41,907 nt of DNA. Origin: an uncultured virus (IMG/VR IMGVR_UViG_2049941000_000098) (Duplodnaviria; Heunggongvirae; Uroviricota; Caudoviricetes). The stretch lies in the IMG/VR virus record IMGVR_UViG_2049941000_000098, one strand, 5' to 3'. The notes under the pieces were generated by a model. That model was not told the DNA's origin, did not search any database, and saw only the letters and a list, made by a program, of their open reading frames with translations. The number at the start of each line of letters is the position of its first letter. The stretch's first letter is position 1. Positions 1 through 41,907 of this stretch are shown here, one piece after another. A program made the translations under genes and the position numbers.

Positions 1-45
1 CACATCGTCTTGCCATTGTTGTTATGTTTTAATTATACAATACCG

Positions 46-53
46 CAAATATA
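46..53 (-). promoter_or_regulatory. Bacteroidota -7 promoter box (TATATTTG) for a gene starting at ATG 16 and leaving the window
   Basis: caaatata on + strand matches the TAnnTTTG consensus; A-rich leader then ATG at 16-14. Confidence 0.65.
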
Positions 54-59
54 TAAAAA

Positions 60-1814
60 TTATTGATACGCCAATTCACGTAAAACACGTTCGATTGATT
101 TTCCACCGATAAGATTCATTCGATTTGACCCGTCATACAAATCCGCGATTGAACCGCCTGTCTTGCCGTATGTGTCCGAAAGGAAAAACGCGCCGACATT
201 GGATTGCAGAACGTCATCGGACGAGTTCTTCGCCTTGACGACACGGTGGCGTTTGAAATCATGCACCGCTTCTTGTACCTCCTGTTCCAACAACGGGTCG
301 GCGGTTTGCCGTATGCGCCCCTCGACCAATCCGCGTTGCCAATGCAAATACGGTCTATCCGTGGAGTCGAGTGATATTCGTATGTTTTCCAACCCCAATA
401 TATCCAATATTTCCTGACGCAACGATTCCGATTGGTATTGGTCGGACGCAAACGACACAAGATTCACTACCTGTGATATATCAACGATAAACTGTTGAAC
501 TTTGCTGATTTTTGTCGCGGCGGGATAATGCGGCGGAATGATTTTCAAACAGAAAACCCGTGTGTGTACGTCAAGATTCTTTTCATTGCGCCCGTCGTAT
601 CGGAAACATGTTATACAACCACGGTCGCCCGCTGTCGAAAGGTCAAGGTATATCGAATGCGGACGGTCGGGGAATTTTATACCGCCAGGTATCAAATATT
701 CAATTATTTGCGTATCATTGTCCGTGGACGCTTCGATATTATCCGTTGTGAATATCGGCACATAATCCATCGGATTTATGTAACTTTCGTAAAGGTATTT
801 CAGGTTCGACATGAACGACCCCTGAACCATCGTCGGCACGCCGCAATGGTTTTGCAACGCCAATGCGATGTTCGCCTTGAAATTCTTTAACAGGTTGACG
901 GGGACGAACCGAATGAACTTGTCTTCCTCACCCGTACCCAAAACCCCGATTGCTTCAAACAAACGTGTTCGTTGTGCGTCGGATTCGATTATGCACGGCT
1001 CGGCAGAACCCGAACCGATGAACACCTCGAACTTTTCCGTGGCGTAACGTTCGGGTTTGACCTCGTATGACACCGATGTGATACACGTCGTCCATTTGTC
1101 GCCCTTGACCGCCTGTTTTCGTTTCTCAACGAATGACGATTGATACGACGCGGACGATATTAGAATCGCAAGCGCGTTGACAGAACCGTCGGGATTTGAA
1201 AAACGGGACACAAGCCTGTCCATCAACTGATTGTACAACAATGTGACCTCTTGATATTCTTCCGCCATACCCGTACCGACACCGCCCGAACGGAAGTTCG
1301 CCTCGTCGAGGATGAAACCCCAAATTGACAGTCCGATTTGGTGTGATTCCGTTGACGCGAAATCGATGTGAAATTTGTTCGGAAACGAAATCGATGATTT
1401 CAACCCTTTGTCGATGGGGAAATTTTCATTGAACCACACGCATTCGTCGAATATGTTGCGCAATTGTAGGAATCCCGATTTTTTCGCCATATCGAGGGAC
1501 ACCGAAAAATACAAACAATATATCTCGGTGTTAAGGGCGAGGTGCAATTGCGCCTGTGGCGAACCCGACGCGAACAACCTATAAACACGGTACGCGAAAT
1601 AATAGTTGGAAAACGTGGTCTTTCCGCCGCCGATGCTACCATCCAATATTATTTCGGATGTCAGGGGGTCAATCGACATGCCTTTGTTTATCCAATATTG
1701 GTAAAGGTCTTGGTTGTTGCAAAAATTCGGGGACGTGACAAATTCCTTGAATGATACAAGATTCACGTTATTCAACACCTCGTCAAGAACGTCGATTATG
1801 TTTTCTTTCGCCAT
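60..1814 (-). CDS. terL: Phage terminase large subunit
   Basis: Walker A DGSIGGGKTT, Walker B FILDEANF, coupling motif ISSA, nuclease Asp in IYLDLS and C-terminal SSDDVL. ATG at 1814 (MAKENIID) preferred because the ORF-track start at 1838 lies inside the promoter box at 1836-1843. Confidence 0.88.
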   Translation of the reverse strand: MAKENIIDVLDEVLNNVNLVSFKEFVTSPNFCNNQDLYQYWINKGMSIDPLTSEIILDGSIGGGKTTFSNYYFAYRVYRLFASGSPQAQLHLALNTEIYCLYFSVSLDMAKKSGFLQLRNIFDECVWFNENFPIDKGLKSSISFPNKFHIDFASTESHQIGLSIWGFILDEANFRSGGVGTGMAEEYQEVTLLYNQLMDRLVSRFSNPDGSVNALAILISSASYQSSFVEKRKQAVKGDKWTTCITSVSYEVKPERYATEKFEVFIGSGSAEPCIIESDAQRTRLFEAIGVLGTGEEDKFIRFVPVNLLKNFKANIALALQNHCGVPTMVQGSFMSNLKYLYESYINPMDYVPIFTTDNIEASTDNDTQIIEYLIPGGIKFPDRPHSIYLDLSTAGDRGCITCFRYDGRNEKNLDVHTRVFCLKIIPPHYPAATKISKVQQFIVDISQVVNLVSFASDQYQSESLRQEILDILGLENIRISLDSTDRPYLHWQRGLVEGRIRQTADPLLEQEVQEAVHDFKRHRVVKAKNSSDDVLQSNVGAFFLSDTYGKTGGSIADLYDGSNRMNLIGGKSIERVLRELAYQ

Positions 1815-1835
1815 TGTTGTTGTGTTTTGTTGATG

Positions 1836-1843
1836 CAAATATA
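1836..1843 (-). promoter_or_regulatory. Bacteroidota -7 promoter box upstream of terminase
   Basis: TATATTTG about 20 nt upstream of ATG 1814. Confidence 0.7.
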
Positions 1844-1844
1844 C

Positions 1845-1938
1845 AAAAACGCGGGGAACGGTGCAAATCGATGTTGCCCGTCCCCCGAATCACCTTCCAA
1901 CTGTGGATGTGAACACAAACGGGGTTTGGCAACCCCGT
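1845..1938 (-). terminator. Two GC hairpins, probable intrinsic terminators
   Basis: aaaaac-gcgggg...tccccc and acggggtt-tggc-aaccccgt directly downstream of the 1955 stop codon. Confidence 0.5.
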
Positions 1939-1954
1939 CGGCTCGGTTTCCCGA

Positions 1955-2720
1955 TTATTCGTTTGGAAATTCTGTATCTACCCAATTCAAAAATTCCTTA
2001 AAATATTTAATGTATTGATTTAACAATTCTTTTATTTCGGGTTGAAAATCCACCGCAACATCCATAAATGATTTGTACGATTCTTCGGTGTCTTGACTAT
2101 ACCAATCTATATCATCACCAATACATATTGCGTAATCAACCTGTTCACTTGGATGTGGCAACCACAAACCAACCANNNNNNNNNNNNNNNNNNNNNNNNN
2201 NNNNNNNNNNNNNNNNNNNNNNNNNNNNNNNNNNNNNNNNNNNNNNNNNNNNNNNNNNNNNNNNNNNNNNNNNNNNNNNNNNNNNNNNNNNNNNNNNNNN
2301 NNNNNNNNNNNNNNNNNNNNNNNNNNNNNNNNNNNNNNNNNNNNNNNNNNNNNNNNNNNNNNNNNNNNNNNNNNNNNNNNNNNNNNNNNNNNNNNNNNNN
2401 NNNNNNNNNNNNNNNNNNNNNNNNNNNNNNNNNNNNNNNNNNNNNNNNNNNNNNNNNNNNNNNNNNNNNNNNNNNNNNNNNNNNNNNNNNNNNNNNNNNN
2501 NNNNNNNNNNNNNNNNNNNNNNNNNNNNNNNNNNNNNAAAAATAAGCGGCAATAATGTGGTTTTCATTCCATCCAAATATTTTTCAAACGCCTGTGCGCT
2601 TTCTTGTTTCTGACGTGCTTGACTTTCTAATTCCGCATCACGGCGTGCCGCACGCGCTTTTATGCCCGATAATCTACTCGAAGCCATGTCCTTGATTTTT
2701 AATTGTTGTTTGAAATTCAT
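1955..2720 (-). CDS. Hypothetical protein interrupted by an N gap, with N-terminal LKIKD motif
   Basis: MNFKQQLKIKDMASS... before the gap and an acidic C-terminus ...WVDTEFPNE after it; the join is inferred. Confidence 0.5.
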
Positions 2721-2779
2721 AGTCGTAATGTTTTTTTTATTGTTCATCCACTGAAATATTTAACCCGAATCCGATTTGA

Positions 2780-3116
2780 TTATAGAACACCGTAACTGTC
2801 TCGTTCATCTTCCCATAATGAACTCCAAATAATATCCTCGCAAACACCCGTCATATCACAATAAACGACCTCAATAACGGTGTCATGCGAATGTTTACCG
2901 TCATAGTTTATCGCAAAATCAATTGCTTCATCTTCGTTGTCAAATTCGGCNNNNNNNNNNCGCATCGTCCTCGAATACGGCAAACGGTTTGTAATCCAAA
3001 CCATCACTTATCCGACGCGAATCCGAAACATTCGTTTTTTTCTCATCAACATTCGGTTCGTCGCTATCTTTTACACGACGTGAATCCATCAACCGTTTGA
3101 AATTTATGTTCTTCAT
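2780..3116 (-). CDS. Acidic hypothetical protein with an RRVKDS/NVSDS/RRISD leader
   Basis: MKNINFKRLMDSRRVKDSDEPNVDEKKTNVSDSRRISDG..., continuing after a 10-N gap to ...IIWSSLWEDERDSYGVL; promoter box caaatata at 3144-3151. Confidence 0.6.
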
Positions 3117-3136
3117 ATCTGTAATTTTAAAAATTA

Positions 3137-3385
3137 TCAATCACAAATATACACAATATCTTTCAAATTGGAAATCAAATTTTCCACGAAATCGTCTTCC
3201 CCGATGTCGTCACCCAACAGTTTGTCAACCTGTTTCAGGTACGTTTGGGTAATGACGACACTTCGTATCGCGTCCCGTAATTTGTCAACCGTTTCTTCGG
3301 AGTAGTTGTAAACACCGTTTTCGTTGTCGATGACCGATTGTATTCGTTCGATTTGTTTGGTCAAATCTCTCATCAGTTCGTTCAT
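3137..3385 (-). CDS. Hypothetical protein
   Basis: ORF MNELMRDLTKQ...; 5' end abuts a gap. Confidence 0.55.
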   Translation of the reverse strand: MNELMRDLTKQIERIQSVIDNENGVYNYSEETVDKLRDAIRSVVITQTYLKQVDKLLGDDIGEDDFVENLISNLKDIVYICD

Positions 3386-3399
3386 TTTTNNNNNNNNNN

Positions 3400-3821
3400 T
3401 TTTCAAATTCTTTGTTCAAATCCATTCCTGCGGCGGTATTGCACATCGCGTCGCACAATTCGTTGTACGGATTCCCGTTGTGTCCCTTGACCCATTGGAA
3501 ATCAATCACGGGTCGTTTCTGCGCCAACACCCGTTCCCATGTTTCAAACAGGTCGGTATTCGCGTTGCGTGACCATTTGCCTGACAGGGTGTTCAACGCG
3601 TACATGGAATCGGTGTTCACCGTGACCGACGCGTTCGTTTCGGGCAAATGGTATATCGCGGTTATTATCGCCTTCAATTCCGCGCGGTTGTTCGTTTCGT
3701 TTTCTATTTTCCACGCGCCACGGCGCACCTCGTTCCCGCCACTGTCCAACATCACGTAGGCGAACGCCCCGACATTGTTCTTGTTGGAATAACCACCGTC
3801 TGTGTATATCGTGTATGTCAT
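3400..3821 (-). CDS. rnhA: Ribonuclease HI (3' end in gap)
   Basis: IYTDGG, TNNRAEL, NTDSMYA, NTDL, WVKGHNGNPYNELCD: the D/E/D/D catalytic residues and the His are all present. Confidence 0.93.
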
Positions 3822-3913
3822 GGTTCAATTTTTTCGGGATGAAACTGATTGTCGCGCCACGTTTCGCCTCGTCGGTCAGGACGGTGCAGAACGTCTCTGT
3901 CAGNNNNNNNNNN

Positions 3914-4102
3914 TGTCCGCATTCTCTAATGAATTATGCGGTGTTTTTTGTTTCTTTTTAATTATACTGTTATAAAGAACAATAATGTTACCCTTATCGA
4001 ATGTTGTAAAAGTACGATACGCAATACCGTTGTATTTAAATTTTATTTCATATAGACCGTCGTGACCCTCTACTTCTTTNNNNNNNNNNTTATTGCTGTC
4101 AT
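3914..4102 (-). CDS. RelE/ParE-superfamily (Gp49-like) toxin, partial, not in the ORF track
   Basis: Manual translation of 4079-3914: KEVEGHDGLYEIKFKYNGIAYRTFTTFDKGNIIVLYNSIIKKKQKTPHNSLENA, fitting the GLYEIR...YRIF...IVL...KKTQKTP pattern; probable ATG at 4102; flanked by gaps. Confidence 0.75.
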
Positions 4103-4107
4103 CGTTT

Positions 4108-4606
4108 TTAATACAGATATTCTATATGGCATTCAACATCTTGTTTGTTCATATCGGAAACAAAATTCCTAATCCATCTGTCAATATCACCTTCATCGTT
4201 TGAATAATATTCCGCCTTGTTTGTTTTTATGGTAAACCCGTCTTCTTGTTCAGTTTCCGAAATTTCCGATTTTCTCTTGGCGGTTTGTTCCGAACCACTC
4301 CAAACATATAATCCACACCAAATCAACTCGTCGTCCAGTACGTCGTCATCCTCCGATNNNNNNNNNNAAAACACTTTTTGGAACAAATGTCGGGGTATTC
4401 TTTATTTGTTTGAATTTGTATTTATATTTTTCCTGAACCTTTTGGGGTAATGAATCATAAAACTCTTTGAAATGGTTTCCGTACATCATAATCCGTCTTT
4501 CGGGCTTATTCAAATCGTTATCCATAATCCATTTGGCAAATTGTTTTACCCTTATACATTTGCTGTCACTCATTCGCGTTAACCGTTTCAAATTCAATTT
4601 TTTCAT
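4108..4606 (-). CDS. Hypothetical protein(s) with an RMSDS leader, gap-interrupted
   Basis: MKKLNLKRLTRMSDSK...; acidic C-terminal part after the gap at 4358-4367; promoter at 4634-4641. Confidence 0.55.
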
Positions 4607-4633
4607 ATCCGTATCGTTTTAATCGTTCGGGTG

Positions 4634-4657
4634 CAAATATAATAATCTTTTTATTAC
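4634..4657 (-). promoter_or_regulatory. -7 box with overlapping palindromic operator
   Basis: caaatata at 4634-4641; ataataa-tcttt-ttattac at 4639-4657. Confidence 0.6.
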
Positions 4658-4665
4658 AAACAAAC

Positions 4666-4706
4666 AAAAAAAACACGGGGAAACATTTTTGATTGTCCCC
4701 CCGTGT
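4666..4706 (-). terminator. Intrinsic terminator
   Basis: acacgggg...ccccgtgt stem with an adjacent 8-nt A run (U tail on the - strand). Confidence 0.7.
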
Positions 4707-4737
4707 CCCCTAAACTAACACTTAATCGTAATATGAA

Positions 4738-6112
4738 TCAATATTCTAAACTGTTGATATATTCTTCAACTTCGCGTTCGACATAGTTGCCTTTTTCAAT
4801 GGCACTTATTATTGCATTGTACCAACGGTCGTCAAATTCTACTTCCGATAAATAAACAAAATAATCAGTGTCGTAATCGCCATCCCAATCAAGAATACCA
4901 ACATTATCATCTGCCCTTGCATCACCAAGATAATTACCTGCTTCGTCAATCAAATANNNNNNNNNNTCATAGTTTTATTATTTTTGATTGTTTTTGAATC
5001 GTTAACACCATATTTATTCATAAAGTCGTTGTATTTGTAATCACCATCGTTAAAAACGTGGAAGACAGTGTAATCAGCCACATCGTCTTCGTGCAGGCGT
5101 GAATGTCTTGAATAATTTGGAACTGTGCCGCGTTCCTTTATCCGTTTCGCCAATTTGTACGGGTCTTGGTTGTATCTAACATAATAATGGGCAACCGCNN
5201 NNNNNNNNTTCGGTTTTTCATCGTCGGTGTTCGGTTCGTCGTCAGCGTTTTTGTTGCGGCGTTTCGCACGCATTTTTTCGGCGTAACCGCGCAAATGTAC
5301 GGGTTTCGTCATATCACTGACTTTAGAATCGTTGACCGCCTCCTTCATTTCGTCCGACGCTTCAAATTCAAGGTCGGCGACGTTTTCGGCGATACCCCAT
5401 TTATTCAACAACGCCTTCACAAACCCGTTCGCGTCACCCGTCGCGGCGCACATGTCAATCATGGCGACACCATCCGAACTGTCGGTTTCGTATGTTTCAT
5501 ACTGAACCCCGTCGATTGTGTCACTTTCGTTCGCGTGTTTGTTCACCTCGGCAATCATGTCGTCCTCTGTACCGTCCGTGAACGCGATAAACAAAACACC
5601 GTCAAGTACGTCGGGGGTGTTTTCGTCTTTGATTTTAAGGGAATCGGAAATGCCTTCGTGTACCCAAACACCTTTTAGTTTTTTTGTATTACTTCTAAAC
5701 GGCTCAAATTTCATTTCAACTAAAATATCCCCATCAGACATATTAAGCATAGTTTCTTTTTGAGCCAATGATTGACTTGGTTTTGCACCCCCAACTATCT
5801 TAAATCCCCTGTCAGCCAGATAATCAAAAACTTGGTTTATATCCCATTTGCCAATCTGTTTTTCCAAATACAATTCTAATGAAAGTTTTGTATAAGATAA
5901 ACCATCTTTAATTTGTTTCATATCCTTATTGTTTTTACGTGAATCGGAAATGTTTTCATTGATACACGTCGTCAGATCGGANNNNNNNNNNAATCGTCTT
6001 TTAATGAATGTGATATACCATTCAACAACCTGCGTGTCAATTCCGCATTCGCATCTTCATCAACGAAATATAGACATTTACGTCCGTTGTTATTATCCTT
6101 AACTCGTTTCAT
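4738..6112 (-). CDS. Modular acidic protein(s) with repeated [VI]xD motifs; three gaps
   Basis: MKRVKDNNNG (ATG 6112) ... NISDSRKNNKDMKQIKDG ... GISDSLKIKDE ... AVNDSKVSDM ... GVNDSKT; continuity across gaps is inferred. Confidence 0.55.
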
Positions 6113-6132
6113 GTTCTTATTATTTTAAATTG

Positions 6133-6441
6133 TTAATACCAATCATGTAACCAACCTTGTTCTTGAAAATACAGGCACATGTTTTTAAATTCCTCCTCAT
6201 CATCAATAATCCAATGACCGAATGTAAAAACATCTATGTTATCCCAATCATCAAGTATATGATTAAACTCTTTTTTATATAACTCTTTATATACCTCCTC
6301 AATATACGTTTGAAAATCAAGAAAACTACCCTCGAAATCCGCAACCAACTCTTGCAACCGTTCAAAGGTATTACGTGACATGTTACTTTTCGATACCTCA
6401 ATCAGGGTATCAAAATTATTCACACTAACAGTATAATTCAT
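6133..6441 (-). CDS. Acidic hypothetical protein
   Basis: Complete 102-aa ORF, AT-rich, D/E-rich. Confidence 0.65.
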   Translation of the reverse strand: MNYTVSVNNFDTLIEVSKSNMSRNTFERLQELVADFEGSFLDFQTYIEEVYKELYKKEFNHILDDWDNIDVFTFGHWIIDDEEEFKNMCLYFQEQGWLHDWY

Positions 6442-6442
6442 A

Positions 6443-8818
6443 TCATTCCGTTTTTTTGCTTTGACGCTTGGTAATCTTCACACGTTTCACGTTGTCAGCG
6501 GTCTTCTTTTTGGTTTTCTTTTTACCACCGCAATTGTCCGTAACCTCGGCATCGTCGATGTCCGAATCGTTTTCAACGGGTTCGACATTCGTATCGATGT
6601 CATCGTTGCTATCATCGTCGCTGTCATGGATTTTCAGTTTACCGACCTCGTTGTACGGAACTTCAAATTCTTCCGAACCCTCTTCGTTCTGCCAACGGAT
6701 TACAACGGGTTCTTGACCGTGGAACAACGCGTACTGAACCGTACCACGCTTACCTTTGTATTCGATTTCCTCACCGCGTGCCAACATACGCTCGTCCGTA
6801 ATCGCGTGGCGTTTGTGCTGTTTGTACGAATCACGGATTTCACGAGCGTTCTGTTTCAGTTCGGTTTCCGACGGCAACGAATCGACGATTGTCAGATTGT
6901 AGCCGACGTAGTTTGTCAATTCGTCCTTCAACGCGTCGTAACTGTCGGCGGTTTTCAGGGTGTTGGCATAATCGTATGTGCAAACCCCATGTTGCCCGTT
7001 GTGGCTGTAACATACCATCGTGTCACGGTCGCGGCTTGCCGTTCCGTATGTGTTCGGGAACACGGCGAGAACATCGGAATCCTCAATCAGAAACACAACG
7101 TTTTCCTTAACCTTGCCTTCGGAATCGGTGACACGGCGGTACGCCTGTAGGTTCTTTAAATCCTTTTTGAAATATTTTTCGGCGGCATCGGTGATTTTCC
7201 GACGAATGTTTTTCGCCTTTACCGAATCTTTGATACGCGACANNNNNNNNNNNNNNNNNNNNNNNNNNNNNNNNNNNNNNNNNNNNNNNNNNNNNNNNNN
7301 NNNNNNNNNNNNNNNNNNNNNNNNNNNNNNNNNNNNNNNNNNNNNNNNNNNNNNNNNNNNNNNNNNNNNNNNNNNNNNNNNNNNNNNNNNNNNNNNNNNN
7401 NNNNNNNNNNNNNNNNNNNNNNNNNNNNNNNNNNNNNNNNNNNNNNNNNNNNNNNNNNNNNNNNNNNNNNNNNNNNNNNNNNNNNNNNNNNNNNNNNNNN
7501 NNNNNNNNNNNNNNNNNNNNNNNNNNNNNNNNNNNNNNNNNNNNNNNNNNNNNNNNNNNNNNNNNNNNNNNNNNNNNNNNNNNNNNNNNNNNNNNNNNNN
7601 NNNNNNNNNNNNNNNNNNNNNNNNNNNNNTCACGAATTAAAACCCCATTGTAACCCGTACCTGTGAAATACGGTGTGTCAACCAAATACGGACTAAAATT
7701 TTCAACAATATCGTTGTTTGAATTGTCCCTTACACGGCGGCTGTCGGAAACACGTTTACCGTCTTCCCATATTATCCGAGTGTCTTCTTCACCGTATTTG
7801 GAATATGTTGTTTTGTATATTGTAACGGAATTATCATTCGTTTTAAGACTTTCGGCATATTGTATTGCGTCGTCCATAAAACTAAAACCCTTGAACAAAT
7901 CATTATTACTATCACCCGATACCATTACCTCGTATTTAGTCCAAGTGTCTTTAAATTCTATTCCCCTATAAGCGGGNNNNNNNNNNNNNNNNNNNNNNNN
8001 NNNNNNNNNNNNNNNNNNNNNNNNNNNNNNNNNNNNNNNNNNNNNNNNNNNNNNNNNNNNNNNNNNNNNNNNNNNNNNNNNNNNNNNNNNNNNNNNNNNN
8101 NNNNNNNNNNNNNNNNNNNNNNNNNNNNNNNNNNNNNNNNNNNNNNNNNNNNNNNNNNNNNNNNNNNNNNNNNNNNNNNNNNNNNNNNNNNNNNNNNNNN
8201 NNNNNNNNNNNNNNNNNNNNNNNNNNNNNNNNNNNNNNNNNNNNNNNNNNNNNNNNNNNNNNNNNNNNNNNNNNNNNNNNNNNNNNNNNNNNNNNNNNNN
8301 NNNNNNNNNNNNNNNNNNNNNNNNNNNNNNNNNNNNNNNNNNNNCGATTGAACGTCCCGACATACGGCGGCGTGAATCGGCGACATCCTCGAATCTCCAT
8401 TTTGCATCTTTATACGCATTGCCGCGACGGTCGGACGGGTCGATTTTATCCAAAACACCGTCGTTATCAAACAAATGTTTTTGCAATTGGTTTTCAATCG
8501 CCATCATGCACGTTTTATCGTTTATGACCGCCTCGAACGCATCCCATTTTTTTTCTGAATTGTTAATATGCCATTCGGGGCTTATTTCCCAATCGTATGT
8601 CGTCATGCCGTTTTTATCCTTGACCGTCCAATAGTCNNNNNNNNNNTCAATAATCACGTCAAGCCACGCCTGCGTTTCGGGGTCTTGCGCGTCGTAACCA
8701 ACATAATCTTTAACCACGTCAACGGTAATATCAACACCGTCCTGCTCTGCATCGTATATAGCAATTTGAACCCAATAACGTATTGTTTCAATATCGGCTT
8801 TATCACTAACTCGTTTCA
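6443..8818 (-). CDS. Large modular protein(s) with repeated R[VI]xD motifs; several long gaps
   Basis: MKRVSDK, DVADSRRR, KRVSDSRRVRDN, SRIKDS, RKITDA, RRVTDS, EIRDS, HAITDE, LKIHDS, EVTDN; may be one or several genes. Confidence 0.55.
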
Positions 8819-8838
8819 TATTTTTATAATTTAATTGT

Positions 8839-10068
8839 TTAACGTTCATTCGGTTTTTTGTACCGTTCGCCCAACACGCGGTAAATGGTTTGTTCGTCGG
8901 GGGTGTTCACAAGGTTGCCGCATGAATCGAACAACCCGTTTTCAACCAACCGATAACCCTTCCGTTTCGCGCAATCACGCAAACGCATATTTTCCTCCTT
9001 TGTCCCCGTGGTTGACAACAGGTGTGTCGCCAATTGCCCGTCTGCGGCGCGAATCAGCACCAAGGGGACGTTATCGTAATACCCACGGATAATTGTGTTA
9101 TCCGCAACCATTTTCGTAAATCTTGCGCCGTCTAATTCGTTCTCAATGTTTTTAAATTCCGAATCCGAACATTCGACGACGACGGGCATTGTCGAAATCG
9201 TTTCACACCCGCGTCGGTATTCGCCCGACACCGCCCATTTGTGACCGTCAAGAACGCGTTTCAACGAATCCGCCACCAATTCCACCTCTCGGCGTGTGTG
9301 GTTTTCGACACGCGCCGCCAATTCGGAATCGGCAACTTTGCCCTTCAACATGTCAAGGTGCTTGCACGCGCCACGGAAATAGTAACCCTGACAGGTGCAA
9401 CCCCAATGGTCTTTGATTTTGATTAGACGGTATGTCGCGTCACCGTCCTTTGACACGGCAAATTGGCTGTCGCTAATCCGTGTCAGTTTGTAATTGTCAC
9501 CCATATTTTTGTTTTTGTTGTTGTCACCGATGACTTTGCGTTCGTCTTCCTTTTTCGCGTCATCGTCCTTTTCGGCGATGTAAACCGAACCCTCTTCGTC
9601 TTTGCCGACAATTTCGTCGTCAGGGTTGTTGTCGAGGTATTCTTTGGCGGACGCAAGGTTTTCCTTTTTGTATTTTTTAGTCAACACGGGTTCGCCGTCG
9701 GATTCCATCAANNNNNNNNNNNNNNNNNNNNNNNNNNNNNNNNNNNNNNNNNNNNNNNNNNNNACGTATTCCTCATCGTCCGCGTCAGCGATGTGGCGGT
9801 TGGAATATTCCGACCACAAATCAATCACGCGGGCGTATGCCGCGCTGTCCTTCGTTTTGCGGTAACGCGCGATTTGGTCTTTCAATTCCGAACGTAGGGC
9901 GGAATCGGAAAACGCGTGTTCAAGGGTTTCCTTTGATTGGTGCTTACGACCCACGTTGAAACCCTTCCGATAGTTGTTGTTGTCGGATTTAAGGTTTTTG
10001 TCGGGGTCGGCGGTCATACCCACCTGCTTACCCAATTTGTAATCGTCCAATTCTGCGATTTTTGACAT
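8839..10068 (-). CDS. Fusion: acidic xD-motif N-terminus + SWIM zinc finger + PolX-like palm/thumb lacking catalytic Asp
   Basis: CTCQGYYFRGACKH (CxC-x-CxH); GEYRRGCET; TTGTKEENMRLRDCAKRKGYRLVENGLF...EQTIYRVLGERYKKPNER matches the PolX C-terminal domain. Confidence 0.8.
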   Translation of the reverse strand: MSKIAELDDYKLGKQVGMTADPDKNLKSDNNNYRKGFNVGRKHQSKETLEHAFSDSALRSELKDQIARYRKTKDSAAYARVIDLWSEYSNRHIADADDEEYXXXXXXXXXXXXXXXXXXLMESDGEPVLTKKYKKENLASAKEYLDNNPDDEIVGKDEEGSVYIAEKDDDAKKEDERKVIGDNNKNKNMGDNYKLTRISDSQFAVSKDGDATYRLIKIKDHWGCTCQGYYFRGACKHLDMLKGKVADSELAARVENHTRREVELVADSLKRVLDGHKWAVSGEYRRGCETISTMPVVVECSDSEFKNIENELDGARFTKMVADNTIIRGYYDNVPLVLIRAADGQLATHLLSTTGTKEENMRLRDCAKRKGYRLVENGLFDSCGNLVNTPDEQTIYRVLGERYKKPNER

Positions 10069-10128
10069 TGTATTTGTTGTTTTAAATCACGGGGGACGGT
10101 TTCAATTCCGACCCCCGTAATGTTGTTT

Positions 10129-10218
10129 TTAGTTTGTTCTGTAAATATAGTATGTTGTACCATCAACGGTTTGTTTGTTTTCCAAATCCTCACCCGCGTC
10201 CAATGCTGTCTTTTTCAT
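10129..10218 (-). CDS. Putative 29-aa peptide
   Basis: MKKTALDAGEDLENKQTVDGTTYYIYRTN, behind promoter box caaatata at 10247-10254. Confidence 0.35.
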   Translation of the reverse strand: MKKTALDAGEDLENKQTVDGTTYYIYRTN

Positions 10219-10294
10219 ACAAAAAATGTTTTAAAAAATTTTATCACAAATATATTCTTTTTTGTTCACAATGTCAAAAAAATTATGGTGGGGA

Positions 10295-11284
10295 TTATTT
10301 CACCCCACCTTTCAATTTGCGTTCCGTGACGATGTAACGTGTGTGCGGTGTCACGAGATAACTGTGTTCCGCCGCCCAAATAGTGCGAACATCGATAACG
10401 CGTTGTTTCCCGTCGTAAATCAAAACCGAAAAACCTTTGTCCTCTACGCGTGGGTTGCGGATTTCGATTTTATCCAAATCAATGTCATATTTTTCACATT
10501 TTTCAACAAGATAGTTCATGTTTCTGCTCCACAGGTGGATAAGGTCAAGTTCGACGTGTGCCATATATTCGTCCTTTATTTTGTAACCCAATTGTTCGCT
10601 GCACAAATGGCGGCGGTACATTTTTTCTTTTTCGTCAAGGTTTTTGCGCAATTTCGCGTGTGTTTGGGTGTTCCAACCCAATTGACGGTGATAATTACAT
10701 ACAAGACGGTCTTTGCGTTCAATCCAACGTTTCCACATCGGTTTCTTCGCCCATACAACATCGTGACTTTTGCTCTTCCATTCGCGCATTTCGTTAAACC
10801 AAACAACCTTGTAGTCAGCCATAAGGTCAACTAACATTTTACACAACGCGTCGGGGTTTGCCTCCTTCGCCTTTTGTTCCGCGATAACCGCGTTCGCCGC
10901 CGATATTTGCGATTCCAATTCGGCAAGGTGGCGTTGTTCGTTCAACCCGTTTTTGTTGTTTTCGACGTAACGTTCGGCGTTTCCCCTTAAATCGTAATAC
11001 TTCCAATAACCGTCGTTTTTACCGTACTTATCTTCGTATCGCGCACGCCAATTCTCACAAACTTTGTCGTTGTGTTCCCCAATTGCGTTAAACGTCGCCT
11101 TTGTCCCGTCGTAATCAGTACGAAGGTCATTCAGATTCAAACCAAATTCGTTGTTTTTTTCAAAACGCGAACGGTACATTTCAGCCTTTTTCGCGTATTC
11201 GGCGATTCTGCGTTTCGATACCTCGATGCTCTTTTGCAATTTCGCCGTTTTCGGTGTGTTACCTGTAGTTTTCATATTTGCCAT
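10295..11284 (-). CDS. Hypothetical coiled-coil protein
   Basis: 329-aa ORF with its own promoter box at 11316-11323. Confidence 0.75.
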   Translation of the reverse strand: MANMKTTGNTPKTAKLQKSIEVSKRRIAEYAKKAEMYRSRFEKNNEFGLNLNDLRTDYDGTKATFNAIGEHNDKVCENWRARYEDKYGKNDGYWKYYDLRGNAERYVENNKNGLNEQRHLAELESQISAANAVIAEQKAKEANPDALCKMLVDLMADYKVVWFNEMREWKSKSHDVVWAKKPMWKRWIERKDRLVCNYHRQLGWNTQTHAKLRKNLDEKEKMYRRHLCSEQLGYKIKDEYMAHVELDLIHLWSRNMNYLVEKCEKYDIDLDKIEIRNPRVEDKGFSVLIYDGKQRVIDVRTIWAAEHSYLVTPHTRYIVTERKLKGGVK

Positions 11285-11355
11285 TTTTTAAAGTTTTGTG
11301 TCATTATTGACGTGACAAATATATAAATAATTTCAATATTGGTACACGTAAGACA

Positions 11356-11385
11356 AAAAAATATCCGATTTTGTCGGATATTTTT
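11356..11385. terminator. Perfect inverted repeat, possible bidirectional terminator
   Basis: aaaaatatccga-ttttg-tcggatattttt. Confidence 0.65.
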
Positions 11386-11414
11386 GAATGCAAACACAAT
11401 ATGTTGTATGTCAA

Positions 11415-11696
11415 TTACTTTTGTTTTGCCTTGTTGTAAAAGTATTCCAACGTTTTAAGCATAGCCATATCATTGACCCAACCGAAATCGTCTTTGTGTT
11501 CGGCGCGGGTGCGTATGACAGCCTCCAGGTGGTTCATGTCGTACAACATTCCCTCTAATGGTTGTTCGACGAATTTTTCAATCGGTATTCGTTCCAACCC
11601 GTCAATAGAGCAAATAACGATGTACCCGTCCCTGAACGATTGGAAAACCGTTTCGTTGATTTCCTTACGGGACATTTGTTTTCCGTCGTTTTCCAT
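11415..11696 (-). CDS. Hypothetical protein
   Basis: Tightly packed ORF in an operon. Confidence 0.65.
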   Translation of the reverse strand: MENDGKQMSRKEINETVFQSFRDGYIVICSIDGLERIPIEKFVEQPLEGMLYDMNHLEAVIRTRAEHKDDFGWVNDMAMLKTLEYFYNKAKQK

Positions 11697-11700
11697 GTAT

Positions 11701-11973
11701 TTAATCCGTCAAATCACATTCACGTATAATGCCAACCAATTTGTTTACGGAACATTTCGGGATTGTTATCGTCCCGCAGAATTGTTCGGGTTCGTAGCCT
11801 ATTGATTGAGCAATGACAATATAATTGTCGGTTTCGTGTACCAACCAACCGATAGTTTCTATATTGACGGGACAAAACGAAAGGTTGAAATCGATTTCGT
11901 TAATAATATTCCAATCATTGTTACGTGACGAATCAACCCATTCGACGTACACTTTTTTAAAATTTGCTTTCAT
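11701..11973 (-). CDS. Hypothetical phage protein (VEWxDS...TIGWL type)
   Basis: ATG 11973 overlaps the upstream stop (ATGA). Confidence 0.7.
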   Translation of the reverse strand: MKANFKKVYVEWVDSSRNNDWNIINEIDFNLSFCPVNIETIGWLVHETDNYIVIAQSIGYEPEQFCGTITIPKCSVNKLVGIIRECDLTD

Positions 11974-12392
11974 TTTATGTTTGTTTTGACATACTGTTCT
12001 ATTTCGGGAAATTTGGATTCCAACCATCTTATCAAATCCGACGGATGTATTTCCGAATACGCATGGGGATTCCAAAGGATATTTTTCAAACCGAGATACA
12101 TGTTGATGTCATGTCGCGCCCGTTCGGTTGTTGTCGGATATGTCACAACTTTGCCCAAACGTTCGTATATGTCGTCCGCTGTGAACAATTCCGATTGGGT
12201 GAACGTTTCCTGACATGTCAAATCATCGTTTGTTATCATGGTGCAACGATATTCAATATCCTCGCCCGTATACTCAATAGAGCGCGTTTGAACACGTATG
12301 TCATCAACCTTGTACTTTCTAAACCCTCGTTCGCTTACATAACCGATGACCTCGTCACCGATGTTGTATTTCGTCTCGATTTCGATTTTCAT
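11970..12392 (-). CDS. Hypothetical protein (ETKYNIGD N-terminus)
   Basis: ATGA overlaps at both ends. Confidence 0.7.
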   Translation of the reverse strand: MKIEIETKYNIGDEVIGYVSERGFRKYKVDDIRVQTRSIEYTGEDIEYRCTMITNDDLTCQETFTQSELFTADDIYERLGKVVTYPTTTERARHDINMYLGLKNILWNPHAYSEIHPSDLIRWLESKFPEIEQYVKTNIK

Positions 12393-12859
12393 AGTGATTG
12401 TGGTTTCATTCGTCCGTCACGTATCAATTTCACAATCAGTTCCACAACCGCGCCTACGGCGTTTTCGTTGTGCAACACGATATACGTTTCAAATGTTTCC
12501 CATTCCGCGTACCATTCGTCGTTGTGTTTGCCCGTTATCGGGTCTTTCCCACAACGGGTCAACGTGAACACGGGCGCGTTTTTATCCTTTGGGAACAGTT
12601 CGATTAGCGCGTTCAAAGACCAACAGGGGTTTACTTCATACACAATGTTCGATTTGATTCCACTATACGCGGCGCGTTCCCTTTCAAATCTTTGTTTGGT
12701 TTCCAAAGCCTGGGAATATGGTGTTAAAACCGCTTCTCTTGGGTCGGAATAAACTTTTTCCCCGCTAATCAATTCTTTGTAACACATGTCCGCCGTATTC
12801 GGGTCTAATCCCACCGAAACAAGTTGTTTCGATTGTTCATTTGTGGTATAACCTTTCAT
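12389..12859 (-). CDS. Hypothetical protein (GLDPNTADM...PCWSL type)
   Basis: Tightly packed ORF in an operon. Confidence 0.7.
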   Translation of the reverse strand: MKGYTTNEQSKQLVSVGLDPNTADMCYKELISGEKVYSDPREAVLTPYSQALETKQRFERERAAYSGIKSNIVYEVNPCWSLNALIELFPKDKNAPVFTLTRCGKDPITGKHNDEWYAEWETFETYIVLHNENAVGAVVELIVKLIRDGRMKPQSL

Positions 12860-12862
12860 TTT

Positions 12863-13183
12863 TTATAGTTTTTTGATTGTTTTAAGTATTTCGCTAAACT
12901 TTTTTTCTTTTTTCAGTTCGCCAACCACAACCAATATGGCATCACGTCTTGCGTCGGTTAAAATATCTTTCAACCTTGTTGCGTTAATACTCCCACTTTT
13001 GTGATGCCACACACAACTACTAAATTCAAATCCGCTGTTGACATAAGTCGGTTGGTAATACAGGTCGTCGGTGTCAAAAAACAAAGACCTGTTCCAAACG
13101 ACAACAAATCCATCTTCGTCATAGCCGACACAAACTCTGCGTTTCATCTGTCGGCGCAACCGTTTCAGTAACCGTGTTTTCAT
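12863..13183 (-). CDS. Hypothetical protein (MKTRLLKRLRR N-terminus)
   Basis: Tightly packed ORF in an operon. Confidence 0.7.
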   Translation of the reverse strand: MKTRLLKRLRRQMKRRVCVGYDEDGFVVVWNRSLFFDTDDLYYQPTYVNSGFEFSSCVWHHKSGSINATRLKDILTDARRDAILVVVGELKKEKKFSEILKTIKKL

Positions 13184-14166
13184 TGTTCCAAATCTTTAAG
13201 AACGCGTTTCAAATATTCCGCAATCCCGACAAGTTCAGGTTTCAATCCGCAAACGTCCCCCTTACACAGTTTCTGTGACATACTAAAGGTGTTGTACTGC
13301 CAATTTTCGGGATTGTCAAAAAACTTACACAATTCGGATAATTCATCCTGATAACGTTCAACCGTGCTTTCAGGTAGTTTGTTGAACGCCTCGCGTCGTT
13401 TTTCGTTTATTTCGTCGGATGCGGAATTTGAAACAAGCGTCCAAAGCAAATGTTCCGCGATTTTGATGTTCAATTTGTCGATACGGCGTTCACACAATTC
13501 GTCGTACTCGGCTTTGGTAATATTGACCCAACCCCCGTCACGTTCGGTTTTGTAAACGTTCAGGTCGATTCTTTTACCGTCGGGGGTGATTGCGTACAAC
13601 AACGCCCGTGTGTCGAAATCACCGTGTTTCTTGTCGGCAAGGAATGTTTGTGTGTATATCTCGTATTTGCCGCGTTTGGGCATATACGGCATCGTAATCG
13701 GGAACATTTCGTCGATTATCCTGTCGTCACCCGAACCGAAACAATCCGACGGATTTTCCGCGTCAATCATCACACAACGGTCAATATCGTGATAGGTGAC
13801 TTTGCCGTCAAGTGTTTCCATGCGGAACAGACTTGACATTCGGGGACATTGTATTTCCGATTTTAAACCCCGCCTTTTCAAATACTCGTCCGATTCTATT
13901 GGAAAACTTTTTCCATTCTCGTCAAAGAAATCCTTATCGGTTATCGGGGTTAACGGTTGACCCTCCATAAGACGTATCAATATGTTTTTCGTAAACCCGA
14001 ACGAACTTCCGCTGTGTCCGTCGTCCATCAACGATTTGTACGCTTTCAACGCCGATTTGTAACACGAACAATCGAAATCAAAGTCGTCACCGTCAAAATT
14101 GAAATCAGGGTTGATTTCCTTACATACTTTGCGGCATTCCATTTCCGCCCATTCTCTCATACTCAT
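13180..14166 (-). CDS. Hypothetical protein with a GHSGSS motif
   Basis: Start moved to MSMREWAE (14166) because a promoter box lies at 14202-14209. Confidence 0.75.
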   Translation of the reverse strand: MSMREWAEMECRKVCKEINPDFNFDGDDFDFDCSCYKSALKAYKSLMDDGHSGSSFGFTKNILIRLMEGQPLTPITDKDFFDENGKSFPIESDEYLKRRGLKSEIQCPRMSSLFRMETLDGKVTYHDIDRCVMIDAENPSDCFGSGDDRIIDEMFPITMPYMPKRGKYEIYTQTFLADKKHGDFDTRALLYAITPDGKRIDLNVYKTERDGGWVNITKAEYDELCERRIDKLNIKIAEHLLWTLVSNSASDEINEKRREAFNKLPESTVERYQDELSELCKFFDNPENWQYNTFSMSQKLCKGDVCGLKPELVGIAEYLKRVLKDLEQ

Positions 14167-14248
14167 TTTGTTGTTGTTTTTGTTATTAAAAATCAATGTG
14201 GCAAATATATAAATTGTTTTAACATAACAAATGTTTGTTATATTTTTT

Positions 14249-14647
14249 TTAGTGAAAAATTTTCGTGCTGATATACATATCGTCAGGTGCGGCGACCGCA
14301 ATGCCTTTGTCAATCCAACCGTTGTAATCAAGATAGTGTGACTTGTACCATTCGTGTAATTCGGCGATTCGTTCACCGAGCAATTCGTCACAACTTTCGA
14401 CGATTGACGATTTGTACCGCCGACATGCCTCGTCTTCGTCCACGGTCATGGTTGACAACGGGCGCAAATACGGTTTCACGTCCGCAATCGGGACGGCGAT
14501 TTGGTTTGACATGAACGGTTTTAATATCACAACCTTTCGTGTGTTCGTAACCATTGTCAAATCGTATGCCTCGCCGCCGTATTCGACCTTTATGTCGTAT
14601 GGCAAAAACGCCGTCAATTCACGGTATAATATCGTTTCCTTGTTCAT
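14249..14647 (-). CDS. Hypothetical protein (KPYLRPLS type)
   Basis: ORF with an ATAA/ATGA-type overlap. Confidence 0.7.
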   Translation of the reverse strand: MNKETILYRELTAFLPYDIKVEYGGEAYDLTMVTNTRKVVILKPFMSNQIAVPIADVKPYLRPLSTMTVDEDEACRRYKSSIVESCDELLGERIAELHEWYKSHYLDYNGWIDKGIAVAAPDDMYISTKIFH

Positions 14648-15204
14648 AATTTTAAAATTTCATCAGATATACTCGCGATATAATCGTAATGTAAAAAACA
14701 ACAATGTTTATCACCGTCGTAATATTCCCCGTTGGAATAAAAACATTCCTTAATCGTTCGGTATGTGCCGTCATCCGCCCGTACTATTTTCAACACCAAA
14801 TAATGTGAATACGTATGTGATTTCGATTGGGTTGACGCAAAACGCATGGCGGCATCCAAATCATCCGTAAGCCACGTCGTTCTTTTATCGTCGTTCCACA
14901 CGCAATATTTGTAATTCGGATTGACCGATTCACGGGCGTTGCGAACCTGTGTGTAAACGAAATCCCGTAACACGTTGTCCGTTTCACACAATTTTCCGTA
15001 ATCAGGTTTCACTTTTTTGACCGCACGTTTCGGTTTCGGTTTCGGTTTCGCCGTCAACAAACGTTCCAACACGGGAATGTTTTTCGCCAACATTTGCGCG
15101 TCCGTCGGGGCGGATTCAATCGTGGTTTCGTCGATATGGTAATCGACAAACGCCTTCAAAAAACCCATCACCTCATCAACCGCCGTTTTATCCTTCACGT
15201 TCAT
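14644..15204 (-). CDS. Hypothetical protein
   Basis: ORF behind promoter box at 15233-15240. Confidence 0.7.
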   Translation of the reverse strand: MNVKDKTAVDEVMGFLKAFVDYHIDETTIESAPTDAQMLAKNIPVLERLLTAKPKPKPKRAVKKVKPDYGKLCETDNVLRDFVYTQVRNARESVNPNYKYCVWNDDKRTTWLTDDLDAAMRFASTQSKSHTYSHYLVLKIVRADDGTYRTIKECFYSNGEYYDGDKHCCFLHYDYIASISDEILKL

Positions 15205-15274
15205 AATAAACACGTTTTAAATGTTCCGACGGCAAATATATAAATAATTTGAATGTAACAAATGTTTGTTACAT

Positions 15275-15463
15275 TTATTTTTCGTCATCGAACGACAAAA
15301 TCGCCAAATCACTTTCGTTACCGAAAACCAAATTGATTTCCGTGATGTCGGCACTAACGTCAAACTCGTTGTAATGTTTTTTGTACAACGCAATCGCGTC
15401 TTCAATATCATGGGCGACAACCAACGTTCCGTTAATTTTCCAAACTCTTGTGTATGTTGTCAT
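15275..15463 (-). CDS. Hypothetical protein
   Basis: 62-aa ORF. Confidence 0.6.
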   Translation of the reverse strand: MTTYTRVWKINGTLVVAHDIEDAIALYKKHYNEFDVSADITEINLVFGNESDLAILSFDDEK

Positions 15464-15494
15464 AATACTTTTGTTTATTGAATTACAAATTCAA

Positions 15495-15605
15495 TTATAT
15501 ATCACCGCGCAACCACAACAGCAATAACGCGTAGGCGACAGCGATGAACAATACGGATATGTTTACCGCCAATTCAATCAGGGTTTTCTTGGTGTTCGTC
15601 GTCAT
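15495..15605 (-). CDS. Small single-TM peptide, not in the ORF track
   Basis: MTTNTKKTLIELAVNISVLFIAVAYALLLLWLRGDI; ATGA overlap with the upstream stop at 15602. Confidence 0.6.
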   Translation of the reverse strand: MTTNTKKTLIELAVNISVLFIAVAYALLLLWLRGDI

Positions 15606-15883
15606 AGATACTCCTCCGTGTTTTCGACATTGTTTTCCTTGCACCATTCAAGTATGCGGCATTCCAATTTGGTTTTGATTCGTTGAAGGTCGCGGACACA
15701 ATACTGTTTTTCTATTTCGTCCACAATCTTCTCTACAATGCACCTGTTGAACACCTCGTTGATAATGGTGTCGTCCGACGCGTGGGGTACAAGGTACTCC
15801 ATCATCGCGTGAATCTCTTTCTGCGAATGGGCGGCATCAAAAAGGCAACCCAAATCGATTTCCGTGTTGATTTTTACTTTCAT
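15602..15883 (-). CDS. Hypothetical protein
   Basis: Tightly packed ORF in an operon. Confidence 0.65.
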   Translation of the reverse strand: MKVKINTEIDLGCLFDAAHSQKEIHAMMEYLVPHASDDTIINEVFNRCIVEKIVDEIEKQYCVRDLQRIKTKLECRILEWCKENNVENTEEYL

Positions 15884-15894
15884 ATTTTTGTATT

Positions 15895-16221
15895 TTAAAT
15901 GTTAGAGCCGTCGTAACAAATGTCGGCTGTGTCAAATTTTGCCTTGCATTCCCTGTAATCACTCGTTATGTATTCCGTCCAATCCTCAAACAATATCTGT
16001 CCGTATGCGTGCATGTGGCAAGACGAACCATCGGCATTGTACTTTATTGCGTATTCTTTGTAATCCCCCGACAACTTCCATTCGGGGTATAATTTGCAAT
16101 ATTCACGAATAAATGTAGTGGCATCAACCGAATGTTCAAAACGGTCAAGCCATTGTGTGTCTATCACCCTATCGGTGTCAGCATCACGGGTGTCAATTTT
16201 GATTTGCCAAATCATTCCCAT
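15895..16221 (-). CDS. Hypothetical protein, paralogous to the C-terminal domain of 31043-31732
   Basis: LDRF...ATTFIREY...KYNADG...FEDWTEYI versus LDTF...AHTFLREY...RYNPDG...FKSWDAYI. Confidence 0.7.
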   Translation of the reverse strand: MGMIWQIKIDTRDADTDRVIDTQWLDRFEHSVDATTFIREYCKLYPEWKLSGDYKEYAIKYNADGSSCHMHAYGQILFEDWTEYITSDYRECKAKFDTADICYDGSNI

Positions 16222-16234
16222 AGTTGTATGTGTT

Positions 16235-16492
16235 TTAGGTGTTCGATATTAAATTTCCATACTTGTCGTAACGCCCGTCAAGATAAACCCGAAAACAGTC
16301 ACTTTTACGGTAATCCATCGTTTGTACGGCTACGCGTTGGTTCGTTTCCCTGTCGTGTATCAACGTCAGGTAACAGAACATCGTGTCATTCTTGCTTATG
16401 CGTCCGCGTTTGATAACATCGTGGACGTACCCGACAGCCCGTTCAAGCGGTATGTCGTCACAAACTGTTATATGTACTTTCTTTTCGTTCAT
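16235..16492 (-). CDS. Hypothetical protein
   Basis: Tightly packed ORF in an operon. Confidence 0.65.
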   Translation of the reverse strand: MNEKKVHITVCDDIPLERAVGYVHDVIKRGRISKNDTMFCYLTLIHDRETNQRVAVQTMDYRKSDCFRVYLDGRYDKYGNLISNT

Positions 16493-16971
16493 GATTCTAT
16501 TTTTATTCGTGTGTCATCACCCGTGTAAATTTTCAGGACGTGTTGTAATTCGTGAACATATTTCACGGCGACCGTTTGCACGGTTAACGTCTTTTCGTTT
16601 GAAAACGGGGATGTCGTGTTCATGTTGACATGCCATTTGCCGTCAATCGCGCCGCCGAACGCCGTAATCACGATTTCATATTCTCCACAGGTGTCATAAA
16701 GGAACGTGGACATGTTGTTTTCCAAACCCGAATCCTCTAATATCTTTTCTGTGATTTCGATTGGTTCGGCATACACGAATCCGATTGAATCCCGCGTTTT
16801 GAAACCTAATTCCTGGCTTCGGAGCGTTGAAATCAAATCCACGTCGGTTCGGTACACGTATTGTTCCCCGACGACCGTGTTGTCTTTGTTCAGGTGTGTT
16901 GTTTTGACGAGGACGTAATCCCCAACCATCAAATCCGTTGAACGTAACTGTTTTGTTGTGGTCATTCCCAT
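16489..16971 (-). CDS. Hypothetical protein (PIxLT...VHELQH family, copy 1)
   Basis: DLMVGD, EPIEITEKILE, YVHELQH. Confidence 0.7.
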   Translation of the reverse strand: MGMTTTKQLRSTDLMVGDYVLVKTTHLNKDNTVVGEQYVYRTDVDLISTLRSQELGFKTRDSIGFVYAEPIEITEKILEDSGLENNMSTFLYDTCGEYEIVITAFGGAIDGKWHVNMNTTSPFSNEKTLTVQTVAVKYVHELQHVLKIYTGDDTRIKIES

Positions 16972-16977
16972 ATTCTA

Positions 16978-17241
16978 TTATCCTCTTAATGTTGTTCCGT
17001 ACATCAGTTTCACAAGTTCGTCTTCAATTACCATAATATCGAGGTAATCACGTTCCAACGACAAATCTTGTATGCAATTGGTTGTTTTTTCAATCCATTG
17101 TTGCTTTTCCTTTGCGTGTCGTTCATCTTTCCACGCCATTGCCTCAATGGCGGTGTCATAGATTGCGTTGTATGGCAAGCCTTTTGCCTTCCACCTTGTC
17201 GCTATCTCTCTTGCTTTATCTGCGTTTGATACGTGTTTCAT
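16978..17241 (-). CDS. Hypothetical protein (HVSN..KAREI / AMxWKDE family, copy 1)
   Basis: Shares motifs with 27921-28184 and 28574-28956. Confidence 0.7.
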   Translation of the reverse strand: MKHVSNADKAREIATRWKAKGLPYNAIYDTAIEAMAWKDERHAKEKQQWIEKTTNCIQDLSLERDYLDIMVIEDELVKLMYGTTLRG

Positions 17242-17468
17242 AATCCATTTTTTTAAACATCCCCGTCACGGTGTTGTCGTCAAACATGAAATGGGTACAC
17301 TTATCCGTATCTTTCACCAATAAAACCGAAATAGTGTATATTTCGGGTTTTTCTTGTTCGGTATATTCCGTCACTTCCTGATACGCGTTGTACCTGTAAC
17401 ATTCGTTTCTGCGTTTGCAGGTGTCAGCCTTACAATGCGCCATGTCGTGTATGTATTTCATATCACTA

Positions 17469-17931
17469 TTAATTTGTGTTAGAAAACCAATTTGNNNNNN
17501 NNNNNNNNNNNNNNNNNNNNNNNNNNNNNNNNNNNNNNNTGTGTTTCCGAAAAATTTTATCCAACGCCGCTTCAATCGCGTCGTCGTATGTTTCAAACAA
17601 ATAGTCGTCGTCATCCTCGATGTACTTACGGTCTTTGTAAACACGGAATCGGTAATAACACCCCTCGGGCAGTTCAATCCAATGTTCGACANNNNNNNNN
17701 NATGTCGATGTGTTGCGTTTCCCGCAACCAACGGCATAACGCGTCCTGTGTCGGCGCGTCAATCAGGTGGGTGTCCGTTTCCGCGCTTGGGTGATACACC
17801 AAGTCACCGATTGAACACCCGCGTTTCTTGTCGTCCCCGACGAAATACGTTGTCGGGGATTGGTGTTGCGGAAACCCGATGTACCTTAACTGTTGCGCAA
17901 GTTTAAATGTGATGTAACGTTCCTTGTACAT
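17469..17931 (-). CDS. Hypothetical protein (APTQ...WLRE type), gap-interrupted
   Basis: Pieces in the ORF track joined across a 10-N gap; promoter at 17953-17960. Confidence 0.55.
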
Positions 17932-17977
17932 TGTTGTTAATATTTATCACCGCAAATATAATAATTGTTTTATTATA

Positions 17978-18280
17978 TCAATCGTCGGTTGAAAATTTTT
18001 CGATTATTTCACATTCGGACGGTGTGTACCATTTTTCGATTTTAACGGGTCGGAACGAAAAGAACATTTTGTCGTAATCATTCCTGTTCCGTATTCCGTC
18101 CGCAATTTTATTTGAATGTTCGAGTTGTTCCCAATTTTGGGAATTGATGCAATACATCTGATAGGTGTAACAGGCGTTATTGGCGCGTTGGCGCATTCTA
18201 TACACGGCTTCGTTGCGCCATGTAAAATAAACCAAACCAGCCACTATCAGGTTGGATAAAATAATAAATAGTGTCGTCAT
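17978..18280 (-). CDS. Hypothetical protein with N-terminal TM helix
   Basis: MTTLFIILSNLIVAGLVYFTW. Confidence 0.65.
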   Translation of the reverse strand: MTTLFIILSNLIVAGLVYFTWRNEAVYRMRQRANNACYTYQMYCINSQNWEQLEHSNKIADGIRNRNDYDKMFFSFRPVKIEKWYTPSECEIIEKFSTDD

Positions 18281-18283
18281 AGG

Positions 18284-18628
18284 TCAATCCTCCTTTTGCA
18301 AATTATTGATATAATCCGTCACCGACGGGACATTGTATTTAATTTTTTCCATTTCCGTCAACGAACGCGTTTCGCCGCAATGCACGCATTCCATTTTGGC
18401 GTAACACAACGGATATGTTTTAGTCAATTCCCAAACATGGTTTTCGCCCTGACACAAACATTTATCCAACGTGAAATTCACCGTGACGGTCGGGTGTACG
18501 TTCAACACCATGCCACATTCGGGGCATTCGCGTTGGAACACCTCCTCATCGTAAATGTAATCCCAATAATCCGTGAAATCGAGGTCGATTTCCTTTCCGC
18601 AATACGGACATTTCAATTCCCAATTCAT
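18284..18628 (-). CDS. Zinc-ribbon protein
   Basis: CPYC, CPEC, CxxxxH, CVHC. Confidence 0.7.
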   Translation of the reverse strand: MNWELKCPYCGKEIDLDFTDYWDYIYDEEVFQRECPECGMVLNVHPTVTVNFTLDKCLCQGENHVWELTKTYPLCYAKMECVHCGETRSLTEMEKIKYNVPSVTDYINNLQKED

Positions 18629-18686
18629 ATAATTGTATTTTTTATGGAATTAACATATTACAATGAAAATCAACACCGTTCAAATC

Positions 18687-19106
18687 NNNNNNNNNNTCGA
18701 TTCCGCACAATTCAAACACGGTTTGCAATTGGTCAACGAATCTAATAAACACCCTACTGTCGCCCAAATCCGACACGTCCTTGTGTACGATTGTTTCATA
18801 CACGTTCGGTATGACTTCGCGCATTTCAATTAAAACGTCGTCCGTTTTCAAACACCACAACAGGTTTTTTATTCCGCCCGTCGTTTCCCTAAAACCGTTT
18901 TTCACCAAAACGTCGGGTACAATCGGAATCCGTCTTGTAAACACCTTCCAATCGGGGTCGCTCCAACCGTTTTTGTTCGCAAAAACCAAATCGTCATACG
19001 TTATTTTGTGCGGACTGAAAAACATGTCGTAATCACCGTTTTCGTTTGGTGATTCTTCCGACCAAAACACCCATTTGCCAATGTCTTTTACCACTACTAC
19101 TTTCAT
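18687..19106 (-). CDS. Hypothetical protein (PIxLT...LQ family, copy 2); 3' end at gap
   Basis: RIPIVPDVLVKNGF...FVDQLQ. Confidence 0.65.
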
Positions 19107-19117
19107 ATTTGTAAATA

Positions 19118-19471
19118 TTAATCTATGTTCAATTCTAAATTGTATTTGTCACAGACCCGTTCCAACACTTCCCGTATGTGCGGCATAAACACATGGTAAT
19201 GACGTTTCTCCGCCGCCTCGATAGGAAGTGACTCGTTCGGTTCACCATTCAACCAATAAAATAGATGCGTTATTTCACGCGCGTCCGATTTCAACGCGTC
19301 GAGGTTTTCCGCACCGTCCCAAATCAATCGGGAAACAAGGTCGATTATCCCGTTCGTAACGGGTGTTATTTTTATTCTACTGTACCAAAGGTTGATTTCA
19401 TGGTCAGACGGTTCGAGCCAAAATTCGACATCGAAAATAACCTGATTGTTGTTGTGAATCGTAAATACCAT
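19118..19471 (-). CDS. Hypothetical protein
   Basis: Tightly packed ORF in an operon. Confidence 0.65.
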   Translation of the reverse strand: MVFTIHNNNQVIFDVEFWLEPSDHEINLWYSRIKITPVTNGIIDLVSRLIWDGAENLDALKSDAREITHLFYWLNGEPNESLPIEAAEKRHYHVFMPHIREVLERVCDKYNLELNID

Positions 19472-19475
19472 ATTC

Positions 19476-20605
19476 CTACAAATTATGTTCTATTTCGGTT
19501 ATAGAATCAATCAAATGTTTAACTATTTTTTTGTCGCACACGAACCAACCGCAATTATTCAGTCGGGTGTTCGCCATGTCAGACAATTTCGTGTCGGTGA
19601 TGTGTTCGCATATCACGTCGTAGTCGTCCTTTTTTTTCAACCCGTCGTAACAAACCTCCTTCACGTTCGGTATTGTCGCGGATTGTGTGTCCCCCGTGGT
19701 TGCGGCGGCGTGTCCCCCCTGTCCGTCAAGGATTTGTCGTTCGGCGACACCGTACAGATACGCCGCACAGTCTTTCAACCTGCGCAACTCTTTTGGGTCT
19801 TCTTCAAAATCCGACGGTGACGCATGCCATATCGCGTACCCGACCGCCGTTTCAAATTCAGTCAACTGTTTGTCCAACAACGACGCTACTTTCGGTTTAA
19901 GGCGCAAATTCCCCCCGTCGTTCACGAAAGATTGTCCGCCTATACTGTAATACTCGACGTATTCACGTTCGTTTTTCTTAAACACCAAACCGATTATCGG
20001 ATAATTCGTACCTGAATAATCCCAACAGATTATTCTTACGGGGTTTCCGTCCGTGTCAAACACGTCATACAACCCCGACATCGCTTTTTCGACATCAAAT
20101 TCAATTGTTTTTGTTTCCATTTTTTTGTTATTATTGTTGTTATTGTCAATTTCGATTAGTTCCAATTTGTCGGGATTCCATTCGTAACCCCGTTCCTTCA
20201 GTTTGNNNNNNNNNNGTCTGTTGCAAATTCCAAACCCAAACCGTGATAACATTTCAAACTTTCATGTATGGCAAATATGTCATCGTTTTTGCGGTTGTAC
20301 GCCGCGTAAACGACGGGATAATCGGTAAACCCGTCACCGCCAAATTCCTTAAACAGCATGATTGAATGTTCGTCCGCAATAAAATCCCCATCCCTGAAAT
20401 CGCGTTCGTGTTCGCGTCCGTGTTCGATTCCGTACCGCAACCGTTCCATGTTTTCTTTGGCGACATCGATTTCCTCGAATTTAAGGACGCGTCTTACCGC
20501 TTTCACAATCGGAGTTTCCTCCAAGTGTTCAATCGCACCCAACAATACGTTCGCGTCATCGATACACCGTGCGTAGTCATCGTATTTTTCTTTCAGACTT
20601 TCCAT
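19476..20605 (-). CDS. Probable fused hypothetical protein, gap-interrupted, with an internal restart at ATG 20120
   Basis: ...GYEWNPDKLELIEIDNNNNNNKKMETKTIEFD... is in frame with no stop. Confidence 0.55.
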
Positions 20606-20630
20606 TGTTGTTGCTAATTTGTAACTGTTT

Positions 20631-20876
20631 TTAATACCACCAACCCGCCGTTGGCACTTCTTTTAATTCCCCCTGCATATTGACGTGGTAAAGATTCGCC
20701 CCTTTGTTATGCGATTCCGCCCAAAGCATCTTGTCTGCTGTTGATAGGTTTTGCGCCTCATCAAAAGAAAGCGTCATCAAATCCCTTTGTGTTTGTTTGG
20801 AATTTTCGTTGATTTTAACCCCATCACCTGTTTTAAACACCTGTTTCATATCCATGTTATTTTTAATTGTTTCCAT
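20631..20876 (-). CDS. Hypothetical protein whose 5' end is duplicated from the neighbouring gene
   Basis: MKQVFKTGDGVKIN versus MKQVFETGDWVEIN. Confidence 0.6.
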   Translation of the reverse strand: METIKNNMDMKQVFKTGDGVKINENSKQTQRDLMTLSFDEAQNLSTADKMLWAESHNKGANLYHVNMQGELKEVPTAGWWY

Positions 20877-20881
20877 TGTTA

Positions 20882-21313
20882 TTACATCCGTATTTTAATA
20901 TCAACCCCGAACAGACCAAACGCGTGTTGGAGTTCGTGTACGTTTCTTACCGTCGCGGAGTTCGTCGGTTGTGACGCATCATACAGGACATGTGTCACGT
21001 TCCAAGAATCACCGATTGGTGTCACCGTCACATAACAATCATCATCCTTGTATATGAACCGTTCCTTAACCACCCCGATGACACCAATATCATTCATCTT
21101 CACCTCGTGAACACCCGTGCATTTGAACCCGTTGTTGAAAAACACTTCCGCCGTCAGGGGTATCGGTTTGACGGCGTTGTTGAACACCCAAATCGGGTGT
21201 GACGTTTTGTCACCACCGACACGGTACGACACCCTCCTTTCGTGTACCGCGCATATCTGTTCGGGTTTCCCGTTGATTTCAACCCAATCACCCGTTTCAA
21301 ACACCTGTTTCAT
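20882..21313 (-). CDS. Hypothetical protein (PIPLT...VHELQH family, copy 3)
   Basis: KPIPLTAEVFFNNGF...NVHELQH. Confidence 0.7.
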   Translation of the reverse strand: MKQVFETGDWVEINGKPEQICAVHERRVSYRVGGDKTSHPIWVFNNAVKPIPLTAEVFFNNGFKCTGVHEVKMNDIGVIGVVKERFIYKDDDCYVTVTPIGDSWNVTHVLYDASQPTNSATVRNVHELQHAFGLFGVDIKIRM

Positions 21314-21319
21314 ATTCGC

Positions 21320-21529
21320 CTATTCGTTGAACTTTTTGTATTTCCGCCACTCAATTGTTCCGCTAATAATCGCAACCAACAAAATCAACACCACAGAACC
21401 CCAGGTTGGTGCTAACACCCACCACCAAGACCAATCAATCACTTTCGTCAGTTTCAACACGATAAACACCACCGTAAGAAGTTCAAAGATTCCAATTCCC
21501 CCTTGAACTGTTTGATTTCCCTCTGCCAT
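21320..21529 (-). CDS. Small two-TM membrane protein
   Basis: LTVVFIVLKLTKVIDWSWWWVLAPTW, a pattern common in phage membrane proteins. Confidence 0.75.
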   Translation of the reverse strand: MAEGNQTVQGGIGIFELLTVVFIVLKLTKVIDWSWWWVLAPTWGSVVLILLVAIISGTIEWRKYKKFNE

Positions 21530-21571
21530 AGTTATTGTTTTTTAAATGTTTATTAAAAAGTTATCTATTTC

Positions 21572-21605
21572 AAATTCGGTTGTAAATGTAATAATGTTTT
21601 TGTTA
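21572..21605 (-). repeat. 34-bp exact direct repeat (promoter/operator), copy 1
   Basis: aaattcggttgtaaatgtaataatgtttttgtta, identical to 22536-22569. Confidence 0.85.
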
Positions 21606-21631
21606 TGTGATGCACAATATTGAAATTATTT

Positions 21632-21952
21632 TCAATCGTCATCGATTCCTTCGCACCAATCGTCATCGTGCCACTGCCACTCTTTTTCAATCAGCAGGTT
21701 GGTCATCGCATCGTTCGTTATCGGCATTCCGAACTCATCGTGTCCGATAACATATACTCCCAACGTCTTGTTTAACCACTCTTTTTTATCCAATCTGCCC
21801 TCCGACACATTCCCGTTCACATACCCTTTCGTGTACCCACGGTTCAACCGTTCGGGGTGAGCCGCGTTGTATTCGTGGTAATATCCCTTTCGGTGTCGGT
21901 CGCCGTGTTTTTTGTTGTATTCACGGTAATATGCCCTTCTGTCCGTTGCCAT
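21632..21952 (-). CDS. Hypothetical protein
   Basis: ORF with a basic N-terminus. Confidence 0.65.
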   Translation of the reverse strand: MATDRRAYYREYNKKHGDRHRKGYYHEYNAAHPERLNRGYTKGYVNGNVSEGRLDKKEWLNKTLGVYVIGHDEFGMPITNDAMTNLLIEKEWQWHDDDWCEGIDDD

Positions 21953-21968
21953 GACCGTACATTTTTAG

Positions 21969-22229
21969 TCATTCCCCACGTTCGATGTCGTTTTTCAAAT
22001 CCTCGACCATTTCGTCAAGTTTGGAAAAATCGTCGAAATGCGCGTAGAACGTCGCGTTCTCGTTCAACCATTCGGTCACACGCCCAACCATCCACTCCAT
22101 CGCCGACATCGCGGCGTTGTAACGTTGTAACCGCACGTACACTTCGTCCGTGTAACCCTTGTTTTCATATTCCGTCGGACATTGTATCGAAATATCACGC
22201 GCTTCGCCCGTCATTGTTGTTGATTGCAT
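21969..22229 (-). CDS. Hypothetical protein
   Basis: Tightly packed ORF in an operon. Confidence 0.6.
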   Translation of the reverse strand: MQSTTMTGEARDISIQCPTEYENKGYTDEVYVRLQRYNAAMSAMEWMVGRVTEWLNENATFYAHFDDFSKLDEMVEDLKNDIERGE

Positions 22230-22232
22230 GAT

Positions 22233-22520
22233 TCAACCCTCCTGTTCATATAAATATAAATTTTCAAGTTCATCATCCGAACGTATGCCAAGTCTCCCGC
22301 CACTGTCAGGGTCGCCCCCGTCACACGTTATGTCGTAAAACGTTTCAACCGTGTAATCCTCGGAATAGACCGTTTTCAACACCTTCATCGTGCCGTTGTC
22401 CGCAAACAACCCCCATATGGTTAAATCACCCTTTTTGAACAAATTGTCGATTGACCGTAAATGTTTCAAAACCTTCAGGTCGTCTTTCGTTAAATGCAGT
22501 TTCGTTAATTCATTAACCAT
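22233..22520 (-). CDS. Hypothetical protein
   Basis: ORF behind the repeated promoter. Confidence 0.65.
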   Translation of the reverse strand: MVNELTKLHLTKDDLKVLKHLRSIDNLFKKGDLTIWGLFADNGTMKVLKTVYSEDYTVETFYDITCDGGDPDSGGRLGIRSDDELENLYLYEQEG

Positions 22521-22535
22521 AATTCATTCGTTTTA

Positions 22536-22569
22536 AAATTCGGTTGTAAATGTAATAATGTTTTTGTTA
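22536..22569 (-). repeat. 34-bp exact direct repeat (promoter/operator), copy 2
   Basis: Identical to 21572-21605. Confidence 0.85.
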
Positions 22570-22585
22570 CATACAACACCCGTTT

Positions 22586-22831
22586 TCAAATTTTTTGGAA
22601 AACGACCTCGCGCCCGTCCGAACGTTCCGACGCGCGGCACGCCAACATCGCGCACGAACCACGGTCACGGTTCATTCGGAAACAGCACGAACGACATTCG
22701 TACTCGCGTATTCCGTCGGAATCGAACTTTGTGTAATACCGTCCGTCCGCTTCCCTGACTTGGTACATCCCGCGCCCGATGTTGAACACACCGTCCACGG
22801 GGTATTCCCGTTTGCGTTTCACCAATTCCAT
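22586..22831 (-). CDS. Cys-rich hypothetical protein (C..CCF...C...RxDG..VVF)
   Basis: Tightly packed ORF in an operon. Confidence 0.65.
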   Translation of the reverse strand: MELVKRKREYPVDGVFNIGRGMYQVREADGRYYTKFDSDGIREYECRSCCFRMNRDRGSCAMLACRASERSDGREVVFQKI

Positions 22832-22832
22832 T

Positions 22833-23183
22833 TCAAATCAAATCGAGGTCAACACCGTCGTATTCGTTGTGTTTCCGTCCGAACCAATCCGCCAACCGAC
22901 GAAACCAATACCGCACGTAACACAAATGAAACACGTAATAATAGAAAAAATCCCACACCGAACATTCATGCCAACGGTGCAACCATACACCCTTGAACGT
23001 AAATTCGTAATAAACATGTGTCGGATTTTCCCCACGGTAATGTTTTTTAGAATGTTTCAAATACCCGTTTGCCAACATCCAAGACACCGCGTCGATTCCG
23101 TAATCGTCAACCCACACGTCAACACGGTTTCGGTTGTAACCGATACCCTGTTGTTTGATTTTGAATACTTCACTTTGTTTCAT
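22833..23183 (-). CDS. Hypothetical protein
   Basis: Tightly packed ORF in an operon. Confidence 0.6.
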   Translation of the reverse strand: MKQSEVFKIKQQGIGYNRNRVDVWVDDYGIDAVSWMLANGYLKHSKKHYRGENPTHVYYEFTFKGVWLHRWHECSVWDFFYYYVFHLCYVRYWFRRLADWFGRKHNEYDGVDLDLI

Positions 23184-23503
23184 AATTCCCGTTTTTTTAT
23201 TCGTATTCTATCGCGTACACGGCGTTTTCGGATTCGTCAATATCGTCTGACAACACCAACGCCGCGTCATCGAATATGTAGTAATCCGNNNNNNNNNNAT
23301 GTAGTAATCCGTACATATTTCGTTCACACCGCCGTCATACCACACTATGCAGTATTTTTCCTTGTCGTAATCGTAGGAACACCTGCTCGAATGTGCCAAC
23401 ACACCGTTCACGTTCACGGGTTTCTGATAAATAATCAAAACCGTGTCGTCATATTCGACAATACTGTTAAGCAAATACACAATGTCTTGTTTTTCCAATT
23501 TTA

Positions 23504-23701
23504 TCATGATTTAAAATTTTTAATGGTTACACATTCACCGTTTTCAAATTCCGCCGTGAACAAACCCGTCCATGAACCCTGTTTCGGAATCACGGGGTCG
23601 AGATAAACGTGAACCGTCGCGTCCACCGTAATATCCCCGTTCCCATCAACCGTTTCACACCGTGAAACCGTCACGTTGTTAATGTTCAAATCGTGTTTCA
23701 T
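23504..23701 (-). CDS. Hypothetical protein
   Basis: ATGA overlap with the next gene (start 23507, gap-interrupted). Confidence 0.55.
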   Translation of the reverse strand: MKHDLNINNVTVSRCETVDGNGDITVDATVHVYLDPVIPKQGSWTGLFTAEFENGECVTIKNFKS

Positions 23702-23721
23702 TTTTATACCGTCCCTTCCGT

Positions 23722-24135
23722 TTACGTGTGTAACGTTTCGTAAAAATCGTCGTCATCGTCCGCACGCGCCGAACCGACCGTTTCGATTATCTTCCGTTCC
23801 GTCAATTTAGGGTTGACGAAATGGTGCATGATGTCTTGGTGCAACGATTCGAGCGTCCGCGCGAAATACAGGTTCGCGCCTTCGGGTCGCGGGTCAACAC
23901 CGCGTTCCTCAAGAATGACCCGCATCAGCACTTCCAACTGTTCTACATTGGGTCGCCAATACGGATGTTCGTCCGCCCATTTCGCACCATTGGCGAACGC
24001 GTCCGCCAATTCAGGGGTCGAAAATTCCGTGCCACAATCCGCCGCTTTTTCCTTCGCGTCGGCGTGTGCGGTCGCCGCCTGTTTTATTTCCGATTCGCGC
24101 ACGATGTGTCGTTTCAACATTTCCTCGCGTGTCAT
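23722..24135 (-). CDS. Hypothetical protein (FxxGAKWADEH family)
   Basis: Start MTREEML overlaps the stop at 24132. Confidence 0.65.
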   Translation of the reverse strand: MTREEMLKRHIVRESEIKQAATAHADAKEKAADCGTEFSTPELADAFANGAKWADEHPYWRPNVEQLEVLMRVILEERGVDPRPEGANLYFARTLESLHQDIMHHFVNPKLTERKIIETVGSARADDDDDFYETLHT

Positions 24136-24371
24136 ACCAACCCCCTTTGTTTGATTGTGTATTCGATTTCGGAATCTTCGACACCCGTGCCGTCCTCGAA
24201 ACAGGTGTTGTTCAACATCGCGATACAATGTCGGAATGTTTCGGCGGAAATATGTTCGTCCGCCCATTTCGCACCCTCCGCAAAAGAATCGCACTGTAAA
24301 CCGAATGTTATCGACTGACTCAAACAGAATCTACTAAAAGCCGCCTGTTTGATTTGTTCGTTTCTATTCAT
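24132..24371 (-). CDS. Hypothetical protein (FxxGAKWADEH family)
   Basis: Tandem paralog of the downstream gene. Confidence 0.65.
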   Translation of the reverse strand: MNRNEQIKQAAFSRFCLSQSITFGLQCDSFAEGAKWADEHISAETFRHCIAMLNNTCFEDGTGVEDSEIEYTIKQRGLV

Positions 24372-24544
24372 TTTTTTGTGTTTTTATAATACCGTTCAAA
24401 ACATTGTTTCGTGCAGAATATTTTTCCGTTACGGATGACACAACCGTCATCCACCAACATTTGTTTCGTGGGTTTCTGTTCGATGTAATGGTTTATCGCC
24501 ACGCCGCAACAATCACACGTTACCTCATACCATTTTGTTATCAT
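24368..24544 (-). CDS. Small Cys-containing protein, not in the ORF track
   Basis: MITKWYEVTCDCCG...FCTKQCF; ATGA overlaps at both ends. Confidence 0.6.
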   Translation of the reverse strand: MITKWYEVTCDCCGVAINHYIEQKPTKQMLVDDGCVIRNGKIFCTKQCFERYYKNTKK

Positions 24545-25123
24545 TTCATCGCTTCGTAAAAATACAAACCGTACACATATTGTTCCACATGGACGAGTAA
24601 CATCGATTCCAAAAAGTCTTCAATAACCTCGTCCCGCGTCCATTCGTCCGAATAGGTCGTCGGTATGGTTTTCCCGTTGATAACTATTCTCCAACCGTCG
24701 TTATCATCCTTCGGGATAACGTCAAACCCCAATTCGTTTACCGCGAAATCCCGTATGTCGTCGAACGGAATCGCCCGACCCTGTCNNNNNNNNNNNNNNN
24801 NNNNNNNNNNNNNNNNNNNNNNNNNNNNNNNNNNNNNNNNNNNNNNNNNNNNNNNNNNNNNNNNNNNNNNNNNNNNNNNNNNNNNNNNNNNNNNNNNNNN
24901 NNNNNNNNNNNNNNNNNNNNNNNNNNNNNNNNNNNNNNNNNNNNNNNNNNNNNNNNNNNNNNNNNNNNNNNNNNNNNNNNNNNNNNNNNNNNNNNNNNNN
25001 NNNNNNNNNNNNNNNNNNNNNNNNNNNNNNNNNNNNNNNNNNNNNNNNNNNNNNNNNNNNNNNNNNNNNNNNNNNNNNNNNNNNNNNNNNNNNNNNNACA
25101 CGGGTGCGTTTTGTTCCGCCGTC

Positions 25124-25161
25124 AAAAAACCGCCCCACTGCTATCACAGCGTTGGGCGGTT
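25124..25161 (-). terminator. Intrinsic terminator downstream of the TnpB right end
   Basis: aaccgccc...gggcggtt stem plus A6 (U tail on the - strand). Confidence 0.65.
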
Positions 25162-25186
25162 CATGAAAATAATAGTTGTGTTAACA

Positions 25187-25219
25187 GTAAACTGCCCACG
25201 AACTAAAGATTCGTGGGCT
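25187..25219 (-). mobile_element. IS200/IS605-family right end / omegaRNA 3' scaffold
   Basis: - strand GCCCACGAA-TCTTTAG-TTCGTGGGC-AGTTTAC immediately after the tnpB stop; typical subterminal hairpin and TTAC end. Confidence 0.8.
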
Positions 25220-26523
25220 TTAGCAAAATACTGAAAGTCTTTTACAAGGTGCGTTTACAAGCACTCTTACATCATCTGTTGTAAAAACAACATTTGATTT
25301 ACTTGAAATTAGGTATTTTTTGAGAATGTTCACACTCCCATTTATGTCCGCATTAAGAACTTTTCCGTCAGCAGACTTGTACAAACCTCTGTGGATGCGT
25401 TTTCCACTGAATTTCGTAGTCTCATTCTCGCCATAAGTAGGAATTTTATCATCGTCAAGACAACTTGCTTTAGATGTGTAACTTTCTTCTTGTGGACAAT
25501 ATTTGATTCCGTGCAACTCACATTTGTATTTCAACTTTTGTCGGAACTTATGCAATGGTATCATAACAAAGTTTTGGTTGTTAACCTTACCGATGTTGAT
25601 TTCTTGTTTTTGTTCCTTATTATATCCGATTACCAATGTGGTAACTCCGTTTTCAATGCACTTGTTGATTATCAACTGAACGGACTTGTTGAAATAATCG
25701 TTGATGCGGTTGTACCTACCATTGATTAGACGAAGCATTCGTTTGGTGTTATGACTTATACCTTTCTTGTCGTATTCTCCCTTTAGCGTTGCAACTTTCT
25801 TATTGTAATAGTGGTTTATGTTTTTCAGTCTTCGTCCATCAATCAAGAATTGCTGAACGCCACCATTAGAAAAGATTGTACTTGCAACGAGGTTGTCTAA
25901 TCCCAAGTCTATTGACATATAGCCATCACCTACCGATTGTTTTAAATCCTTCTTTGATTCGTAGATAAACTCTATTGAAAATTGTTTTCCGTTGAATTGC
26001 GGTATTATCCTTATTTCTTTAAATTCGGAAACGCACCTAATATTCTTTGGGATTGTGAATAGGATTCGTCTTTCGTTGATTTGGTACTTCTTACGGAATT
26101 CCTTTGTTAGACCTATTGCCACACGACCATCCTTTTGGATACGGCAACTCCTACCTTGAATTGTGCAGATAGCAAGTTCGTCTGCCTTCTTGTATTTTGG
26201 AAGTTTGACCTTATCGGAATACTTACCGCTTTTCTTCAATGTAAGAAGTTTGAAGAACGACTGCATATCCCTATCTNNNNNNNNNNGTATTTGTTGGGAA
26301 CAATCCGAAAGAAGGATGCTATAATTTTCATTCTCCTTGCACTCTTTGTAATTTTCGTAATAAGGAAGGTATTTTTGTGTATTGAAATAGTGTTGTCTAA
26401 CGGAGTATAGACCNNNNNNNNNNCATTGTACAACCTTGCTGAATGATAGCACAAGTGTGCGAGTATAGACAAGTCAACCTCGCTATTGTGTTCAGTTTGT
26501 GTTATTTTTGTGGTCAAATACAT
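25220..26523 (-). CDS. tnpB: TnpB RNA-guided nuclease (solo, IS1341-like), two 10-N gaps
   Basis: N-terminal LCYHSARLYN; RuvC-I SIDLGLDNL; LVIGYN at the canonical RuvC-II position with QEESYTSK downstream; RuvC-III NADING; no tnpA visible. Confidence 0.92.
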
Positions 26524-26630
26524 CGTAAAATTCGTTTCTTTCTTATAGATAGCAAATATAATTAAAAATATTCATATTATATNNNNNNNNNNTATATGAA
26601 GAAAATTACAATCACAAATATACAAATAAC

Positions 26631-26876
26631 TCACCAATTCATCCAATCGTCCATCAATTTGTTTTCTGTAACGAAGTTATCTTCCATCACGGGTTTCTTT
26701 TCCGTGTAGTGCGAACACACTTCCGTCGTCGTTATCACCATCCGCCATTCTTGATGCGGACATGACAACAACGTGGGTTTCCCGTCCAACGACAGGTTCT
26801 CGAACTTCATGTCGGGTTTCGACAACGCACAGTCCCTACAGTAACGGACAACGGTTTCGTTTTTCTTTTTGACCAT
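26631..26876 (-). CDS. Cys-containing hypothetical protein
   Basis: MVKKKNETVVRYCRDC...C...C. Confidence 0.6.
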   Translation of the reverse strand: MVKKKNETVVRYCRDCALSKPDMKFENLSLDGKPTLLSCPHQEWRMVITTTEVCSHYTEKKPVMEDNFVTENKLMDDWMNW

Positions 26877-26898
26877 ATATGTTCCCCTCCATTTATAA

Positions 26899-27072
26899 TC
26901 ACGAATTAAATACCACCGCGACATACGGTTTTTCATCATCATCGGTTGCGACAGCCACGTCACATATCTCACAATCCGTCATGTCATCGTCACTGACAAT
27001 ACGAACCTCCGCCGCGTCACCGACCGACATTCGGATTCGTTCCAATTTCGACATCAACAAGCCAAGTTCCAT
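26899..27072 (-). CDS. Small acidic protein, not in the ORF track
   Basis: MELGLLMSKLERIRMSVGDAAEVRIVSDDD...VAVVFNS. Confidence 0.55.
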   Translation of the reverse strand: MELGLLMSKLERIRMSVGDAAEVRIVSDDDMTDCEICDVAVATDDDEKPYVAVVFNS

Positions 27073-27075
27073 AGT

Positions 27076-27279
27076 TTAGTAAGTTTTTACAATTCTTTTC
27101 TTATCTTTCCACATATCAAACTCAATTGCTTCTTCGGCTTCTTTTTGAGTAAAAAAGACACGGTTGTTTAGAAAGTTATACCACCACAGGAAACCAAATA
27201 GCCGTTTTTGCGATATATAAATCTTATCGGCTTTAAAACGCTCAATCTCTATTATTCTATACTTTGTCATAGGTCTCAT
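27076..27279 (-). CDS. Hypothetical protein
   Basis: Part of the AT-rich mini-gene array. Confidence 0.6.
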   Translation of the reverse strand: MRPMTKYRIIEIERFKADKIYISQKRLFGFLWWYNFLNNRVFFTQKEAEEAIEFDMWKDKKRIVKTY

Positions 27280-27533
27280 TCCTCCATTGCTTTTATAACT
27301 TCCTGTAGTTCTTGTTTGCGCCTTTCAGCACAATACTTGCAATTACCTTTGTGTGCAAGAAATCCTTGATACCCCGCACTTCTAATAACATACTCGCAAC
27401 TATCATATTCGATAACTGCAAAATCATCAGATGTTACACGTCTTGCCACATCTTTTTGCGGACGGCAATAAAGAAAAATGGCTATAAACATACAAATAAA
27501 TATAAGTATTATAGAAACAACTGTATTTTTCAT
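27276..27533 (-). CDS. Membrane-anchored hypothetical protein (HKGNCKYC)
   Basis: N-terminal TM; YDSCEY...LAHKGNCKYC. Confidence 0.7.
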   Translation of the reverse strand: MKNTVVSIILIFICMFIAIFLYCRPQKDVARRVTSDDFAVIEYDSCEYVIRSAGYQGFLAHKGNCKYCAERRKQELQEVIKAMEE

Positions 27534-27536
27534 ATC

Positions 27537-27746
27537 TCATTCTCCTTTCATTGCTTTAATAAAATCTTCTTTGGTGTGTTCGCCCTTTTGATTAGTGAGC
27601 CAATCCCAAACCTTTTCAATAAAGGCATCGGTGCGGATGTACTCAATACCACTACCATTTTCAAAGGCGATTATTTCGGTATATTCCTCTGAAAACGGGT
27701 GTATTATTTTCACATAAATCTTTTCGGGTGCTTCATTTGTTTTCAT
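27537..27746 (-). CDS. Hypothetical protein (APEKIY...EYIRTDAFIEK)
   Basis: Mini-gene array member ending AMKGE. Confidence 0.7.
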   Translation of the reverse strand: MKTNEAPEKIYVKIIHPFSEEYTEIIAFENGSGIEYIRTDAFIEKVWDWLTNQKGEHTKEDFIKAMKGE

Positions 27747-27749
27747 AAC

Positions 27750-27917
27750 TCATTTCCCTTTCATATTATTGAAATCACACAATATTGTTGCGGTTAACCC
27801 GTCGTTTCCCTTTTCAACATAGGTGTCAACGTGATATATGCAACCTGCGCACGTAGTTTTTTGCAAAGGACACTTAATAGGTCTTACTTCCATTTTTACT
27901 AAACCCTTTAATTCCAT
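27750..27917 (-). CDS. Small Cys-containing protein, not in the ORF track
   Basis: MELKGLVKMEVRPIKCPLQKTTCAGC...NMKGK. Confidence 0.55.
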   Translation of the reverse strand: MELKGLVKMEVRPIKCPLQKTTCAGCIYHVDTYVEKGNDGLTATILCDFNNMKGK

Positions 27918-27920
27918 AGT

Positions 27921-28184
27921 CTATTCCCCTTTCAACAGTTTTATTCGGTTGTTAATGATTATGCCCAATGCCTGTTGTGTTGACGCTTGGAACATAAGAC
28001 TTTGCAAAAACTCGATTTCCTGTTCGTCTTTCCATTGCATTGCTTGCAATGTGTCTTTTAAACAAGGTTTCAAACAACATAATATTCCATTATCCTTTAG
28101 GCATTCGATTCCTTCCAAATTGTAATAACAATTACCACAACCGCAAATCTCCTTTGCTTTACCTTTGTTTGATACGTGTTCCAT
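27921..28184 (-). CDS. Hypothetical protein (AMxWKDE family, copy 2)
   Basis: Ends RIKLLKGE. Confidence 0.7.
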   Translation of the reverse strand: MEHVSNKGKAKEICGCGNCYYNLEGIECLKDNGILCCLKPCLKDTLQAMQWKDEQEIEFLQSLMFQASTQQALGIIINNRIKLLKGE

Positions 28185-28196
28185 AGTCCTATTTTT

Positions 28197-28469
28197 TTAT
28201 ACTTTATTCCTTATCCATTCCATTTCTCTTGTAAGGTCGATGTGATAGTCCTGCTCAACACGCTTTAGGTTCGTGATGATTTCTTCCGCAATCCCTCTAT
28301 CGGAAGCGGTTGGTTCTTTCACTTCAAGGGAGTTGGTGAAAGACAACAATCCTTTATATAACTGCAATGCCGCTTCGTCATAGCCATTTGGATGTATCAA
28401 TTCAAGTATGCTTTTGATTCTTCTCTCTATCTCCGCCACCAAAGCGGCTTTGTCAATGTATTGTGCCAT
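28197..28469 (-). CDS. Hypothetical protein (MAQYIDKAALVAEIERR)
   Basis: Mini-gene array member. Confidence 0.7.
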   Translation of the reverse strand: MAQYIDKAALVAEIERRIKSILELIHPNGYDEAALQLYKGLLSFTNSLEVKEPTASDRGIAEEIITNLKRVEQDYHIDLTREMEWIRNKV

Positions 28470-28573
28470 AGTTTATTCTCCTTTTTATTTGATACCATTG
28501 GTGTGCAGCATATTTAATTTTAAATACGTCTTGTTGCGTTGGTATGATTTTATTGTGTTTGTTGTTCATAGTT

Positions 28574-28956
28574 CTATTCTCCTTTCAATAATTTTATCCT
28601 TTCGTTGATTCTATCAACGATATAATACGTTGCGTGGAACATAAGGCTTTGCAGAAACTCAATTTCTTGCTCATCTTTCCAATCCATCGCTTCAAGTGCG
28701 GATTNNNNNNNNNNNNNNNNNNNNNNNNNNNNNNNNNNNNNNNNNNNNNNNNNNNNNNNNNNNNNNNNNNNNNNNNNNNNNNNNNNNNNNNNNNNNNNNN
28801 NNNNNNNNNNNNNNNNNNNNNNNNNNNNNNNNNNNNNNNNNTATAACATTCTAACGTAGAATCCATATCATCTTCATACTTTGAATGATTTTTATAGTTG
28901 ATACCATTTGACTTTGCTATCTCTCTTGCTTTGGTTTCATTTAATACGTGTCCCAT
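28574..28956 (-). CDS. Hypothetical protein (AMxWKDE family, copy 3), gap-interrupted
   Basis: MGHVLNETKAREIA...AMDWKDEQEIEFLQSLMF...RIKLLKGE. Confidence 0.6.
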
Positions 28957-28959
28957 AGT

Positions 28960-29823
28960 CTATTCCCCCAAACATAAGTTTATGTAATCCACTATTTCCT
29001 GTTCAGTCACTTCCTTTAACGCGTCCTCCAACGTCATTTCACCCGTCCGCGCGGTTTTCAAACGTTCGATAATGTCCGCATACGAATCCCGAACCTCGGT
29101 CGCCTTCATCGCGTACTGTTTCGCCGTGAATATCTCCGACGCGGGACGGCATTTTATCGGTTCGTATTCCACGACCCATTTCCCGTCAACCAACGAACAA
29201 ACCGCCATCATCGGTGTTCTGTTCTGTTCGTCGATACGAATCCCCCGCAGAAAAGACCCTGGGCGCACGACACGTATGTTTTCACCGACCATTTCGTCAG
29301 CGTACACGGTATGGTCGTGTCCCAACAACACCAACGTTTCGTCCGCCGTCCCGACGACATCATCCGTCTTACAACACCATCGTCCGTCGTCGATGTTCCA
29401 AAAACCGTGGTACACACACACCGTCGGTTTCCCGTTCGTTTTAAGGGGTAATTCGTTCGTCAGGACACAACCCCCCAAGACACGTCCGCCCGTGAAATCG
29501 GTGAACAAACCCATTTCACAGAAAAGGTTGTATGACGTTCTGACGTTGAACTCGTCGTTGTTGTACAGTGTGTCGTGGTTTCCGTTTATCGTGTATATCG
29601 GGTTCACGGCTTTTCTGAACACGCGCCCGACAGCCGCTTTCACGAAATCGGGGACGGTGGGTTTGTCAAACACGTCACCACCAATCACAATCGGCATGCC
29701 GTTGTCGTTCGCGTACCCGACGACATAATCAAGTTTCTTACATATGTCGTCCAACACGTCGCCCGTTCGGACGTTGCACACGGACGTTATGTGCAAATCG
29801 GTTATGAATACGAATTTCGTCAT
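28960..29823 (-). CDS. sbcD: SbcD/Mre11-like metallophosphoesterase nuclease
   Basis: TDLH, GGDVFD, NGNHD, YHG, LGHDH, PGS motifs; ATG 29823 overlaps the upstream stop. Confidence 0.9.
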   Translation of the reverse strand: MTKFVFITDLHITSVCNVRTGDVLDDICKKLDYVVGYANDNGMPIVIGGDVFDKPTVPDFVKAAVGRVFRKAVNPIYTINGNHDTLYNNDEFNVRTSYNLFCEMGLFTDFTGGRVLGGCVLTNELPLKTNGKPTVCVYHGFWNIDDGRWCCKTDDVVGTADETLVLLGHDHTVYADEMVGENIRVVRPGSFLRGIRIDEQNRTPMMAVCSLVDGKWVVEYEPIKCRPASEIFTAKQYAMKATEVRDSYADIIERLKTARTGEMTLEDALKEVTEQEIVDYINLCLGE

Positions 29824-30119
29824 TTGTTCGCCGAATAAAAATCGTGATACTTCCTTTCCTGTTTGCGGCGCATTTCCGCGATACGTTCCTCGGAACACAG
29901 CGACGGGTTCAATTCCTGAACCTTGCGCCGTGCGCGGGTGATAGCCTCGAACGACGGCATCCTTTCCGTCTTCCAACACTTCAACGCATATCCGAACGAA
30001 CAATCTTCCAAACCATAATGTTCCGCCACTTTGTAAATCAGGGCGAAATCGTCATCCCGTGTGTCGGGGTCGTTTTCCAATATCGATTTCACCAAATCGA
30101 ATGTCTTGTTCTTTTCCAT
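29820..30119 (-). CDS. Hypothetical phage protein (TRDDD...ITRARRKVQE)
   Basis: ORF behind the promoter/operator at 30152-30175. Confidence 0.7.
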   Translation of the reverse strand: MEKNKTFDLVKSILENDPDTRDDDFALIYKVAEHYGLEDCSFGYALKCWKTERMPSFEAITRARRKVQELNPSLCSEERIAEMRRKQERKYHDFYSANK

Positions 30120-30151
30120 TGCTTTGTTGTTTTTTTGTGATTAAACGTCGG

Positions 30152-30175
30152 CAAATGTAATAATAGTTTTATTAC
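30152..30175 (-). promoter_or_regulatory. -7 box with a perfect palindromic operator
   Basis: caaatgta at 30152-30159; gtaataa-tagtt-ttattac at 30157-30175. Confidence 0.7.
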
Positions 30176-30338
30176 GTTGTACCATGTTGTTCCAAAATTT
30201 TGTTCACGCGTTCGATTTCGTCGTCAACCTGTTTTTCGACGCGTTTGGATGCGGTCAAGACACAGGTGTCGCGGGTTGCGAAATATTCCCGTTGGAGTTT
30301 CCGCATGTCGGAAACCAAATCAAAAAAGGCTTTTGCGT

Positions 30339-30671
30339 TCATACGTGTGACTGTTTGTTAAGAATGTCCTGTATCACGAATATGTCGTACACGTTACGCG
30401 CCAACCATTCCACCAACCGTTCGTTGTTGGATTCGTCCGTGTACGCGCCCTCGTTCAATATCGCGTGCATAATTTCATGCACCAACATTTTTTCACGTTC
30501 GCTTGTCGGTATCGGTTTCCCCTCAACCGTCGTCCGCGTCAATTCGACCGTGTATTCCTGGCTTTTGCACACGGCGTATTGCGACGACCCGTCCTCGAGC
30601 GGGGTCGGGGATTCCGTTTCGTTGATTGTGTATTCCGTCCCGAACACCGTGAATTTGTCTTTCATATCCAT
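30339..30671 (-). CDS. Small HExxH zincin-like protein
   Basis: MLVHEIMHAIL...NERLV. Confidence 0.7.
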   Translation of the reverse strand: MDMKDKFTVFGTEYTINETESPTPLEDGSSQYAVCKSQEYTVELTRTTVEGKPIPTSEREKMLVHEIMHAILNEGAYTDESNNERLVEWLARNVYDIFVIQDILNKQSHV

Positions 30672-30674
30672 TGT

Positions 30675-30785
30675 ACTTTCAATTTGTAAGTAAAATACCC
30701 TATTTTGCTTTCAATTTTTATTAACATCCTGTTGGAAAAATGAAACGGATTGAAAGTAAAAACCCGTGTTTCACTTTCAATCCGT
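30675..30785. repeat. CTTTCAAT-unit repeat and 13-bp inverted repeat
   Basis: 30675-30725 matches 32300-32350 at 46 of 51 positions; acggattgaaagt...actttcaatccgt at 30745-30785. Confidence 0.8.
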
Positions 30786-30794
30786 AACTTTGAA

Positions 30795-30992
30795 TCACCG
30801 CTTGGCGTGTTTCCGTTTCGGGATTGCGCACCTCGAACCCGTACACGGTTTGTACGCCGACGCGTGTTTTTGCTTTGCGGTTTTCACCGCCTTCGTGTTG
30901 GGTCGGTCAGCCGCAGTCGCCGTCCCGCAACACGCTCCCGATGCCACGGACACCGCCGCAATCAGGATAATGGTTAGTAACAATCGTTTCAT
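30795..30992 (-). CDS. Small basic protein with a signal peptide
   Basis: MKRLLLTIILIAAVSVASGA followed by a K/R/A-rich tail. Confidence 0.55.
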   Translation of the reverse strand: MKRLLLTIILIAAVSVASGACCGTATAADRPNTKAVKTAKQKHASAYKPCTGSRCAIPKRKHAKR

Positions 30993-31042
30993 TTTTAAAA
31001 AAGATTTGAGTTAGTAGTTATTAATTAAATGTCACATGATTC

Positions 31043-31732
31043 CTAAAATTTTAAATCACATATCCTTATCATATCGGAATATTTGTTTATGTACGCGTCC
31101 CAACTTTTGAACACGGCTTTCGGTTTGACCAACATACGCGTCGCCGTCCCGTCGGGGTTGTACCGATGAAGCGACACGCCGTCGTCGAACTTGTTTTGTT
31201 CCAACACCCAACCCGTGACGCGTTTGCTGTATTCGCGCAGGAACGTGTGCGCGGTTTCTTTGTCACCGAACGTGTCAAGTTCCCTCGTGCCGATATTCCG
31301 CCCGTTCGGGTCGCACATGACCACCTCGATTCCGTAAACGGTCATAAGGTCGTTTTCCGTCAGGAACACCTCATGTTCGGGTGTCACCGACATCACCAAA
31401 TCGTGTTCGTCTATTCGGAACAGCCACACCGCGTATTCCTTAACATAGTCAATCGGGATTGTGGATTTCCCGTTCAACGACATCGCGCACAACGTGTCGA
31501 ACAGTTTGTCGATGGCGTATTTGATTGTGAATTTCAACGTCACGCCGTCGAACGTGTACGGGAACACGAAACCGCGCCCCATCGTGTCGCACGCCCATTC
31601 CATATCGACACCAAGTTTGTCACAGATGTCGTCCACACAGTAAAGCAAATCACCCTCGAGTTTCGGGTTGCCGTTGTCCTTTGTCGTTCGGACTGTGCCG
31701 AACTTTTCGTCTTTTTCGATTTTTAATTCCAT
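31043..31732 (-). CDS. Divergent BRO-N domain fused to an unknown domain
   Basis: FGTVRT...LYCVDDICDKLG resembles FGKIRT...LFCLADVCKVLD of 34523-35395. Confidence 0.65.
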   Translation of the reverse strand: MELKIEKDEKFGTVRTTKDNGNPKLEGDLLYCVDDICDKLGVDMEWACDTMGRGFVFPYTFDGVTLKFTIKYAIDKLFDTLCAMSLNGKSTIPIDYVKEYAVWLFRIDEHDLVMSVTPEHEVFLTENDLMTVYGIEVVMCDPNGRNIGTRELDTFGDKETAHTFLREYSKRVTGWVLEQNKFDDGVSLHRYNPDGTATRMLVKPKAVFKSWDAYINKYSDMIRICDLKF

Positions 31733-31750
31733 GATACTTTTTTATTGTTG

Positions 31751-32104
31751 TTAAACATTATGTCCGTTACCGAACGTCTTGTCAAACCCGCGTATGAACC
31801 CTATTCCGTATCGGGGGTCTAACCACATAAGGAACAGCATGAACAGTTGTTCCTCGAACCACAGCGTTAACGTGGAACGGGTGTTCTCCCTGCGTTCGCA
31901 AACCACGGACACGGGGTCGTAACCCTCACCTCCGCCGTTGACGAACGTCTTGGTGGAATCGGCGCGAAGGAACACGTCTGTCCGTTTCTTCACGTCCGCC
32001 GACACATTCCACTGTTTCAGGAATCCCGTGGCGTTGAACTTGCCGTCCGAACGGCGTTCGATTGTGTAACCGTTGTATTCGGTCGTTTTGTTGTTGTTTT
32101 CCAT
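31751..32104 (-). CDS. KilA-N domain DNA-binding protein
   Basis: IERRSDGKFNATGFLKQWN...FL..TK.F...LW...LF..FLMWLDPRY. Confidence 0.8.
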   Translation of the reverse strand: MENNNKTTEYNGYTIERRSDGKFNATGFLKQWNVSADVKKRTDVFLRADSTKTFVNGGGEGYDPVSVVCERRENTRSTLTLWFEEQLFMLFLMWLDPRYGIGFIRGFDKTFGNGHNV

Positions 32105-32127
32105 ATTCAAATGTTTTTTGACGGGGG

Positions 32128-32202
32128 CAAATGTAAAAATTTACATTTAATTAACAAACAATTTTGTGGAAAATTTTACATTTTGGTAAAAATTTACATT
32201 TG
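32128..32202. promoter_or_regulatory. Promoter with three AAAATTTACATTT-like operator copies
   Basis: caaatgta at 32128-32135; palindrome aaatgtaaa-aa-tttacattt at 32129-32148; repeats at 32170-32184 and 32186-32201. Confidence 0.6.
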
Positions 32203-32299
32203 GTTGGGGTGCAACGGGGTTCGCGCGTATATATAAATGACGGGCGGCATCCGATTGTCAACCGAACGCCGCCCTGACTGTTAAACTAAAACGATATGA

Positions 32300-32410
32300 A
32301 CTTTCAATTTGTAATCAAAACACCCCGTTTTGCTTTCAATTTTTATTAACGATTCTCGAAGTGTAAGTTTTAAATCGTAATCAAAACACCCGTTTTTACT
32401 TTCAATTTAT
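32300..32410. repeat. Tandem CTTTCAAT...GTAATCAAAACACCC units
   Basis: Units at 32300-32350 and about 32372-32410; related to 30675-30725 and 33275-33297. Confidence 0.8.
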
Positions 32411-33006
32411 TACTTCACCCGTTTCGATTTCCCGTCCGCGATTTGGTAAACATGCCGAACGTCGTCCGCCGTTATGCGTTGGTCGTGTGACACCAACAAC
32501 AGGTCGAAACCCAAATCACCGCACAGTTCGTTCACGAACCCGATGAACGCCCCGAAATAGGAATCCGACACCTGTGTGAACGCTTCGTCCAAGAAAATGA
32601 TTCTGCGTCGGTTCAGTTTCACTATCAGATAAACAAGGAACACAAACGATATGACGGTTATTATTCCGCCGCCCTCGGCTTCCGACAAATCCGTCGAATA
32701 GTCGCCTTTGTTCAGGACGAATCGGTTGGATTCCATGTCGTATTCCACCGTGTAATCGAAATTGAATATCGACCGTATCGCGGCGTTCGCCAATTCCTCA
32801 CATTCCTTTATCGACGAACCTGACAGTAACGGGCGCACCTGTTTCAAAGCCAACAGGGAACGTTCTATCAATTCCCGTTCGCGGTTTATCCCGACGAGGG
32901 ATTGTTCCGCGTTGTCGATGACGGATTGGACGCGGCGTATGTCGTTCGTCAGTTCGTTATGACGTAACAGTTGCGCGTTGGCGCGTCGTTCAAGTTCGGG
33001 GTTCAT
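32410..33006 (-). CDS. SbcC/Rad50-like ABC ATPase, C-terminal half
   Basis: Coiled coil, signature-like LSEAEGGG, Walker B IIFLDEAF, H-loop VSHD; no Walker A. Confidence 0.85.
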   Translation of the reverse strand: MNPELERRANAQLLRHNELTNDIRRVQSVIDNAEQSLVGINRERELIERSLLALKQVRPLLSGSSIKECEELANAAIRSIFNFDYTVEYDMESNRFVLNKGDYSTDLSEAEGGGIITVISFVFLVYLIVKLNRRRIIFLDEAFTQVSDSYFGAFIGFVNELCGDLGFDLLLVSHDQRITADDVRHVYQIADGKSKRVK

Positions 33007-33239
33007 TCAGTCTGCGTTTTTTCAAGTTCGAGTAATACGGATTGAAGTTCGGATTCCAATTCGGCTTTTTCCTGTTCCAATTCCGCGCGTTTCGCGGACA
33101 CGTTGGTTGACAGTGTGCCGTCAACCGTGAAACCGAACTCCGCCGCCAGGGTTTTGATTTTCTCAACGCGGATTGCCTGTTCCGTGTTCAGGCGTTCCAA
33201 TTCCGCTTTCGTGTCTTTGTAGATTTTTTCAACGTCCAT
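33003..33239 (-). CDS. Small coiled-coil protein between the SbcC halves
   Basis: E/K/L-rich heptads; ATGA overlap with the C-terminal half. Confidence 0.7.
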   Translation of the reverse strand: MDVEKIYKDTKAELERLNTEQAIRVEKIKTLAAEFGFTVDGTLSTNVSAKRAELEQEKAELESELQSVLLELEKTQTE

Positions 33240-33294
33240 CGTGTTTTCACTTTTAAATTGTTATTGAATTGTTGTTTTTGCTTTCAAATCGTAA

Positions 33295-34464
33295 TCACAC
33301 CATTTTGTTCCCGCATACGGGGCAGATGTGGTTGTCTATCATGTTTTGTTTTTCACGTATCGTCTTTTGCGCGGTTCGGCACGCGTCCATCAGTTCGGAC
33401 AGGCGCGTAAGTCGGTTTATCCCGTCGGACGTTTCGTTCACGCGTCGGGTCAGGTTGACGCATCGTTCGGCGGTTTTGACCGTTTCGGACAACCGTTTTA
33501 TCCGTGGTTGCGCGGAACGGGATTCCGTGATAAGGTTTTCCAATTCCGTGATTAAATCCGTTCTGTTGGACTTTTTCCGTTCGGATAGGGAAATATACCG
33601 TTCACACAGTGATATTCGTTTCTGGGTGTTTTCTTGGCGTTTCTCGGATTCCGTTTGTTCGGTGACGTAACCGTTCAATTCGTCCAAACGTTTGATTTCA
33701 TCTTTCACGTCCGAAATTTGTTCGCAATGCGCGATGACGATTTTCAAATCCTTAATCCGTGTTTCGGTTTCCCGACGTGCGTTTTCCAACCCCGACAATT
33801 CTTCGACCGTCTGCGTTTGTTTCTCGCGTTCCTTCAGGCGTTCCATGTGTTCGGCGACCGTGGCGATGTTATCGTGTATCGCGGATTCCCGTTCCGATAA
33901 CGACGACAATTGTGTCTTGTTGTCCGTTATCATCTGTGACAGTTGTTTGAACGCGCCGTTGTTCTGTTCTTTCTTTTTGTTCAGTTTGGAAACCGCATCG
34001 TTCATGTCGTCGAACGCCTTTGACGATGAAAGAATCTCAAGAATGCGTTTCTGTGAAAACTCCAACAACAACGGTTTACTGAACTGTGTGAAAAAGTTTA
34101 ATTGGTATTTTTGTTCGTAGTTGTCAATAACCCCGAACCCGTTGAAATCGTCTATTTCGGGCGGGACGGTGCGGTTCAGTTTTTGGTACACGGTGTCACC
34201 AAGTTGGTACGTCGGGGAATCCTTTTTAGTCTTCGTCACGGATAATGTGCGGTCGTCGTCGGAATATTTGATGTCGATTCGCATTTCATCCGTCCCGTAT
34301 TTCAGAAATCCCTGTTTGAATCGGTTGTTGCACGCGGCGTTCACGGCACGCATGCACGCGGATTTGCCCTGTGACGATTCACCGACAAGAATGGTGAACC
34401 CGTCCACGGTGATGTCCGCATCCGTAATCGATTGGAAATTATGTACTTTGATGTTTACTGACAT
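33295..34464 (-). CDS. SbcC/Rad50-like ABC ATPase, N-terminal half ending at the zinc hook
   Basis: VHNFQS, Walker A GESSQGKS, Q-loop FFTQF, long coiled coil, terminal CPVCG. Confidence 0.88.
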   Translation of the reverse strand: MSVNIKVHNFQSITDADITVDGFTILVGESSQGKSACMRAVNAACNNRFKQGFLKYGTDEMRIDIKYSDDDRTLSVTKTKKDSPTYQLGDTVYQKLNRTVPPEIDDFNGFGVIDNYEQKYQLNFFTQFSKPLLLEFSQKRILEILSSSKAFDDMNDAVSKLNKKKEQNNGAFKQLSQMITDNKTQLSSLSERESAIHDNIATVAEHMERLKEREKQTQTVEELSGLENARRETETRIKDLKIVIAHCEQISDVKDEIKRLDELNGYVTEQTESEKRQENTQKRISLCERYISLSERKKSNRTDLITELENLITESRSAQPRIKRLSETVKTAERCVNLTRRVNETSDGINRLTRLSELMDACRTAQKTIREKQNMIDNHICPVCGNKMV

Positions 34465-34522
34465 AAATCATATTGTTGTTATCGGGTGCAAATGTAATAA
34501 TTGTTTTGTTACGTTGTACCGA

Positions 34523-35395
34523 TTAAATGCCTAAATGTAATTGAATCGGTTTGTTTTGTTGTTCGGATTCACGTTTGTCGTTGTAGTATTTTTTGATGGT
34601 TTTGATTATGTACGCCAAACCCTTTTGTGTCACGCGAATCATCACACCGACGCGTCCGACACCCCTTTTGTCCTCATACGCGTATTCCAACAGTTTGAAA
34701 TAACCCGAATCGATATACTTTTGATACGGGCGGATATTGCGTCCCTTTCCGAACAGGATTTCGGTTTCGCGTAATATACTGAACAGTTTGTTGCGACCGA
34801 AATTGGGGACACCGATGACTTTTTTGTTGATAATCTTCGCGGCGTATTCCACCGACAGTGTGTCGTCGGATTTCGTAACCGCGTCATAAAATTCCACCTT
34901 TGGTTTTTGTTCCGTCAATTGCTGGTTCTGTTTTTCAACCGTATGTTCGGCGATTGACAGTTGTTCACGCGCCGCCGCCAATTCCTGTTCGTGTTTCCTG
35001 ATTGTCGCGTCGGCTATTTTCAACGCGCGTGCCATAATCAATTCGGGCGTATCGTCGGGGGTCGTGGCGATGTAACCGCCGTGTTTGCGAATTGACGGCA
35101 ATATTTCCGATGTGACCCATTTGCGGAACGCCTTCGCTTCGGGTTTACGGCTATCCAAAATGACATCGTACAAACCGTCTTCGTTGATGAATGTCGCAAA
35201 TTGTTGTCTTCCAAGTGAATCGACGATGGGGTTACTTGAAATAACCCCACAACTCAAACGGTCTTTGACCCTACTTGGTTGAAGGTCTAACACCTTACAC
35301 ACATCCGCAAGACAAAACAACGGTTCGTCAGGTGTACCCGATGTTCGGATTTTACCGAATTGCGGGTTCTCGAAAATTTTGATTTGTTCGTTCAT
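34523..35395 (-). CDS. Phage antirepressor (BRO-N + ANT/KilAC)
   Basis: FENPQFGKIRT, INEDGLY..ILDSRKPEAKAFRKWVTSEILPSIRKHGGY; KPKVEFYD, GRNKLF, PYQKYID, VTQKG. Confidence 0.92.
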   Translation of the reverse strand: MNEQIKIFENPQFGKIRTSGTPDEPLFCLADVCKVLDLQPSRVKDRLSCGVISSNPIVDSLGRQQFATFINEDGLYDVILDSRKPEAKAFRKWVTSEILPSIRKHGGYIATTPDDTPELIMARALKIADATIRKHEQELAAAREQLSIAEHTVEKQNQQLTEQKPKVEFYDAVTKSDDTLSVEYAAKIINKKVIGVPNFGRNKLFSILRETEILFGKGRNIRPYQKYIDSGYFKLLEYAYEDKRGVGRVGVMIRVTQKGLAYIIKTIKKYYNDKRESEQQNKPIQLHLGI

Positions 35396-35425
35396 ACCAT
35401 TTAATTTTTAGAACGTTAAACAAAA

Positions 35426-35516
35426 AAAAACGTGTTACATAAGTGCCGTTCAAAAGTTAAATGGTCTATACTTTCACGGGTCGTCACCGAATCCCGTACA
35501 CTTACAACACGTTTTT
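35426..35516 (-). ncRNA. Putative C4/CI-like antisense RNA in the antirepressor leader
   Basis: Outer stem AAAAACGTGTT-GTAAGTG / CACTTAT-GT-AACACGTTTTT, inner hairpin ACGGG/CCCGT, and an unpaired 18-mer complementary to 35581-35598 and 35396-35414. Confidence 0.65.
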
Positions 35517-35539
35517 GTAAATTCAAATGTAATGGCAAT

Positions 35540-35568
35540 AAAAAAAACCGATACGTTTATGTGTCGGT
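35540..35568 (-). terminator. Leader attenuator/terminator
   Basis: ACCGACAC-ATAAAC-GTATCGGT followed by a U run; promoter box TATGTTTG at 35603-35610. Confidence 0.6.
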
Positions 35569-35683
35569 GGTTTCGTCGCCACCATTTAACCTTTGAACAC
35601 TGCAAACATATACATTGTTTTTCATATATCCAAATCAATTTATTGGTTTCCCGTTTTTGGGATTCCAATATTGGTTATCCAAA

Positions 35684-36937
35684 TCAATAATGAAACCCGA
35701 CATTTCTTTGTGCCCGTAAAAATTCCGTCGTATATACGCAGTTGTTATAAAGTTTGTCGTGCCGCATTTTAACGAATTTGGGTCGTACAATCATTCCCGA
35801 CGCGTTTATCCCGCTTCCCGTCAGTTCGATAACCGCGCCCGCGTACAGTTCTGATTCGACGCGTTTCGGGGTTTTGATTTTAGCGATGGTGCGCCTGAAC
35901 CGTTGTCCGTCACGTTCCTCGTATATTGAAAGGATTATGTTCCCGTTTTCCACCCCCGTCAGGAACGCGTCTATGGTGTCGCCCATACGGTCGTCGGTGA
36001 TGCGTTTTATTTTGACATAGGACGATTTGTTACGCCTGTCCGTGGTATCGTACACCCCGTTGCGGTTTTGTGCGACCACGCCGTCCCCGTTGTTGTCGAG
36101 TATGGATTTAAGGAAGACCCGTTTCTCGGCTTCGGTTTTCGCATTGCAACGTTGTACGGGTTGTATGTTAAGACCGATTTGTTGTCCGATGCGGATTGTT
36201 TCGTCGTACACGTCCATTCCGTCACCGAGCGGGTGTTTAAGGTAGTTGATACCGTTCAGGTATAACGGGTGGATTAGACGGAACGTTATCAAATCTATTC
36301 CGTATTGTTGTTTCGCAGTGTTCTGTAGTCCGATTGCGACGGGTGTGTCAACACACATAAGACCCAGGATTTGTTCGGGGCGTGATTCCGCCGTGATGCT
36401 GTGGTTTCTTAAATCGTCCGTGATGTCGAACGGTTCTGACAGTGTAATCATGACATCAACCGCGTATGTGCCGTCGTATGTCGGATGTTGGCTTATGCGT
36501 TTGGCGTAGTCGATTAGTGAACCGTCGTCAGCGTAGTTGCGTGAATAGATGTTCGTGACGTTGTTGTTTACAATCAGGACGGCGCGTATTCCACGGTGTT
36601 TCTCGGTGAACACCCAATCGGGGTTCGTGTATATGTCGTGTTGTTCCGATTGGTTAAGGTCGTCGATGGGGCGTGCGAGGCACGGTGTGTGGAATGACAG
36701 ACGGAATCGTTCCGACGGTGTGAGCGCGTTCCAAATGTCTGCGGCGGACAGGTCTGTCGATAGTGTGTGACCGTGTTGTTTGTACGCGTTCGTTTTGGAT
36801 AACGCGGCTATGTAGTCGGATTTCTTGTATTCGTTGTTACGTCCCGTGGGTTTAAGAAGACGTTGTTGTGTTTCGGTGTTCAACAATGTGGATGTCAAAC
36901 GCCATTGGTATTCAAGGTCTGATTTGTTCGCACTCAT
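35684..36937 (-). CDS. ATP-dependent DNA ligase-like protein with degenerate motifs
   Basis: TEKHRGIR (I), YSRN, DGVVAQ (IV), YVKIK (V), TIDAFLTG, OB-fold RPKFVKMRHDK (VI). Confidence 0.8.
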   Translation of the reverse strand: MSANKSDLEYQWRLTSTLLNTETQQRLLKPTGRNNEYKKSDYIAALSKTNAYKQHGHTLSTDLSAADIWNALTPSERFRLSFHTPCLARPIDDLNQSEQHDIYTNPDWVFTEKHRGIRAVLIVNNNVTNIYSRNYADDGSLIDYAKRISQHPTYDGTYAVDVMITLSEPFDITDDLRNHSITAESRPEQILGLMCVDTPVAIGLQNTAKQQYGIDLITFRLIHPLYLNGINYLKHPLGDGMDVYDETIRIGQQIGLNIQPVQRCNAKTEAEKRVFLKSILDNNGDGVVAQNRNGVYDTTDRRNKSSYVKIKRITDDRMGDTIDAFLTGVENGNIILSIYEERDGQRFRRTIAKIKTPKRVESELYAGAVIELTGSGINASGMIVRPKFVKMRHDKLYNNCVYTTEFLRAQRNVGFHY

Positions 36938-36988
36938 ATCTTTGTTGTTATTGTCGGGTGCAAATGTAATAACTTTTTCGTTACGTTG

Positions 36989-37177
36989 TTATTGGAAAAT
37001 GATTTCGACATCGTTCGGGAACGTCCCGTCGGATGTTCTGTCGGAAAGCCACATTTCAAGTGTTCGGTTGTCCTTGACCCAACGTGGCGCGGCGGTTAAT
37101 GATTTAGTGCCGTCGTTGTCGAACTCCATTATGTAAAGACGGCTTTTAGTGTTGTAGTGGATTGTAAGACGTTTCAT
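36989..37177 (-). CDS. Hypothetical protein
   Basis: MKRLTIHYNTK...; ATGA overlap with the stop at 37174. Confidence 0.6.
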   Translation of the reverse strand: MKRLTIHYNTKSRLYIMEFDNDGTKSLTAAPRWVKDNRTLEMWLSDRTSDGTFPNDVEIIFQ

Positions 37178-37713
37178 GATTGGTAGTATTTGAACACGTC
37201 GGTCGGTTCGTTTGTTTGGAACGCGCGGAAATACTCGTCGGGGTGGTTTGTTCTGAACCATTCCACTTTCTGTCGTATTTCCGTTTTGATGTGTTGGAGT
37301 TCGTGTTGTAGGTCGGGAAGACCGTGTTTTTCTGCGTGGTTGACGATGTTGATGATGTCGTTTCCGCTGATGTGGAAATCCGCGCCGTTGAATGTTATCA
37401 ACGTGGTGTCGTTTGAAGGTTTGATTGGTCGTTCGTAGGATATGTACAGTGTGTCGTCCTTGAACAGGTGGTTAAGGTGCGCGGGTTGGTACGCGATGTG
37501 GCGTATGTTGGATGTGCGCAGGAAACCGTCCATGTACCAAATGTCGCGGCAGTGTATTCTGCAATAGTCGTCGGGGTTGATGTCGTCGGCGGTTATCTTT
37601 GCTTTGATTTTGCCGCGGTCGTAGAGGTTCTGTGTGTCGAGGACTTCGAGGAGTGCCTTTCCGAACTTACCGAAGGTGTAGAGGTTTGATTTAAGGTTAA
37701 TCGTGTGTTTCAT
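37174..37713 (-). CDS. Hypothetical protein
   Basis: 179-aa ORF in an operon. Confidence 0.7.
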   Translation of the reverse strand: MKHTINLKSNLYTFGKFGKALLEVLDTQNLYDRGKIKAKITADDINPDDYCRIHCRDIWYMDGFLRTSNIRHIAYQPAHLNHLFKDDTLYISYERPIKPSNDTTLITFNGADFHISGNDIINIVNHAEKHGLPDLQHELQHIKTEIRQKVEWFRTNHPDEYFRAFQTNEPTDVFKYYQS

Positions 37714-38134
37714 TTTGTTGTGCCATTTGTTCGAGCGCGAATGTGATTGCGTCGTACCGTTCGGTGATGTCCTTTGGTGTGTGTTGGTCGTAATCTATCA
37801 ATGCGCGTTCGTATGGTTTGTTTTTCCAATTACTGGTTTGGAATCCACGGAAGAACACGGGTTTTTGACCGTATTCGAGGAAATATACGAGTTTGCTTCC
37901 GAGGCGTATGTATGTCACGGAGTCGGGTTTTGACAGTTCGTTACAACGTTTGATTGCGGCGCGTCGTGAGCGTTCGGCGGATGTTTGTTTGCCGTCGGTG
38001 TACACGACGAAGCTGAAAATCGGGGATTCGTATGGGTAGTACGTCGCGCGGCGTTTGTCGCCGTTAAGTGTGACGCAACCGTCCGTTGTTCCCGACGGGA
38101 TTATGCTTCGGTTTTGTATTTTGACCGCTTTCAT
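37697..38134 (-). CDS. Hypothetical protein
   Basis: 145-aa ORF in an operon. Confidence 0.7.
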   Translation of the reverse strand: MKAVKIQNRSIIPSGTTDGCVTLNGDKRRATYYPYESPIFSFVVYTDGKQTSAERSRRAAIKRCNELSKPDSVTYIRLGSKLVYFLEYGQKPVFFRGFQTSNWKNKPYERALIDYDQHTPKDITERYDAITFALEQMAQQNETHD

Positions 38135-38323
38135 TGGTTGTTCTCGTATTTTTGTATTTCGTCCGTTCTGATTTTTTTTGTTTCTTTCACGGTTTCTGCC
38201 GCGTCTGCCGCGTTATCGGGTTCGTAGTCGAAGTATTCCACAGAACCGTTGTTGTATTCGACGCGGTAGACGTATGAACGGTTGCATGAAACCGTGGTTG
38301 CGATAAGTGACACTGCCAAGCAC
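38131..38323 (-). CDS. Possible small lipoprotein (start uncertain)
   Basis: MCLAVSLIATTVSC resembles a lipobox; the upstream in-frame extension to 38805 is low complexity. Confidence 0.45.
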
Positions 38324-39117
38324 ATACGGAGAGGTTTACGAAGGATATTATTAATACCAACACTGTTGGTTGGTTTAAAGAATATATACGTACACGTACT
38401 TATGTGACTGGTGTGTTTAGTATAACGTTTATAACGGTTGTTATGATTGTTATTGTTATTACGATTGTAATCACAATAGTCATTCATATTACGGTTATAG
38501 TTGTAATCGTTATTACTGTTGTTACTATTATTATTATTATTATCTGCTGTCGTTGTTTTTCTCACCGTCCGATTTCTACAACCCAATACGCCGTGTGTAT
38601 GCTTTACGCTCCACATATACGGAAAAAGATATGGTCTGGCGTGTGGTTTTTCGGCACTTCCGTTTTGATTTGTTATGTTAATGGTAGAAGATTGTGATAA
38701 ATTGTAATTAAAATGATTAAAAAAGTTACGAAATGAAAGTATACAGGTATCTTTTTGTGATAGATTGTTAGAATTTGAAAATGATATGTGATTTGTAATG
38801 TTCATTAATGTAATGATGTAATGATATTGTCTTATGTTTTTGATTGTGCAAATATACGTGTTAATTTTTTACATTCCGACATAGTCGGTAAGTTTTTTTA
38901 TTTTTTCGGTTGACATAGCCATTTTGCCTTTCAGGAAGGCGTTAAGGTTCACANNNNNNNNNNNNNNNNNNNNNNNNNNNNNNNNNNNNNNNNNNNNNNN
39001 NNNNNNNNNNNNNNNNNNNNNNNNNNNNNNNNNNNNNNNNNNNTTAAGTTTTAATTGTTTCCGTGCGCAAAGATAACCGCATTATCATTACATTGTTAGG
39101 ATTGTTGATAAGTTGTG

Positions 39118-39843
39118 TCACGGTCGGTACAAACCAAAATGGTCAAAATTACGTTTTAGATTCGATTTCCATAAATAACGATTCACGTTTATTAGTTTGA
39201 TTGTGTTCGACGGTATTTCAAGTTGTTTGTAGTTTTCGAATTTGTCATCGGGTAATTTGATTTTACACACGGATATGTTGCTGCTTATTAAATACGGGGA
39301 CAGATATGTGTCGTCACACGTCGGGGAAATACGGAATGCCGCATTAAGGAAATTTGGTTCAAGGCGTGCGACGTTCGGGGGGAATATTTTGTTACAACCA
39401 ATCACATAATTTCCTTTAACGATTCCGTTTTTTTTGATTTGGTTTCTGTAAAAATATTCGTCAAATGATTTCACTTCCCAAAAATTAAAACCGTAAACCA
39501 TTGGTTTTCCGTTGTGTTTGTCGTATGTTTTGACGAACGATTCGTAATCGTAATCACTGTAATACAAATCATCGTCGATGACCCAAACAAATTTGTCGTC
39601 GAACTCCCGTTCGGTCAACGCTGTGTATTTTTTGTAACAGCGTATGTCTTCAGGTACAGTTCGCACGTCCAAGTTGTCGAATTGTTTTGACACAGATTTT
39701 GCGGATTCGTAATCGTCACGGGTGACATACAAAACAATCAATTCGGGTTTGAATCCGATTTGTTTGTTGATTGACTCAACCGATTGCGGCATTGTTGTTC
39801 TTATCCGTTTTCCGAATGAGGTTAATGTTACAATTGTTTCCAT
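39118..39843 (-). CDS. GT-A fold glycosyltransferase-like protein
   Basis: IVTLTSFGKRI, QIGFKPELIVLY, DIRCYKK, DxD motif VIDDDLYY, late TCDDTYLS. Confidence 0.75.
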   Translation of the reverse strand: METIVTLTSFGKRIRTTMPQSVESINKQIGFKPELIVLYVTRDDYESAKSVSKQFDNLDVRTVPEDIRCYKKYTALTEREFDDKFVWVIDDDLYYSDYDYESFVKTYDKHNGKPMVYGFNFWEVKSFDEYFYRNQIKKNGIVKGNYVIGCNKIFPPNVARLEPNFLNAAFRISPTCDDTYLSPYLISSNISVCKIKLPDDKFENYKQLEIPSNTIKLINVNRYLWKSNLKRNFDHFGLYRP

Positions 39844-39860
39844 TTCTGTATTTGTTTTTG

Positions 39861-41641
39861 TTACCATGTTTCCCCGTAATTTACCGTACCCATGTTGGTG
39901 TTCCAATAATGGATTTGACCGTCTGAATAATGATACTCTACATACCAATCAGCGGGTTTGGATTGTGCTTCACAATGGAATGTTATATTATTATTGTTGA
40001 ATGCCTCACACCCGATTGTTGTAACCGAAATTGGTGTTACATNNNNNNNNNNTAACGGTCTATTTTGGTTAAAGAATTTGGCATGACGATTTGTTGTGTT
40101 ACCCCTGTACAATATGCAAATGCGTATTCGCCAATCATAACCAGGGAATTGGATATAACTATTTGTGTCAATCCCGTGCATTGCTCAAATACGTTATCAC
40201 CAATTATCGTTACGGAATTAGGTATGGTTATTTGTGTTAATCCCGTACAATACAAGAATGCAGAGTTATTTATTTTGGTGATGGTATTAGGTATTGTTAC
40301 CGATGTTAAATTGTCACAATACGCGAATACACCGCCACCAATTTCTGTCACTGTATTCGGAATGGTTATTTGGTTTATGTTATTGGCTTTCAAATAACGT
40401 GCCACAACATTATAATTGGTTGCACGGTCATACGCCCAACATGTTAATGTGTACAAAACGCTTATATTCGGGAACGACACGTTTTGAACACCTATAAAAT
40501 TACCTTGACCGATTTGTCGTATTGTGCTTGGGAACGATATTGAACTTAAATTATTGTTTCTGAATGCGCCATCGCCAATTGTCACCAAATTGTTTGATAA
40601 TTGAACGGATGACAAACTCTCACAATTTTCAAACGCATAAAAATGAATTTCCGTCACCGAATTTGGAATGGTTATCGATGTCAACGATGTACAATCGTAA
40701 AAACATTGTGACACTATTTGTGTTATCGTATTTGATAAAACAACCGATGTTAAATCGTAACAATAAGCGAATACGCTTGTTTCTTCCCTGCCCTGGTAAC
40801 TGTATGGGGAATCACCACCACCATGTAAATGATAATTACGCCAAACATATGTTTCGCCACTATCTATCATATACCCGTAATCTTCCCAAAAACTATCATT
40901 TCCGTATTGTTGACTATATCCCAATATAGTTACAGAATTTGGAATTGTCATTTGGGTTAAATTTTCACAATATCCAAACGCATATGAACCGATTGTCGTT
41001 ACCGTGTTCGGAAGTGTTATTTGTTGCAAATTGTTACAACCNNNNNNNNNNCAACTAATGAACGAACCCCAACCGATTCGTTGTATTGTGTTCGGTATAG
41101 TTATTTGGGTAATGTTAGCCTGATAAAACGCGTCACGTCCCGTATTGTTGTTTATAATTATATTTTTAACCGTCAGCGTGTTGTTTCCGATTGTTATTTG
41201 TGACGGTATTGTAACGACGGTATTGTCACTATTGTAATAATCATCAATTGATAANNNNNNNNNNNNNNNNNNNNNNNNNNNNNNNNNNNNNNNNNNNNNN
41301 NNNNNNNNNNNNNNNNNNNNNNNNNNNNNNNNNNNNNNNNNNNNNNNNNNNNNNNNNNNNNNNNNNNNNNNNNNNNNNNNNNNNNNNNNNNNNNNNNNNN
41401 NNNNNNNNNNNNNNNNNNNNNNNNNNNNNNNNNNNNNNNNNNNNNNNNNNNNNNNNNNNNNNNNNNNNNNNNNNNNNNNNNNNNNNNNNNNNNNATCGGT
41501 CACATTTACTAAAATCAACCGATGTCAAAATGTGTGTTGCGTAATCGGAAAATTCACCGTATATTTCGTCATAATATGTGTCATTTTCATTATGAAAACT
41601 ATCGATGGAANNNNNNNNNNTTCTGTTACATAACGTGCCAT
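39861..41641 (-). CDS. BspA-like (LRR_5) leucine-rich repeat protein, gap-interrupted, 5' part uncertain
   Basis: Many C.NLTSITIPNSVT.IG..AF repeats; C-terminal HCEAQSKPADW...WN; probable ATG 41641 behind promoter box 41680-41687. Confidence 0.85.
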
Positions 41642-41728
41642 AACCGTATCGTTTTTAAATTCAACAAAATTTTAATACACAAATGTACACATAATTTTGA
41701 TACAAACAATACAATATGTAAAATATTT

Positions 41729-41905
41729 TTATATTAATATTTTATTATCCGTAACGGATTGAACATCAATATCTAACAAATGTCCCCAATCCGCCCCGAC
41801 GGACACGGTGGCGCGTAAAGGTAACGCCATCAACGGGTGTTGGAAATACATTGTGTCGTATATTTTGTGTATCGCGTCGCACAAATATTCCTTTTTGACG
41901 TAAAA
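41729..41905 (-). CDS. 3' end of a probable family A DNA polymerase (runs off the window)
   Basis: Manual translation FYVKKEYL...TM...LPLRATVSVGADWG fits the post-motif-C end of PolA (VPLxxxxxxGxNW). Confidence 0.6.
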   Translation of the reverse strand, partial: FYVKKEYLCDAIHKIYDTMYFQHPLMALPLRATVSVGADWGHLLDIDVQSVTDNKILI

Positions 41906-41907
41906 AA

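Follow-up and report, generated by a model that had tools for sequence, protein, structure and literature searches.

The prohead protease of phage T4 cuts after L/I-x-E, and the peptides of T4 are believed to escape via pores in the capsid; phage P1 packages anti-restriction proteins in its head. In the papers cited here, the T4 cut is worded as 'C-terminal to glutamic acid' and 'LIE-9', all characterized proteases named (those of T4, phiKZ, 201phi2-1 and SPN3US) are reported to cut after Glu, as happens in the P1 capsid protein (PMC5694885, PMC9024508), and Asp at P1 blocks T4 gp21 processing (PMC9026906). Self-cleavage is reported for gp21 and for SPN3US gp245 (PMC9026906, PMC5694885), the latter also preferring Ser at P1' (PMC10052503), and the inner-body or ejection proteins of phiKZ and SPN3US are cargo ejected into the host (PMC10052503, PMC5694885).

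In the window, the whole 41,907-nt stretch of viral DNA analyzed here, the first-pass annotation had noted a peptide, [RK]-[VI]-x-D, recurring in proteins encoded next to terL, and had proposed an Asp-specific analogue of prohead cleavage; among the checks it suggested were enrichment over background, a motif in the capsid propeptide, a prohead protease gene and structure prediction of the modules. Since the proteases named above all cut after Glu and Asp blocks that of T4, this label is a fair description, and the proposal as a whole is partly supported. We put at roughly 0.65 the probability that the peptide is the site of the phage's own prohead protease, which would follow the T4/phiKZ rule with Asp in place of Glu at P1 and cut head-loaded polyproteins into modules. 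The window is a gapped scaffold; of its 28 N-runs, 13 fall in region 1955-10068, and reading frames are broken across 10-N runs, so that several previously listed ORFs are fragments of longer polyproteins (Table 1). All 22 quoted strings were found in minus-strand coding frames, but the statement that most ORFs next to terL carry the motif needs qualifying, as an RNase H gene (3285-3821) and the 102-aa ORF lack it. The window terL had no match in Pfam or PHROG, and shares ~27% identity over 84% of its length with the annotated terL of ~80-kb Vibrio phages (tblastn). The 409-aa protein contains five candidate phi-x-D-[SA] strings (AFSDS, HIADA, RISDS, KVADS and LVADS), and its CxC...CxH stretch is putatively SWIM-like, as judged by eye.

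Table 1. Features of the window, in coordinate order
Feature	Position	Strand	Remarks
Large terminase terL	60..1838	-	anchor for finding relatives; 92% identity to terL of two IMG/VR contigs
Leader MNFKQQLKIKDM	2685..2720	-	of ORF 2145-2747, which contains a 362-N gap
Leader and tandem linker of a small protein	3000..3116	-	MKNINFKRLMDSRRVKDS (leader, 3063-3116); NVSDSRRISDG (linker, 3000-3032)
N-terminal leader MKKLNLKRLTRMSDSK	4559..4606	-	
Polyprotein 2	4738..6112	-	at least six modules; read across 10-N gaps 5982-5991, 5199-5208 and 4957-4966
Site GVNDSKTIKNNKTM	4968..5009	-	polyprotein 2; enters gap 4957-4966
Tandem linker AVNDSKVSDM	5310..5339	-	polyprotein 2; then short basic module MTKPVHLRGYAEKMRAKRR..., which recurs in homologues
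Best-conserved module, ENTPDVLDG...DEMKEA	5340..5621	-	~95 aa; ferredoxin-like alpha/beta fold
Tandem linker GISDSLKIKDE	5622..5654	-	polyprotein 2
Linker NISDSRKNNKDMKQIKDG	5901..5954	-	polyprotein 2; site, then in-frame A-rich spacer and ATG
N-terminal half-site MKRVKD(N)	6092..6112	-	polyprotein 2
102-aa acidic ORF	6133..6441	-	without motif, between polyproteins 1 and 2; conserved in G001 at 97205-97513
Polyprotein 1	6443..8819	-	starts MKRVSD, Lys-rich tail at end; broken by scaffold gaps
Six single sites	6617..7240	-	C-terminal part of polyprotein 1; all kept in G001 orthologue
Single site KIHDS	6617-6634	-	polyprotein 1
Single site AITDE	6791-6805	-	polyprotein 1
Single site EIRDS	6824-6841	-	polyprotein 1
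Single site RRVTDS	7118-7138	-	polyprotein 1
Single site RKITDA	7184-7201	-	polyprotein 1
Single site SRIKDS	7220-7240	-	polyprotein 1
Tandem linker KRVSDSRRVRDN	7722..7757	-	polyprotein 1
Site DVADSRRR	8364..8387	-	polyprotein 1
N-terminal half-site MKRVSD(K)	8799..8819	-	polyprotein 1; upstream A-rich leader resembles that of 6112 start
409-aa protein	8839..10068	-	CxC...CxH stretch and C-terminal Pol-beta-thumb domain (Pfam DNA_pol_B_thumb 1.6e-11)

A more apt form of the motif is [RK]-phi-x-D-S, mostly in tandem as the nine-residue phi-S-D-S-[RK]-[RK]-phi-K-D. Residues were permuted 500 times within each coding segment (22 segments, 2207 aa, in region 1955-10068; 77 segments, 10,001 aa, in the remainder of the window). 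Within the region, the originally noted [RK]-[VI]-x-D occurred 18 times against a shuffled mean of 3.62 (maximum 10; 0/500 reached 18), [VILM].DS 21 times against 2.75 (0/500) and the tandem form five times against 0.02 (0/500); the Glu controls [RK][VI].E (4 vs 2.56; 122/500 shuffles) and [VILM].ES (1 vs 2.01) showed no enrichment there. Across the remainder, the corresponding counts were 19 vs 11.55 (15/500) for [RK][VI].D, 9 vs 7.56 (167/500) for [VILM].DS and zero for the tandem form. The motif is thus ~5- to 8-fold enriched in the region and near background elsewhere, in line with the earlier remark that it is rare in the 11-38 kb genes. Codons vary among 18 tandem sites (Asp GAT 10, GAC 8; Ser AGY 8, TCN 10), and the 13 sites of exactly 27 nt have a mean amino-acid identity of 0.67 against a nucleotide identity of 0.60, which indicates selection on the linker as peptide, not DNA.

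An ungapped, complete 142-kb relative (G001; terL 92% identical, 67-90% DNA identity to the window) encodes three polyproteins of 584-774 aa at the corresponding place; no cultured close relative was found in the GenBank phage collection. The proteome-wide enrichment also holds in G001 (197 proteins, 43,311 aa), with 18 tandem forms against 0.2 expected (maximum 2 in 300 shuffles) and 28 occurrences of [RK][VILM].DS against 5.0, the Glu, Asn and Thr versions remaining at background. The tandem form is confined there to eight ORFs, namely three small or 411-aa proteins directly upstream of the protease, one 512-aa protein, the three polyproteins and a PolX-like protein beside terL. For N-terminal leaders the enrichment was modest (25/196 proteins vs 12.4 expected, the shuffle maximum being also 25). 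In another complete genome, a distant one whose capsid protein is 42% identical, [RK]-phi-x-D-S occurs 23 times against 6.3 (maximum 14 in 100 shuffles), concentrated in the capsid protein, the protease and a few large proteins.

The evidence on capsid protein and protease comes from relatives of the window phage. The prohead protease gene that had been sought is present in G001 (Peptidase_S77 7.7e-8; phrog_207 7e-24), its product aligning with PDB 5JBL (T4 gp21; E 0.0038) over the IEHP and GVSSRGLG stretches; together with the capsid protein (Pfam Gp23 5.4e-15) and the portal (Portal_T4 2.3e-6), these matches mark the head module as T4-type. The predicted capsid motif was likewise recovered: a [KR]-[IV]-x-D-S site marks the propeptide/core junction, 10-20 residues ahead of the conserved core, in 121/121 sequences (41-99% identity), with K/R at P4 in 108, I/V at P3 in all 121, a variable P2, Asp at P1 in all 121 and Ser at P1' in 106. 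In the capsid protein model, three N-terminal helices stop exactly at the invariant Asp. This conserved site could in principle be a structural element instead. All 10 distinct proteases of related loci carry F[RK]-phi-x-D-S near residue 15 and, directly behind the catalytic domain, [KR]-V-[ST]-D-S and L-[RK]-D-S. Among the closest protease cluster representatives, the N-terminal site was found in 8/8 having an N-terminus and the C-terminal one in 11/11 reaching the first C-terminal site; representative P0153 has L-R-E-S, with Glu and not Asp, at the third site. Sites on both sides of the protease domain match the self-cleavage of gp21 and gp245. As the linker peptide also marks these two head proteins, the module strings are probably cut apart after Asp inside the capsid.

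The description of the modules as unrelated, ~60-100 aa long and mostly acidic was borne out in the relative, whose 30 modules have a median length of 94 aa (19-183), 21 being net acidic and seven net basic, with no significant pairwise similarity among them. Twenty-seven homologous polyproteins share only single modules (14-53% coverage for 26), each rejoined by the same linker, and the tandem form recurs in dozens of proteins on other contigs. Many of the 27 begin MK[RQ][VI][KR]D or MRQIKD. Polyprotein 1 is interrupted by scaffold gaps (8637-8646, 7977-8344 and 7243-7629), and its orthologue in L001 is an ungapped 686-aa ORF (1869-3929); window positions 6088-7196 are 73% identical to G001 97165-98259 (blastn). 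The module order of polyprotein 2 is identical and gap-free in homologues P0126, P0128 and P0144, and gap-free equivalents of its last listed site (4968..5009) in P0136, P0137 and P0143 run on into another site. Its best-conserved module occurs in 27/27 aligned polyproteins with many invariant columns, is modelled at pLDDT 83-89 in the orthologue from G001 (window 5325-5652 being 83% identical to G001 by blastn) and has ACT or AsnC-Lrp-like structure neighbors in the ESM Atlas at a non-diagnostic TM of 0.5-0.66. The spacer and ATG in linker 5901..5954 look like a former gene start; the spacer has no stop codon, yet resembles the 5' leaders of the true starts 6112 and 8819. As to the small proteins, the leader at 4559..4606 is of a type shared with small head-module proteins of G001 (MNLK[KR]LMDS[KR][KR]IKD), and the module of the protein with leader and linker at 3000..3116 resumes at 2783-2950, behind a gap, and equals the C-terminal module of P0128.

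Structure prediction of a 774-aa polyprotein returned confident modules separated by low-confidence linkers, with 8/8 sites in segments of pLDDT<50. With two structure models of mediocre quality (mean pLDDT 55 and 59) and 379/774 polyprotein residues, about half, at pLDDT <50, this result is only moderately strong (~0.49^8 by chance). No recognizable effector domain was found in any window module, and homologue P0143 carries LPD11; as the modules are without known function, they offer no independent tie to the capsid.

What was observed is the enrichment, the conservation at protein level, the location in linkers and the recurrence of the site in two head proteins of relatives, capsid protein and protease; cleavage of the bond, its exact position, incorporation of the proteins into proheads and any subsequent transfer into host cells are inferred. 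The motif would be the recognition site, [RK]-[VI]-x-D | S, of a T4-type (Peptidase_S77) prohead protease whose pre-cut residue is Asp, not Glu; given that Asp at P1 blocks T4 gp21, this would need a real change of the S1 pocket in this clade. The genes upstream of terL encode two kinds of protein: small ones, whose short N-terminal leader ends in the site, and 'beads-on-a-string' polyproteins, whose unrelated modules of ~20-180 aa are linked through a double site that would be cut as phi-S-D|S-[RK]-[RK]-phi-K-D|. If they behave like T4 internal proteins and phiKZ/SPN3US ejection proteins, both kinds would be built into the prohead core, where the activated protease would cut at each linker. 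Leaders and six-residue spacers would thereby be discarded, leaving the folded modules inside the capsid as individual small proteins. In its makeup, the double site resembles the C-terminal site of one formerly independent gene plus the N-terminal leader of the next, so that modules can be freely fused, split and swapped.

The protease sites might be real and the multi-site proteins nonetheless be scaffold or core material, like T4 gp22, gp67 and gp68, or inert head filling, instead of host-acting cargo. T4 does degrade its own core proteins at many sites (PMC9958956, PMC5694885), the G001 product of 85159-85938 looks scaffold-like (259 aa, five sites, charged, repetitive), as does the motif-rich one of 77142-78377 adjoining the protease, and no module has a recognizable enzymatic or anti-defense domain. 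However, the modules are modelled as folded (pLDDT up to 89), their median size seems too big for exit via capsid pores, and their content differs sharply between close relatives with flanking genes kept, which is unexpected for a scaffold and characteristic of T4 internal proteins, which are poorly conserved (PMC9026906). One homologue also carries LPD11, a domain of predicted head-delivered polyvalent proteins. We regard the core-material explanation as unlikely.

Less probable still is a reading of the peptide as a conserved terminal segment that small genes retain when they fuse (a targeting, binding or translation-start signal, or a recombination joint), either uncut or cut by another protease. 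Polyprotein N-termini equal to the second half-site (MKRVKD), in-frame ATGs behind A-rich spacers in some internal linkers, as in true 5' leaders, and module shuffling exactly at linkers would all fit. This leaves unexplained, however, both the site with invariant Asp inside the capsid protein and those flanking the protease domain; besides, 27 nt of freely varying codons at 60% identity are a poor substrate for homologous recombination, and conserved P4, P3, P1 and P1' with a free P2 is the pattern of known T4 and SPN3US sites. Chance or composition, that is, a short degenerate pattern chosen post hoc in Asp-, Ser-, Arg- and Lys-rich proteins, could be invoked insofar as the pattern was defined only after looking and single phi-x-D-S strings occur at about background rate in unrelated proteins too. 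Yet no composition-preserving shuffle of region 1955-10068 or G001 attains the motif counts observed, variants with Glu, Asn or Thr show no enrichment, and the tandem form recurs on other contigs, which refutes this extremely improbable explanation.

The leader sequences look unlike the T4 capsid-targeting sequence. The T4 gp21 system (Peptidase_S77; substrates gp23, gp24, gp22, gp67, gp68, IPI-III and Alt) shares the protease, capsid-protein and portal families and the adjoining protease and capsid genes. In both, a short site with hydrophobic P3 and acidic P1 lies at the end of the capsid propeptide and at the ends of the protease itself, occurs in small core proteins, and follows the short N-terminal leaders of internal proteins that are non-essential and evolve fast (PMC9958956, PMC9026906). 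T4, however, requires Glu at P1 (PMC9026906), whereas here Asp occupies P1, K/R at P4 and Ser at P1' are additionally preferred, and long polyproteins with up to eight double sites are among the candidate substrates. phiKZ gp175 and SPN3US gp245 similarly act on many head-internal proteins, at a three-residue motif that is found several times in a protein and preferably has Ser at P1', and the protease also cleaves itself C-terminally (PMC10052503, PMC5694885), but their motif is A/S/G-x-Glu, their cuts trim long N-terminal propeptides and not chains of modules, and they are jumbo phages, the genomes here being ~135-150 kb. Phage P1 provides, in its head protein, the structure that best matches the capsid model (9ukm_A, E 1.6e-8), and its capsid protein is cut before Ser (E120|S121; PMC9024508); there the cut follows Glu, and the Dar proteins are separate and large, not linker-joined modules. 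Polyvalent proteins (Iyer et al. 2017, PMC5512222) are likewise multi-module, encoded beside head-packaging genes, predicted to be packaged and delivered, and rapidly shuffled, LPD11 being shared with P0143. They are defined by recognizable conflict enzymes and, where processed, built-in peptidase domains, whereas the modules here are small, of no known family and without a built-in peptidase, and are joined by a uniform linker that matches the site of the head protease.

All 22 strings in which the first-pass annotation had read an [RK]-[VI]-x-D motif near the large terminase gene (terL) were located in coding frames. Permuting residues within each coding segment 500 times, we found 18 matches to [RK][VI].D in region 1955-10068 (2207 aa) against a shuffle mean of 3.62, a count that none of the 500 shuffles attained, and 19 in the rest of the window (10,001 aa) against a mean of 11.55, with 15 of 500 shuffles reaching that number. 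The enrichment claimed for this region is therefore confirmed. For [VILM].DS, the same test yielded 21 matches in the region (mean 2.75; 0/500 reach 21) and nine elsewhere (mean 7.56; 167/500 reach nine), and a tandem form of nine residues, phi-S-D-S-[RK]-[RK]-phi-K-D, where phi is hydrophobic, occurred five times in the region (mean 0.02; 0/500 reach five) and not at all in the rest of the window. The motif is better described as [RK]-phi-x-D-S, usually doubled in this tandem form, and its Glu versions stay at background level in region 1955-10068. The window, a scaffold, holds 28 N-runs, 13 of them inside the region, and the reading frame is lost across its 10-N runs, so that several ORFs of the first-pass annotation are pieces of longer genes. 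Scaffold gaps are also ~3 times denser in the polyprotein region than in the rest of the window; gap density and frame shifts fit a source sample whose strains differed in their modules.

A search with terL retrieved two IMG/VR contigs with 92% identical terL, one of which, G001, is complete at 142,338 bp and carries direct terminal repeats. It is syntenic with the window at 67-90% DNA identity; within the region, however, only stretches 5325-5652, 6088-7196, and 8834-10082 align, and the remaining modules differ. Upstream of terL, G001 encodes ORFs of 584, 774, and 686 aa punctuated by the nine-residue linker in forms such as VSDSRRVKD, ISDSRKIKD, and VADSRRIKD. Testing its whole proteome (197 proteins, 43,311 aa) against 300 shuffles, we scored 18 tandem sites against 0.2 in shuffles (at most two in any of the 300) and 28 matches to [RK][VILM].DS against 5.0, with phi-x-E-S and [RK]-phi-x-E at background level and not enriched. 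The tandem form is restricted to eight ORFs, and single [RK]-phi-x-D-S sites mark the 542-aa capsid protein and its upstream neighbor, the protease. Two G001 proteins with several sites each, at 2286-4580 (-) (764 aa) and 85159-85938 (-) (259 aa) (loci L003 and L007), have the N-terminus MS(K)DFL.GLV.V.N in common; the shorter, near the portal gene, looks like a scaffold, and the longer contains long acidic repeats and is encoded well away from the head module.

The polyproteins themselves, of five to eight modules, sit directly upstream of terL. A homologue search with the 774-aa G001 polyprotein returned 27 proteins, all of which, save the identical one, cover only 14-53% of it. They string together differing modules, with the same linker at every junction, and many of them start with the second half-site, as MK[RQ][VI][KR]D or MRQIKD. 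In the window, 6112-4738 resembles P0126, P0128, and P0144 of these homologues module for module, and the module with which P0128 ends is the same as 3116-2783. Window leaders likewise end in the site (MKRVSD, MKRVKD, MKKLNLKRLTRMSDS, MKNINFKRLMDSRRVKD, and MNFKQQLKIKD), as expected of leaders of the T4 internal-protein kind, and in G001 [RK]-phi-x-D falls within the first 35 residues of 25 of 196 proteins, a modest excess over the 12.4 expected. AlphaFold modeled the 774-aa protein poorly as a whole (mean pLDDT 55, with 379 of 774 residues below 50), yet all eight sites of the model fall in segments of pLDDT<50 between confident modules. Neither the window pieces nor the G001 polyproteins had a named match in Pfam or PHROGs, and Pfam detected no peptidase domain in polyproteins or window pieces. 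Across the 27 aligned polyproteins, Pfam found LPD11 in one and nothing in the other 26, and PHROGs gave one unnamed match, in one protein. When the 774-aa model was compared with the PDB in Foldseek, no match emerged at E<=0.001, and a search of the ESM Atlas with a conserved module returned generic ferredoxin-like neighbors only, with no feature match.

Three complete genomes of a distant sub-clade encode no homologue of the 774-aa polyprotein. In G004, a complete genome of that sub-clade whose capsid protein is 42% identical, the site is concentrated in the capsid protein, the protease, and a few large proteins (23 matches against 6.3, maximum 14 in 100 shuffles), and the nine-residue linkers and the polyprotein homologue are both absent. 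The Asp site thus extends across the clade, and polyproteins joined by linkers characterize the sub-group to which the window belongs.

The evidence on the capsid protein and the protease comes from relatives' genomes. With matches to Pfam Gp23 (5.4e-15, from residue 99) and phrog_138, the 542-aa protein of G001 is a major capsid protein of T4 type. Its modeled fold matches the capsid proteins of P1, S6, and phi-kp24 and T4 gp23/gp24, and a T4-type portal is encoded as well. Homologues of this capsid protein fall into at least 230 clusters at E<=1e-5, all metagenomic. In 121 aligned homologues (41-99% identity) the site, at residues 74-78 in G001, precedes the conserved core by 10-20 residues and ends a predicted N-terminal propeptide, with Asp at P1 and I/V at P3 in 121/121, K/R at P4 in 108, Ser at P1' in 106, and P2 free. 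The capsid model, mediocre like that of the polyprotein, places three N-terminal helices before the site, ending exactly at the Asp.

The upstream neighbor of the G001 capsid gene encodes a prohead protease with matches to Peptidase_S77 (7.7e-8, above the cut-off) and phrog_207 (7e-24). Compared with T4 gp21 (PDB 5JBL), it aligned at E 0.0038, with its IEHP and GVSSRGLG stretches paired with their gp21 counterparts. Both stretches are kept in the proteases of all relatives. We take the His of IEHP and the Ser of GVSSRGLG to be the catalytic residues. The window itself ends at terL, and a Peptidase_S77 protease was seen in G001 and as 10 distinct proteases of related loci. Ten of the 10 proteases from related loci have an N-terminal site, F[RK]-phi-x-D-S, near residue 15, and in all of them the catalytic domain is immediately followed by [KR]-V-[ST]-D-S and L-[RK]-D-S. 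When we widened the survey to a library of 1.84 billion proteins, the nearest representatives had the N-terminal site in 8/8 cases with an N-terminus and the first C-terminal site in 11/11 cases that extend that far. In one Asp-type representative, P0153, L-R-E-S replaces L-R-D-S at the last C-terminal site, which either tolerates Glu or is unused in that phage. More distant homologues (P0160-P0297) are mostly ~500 aa long, with the protease fused to a long C-terminal part. Hydrophobic-x-Glu-[SAG] was the commonest motif in 121 of 138 distant representatives by a crude, composition-sensitive tally. This tally is no more than a hint that the Asp rule may be confined to the query's protease sub-family.

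Nearly all window genes lie on the minus strand, and no tRNA genes were found in the window; profile searches of the terL ORF against Pfam and PHROG gave no match. At 3915-4079 (-), Pfam detected Gp49/DUF891, a HigB/RelE-type toxin family (1.2e-10, profile positions 36-86 of 90), and a possible N-terminal half of this fragment follows the leader MKKLNLKRLTRMSDS at 4606 (4370-4606, -). Between the two lie a pair of 10-N gaps and an acidic, unrelated segment of 82 aa (4111-4356, -). If these pieces belong to one gene, a toxin-like module may carry a head-protease leader; equally, the arrangement may be a scaffolding artefact.

Features of the window outside the polyproteins
Feature	Position	Strand	Evidence or context
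Very divergent large terminase (terL)	60-1838	-	tblastn ~27% identity over 84% of length to annotated terL of ~80-kb Vibrio phages
403-aa protein with Tad3 (type I Thoeris inhibitor) domain	13180-14391	-	Pfam 9.3e-19; phrog_24386 1e-58
410-aa IS605 OrfB / TnpB-like protein	25220-26452	-	OrfB_IS605 1.9e-16; Cas12f1-like TNB 2.9e-10
SbcD-like phosphoesterase, split SbcC-like ATPase pieces, ATP-dependent DNA ligase-like gene	28960-30003, 32410-33006, 33295-34464, 35684-36937	-	
KilA-N protein	31751-32110		Among SbcCD-like/ligase-like genes
Ant/Bro anti-repressor	34523-35395		Among SbcCD-like/ligase-like genes
BspA-type leucine-rich-repeat protein	40037-41518	-	LRR_5 1.8e-74; 1825-aa G001 relative at 127379-132856

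Several explanations of the motif compete. Chance or composition is ruled out by the shuffles of the window and of G001. Another candidate for the main cause is a repeat or recombination linker acting at the DNA level; the 18 tandem sites of G001, however, draw on both codon families for Ser and both codons for Asp, and the 13 that are exactly 27 nt long share a mean nucleotide identity of only 60%. Because codons vary so freely, selection acts at the peptide level and a DNA-level main cause is rejected. The peptide might instead be the end-piece of fused genes and stay uncut. In some linkers (e.g., window 5901-5954) an A-rich spacer, like true 5' leaders minus stop codons, indeed precedes an in-frame ATG, which gives the double site the look of two former genes fused, the end of one running into the leader of the other; the same site is nonetheless common to the capsid protein and protease of the relatives. 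The multi-site proteins, finally, could be scaffold or filler rather than cargo. Five such proteins of G001 comprise 30 mutually unrelated modules, of median length 94 aa; 21 are net acidic.

These data best support a variant, with Asp at P1, of the T4-type head-protease code, by which leader-tagged small proteins and polyproteins would be marked, the latter to be cut into separate modules in the prohead. The enrichment, the conservation, the placing of sites in linkers, and their recurrence in the relatives' capsid protein and protease are direct results; cleavage, loading, injection, and function are inferred from them. A more ambitious version, to which we give roughly one chance in three, is a plug-and-play cargo system: any small gene given 'MKRVKD ... 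VSDS' ends, single or chained, would be carried into the prohead, freed by an Asp-specific cut, and injected with the DNA, and the hypervariable polyproteins by terL would be swappable arsenals of host-takeover or anti-defence mini-proteins. Were this so, sequence alone could reveal the capsid cargo of this entire uncultured clade. The variant code, if true, would make the site a list of probable capsid-internal proteins across a large uncultured clade, with at least 230 capsid-protein clusters at the same E-value threshold, and would describe a tailed-phage polyprotein strategy in which many small proteins are made as one chain and split by the capsid protease. It would also offer a pool of fast-evolving small modules with candidate host-takeover or counter-defence activity, and a leader and linker usable, like the T4 capsid-targeting sequence, for loading foreign proteins into capsids. 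An Asp cut would further be a second P1 specificity in a family whose T4, phiKZ, 201phi2-1, and SPN3US members all cut after Glu (PMC5694885), and with it a natural Asp/Glu pair for how the S1 pocket reads the side chain: Asp at P1 of the T4 IPIII leader is reported to block processing but not targeting (PMC9026906).

Our search of the open-access literature, which leaves out subscription journals, found no description of an Asp-cutting prohead protease or of this polyprotein system, and no close cultured relative was found in the GenBank phage collection. Polyvalent proteins, for which packaging in the head is predicted (Iyer et al. 2017, PMC5512222), likewise join several unrelated domains in one polypeptide and are likewise encoded next to head or packaging genes, and one homologue here carries their LPD11 domain; they differ in their conflict-enzyme and LPD domains and built-in peptidase, of which this set holds only that LPD11 and no peptidase. 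T4 core and internal proteins are described in PMC9958956, and the poor conservation of the internal proteins is read as an arms race in PMC9026906. In contrast to the T4 system, which cuts after hydrophobic/small-x-Glu, the conserved acidic residue here is Asp and the Glu versions are at background, and we therefore call this a variant of it. Ser is preferred at P1' by the SPN3US protease (PMC10052503), cleavage of the phage P1 capsid protein falls at E120|S121 (PMC9024508), and self-cleavage is reported or proposed at both ends of gp21 and at the C-terminus of gp245 (PMC9026906, PMC5694885). The sites at both ends of the relatives' proteases match the gp21 arrangement, and their capsid site has the same position and pattern as the maturation cut of T4 gp23.
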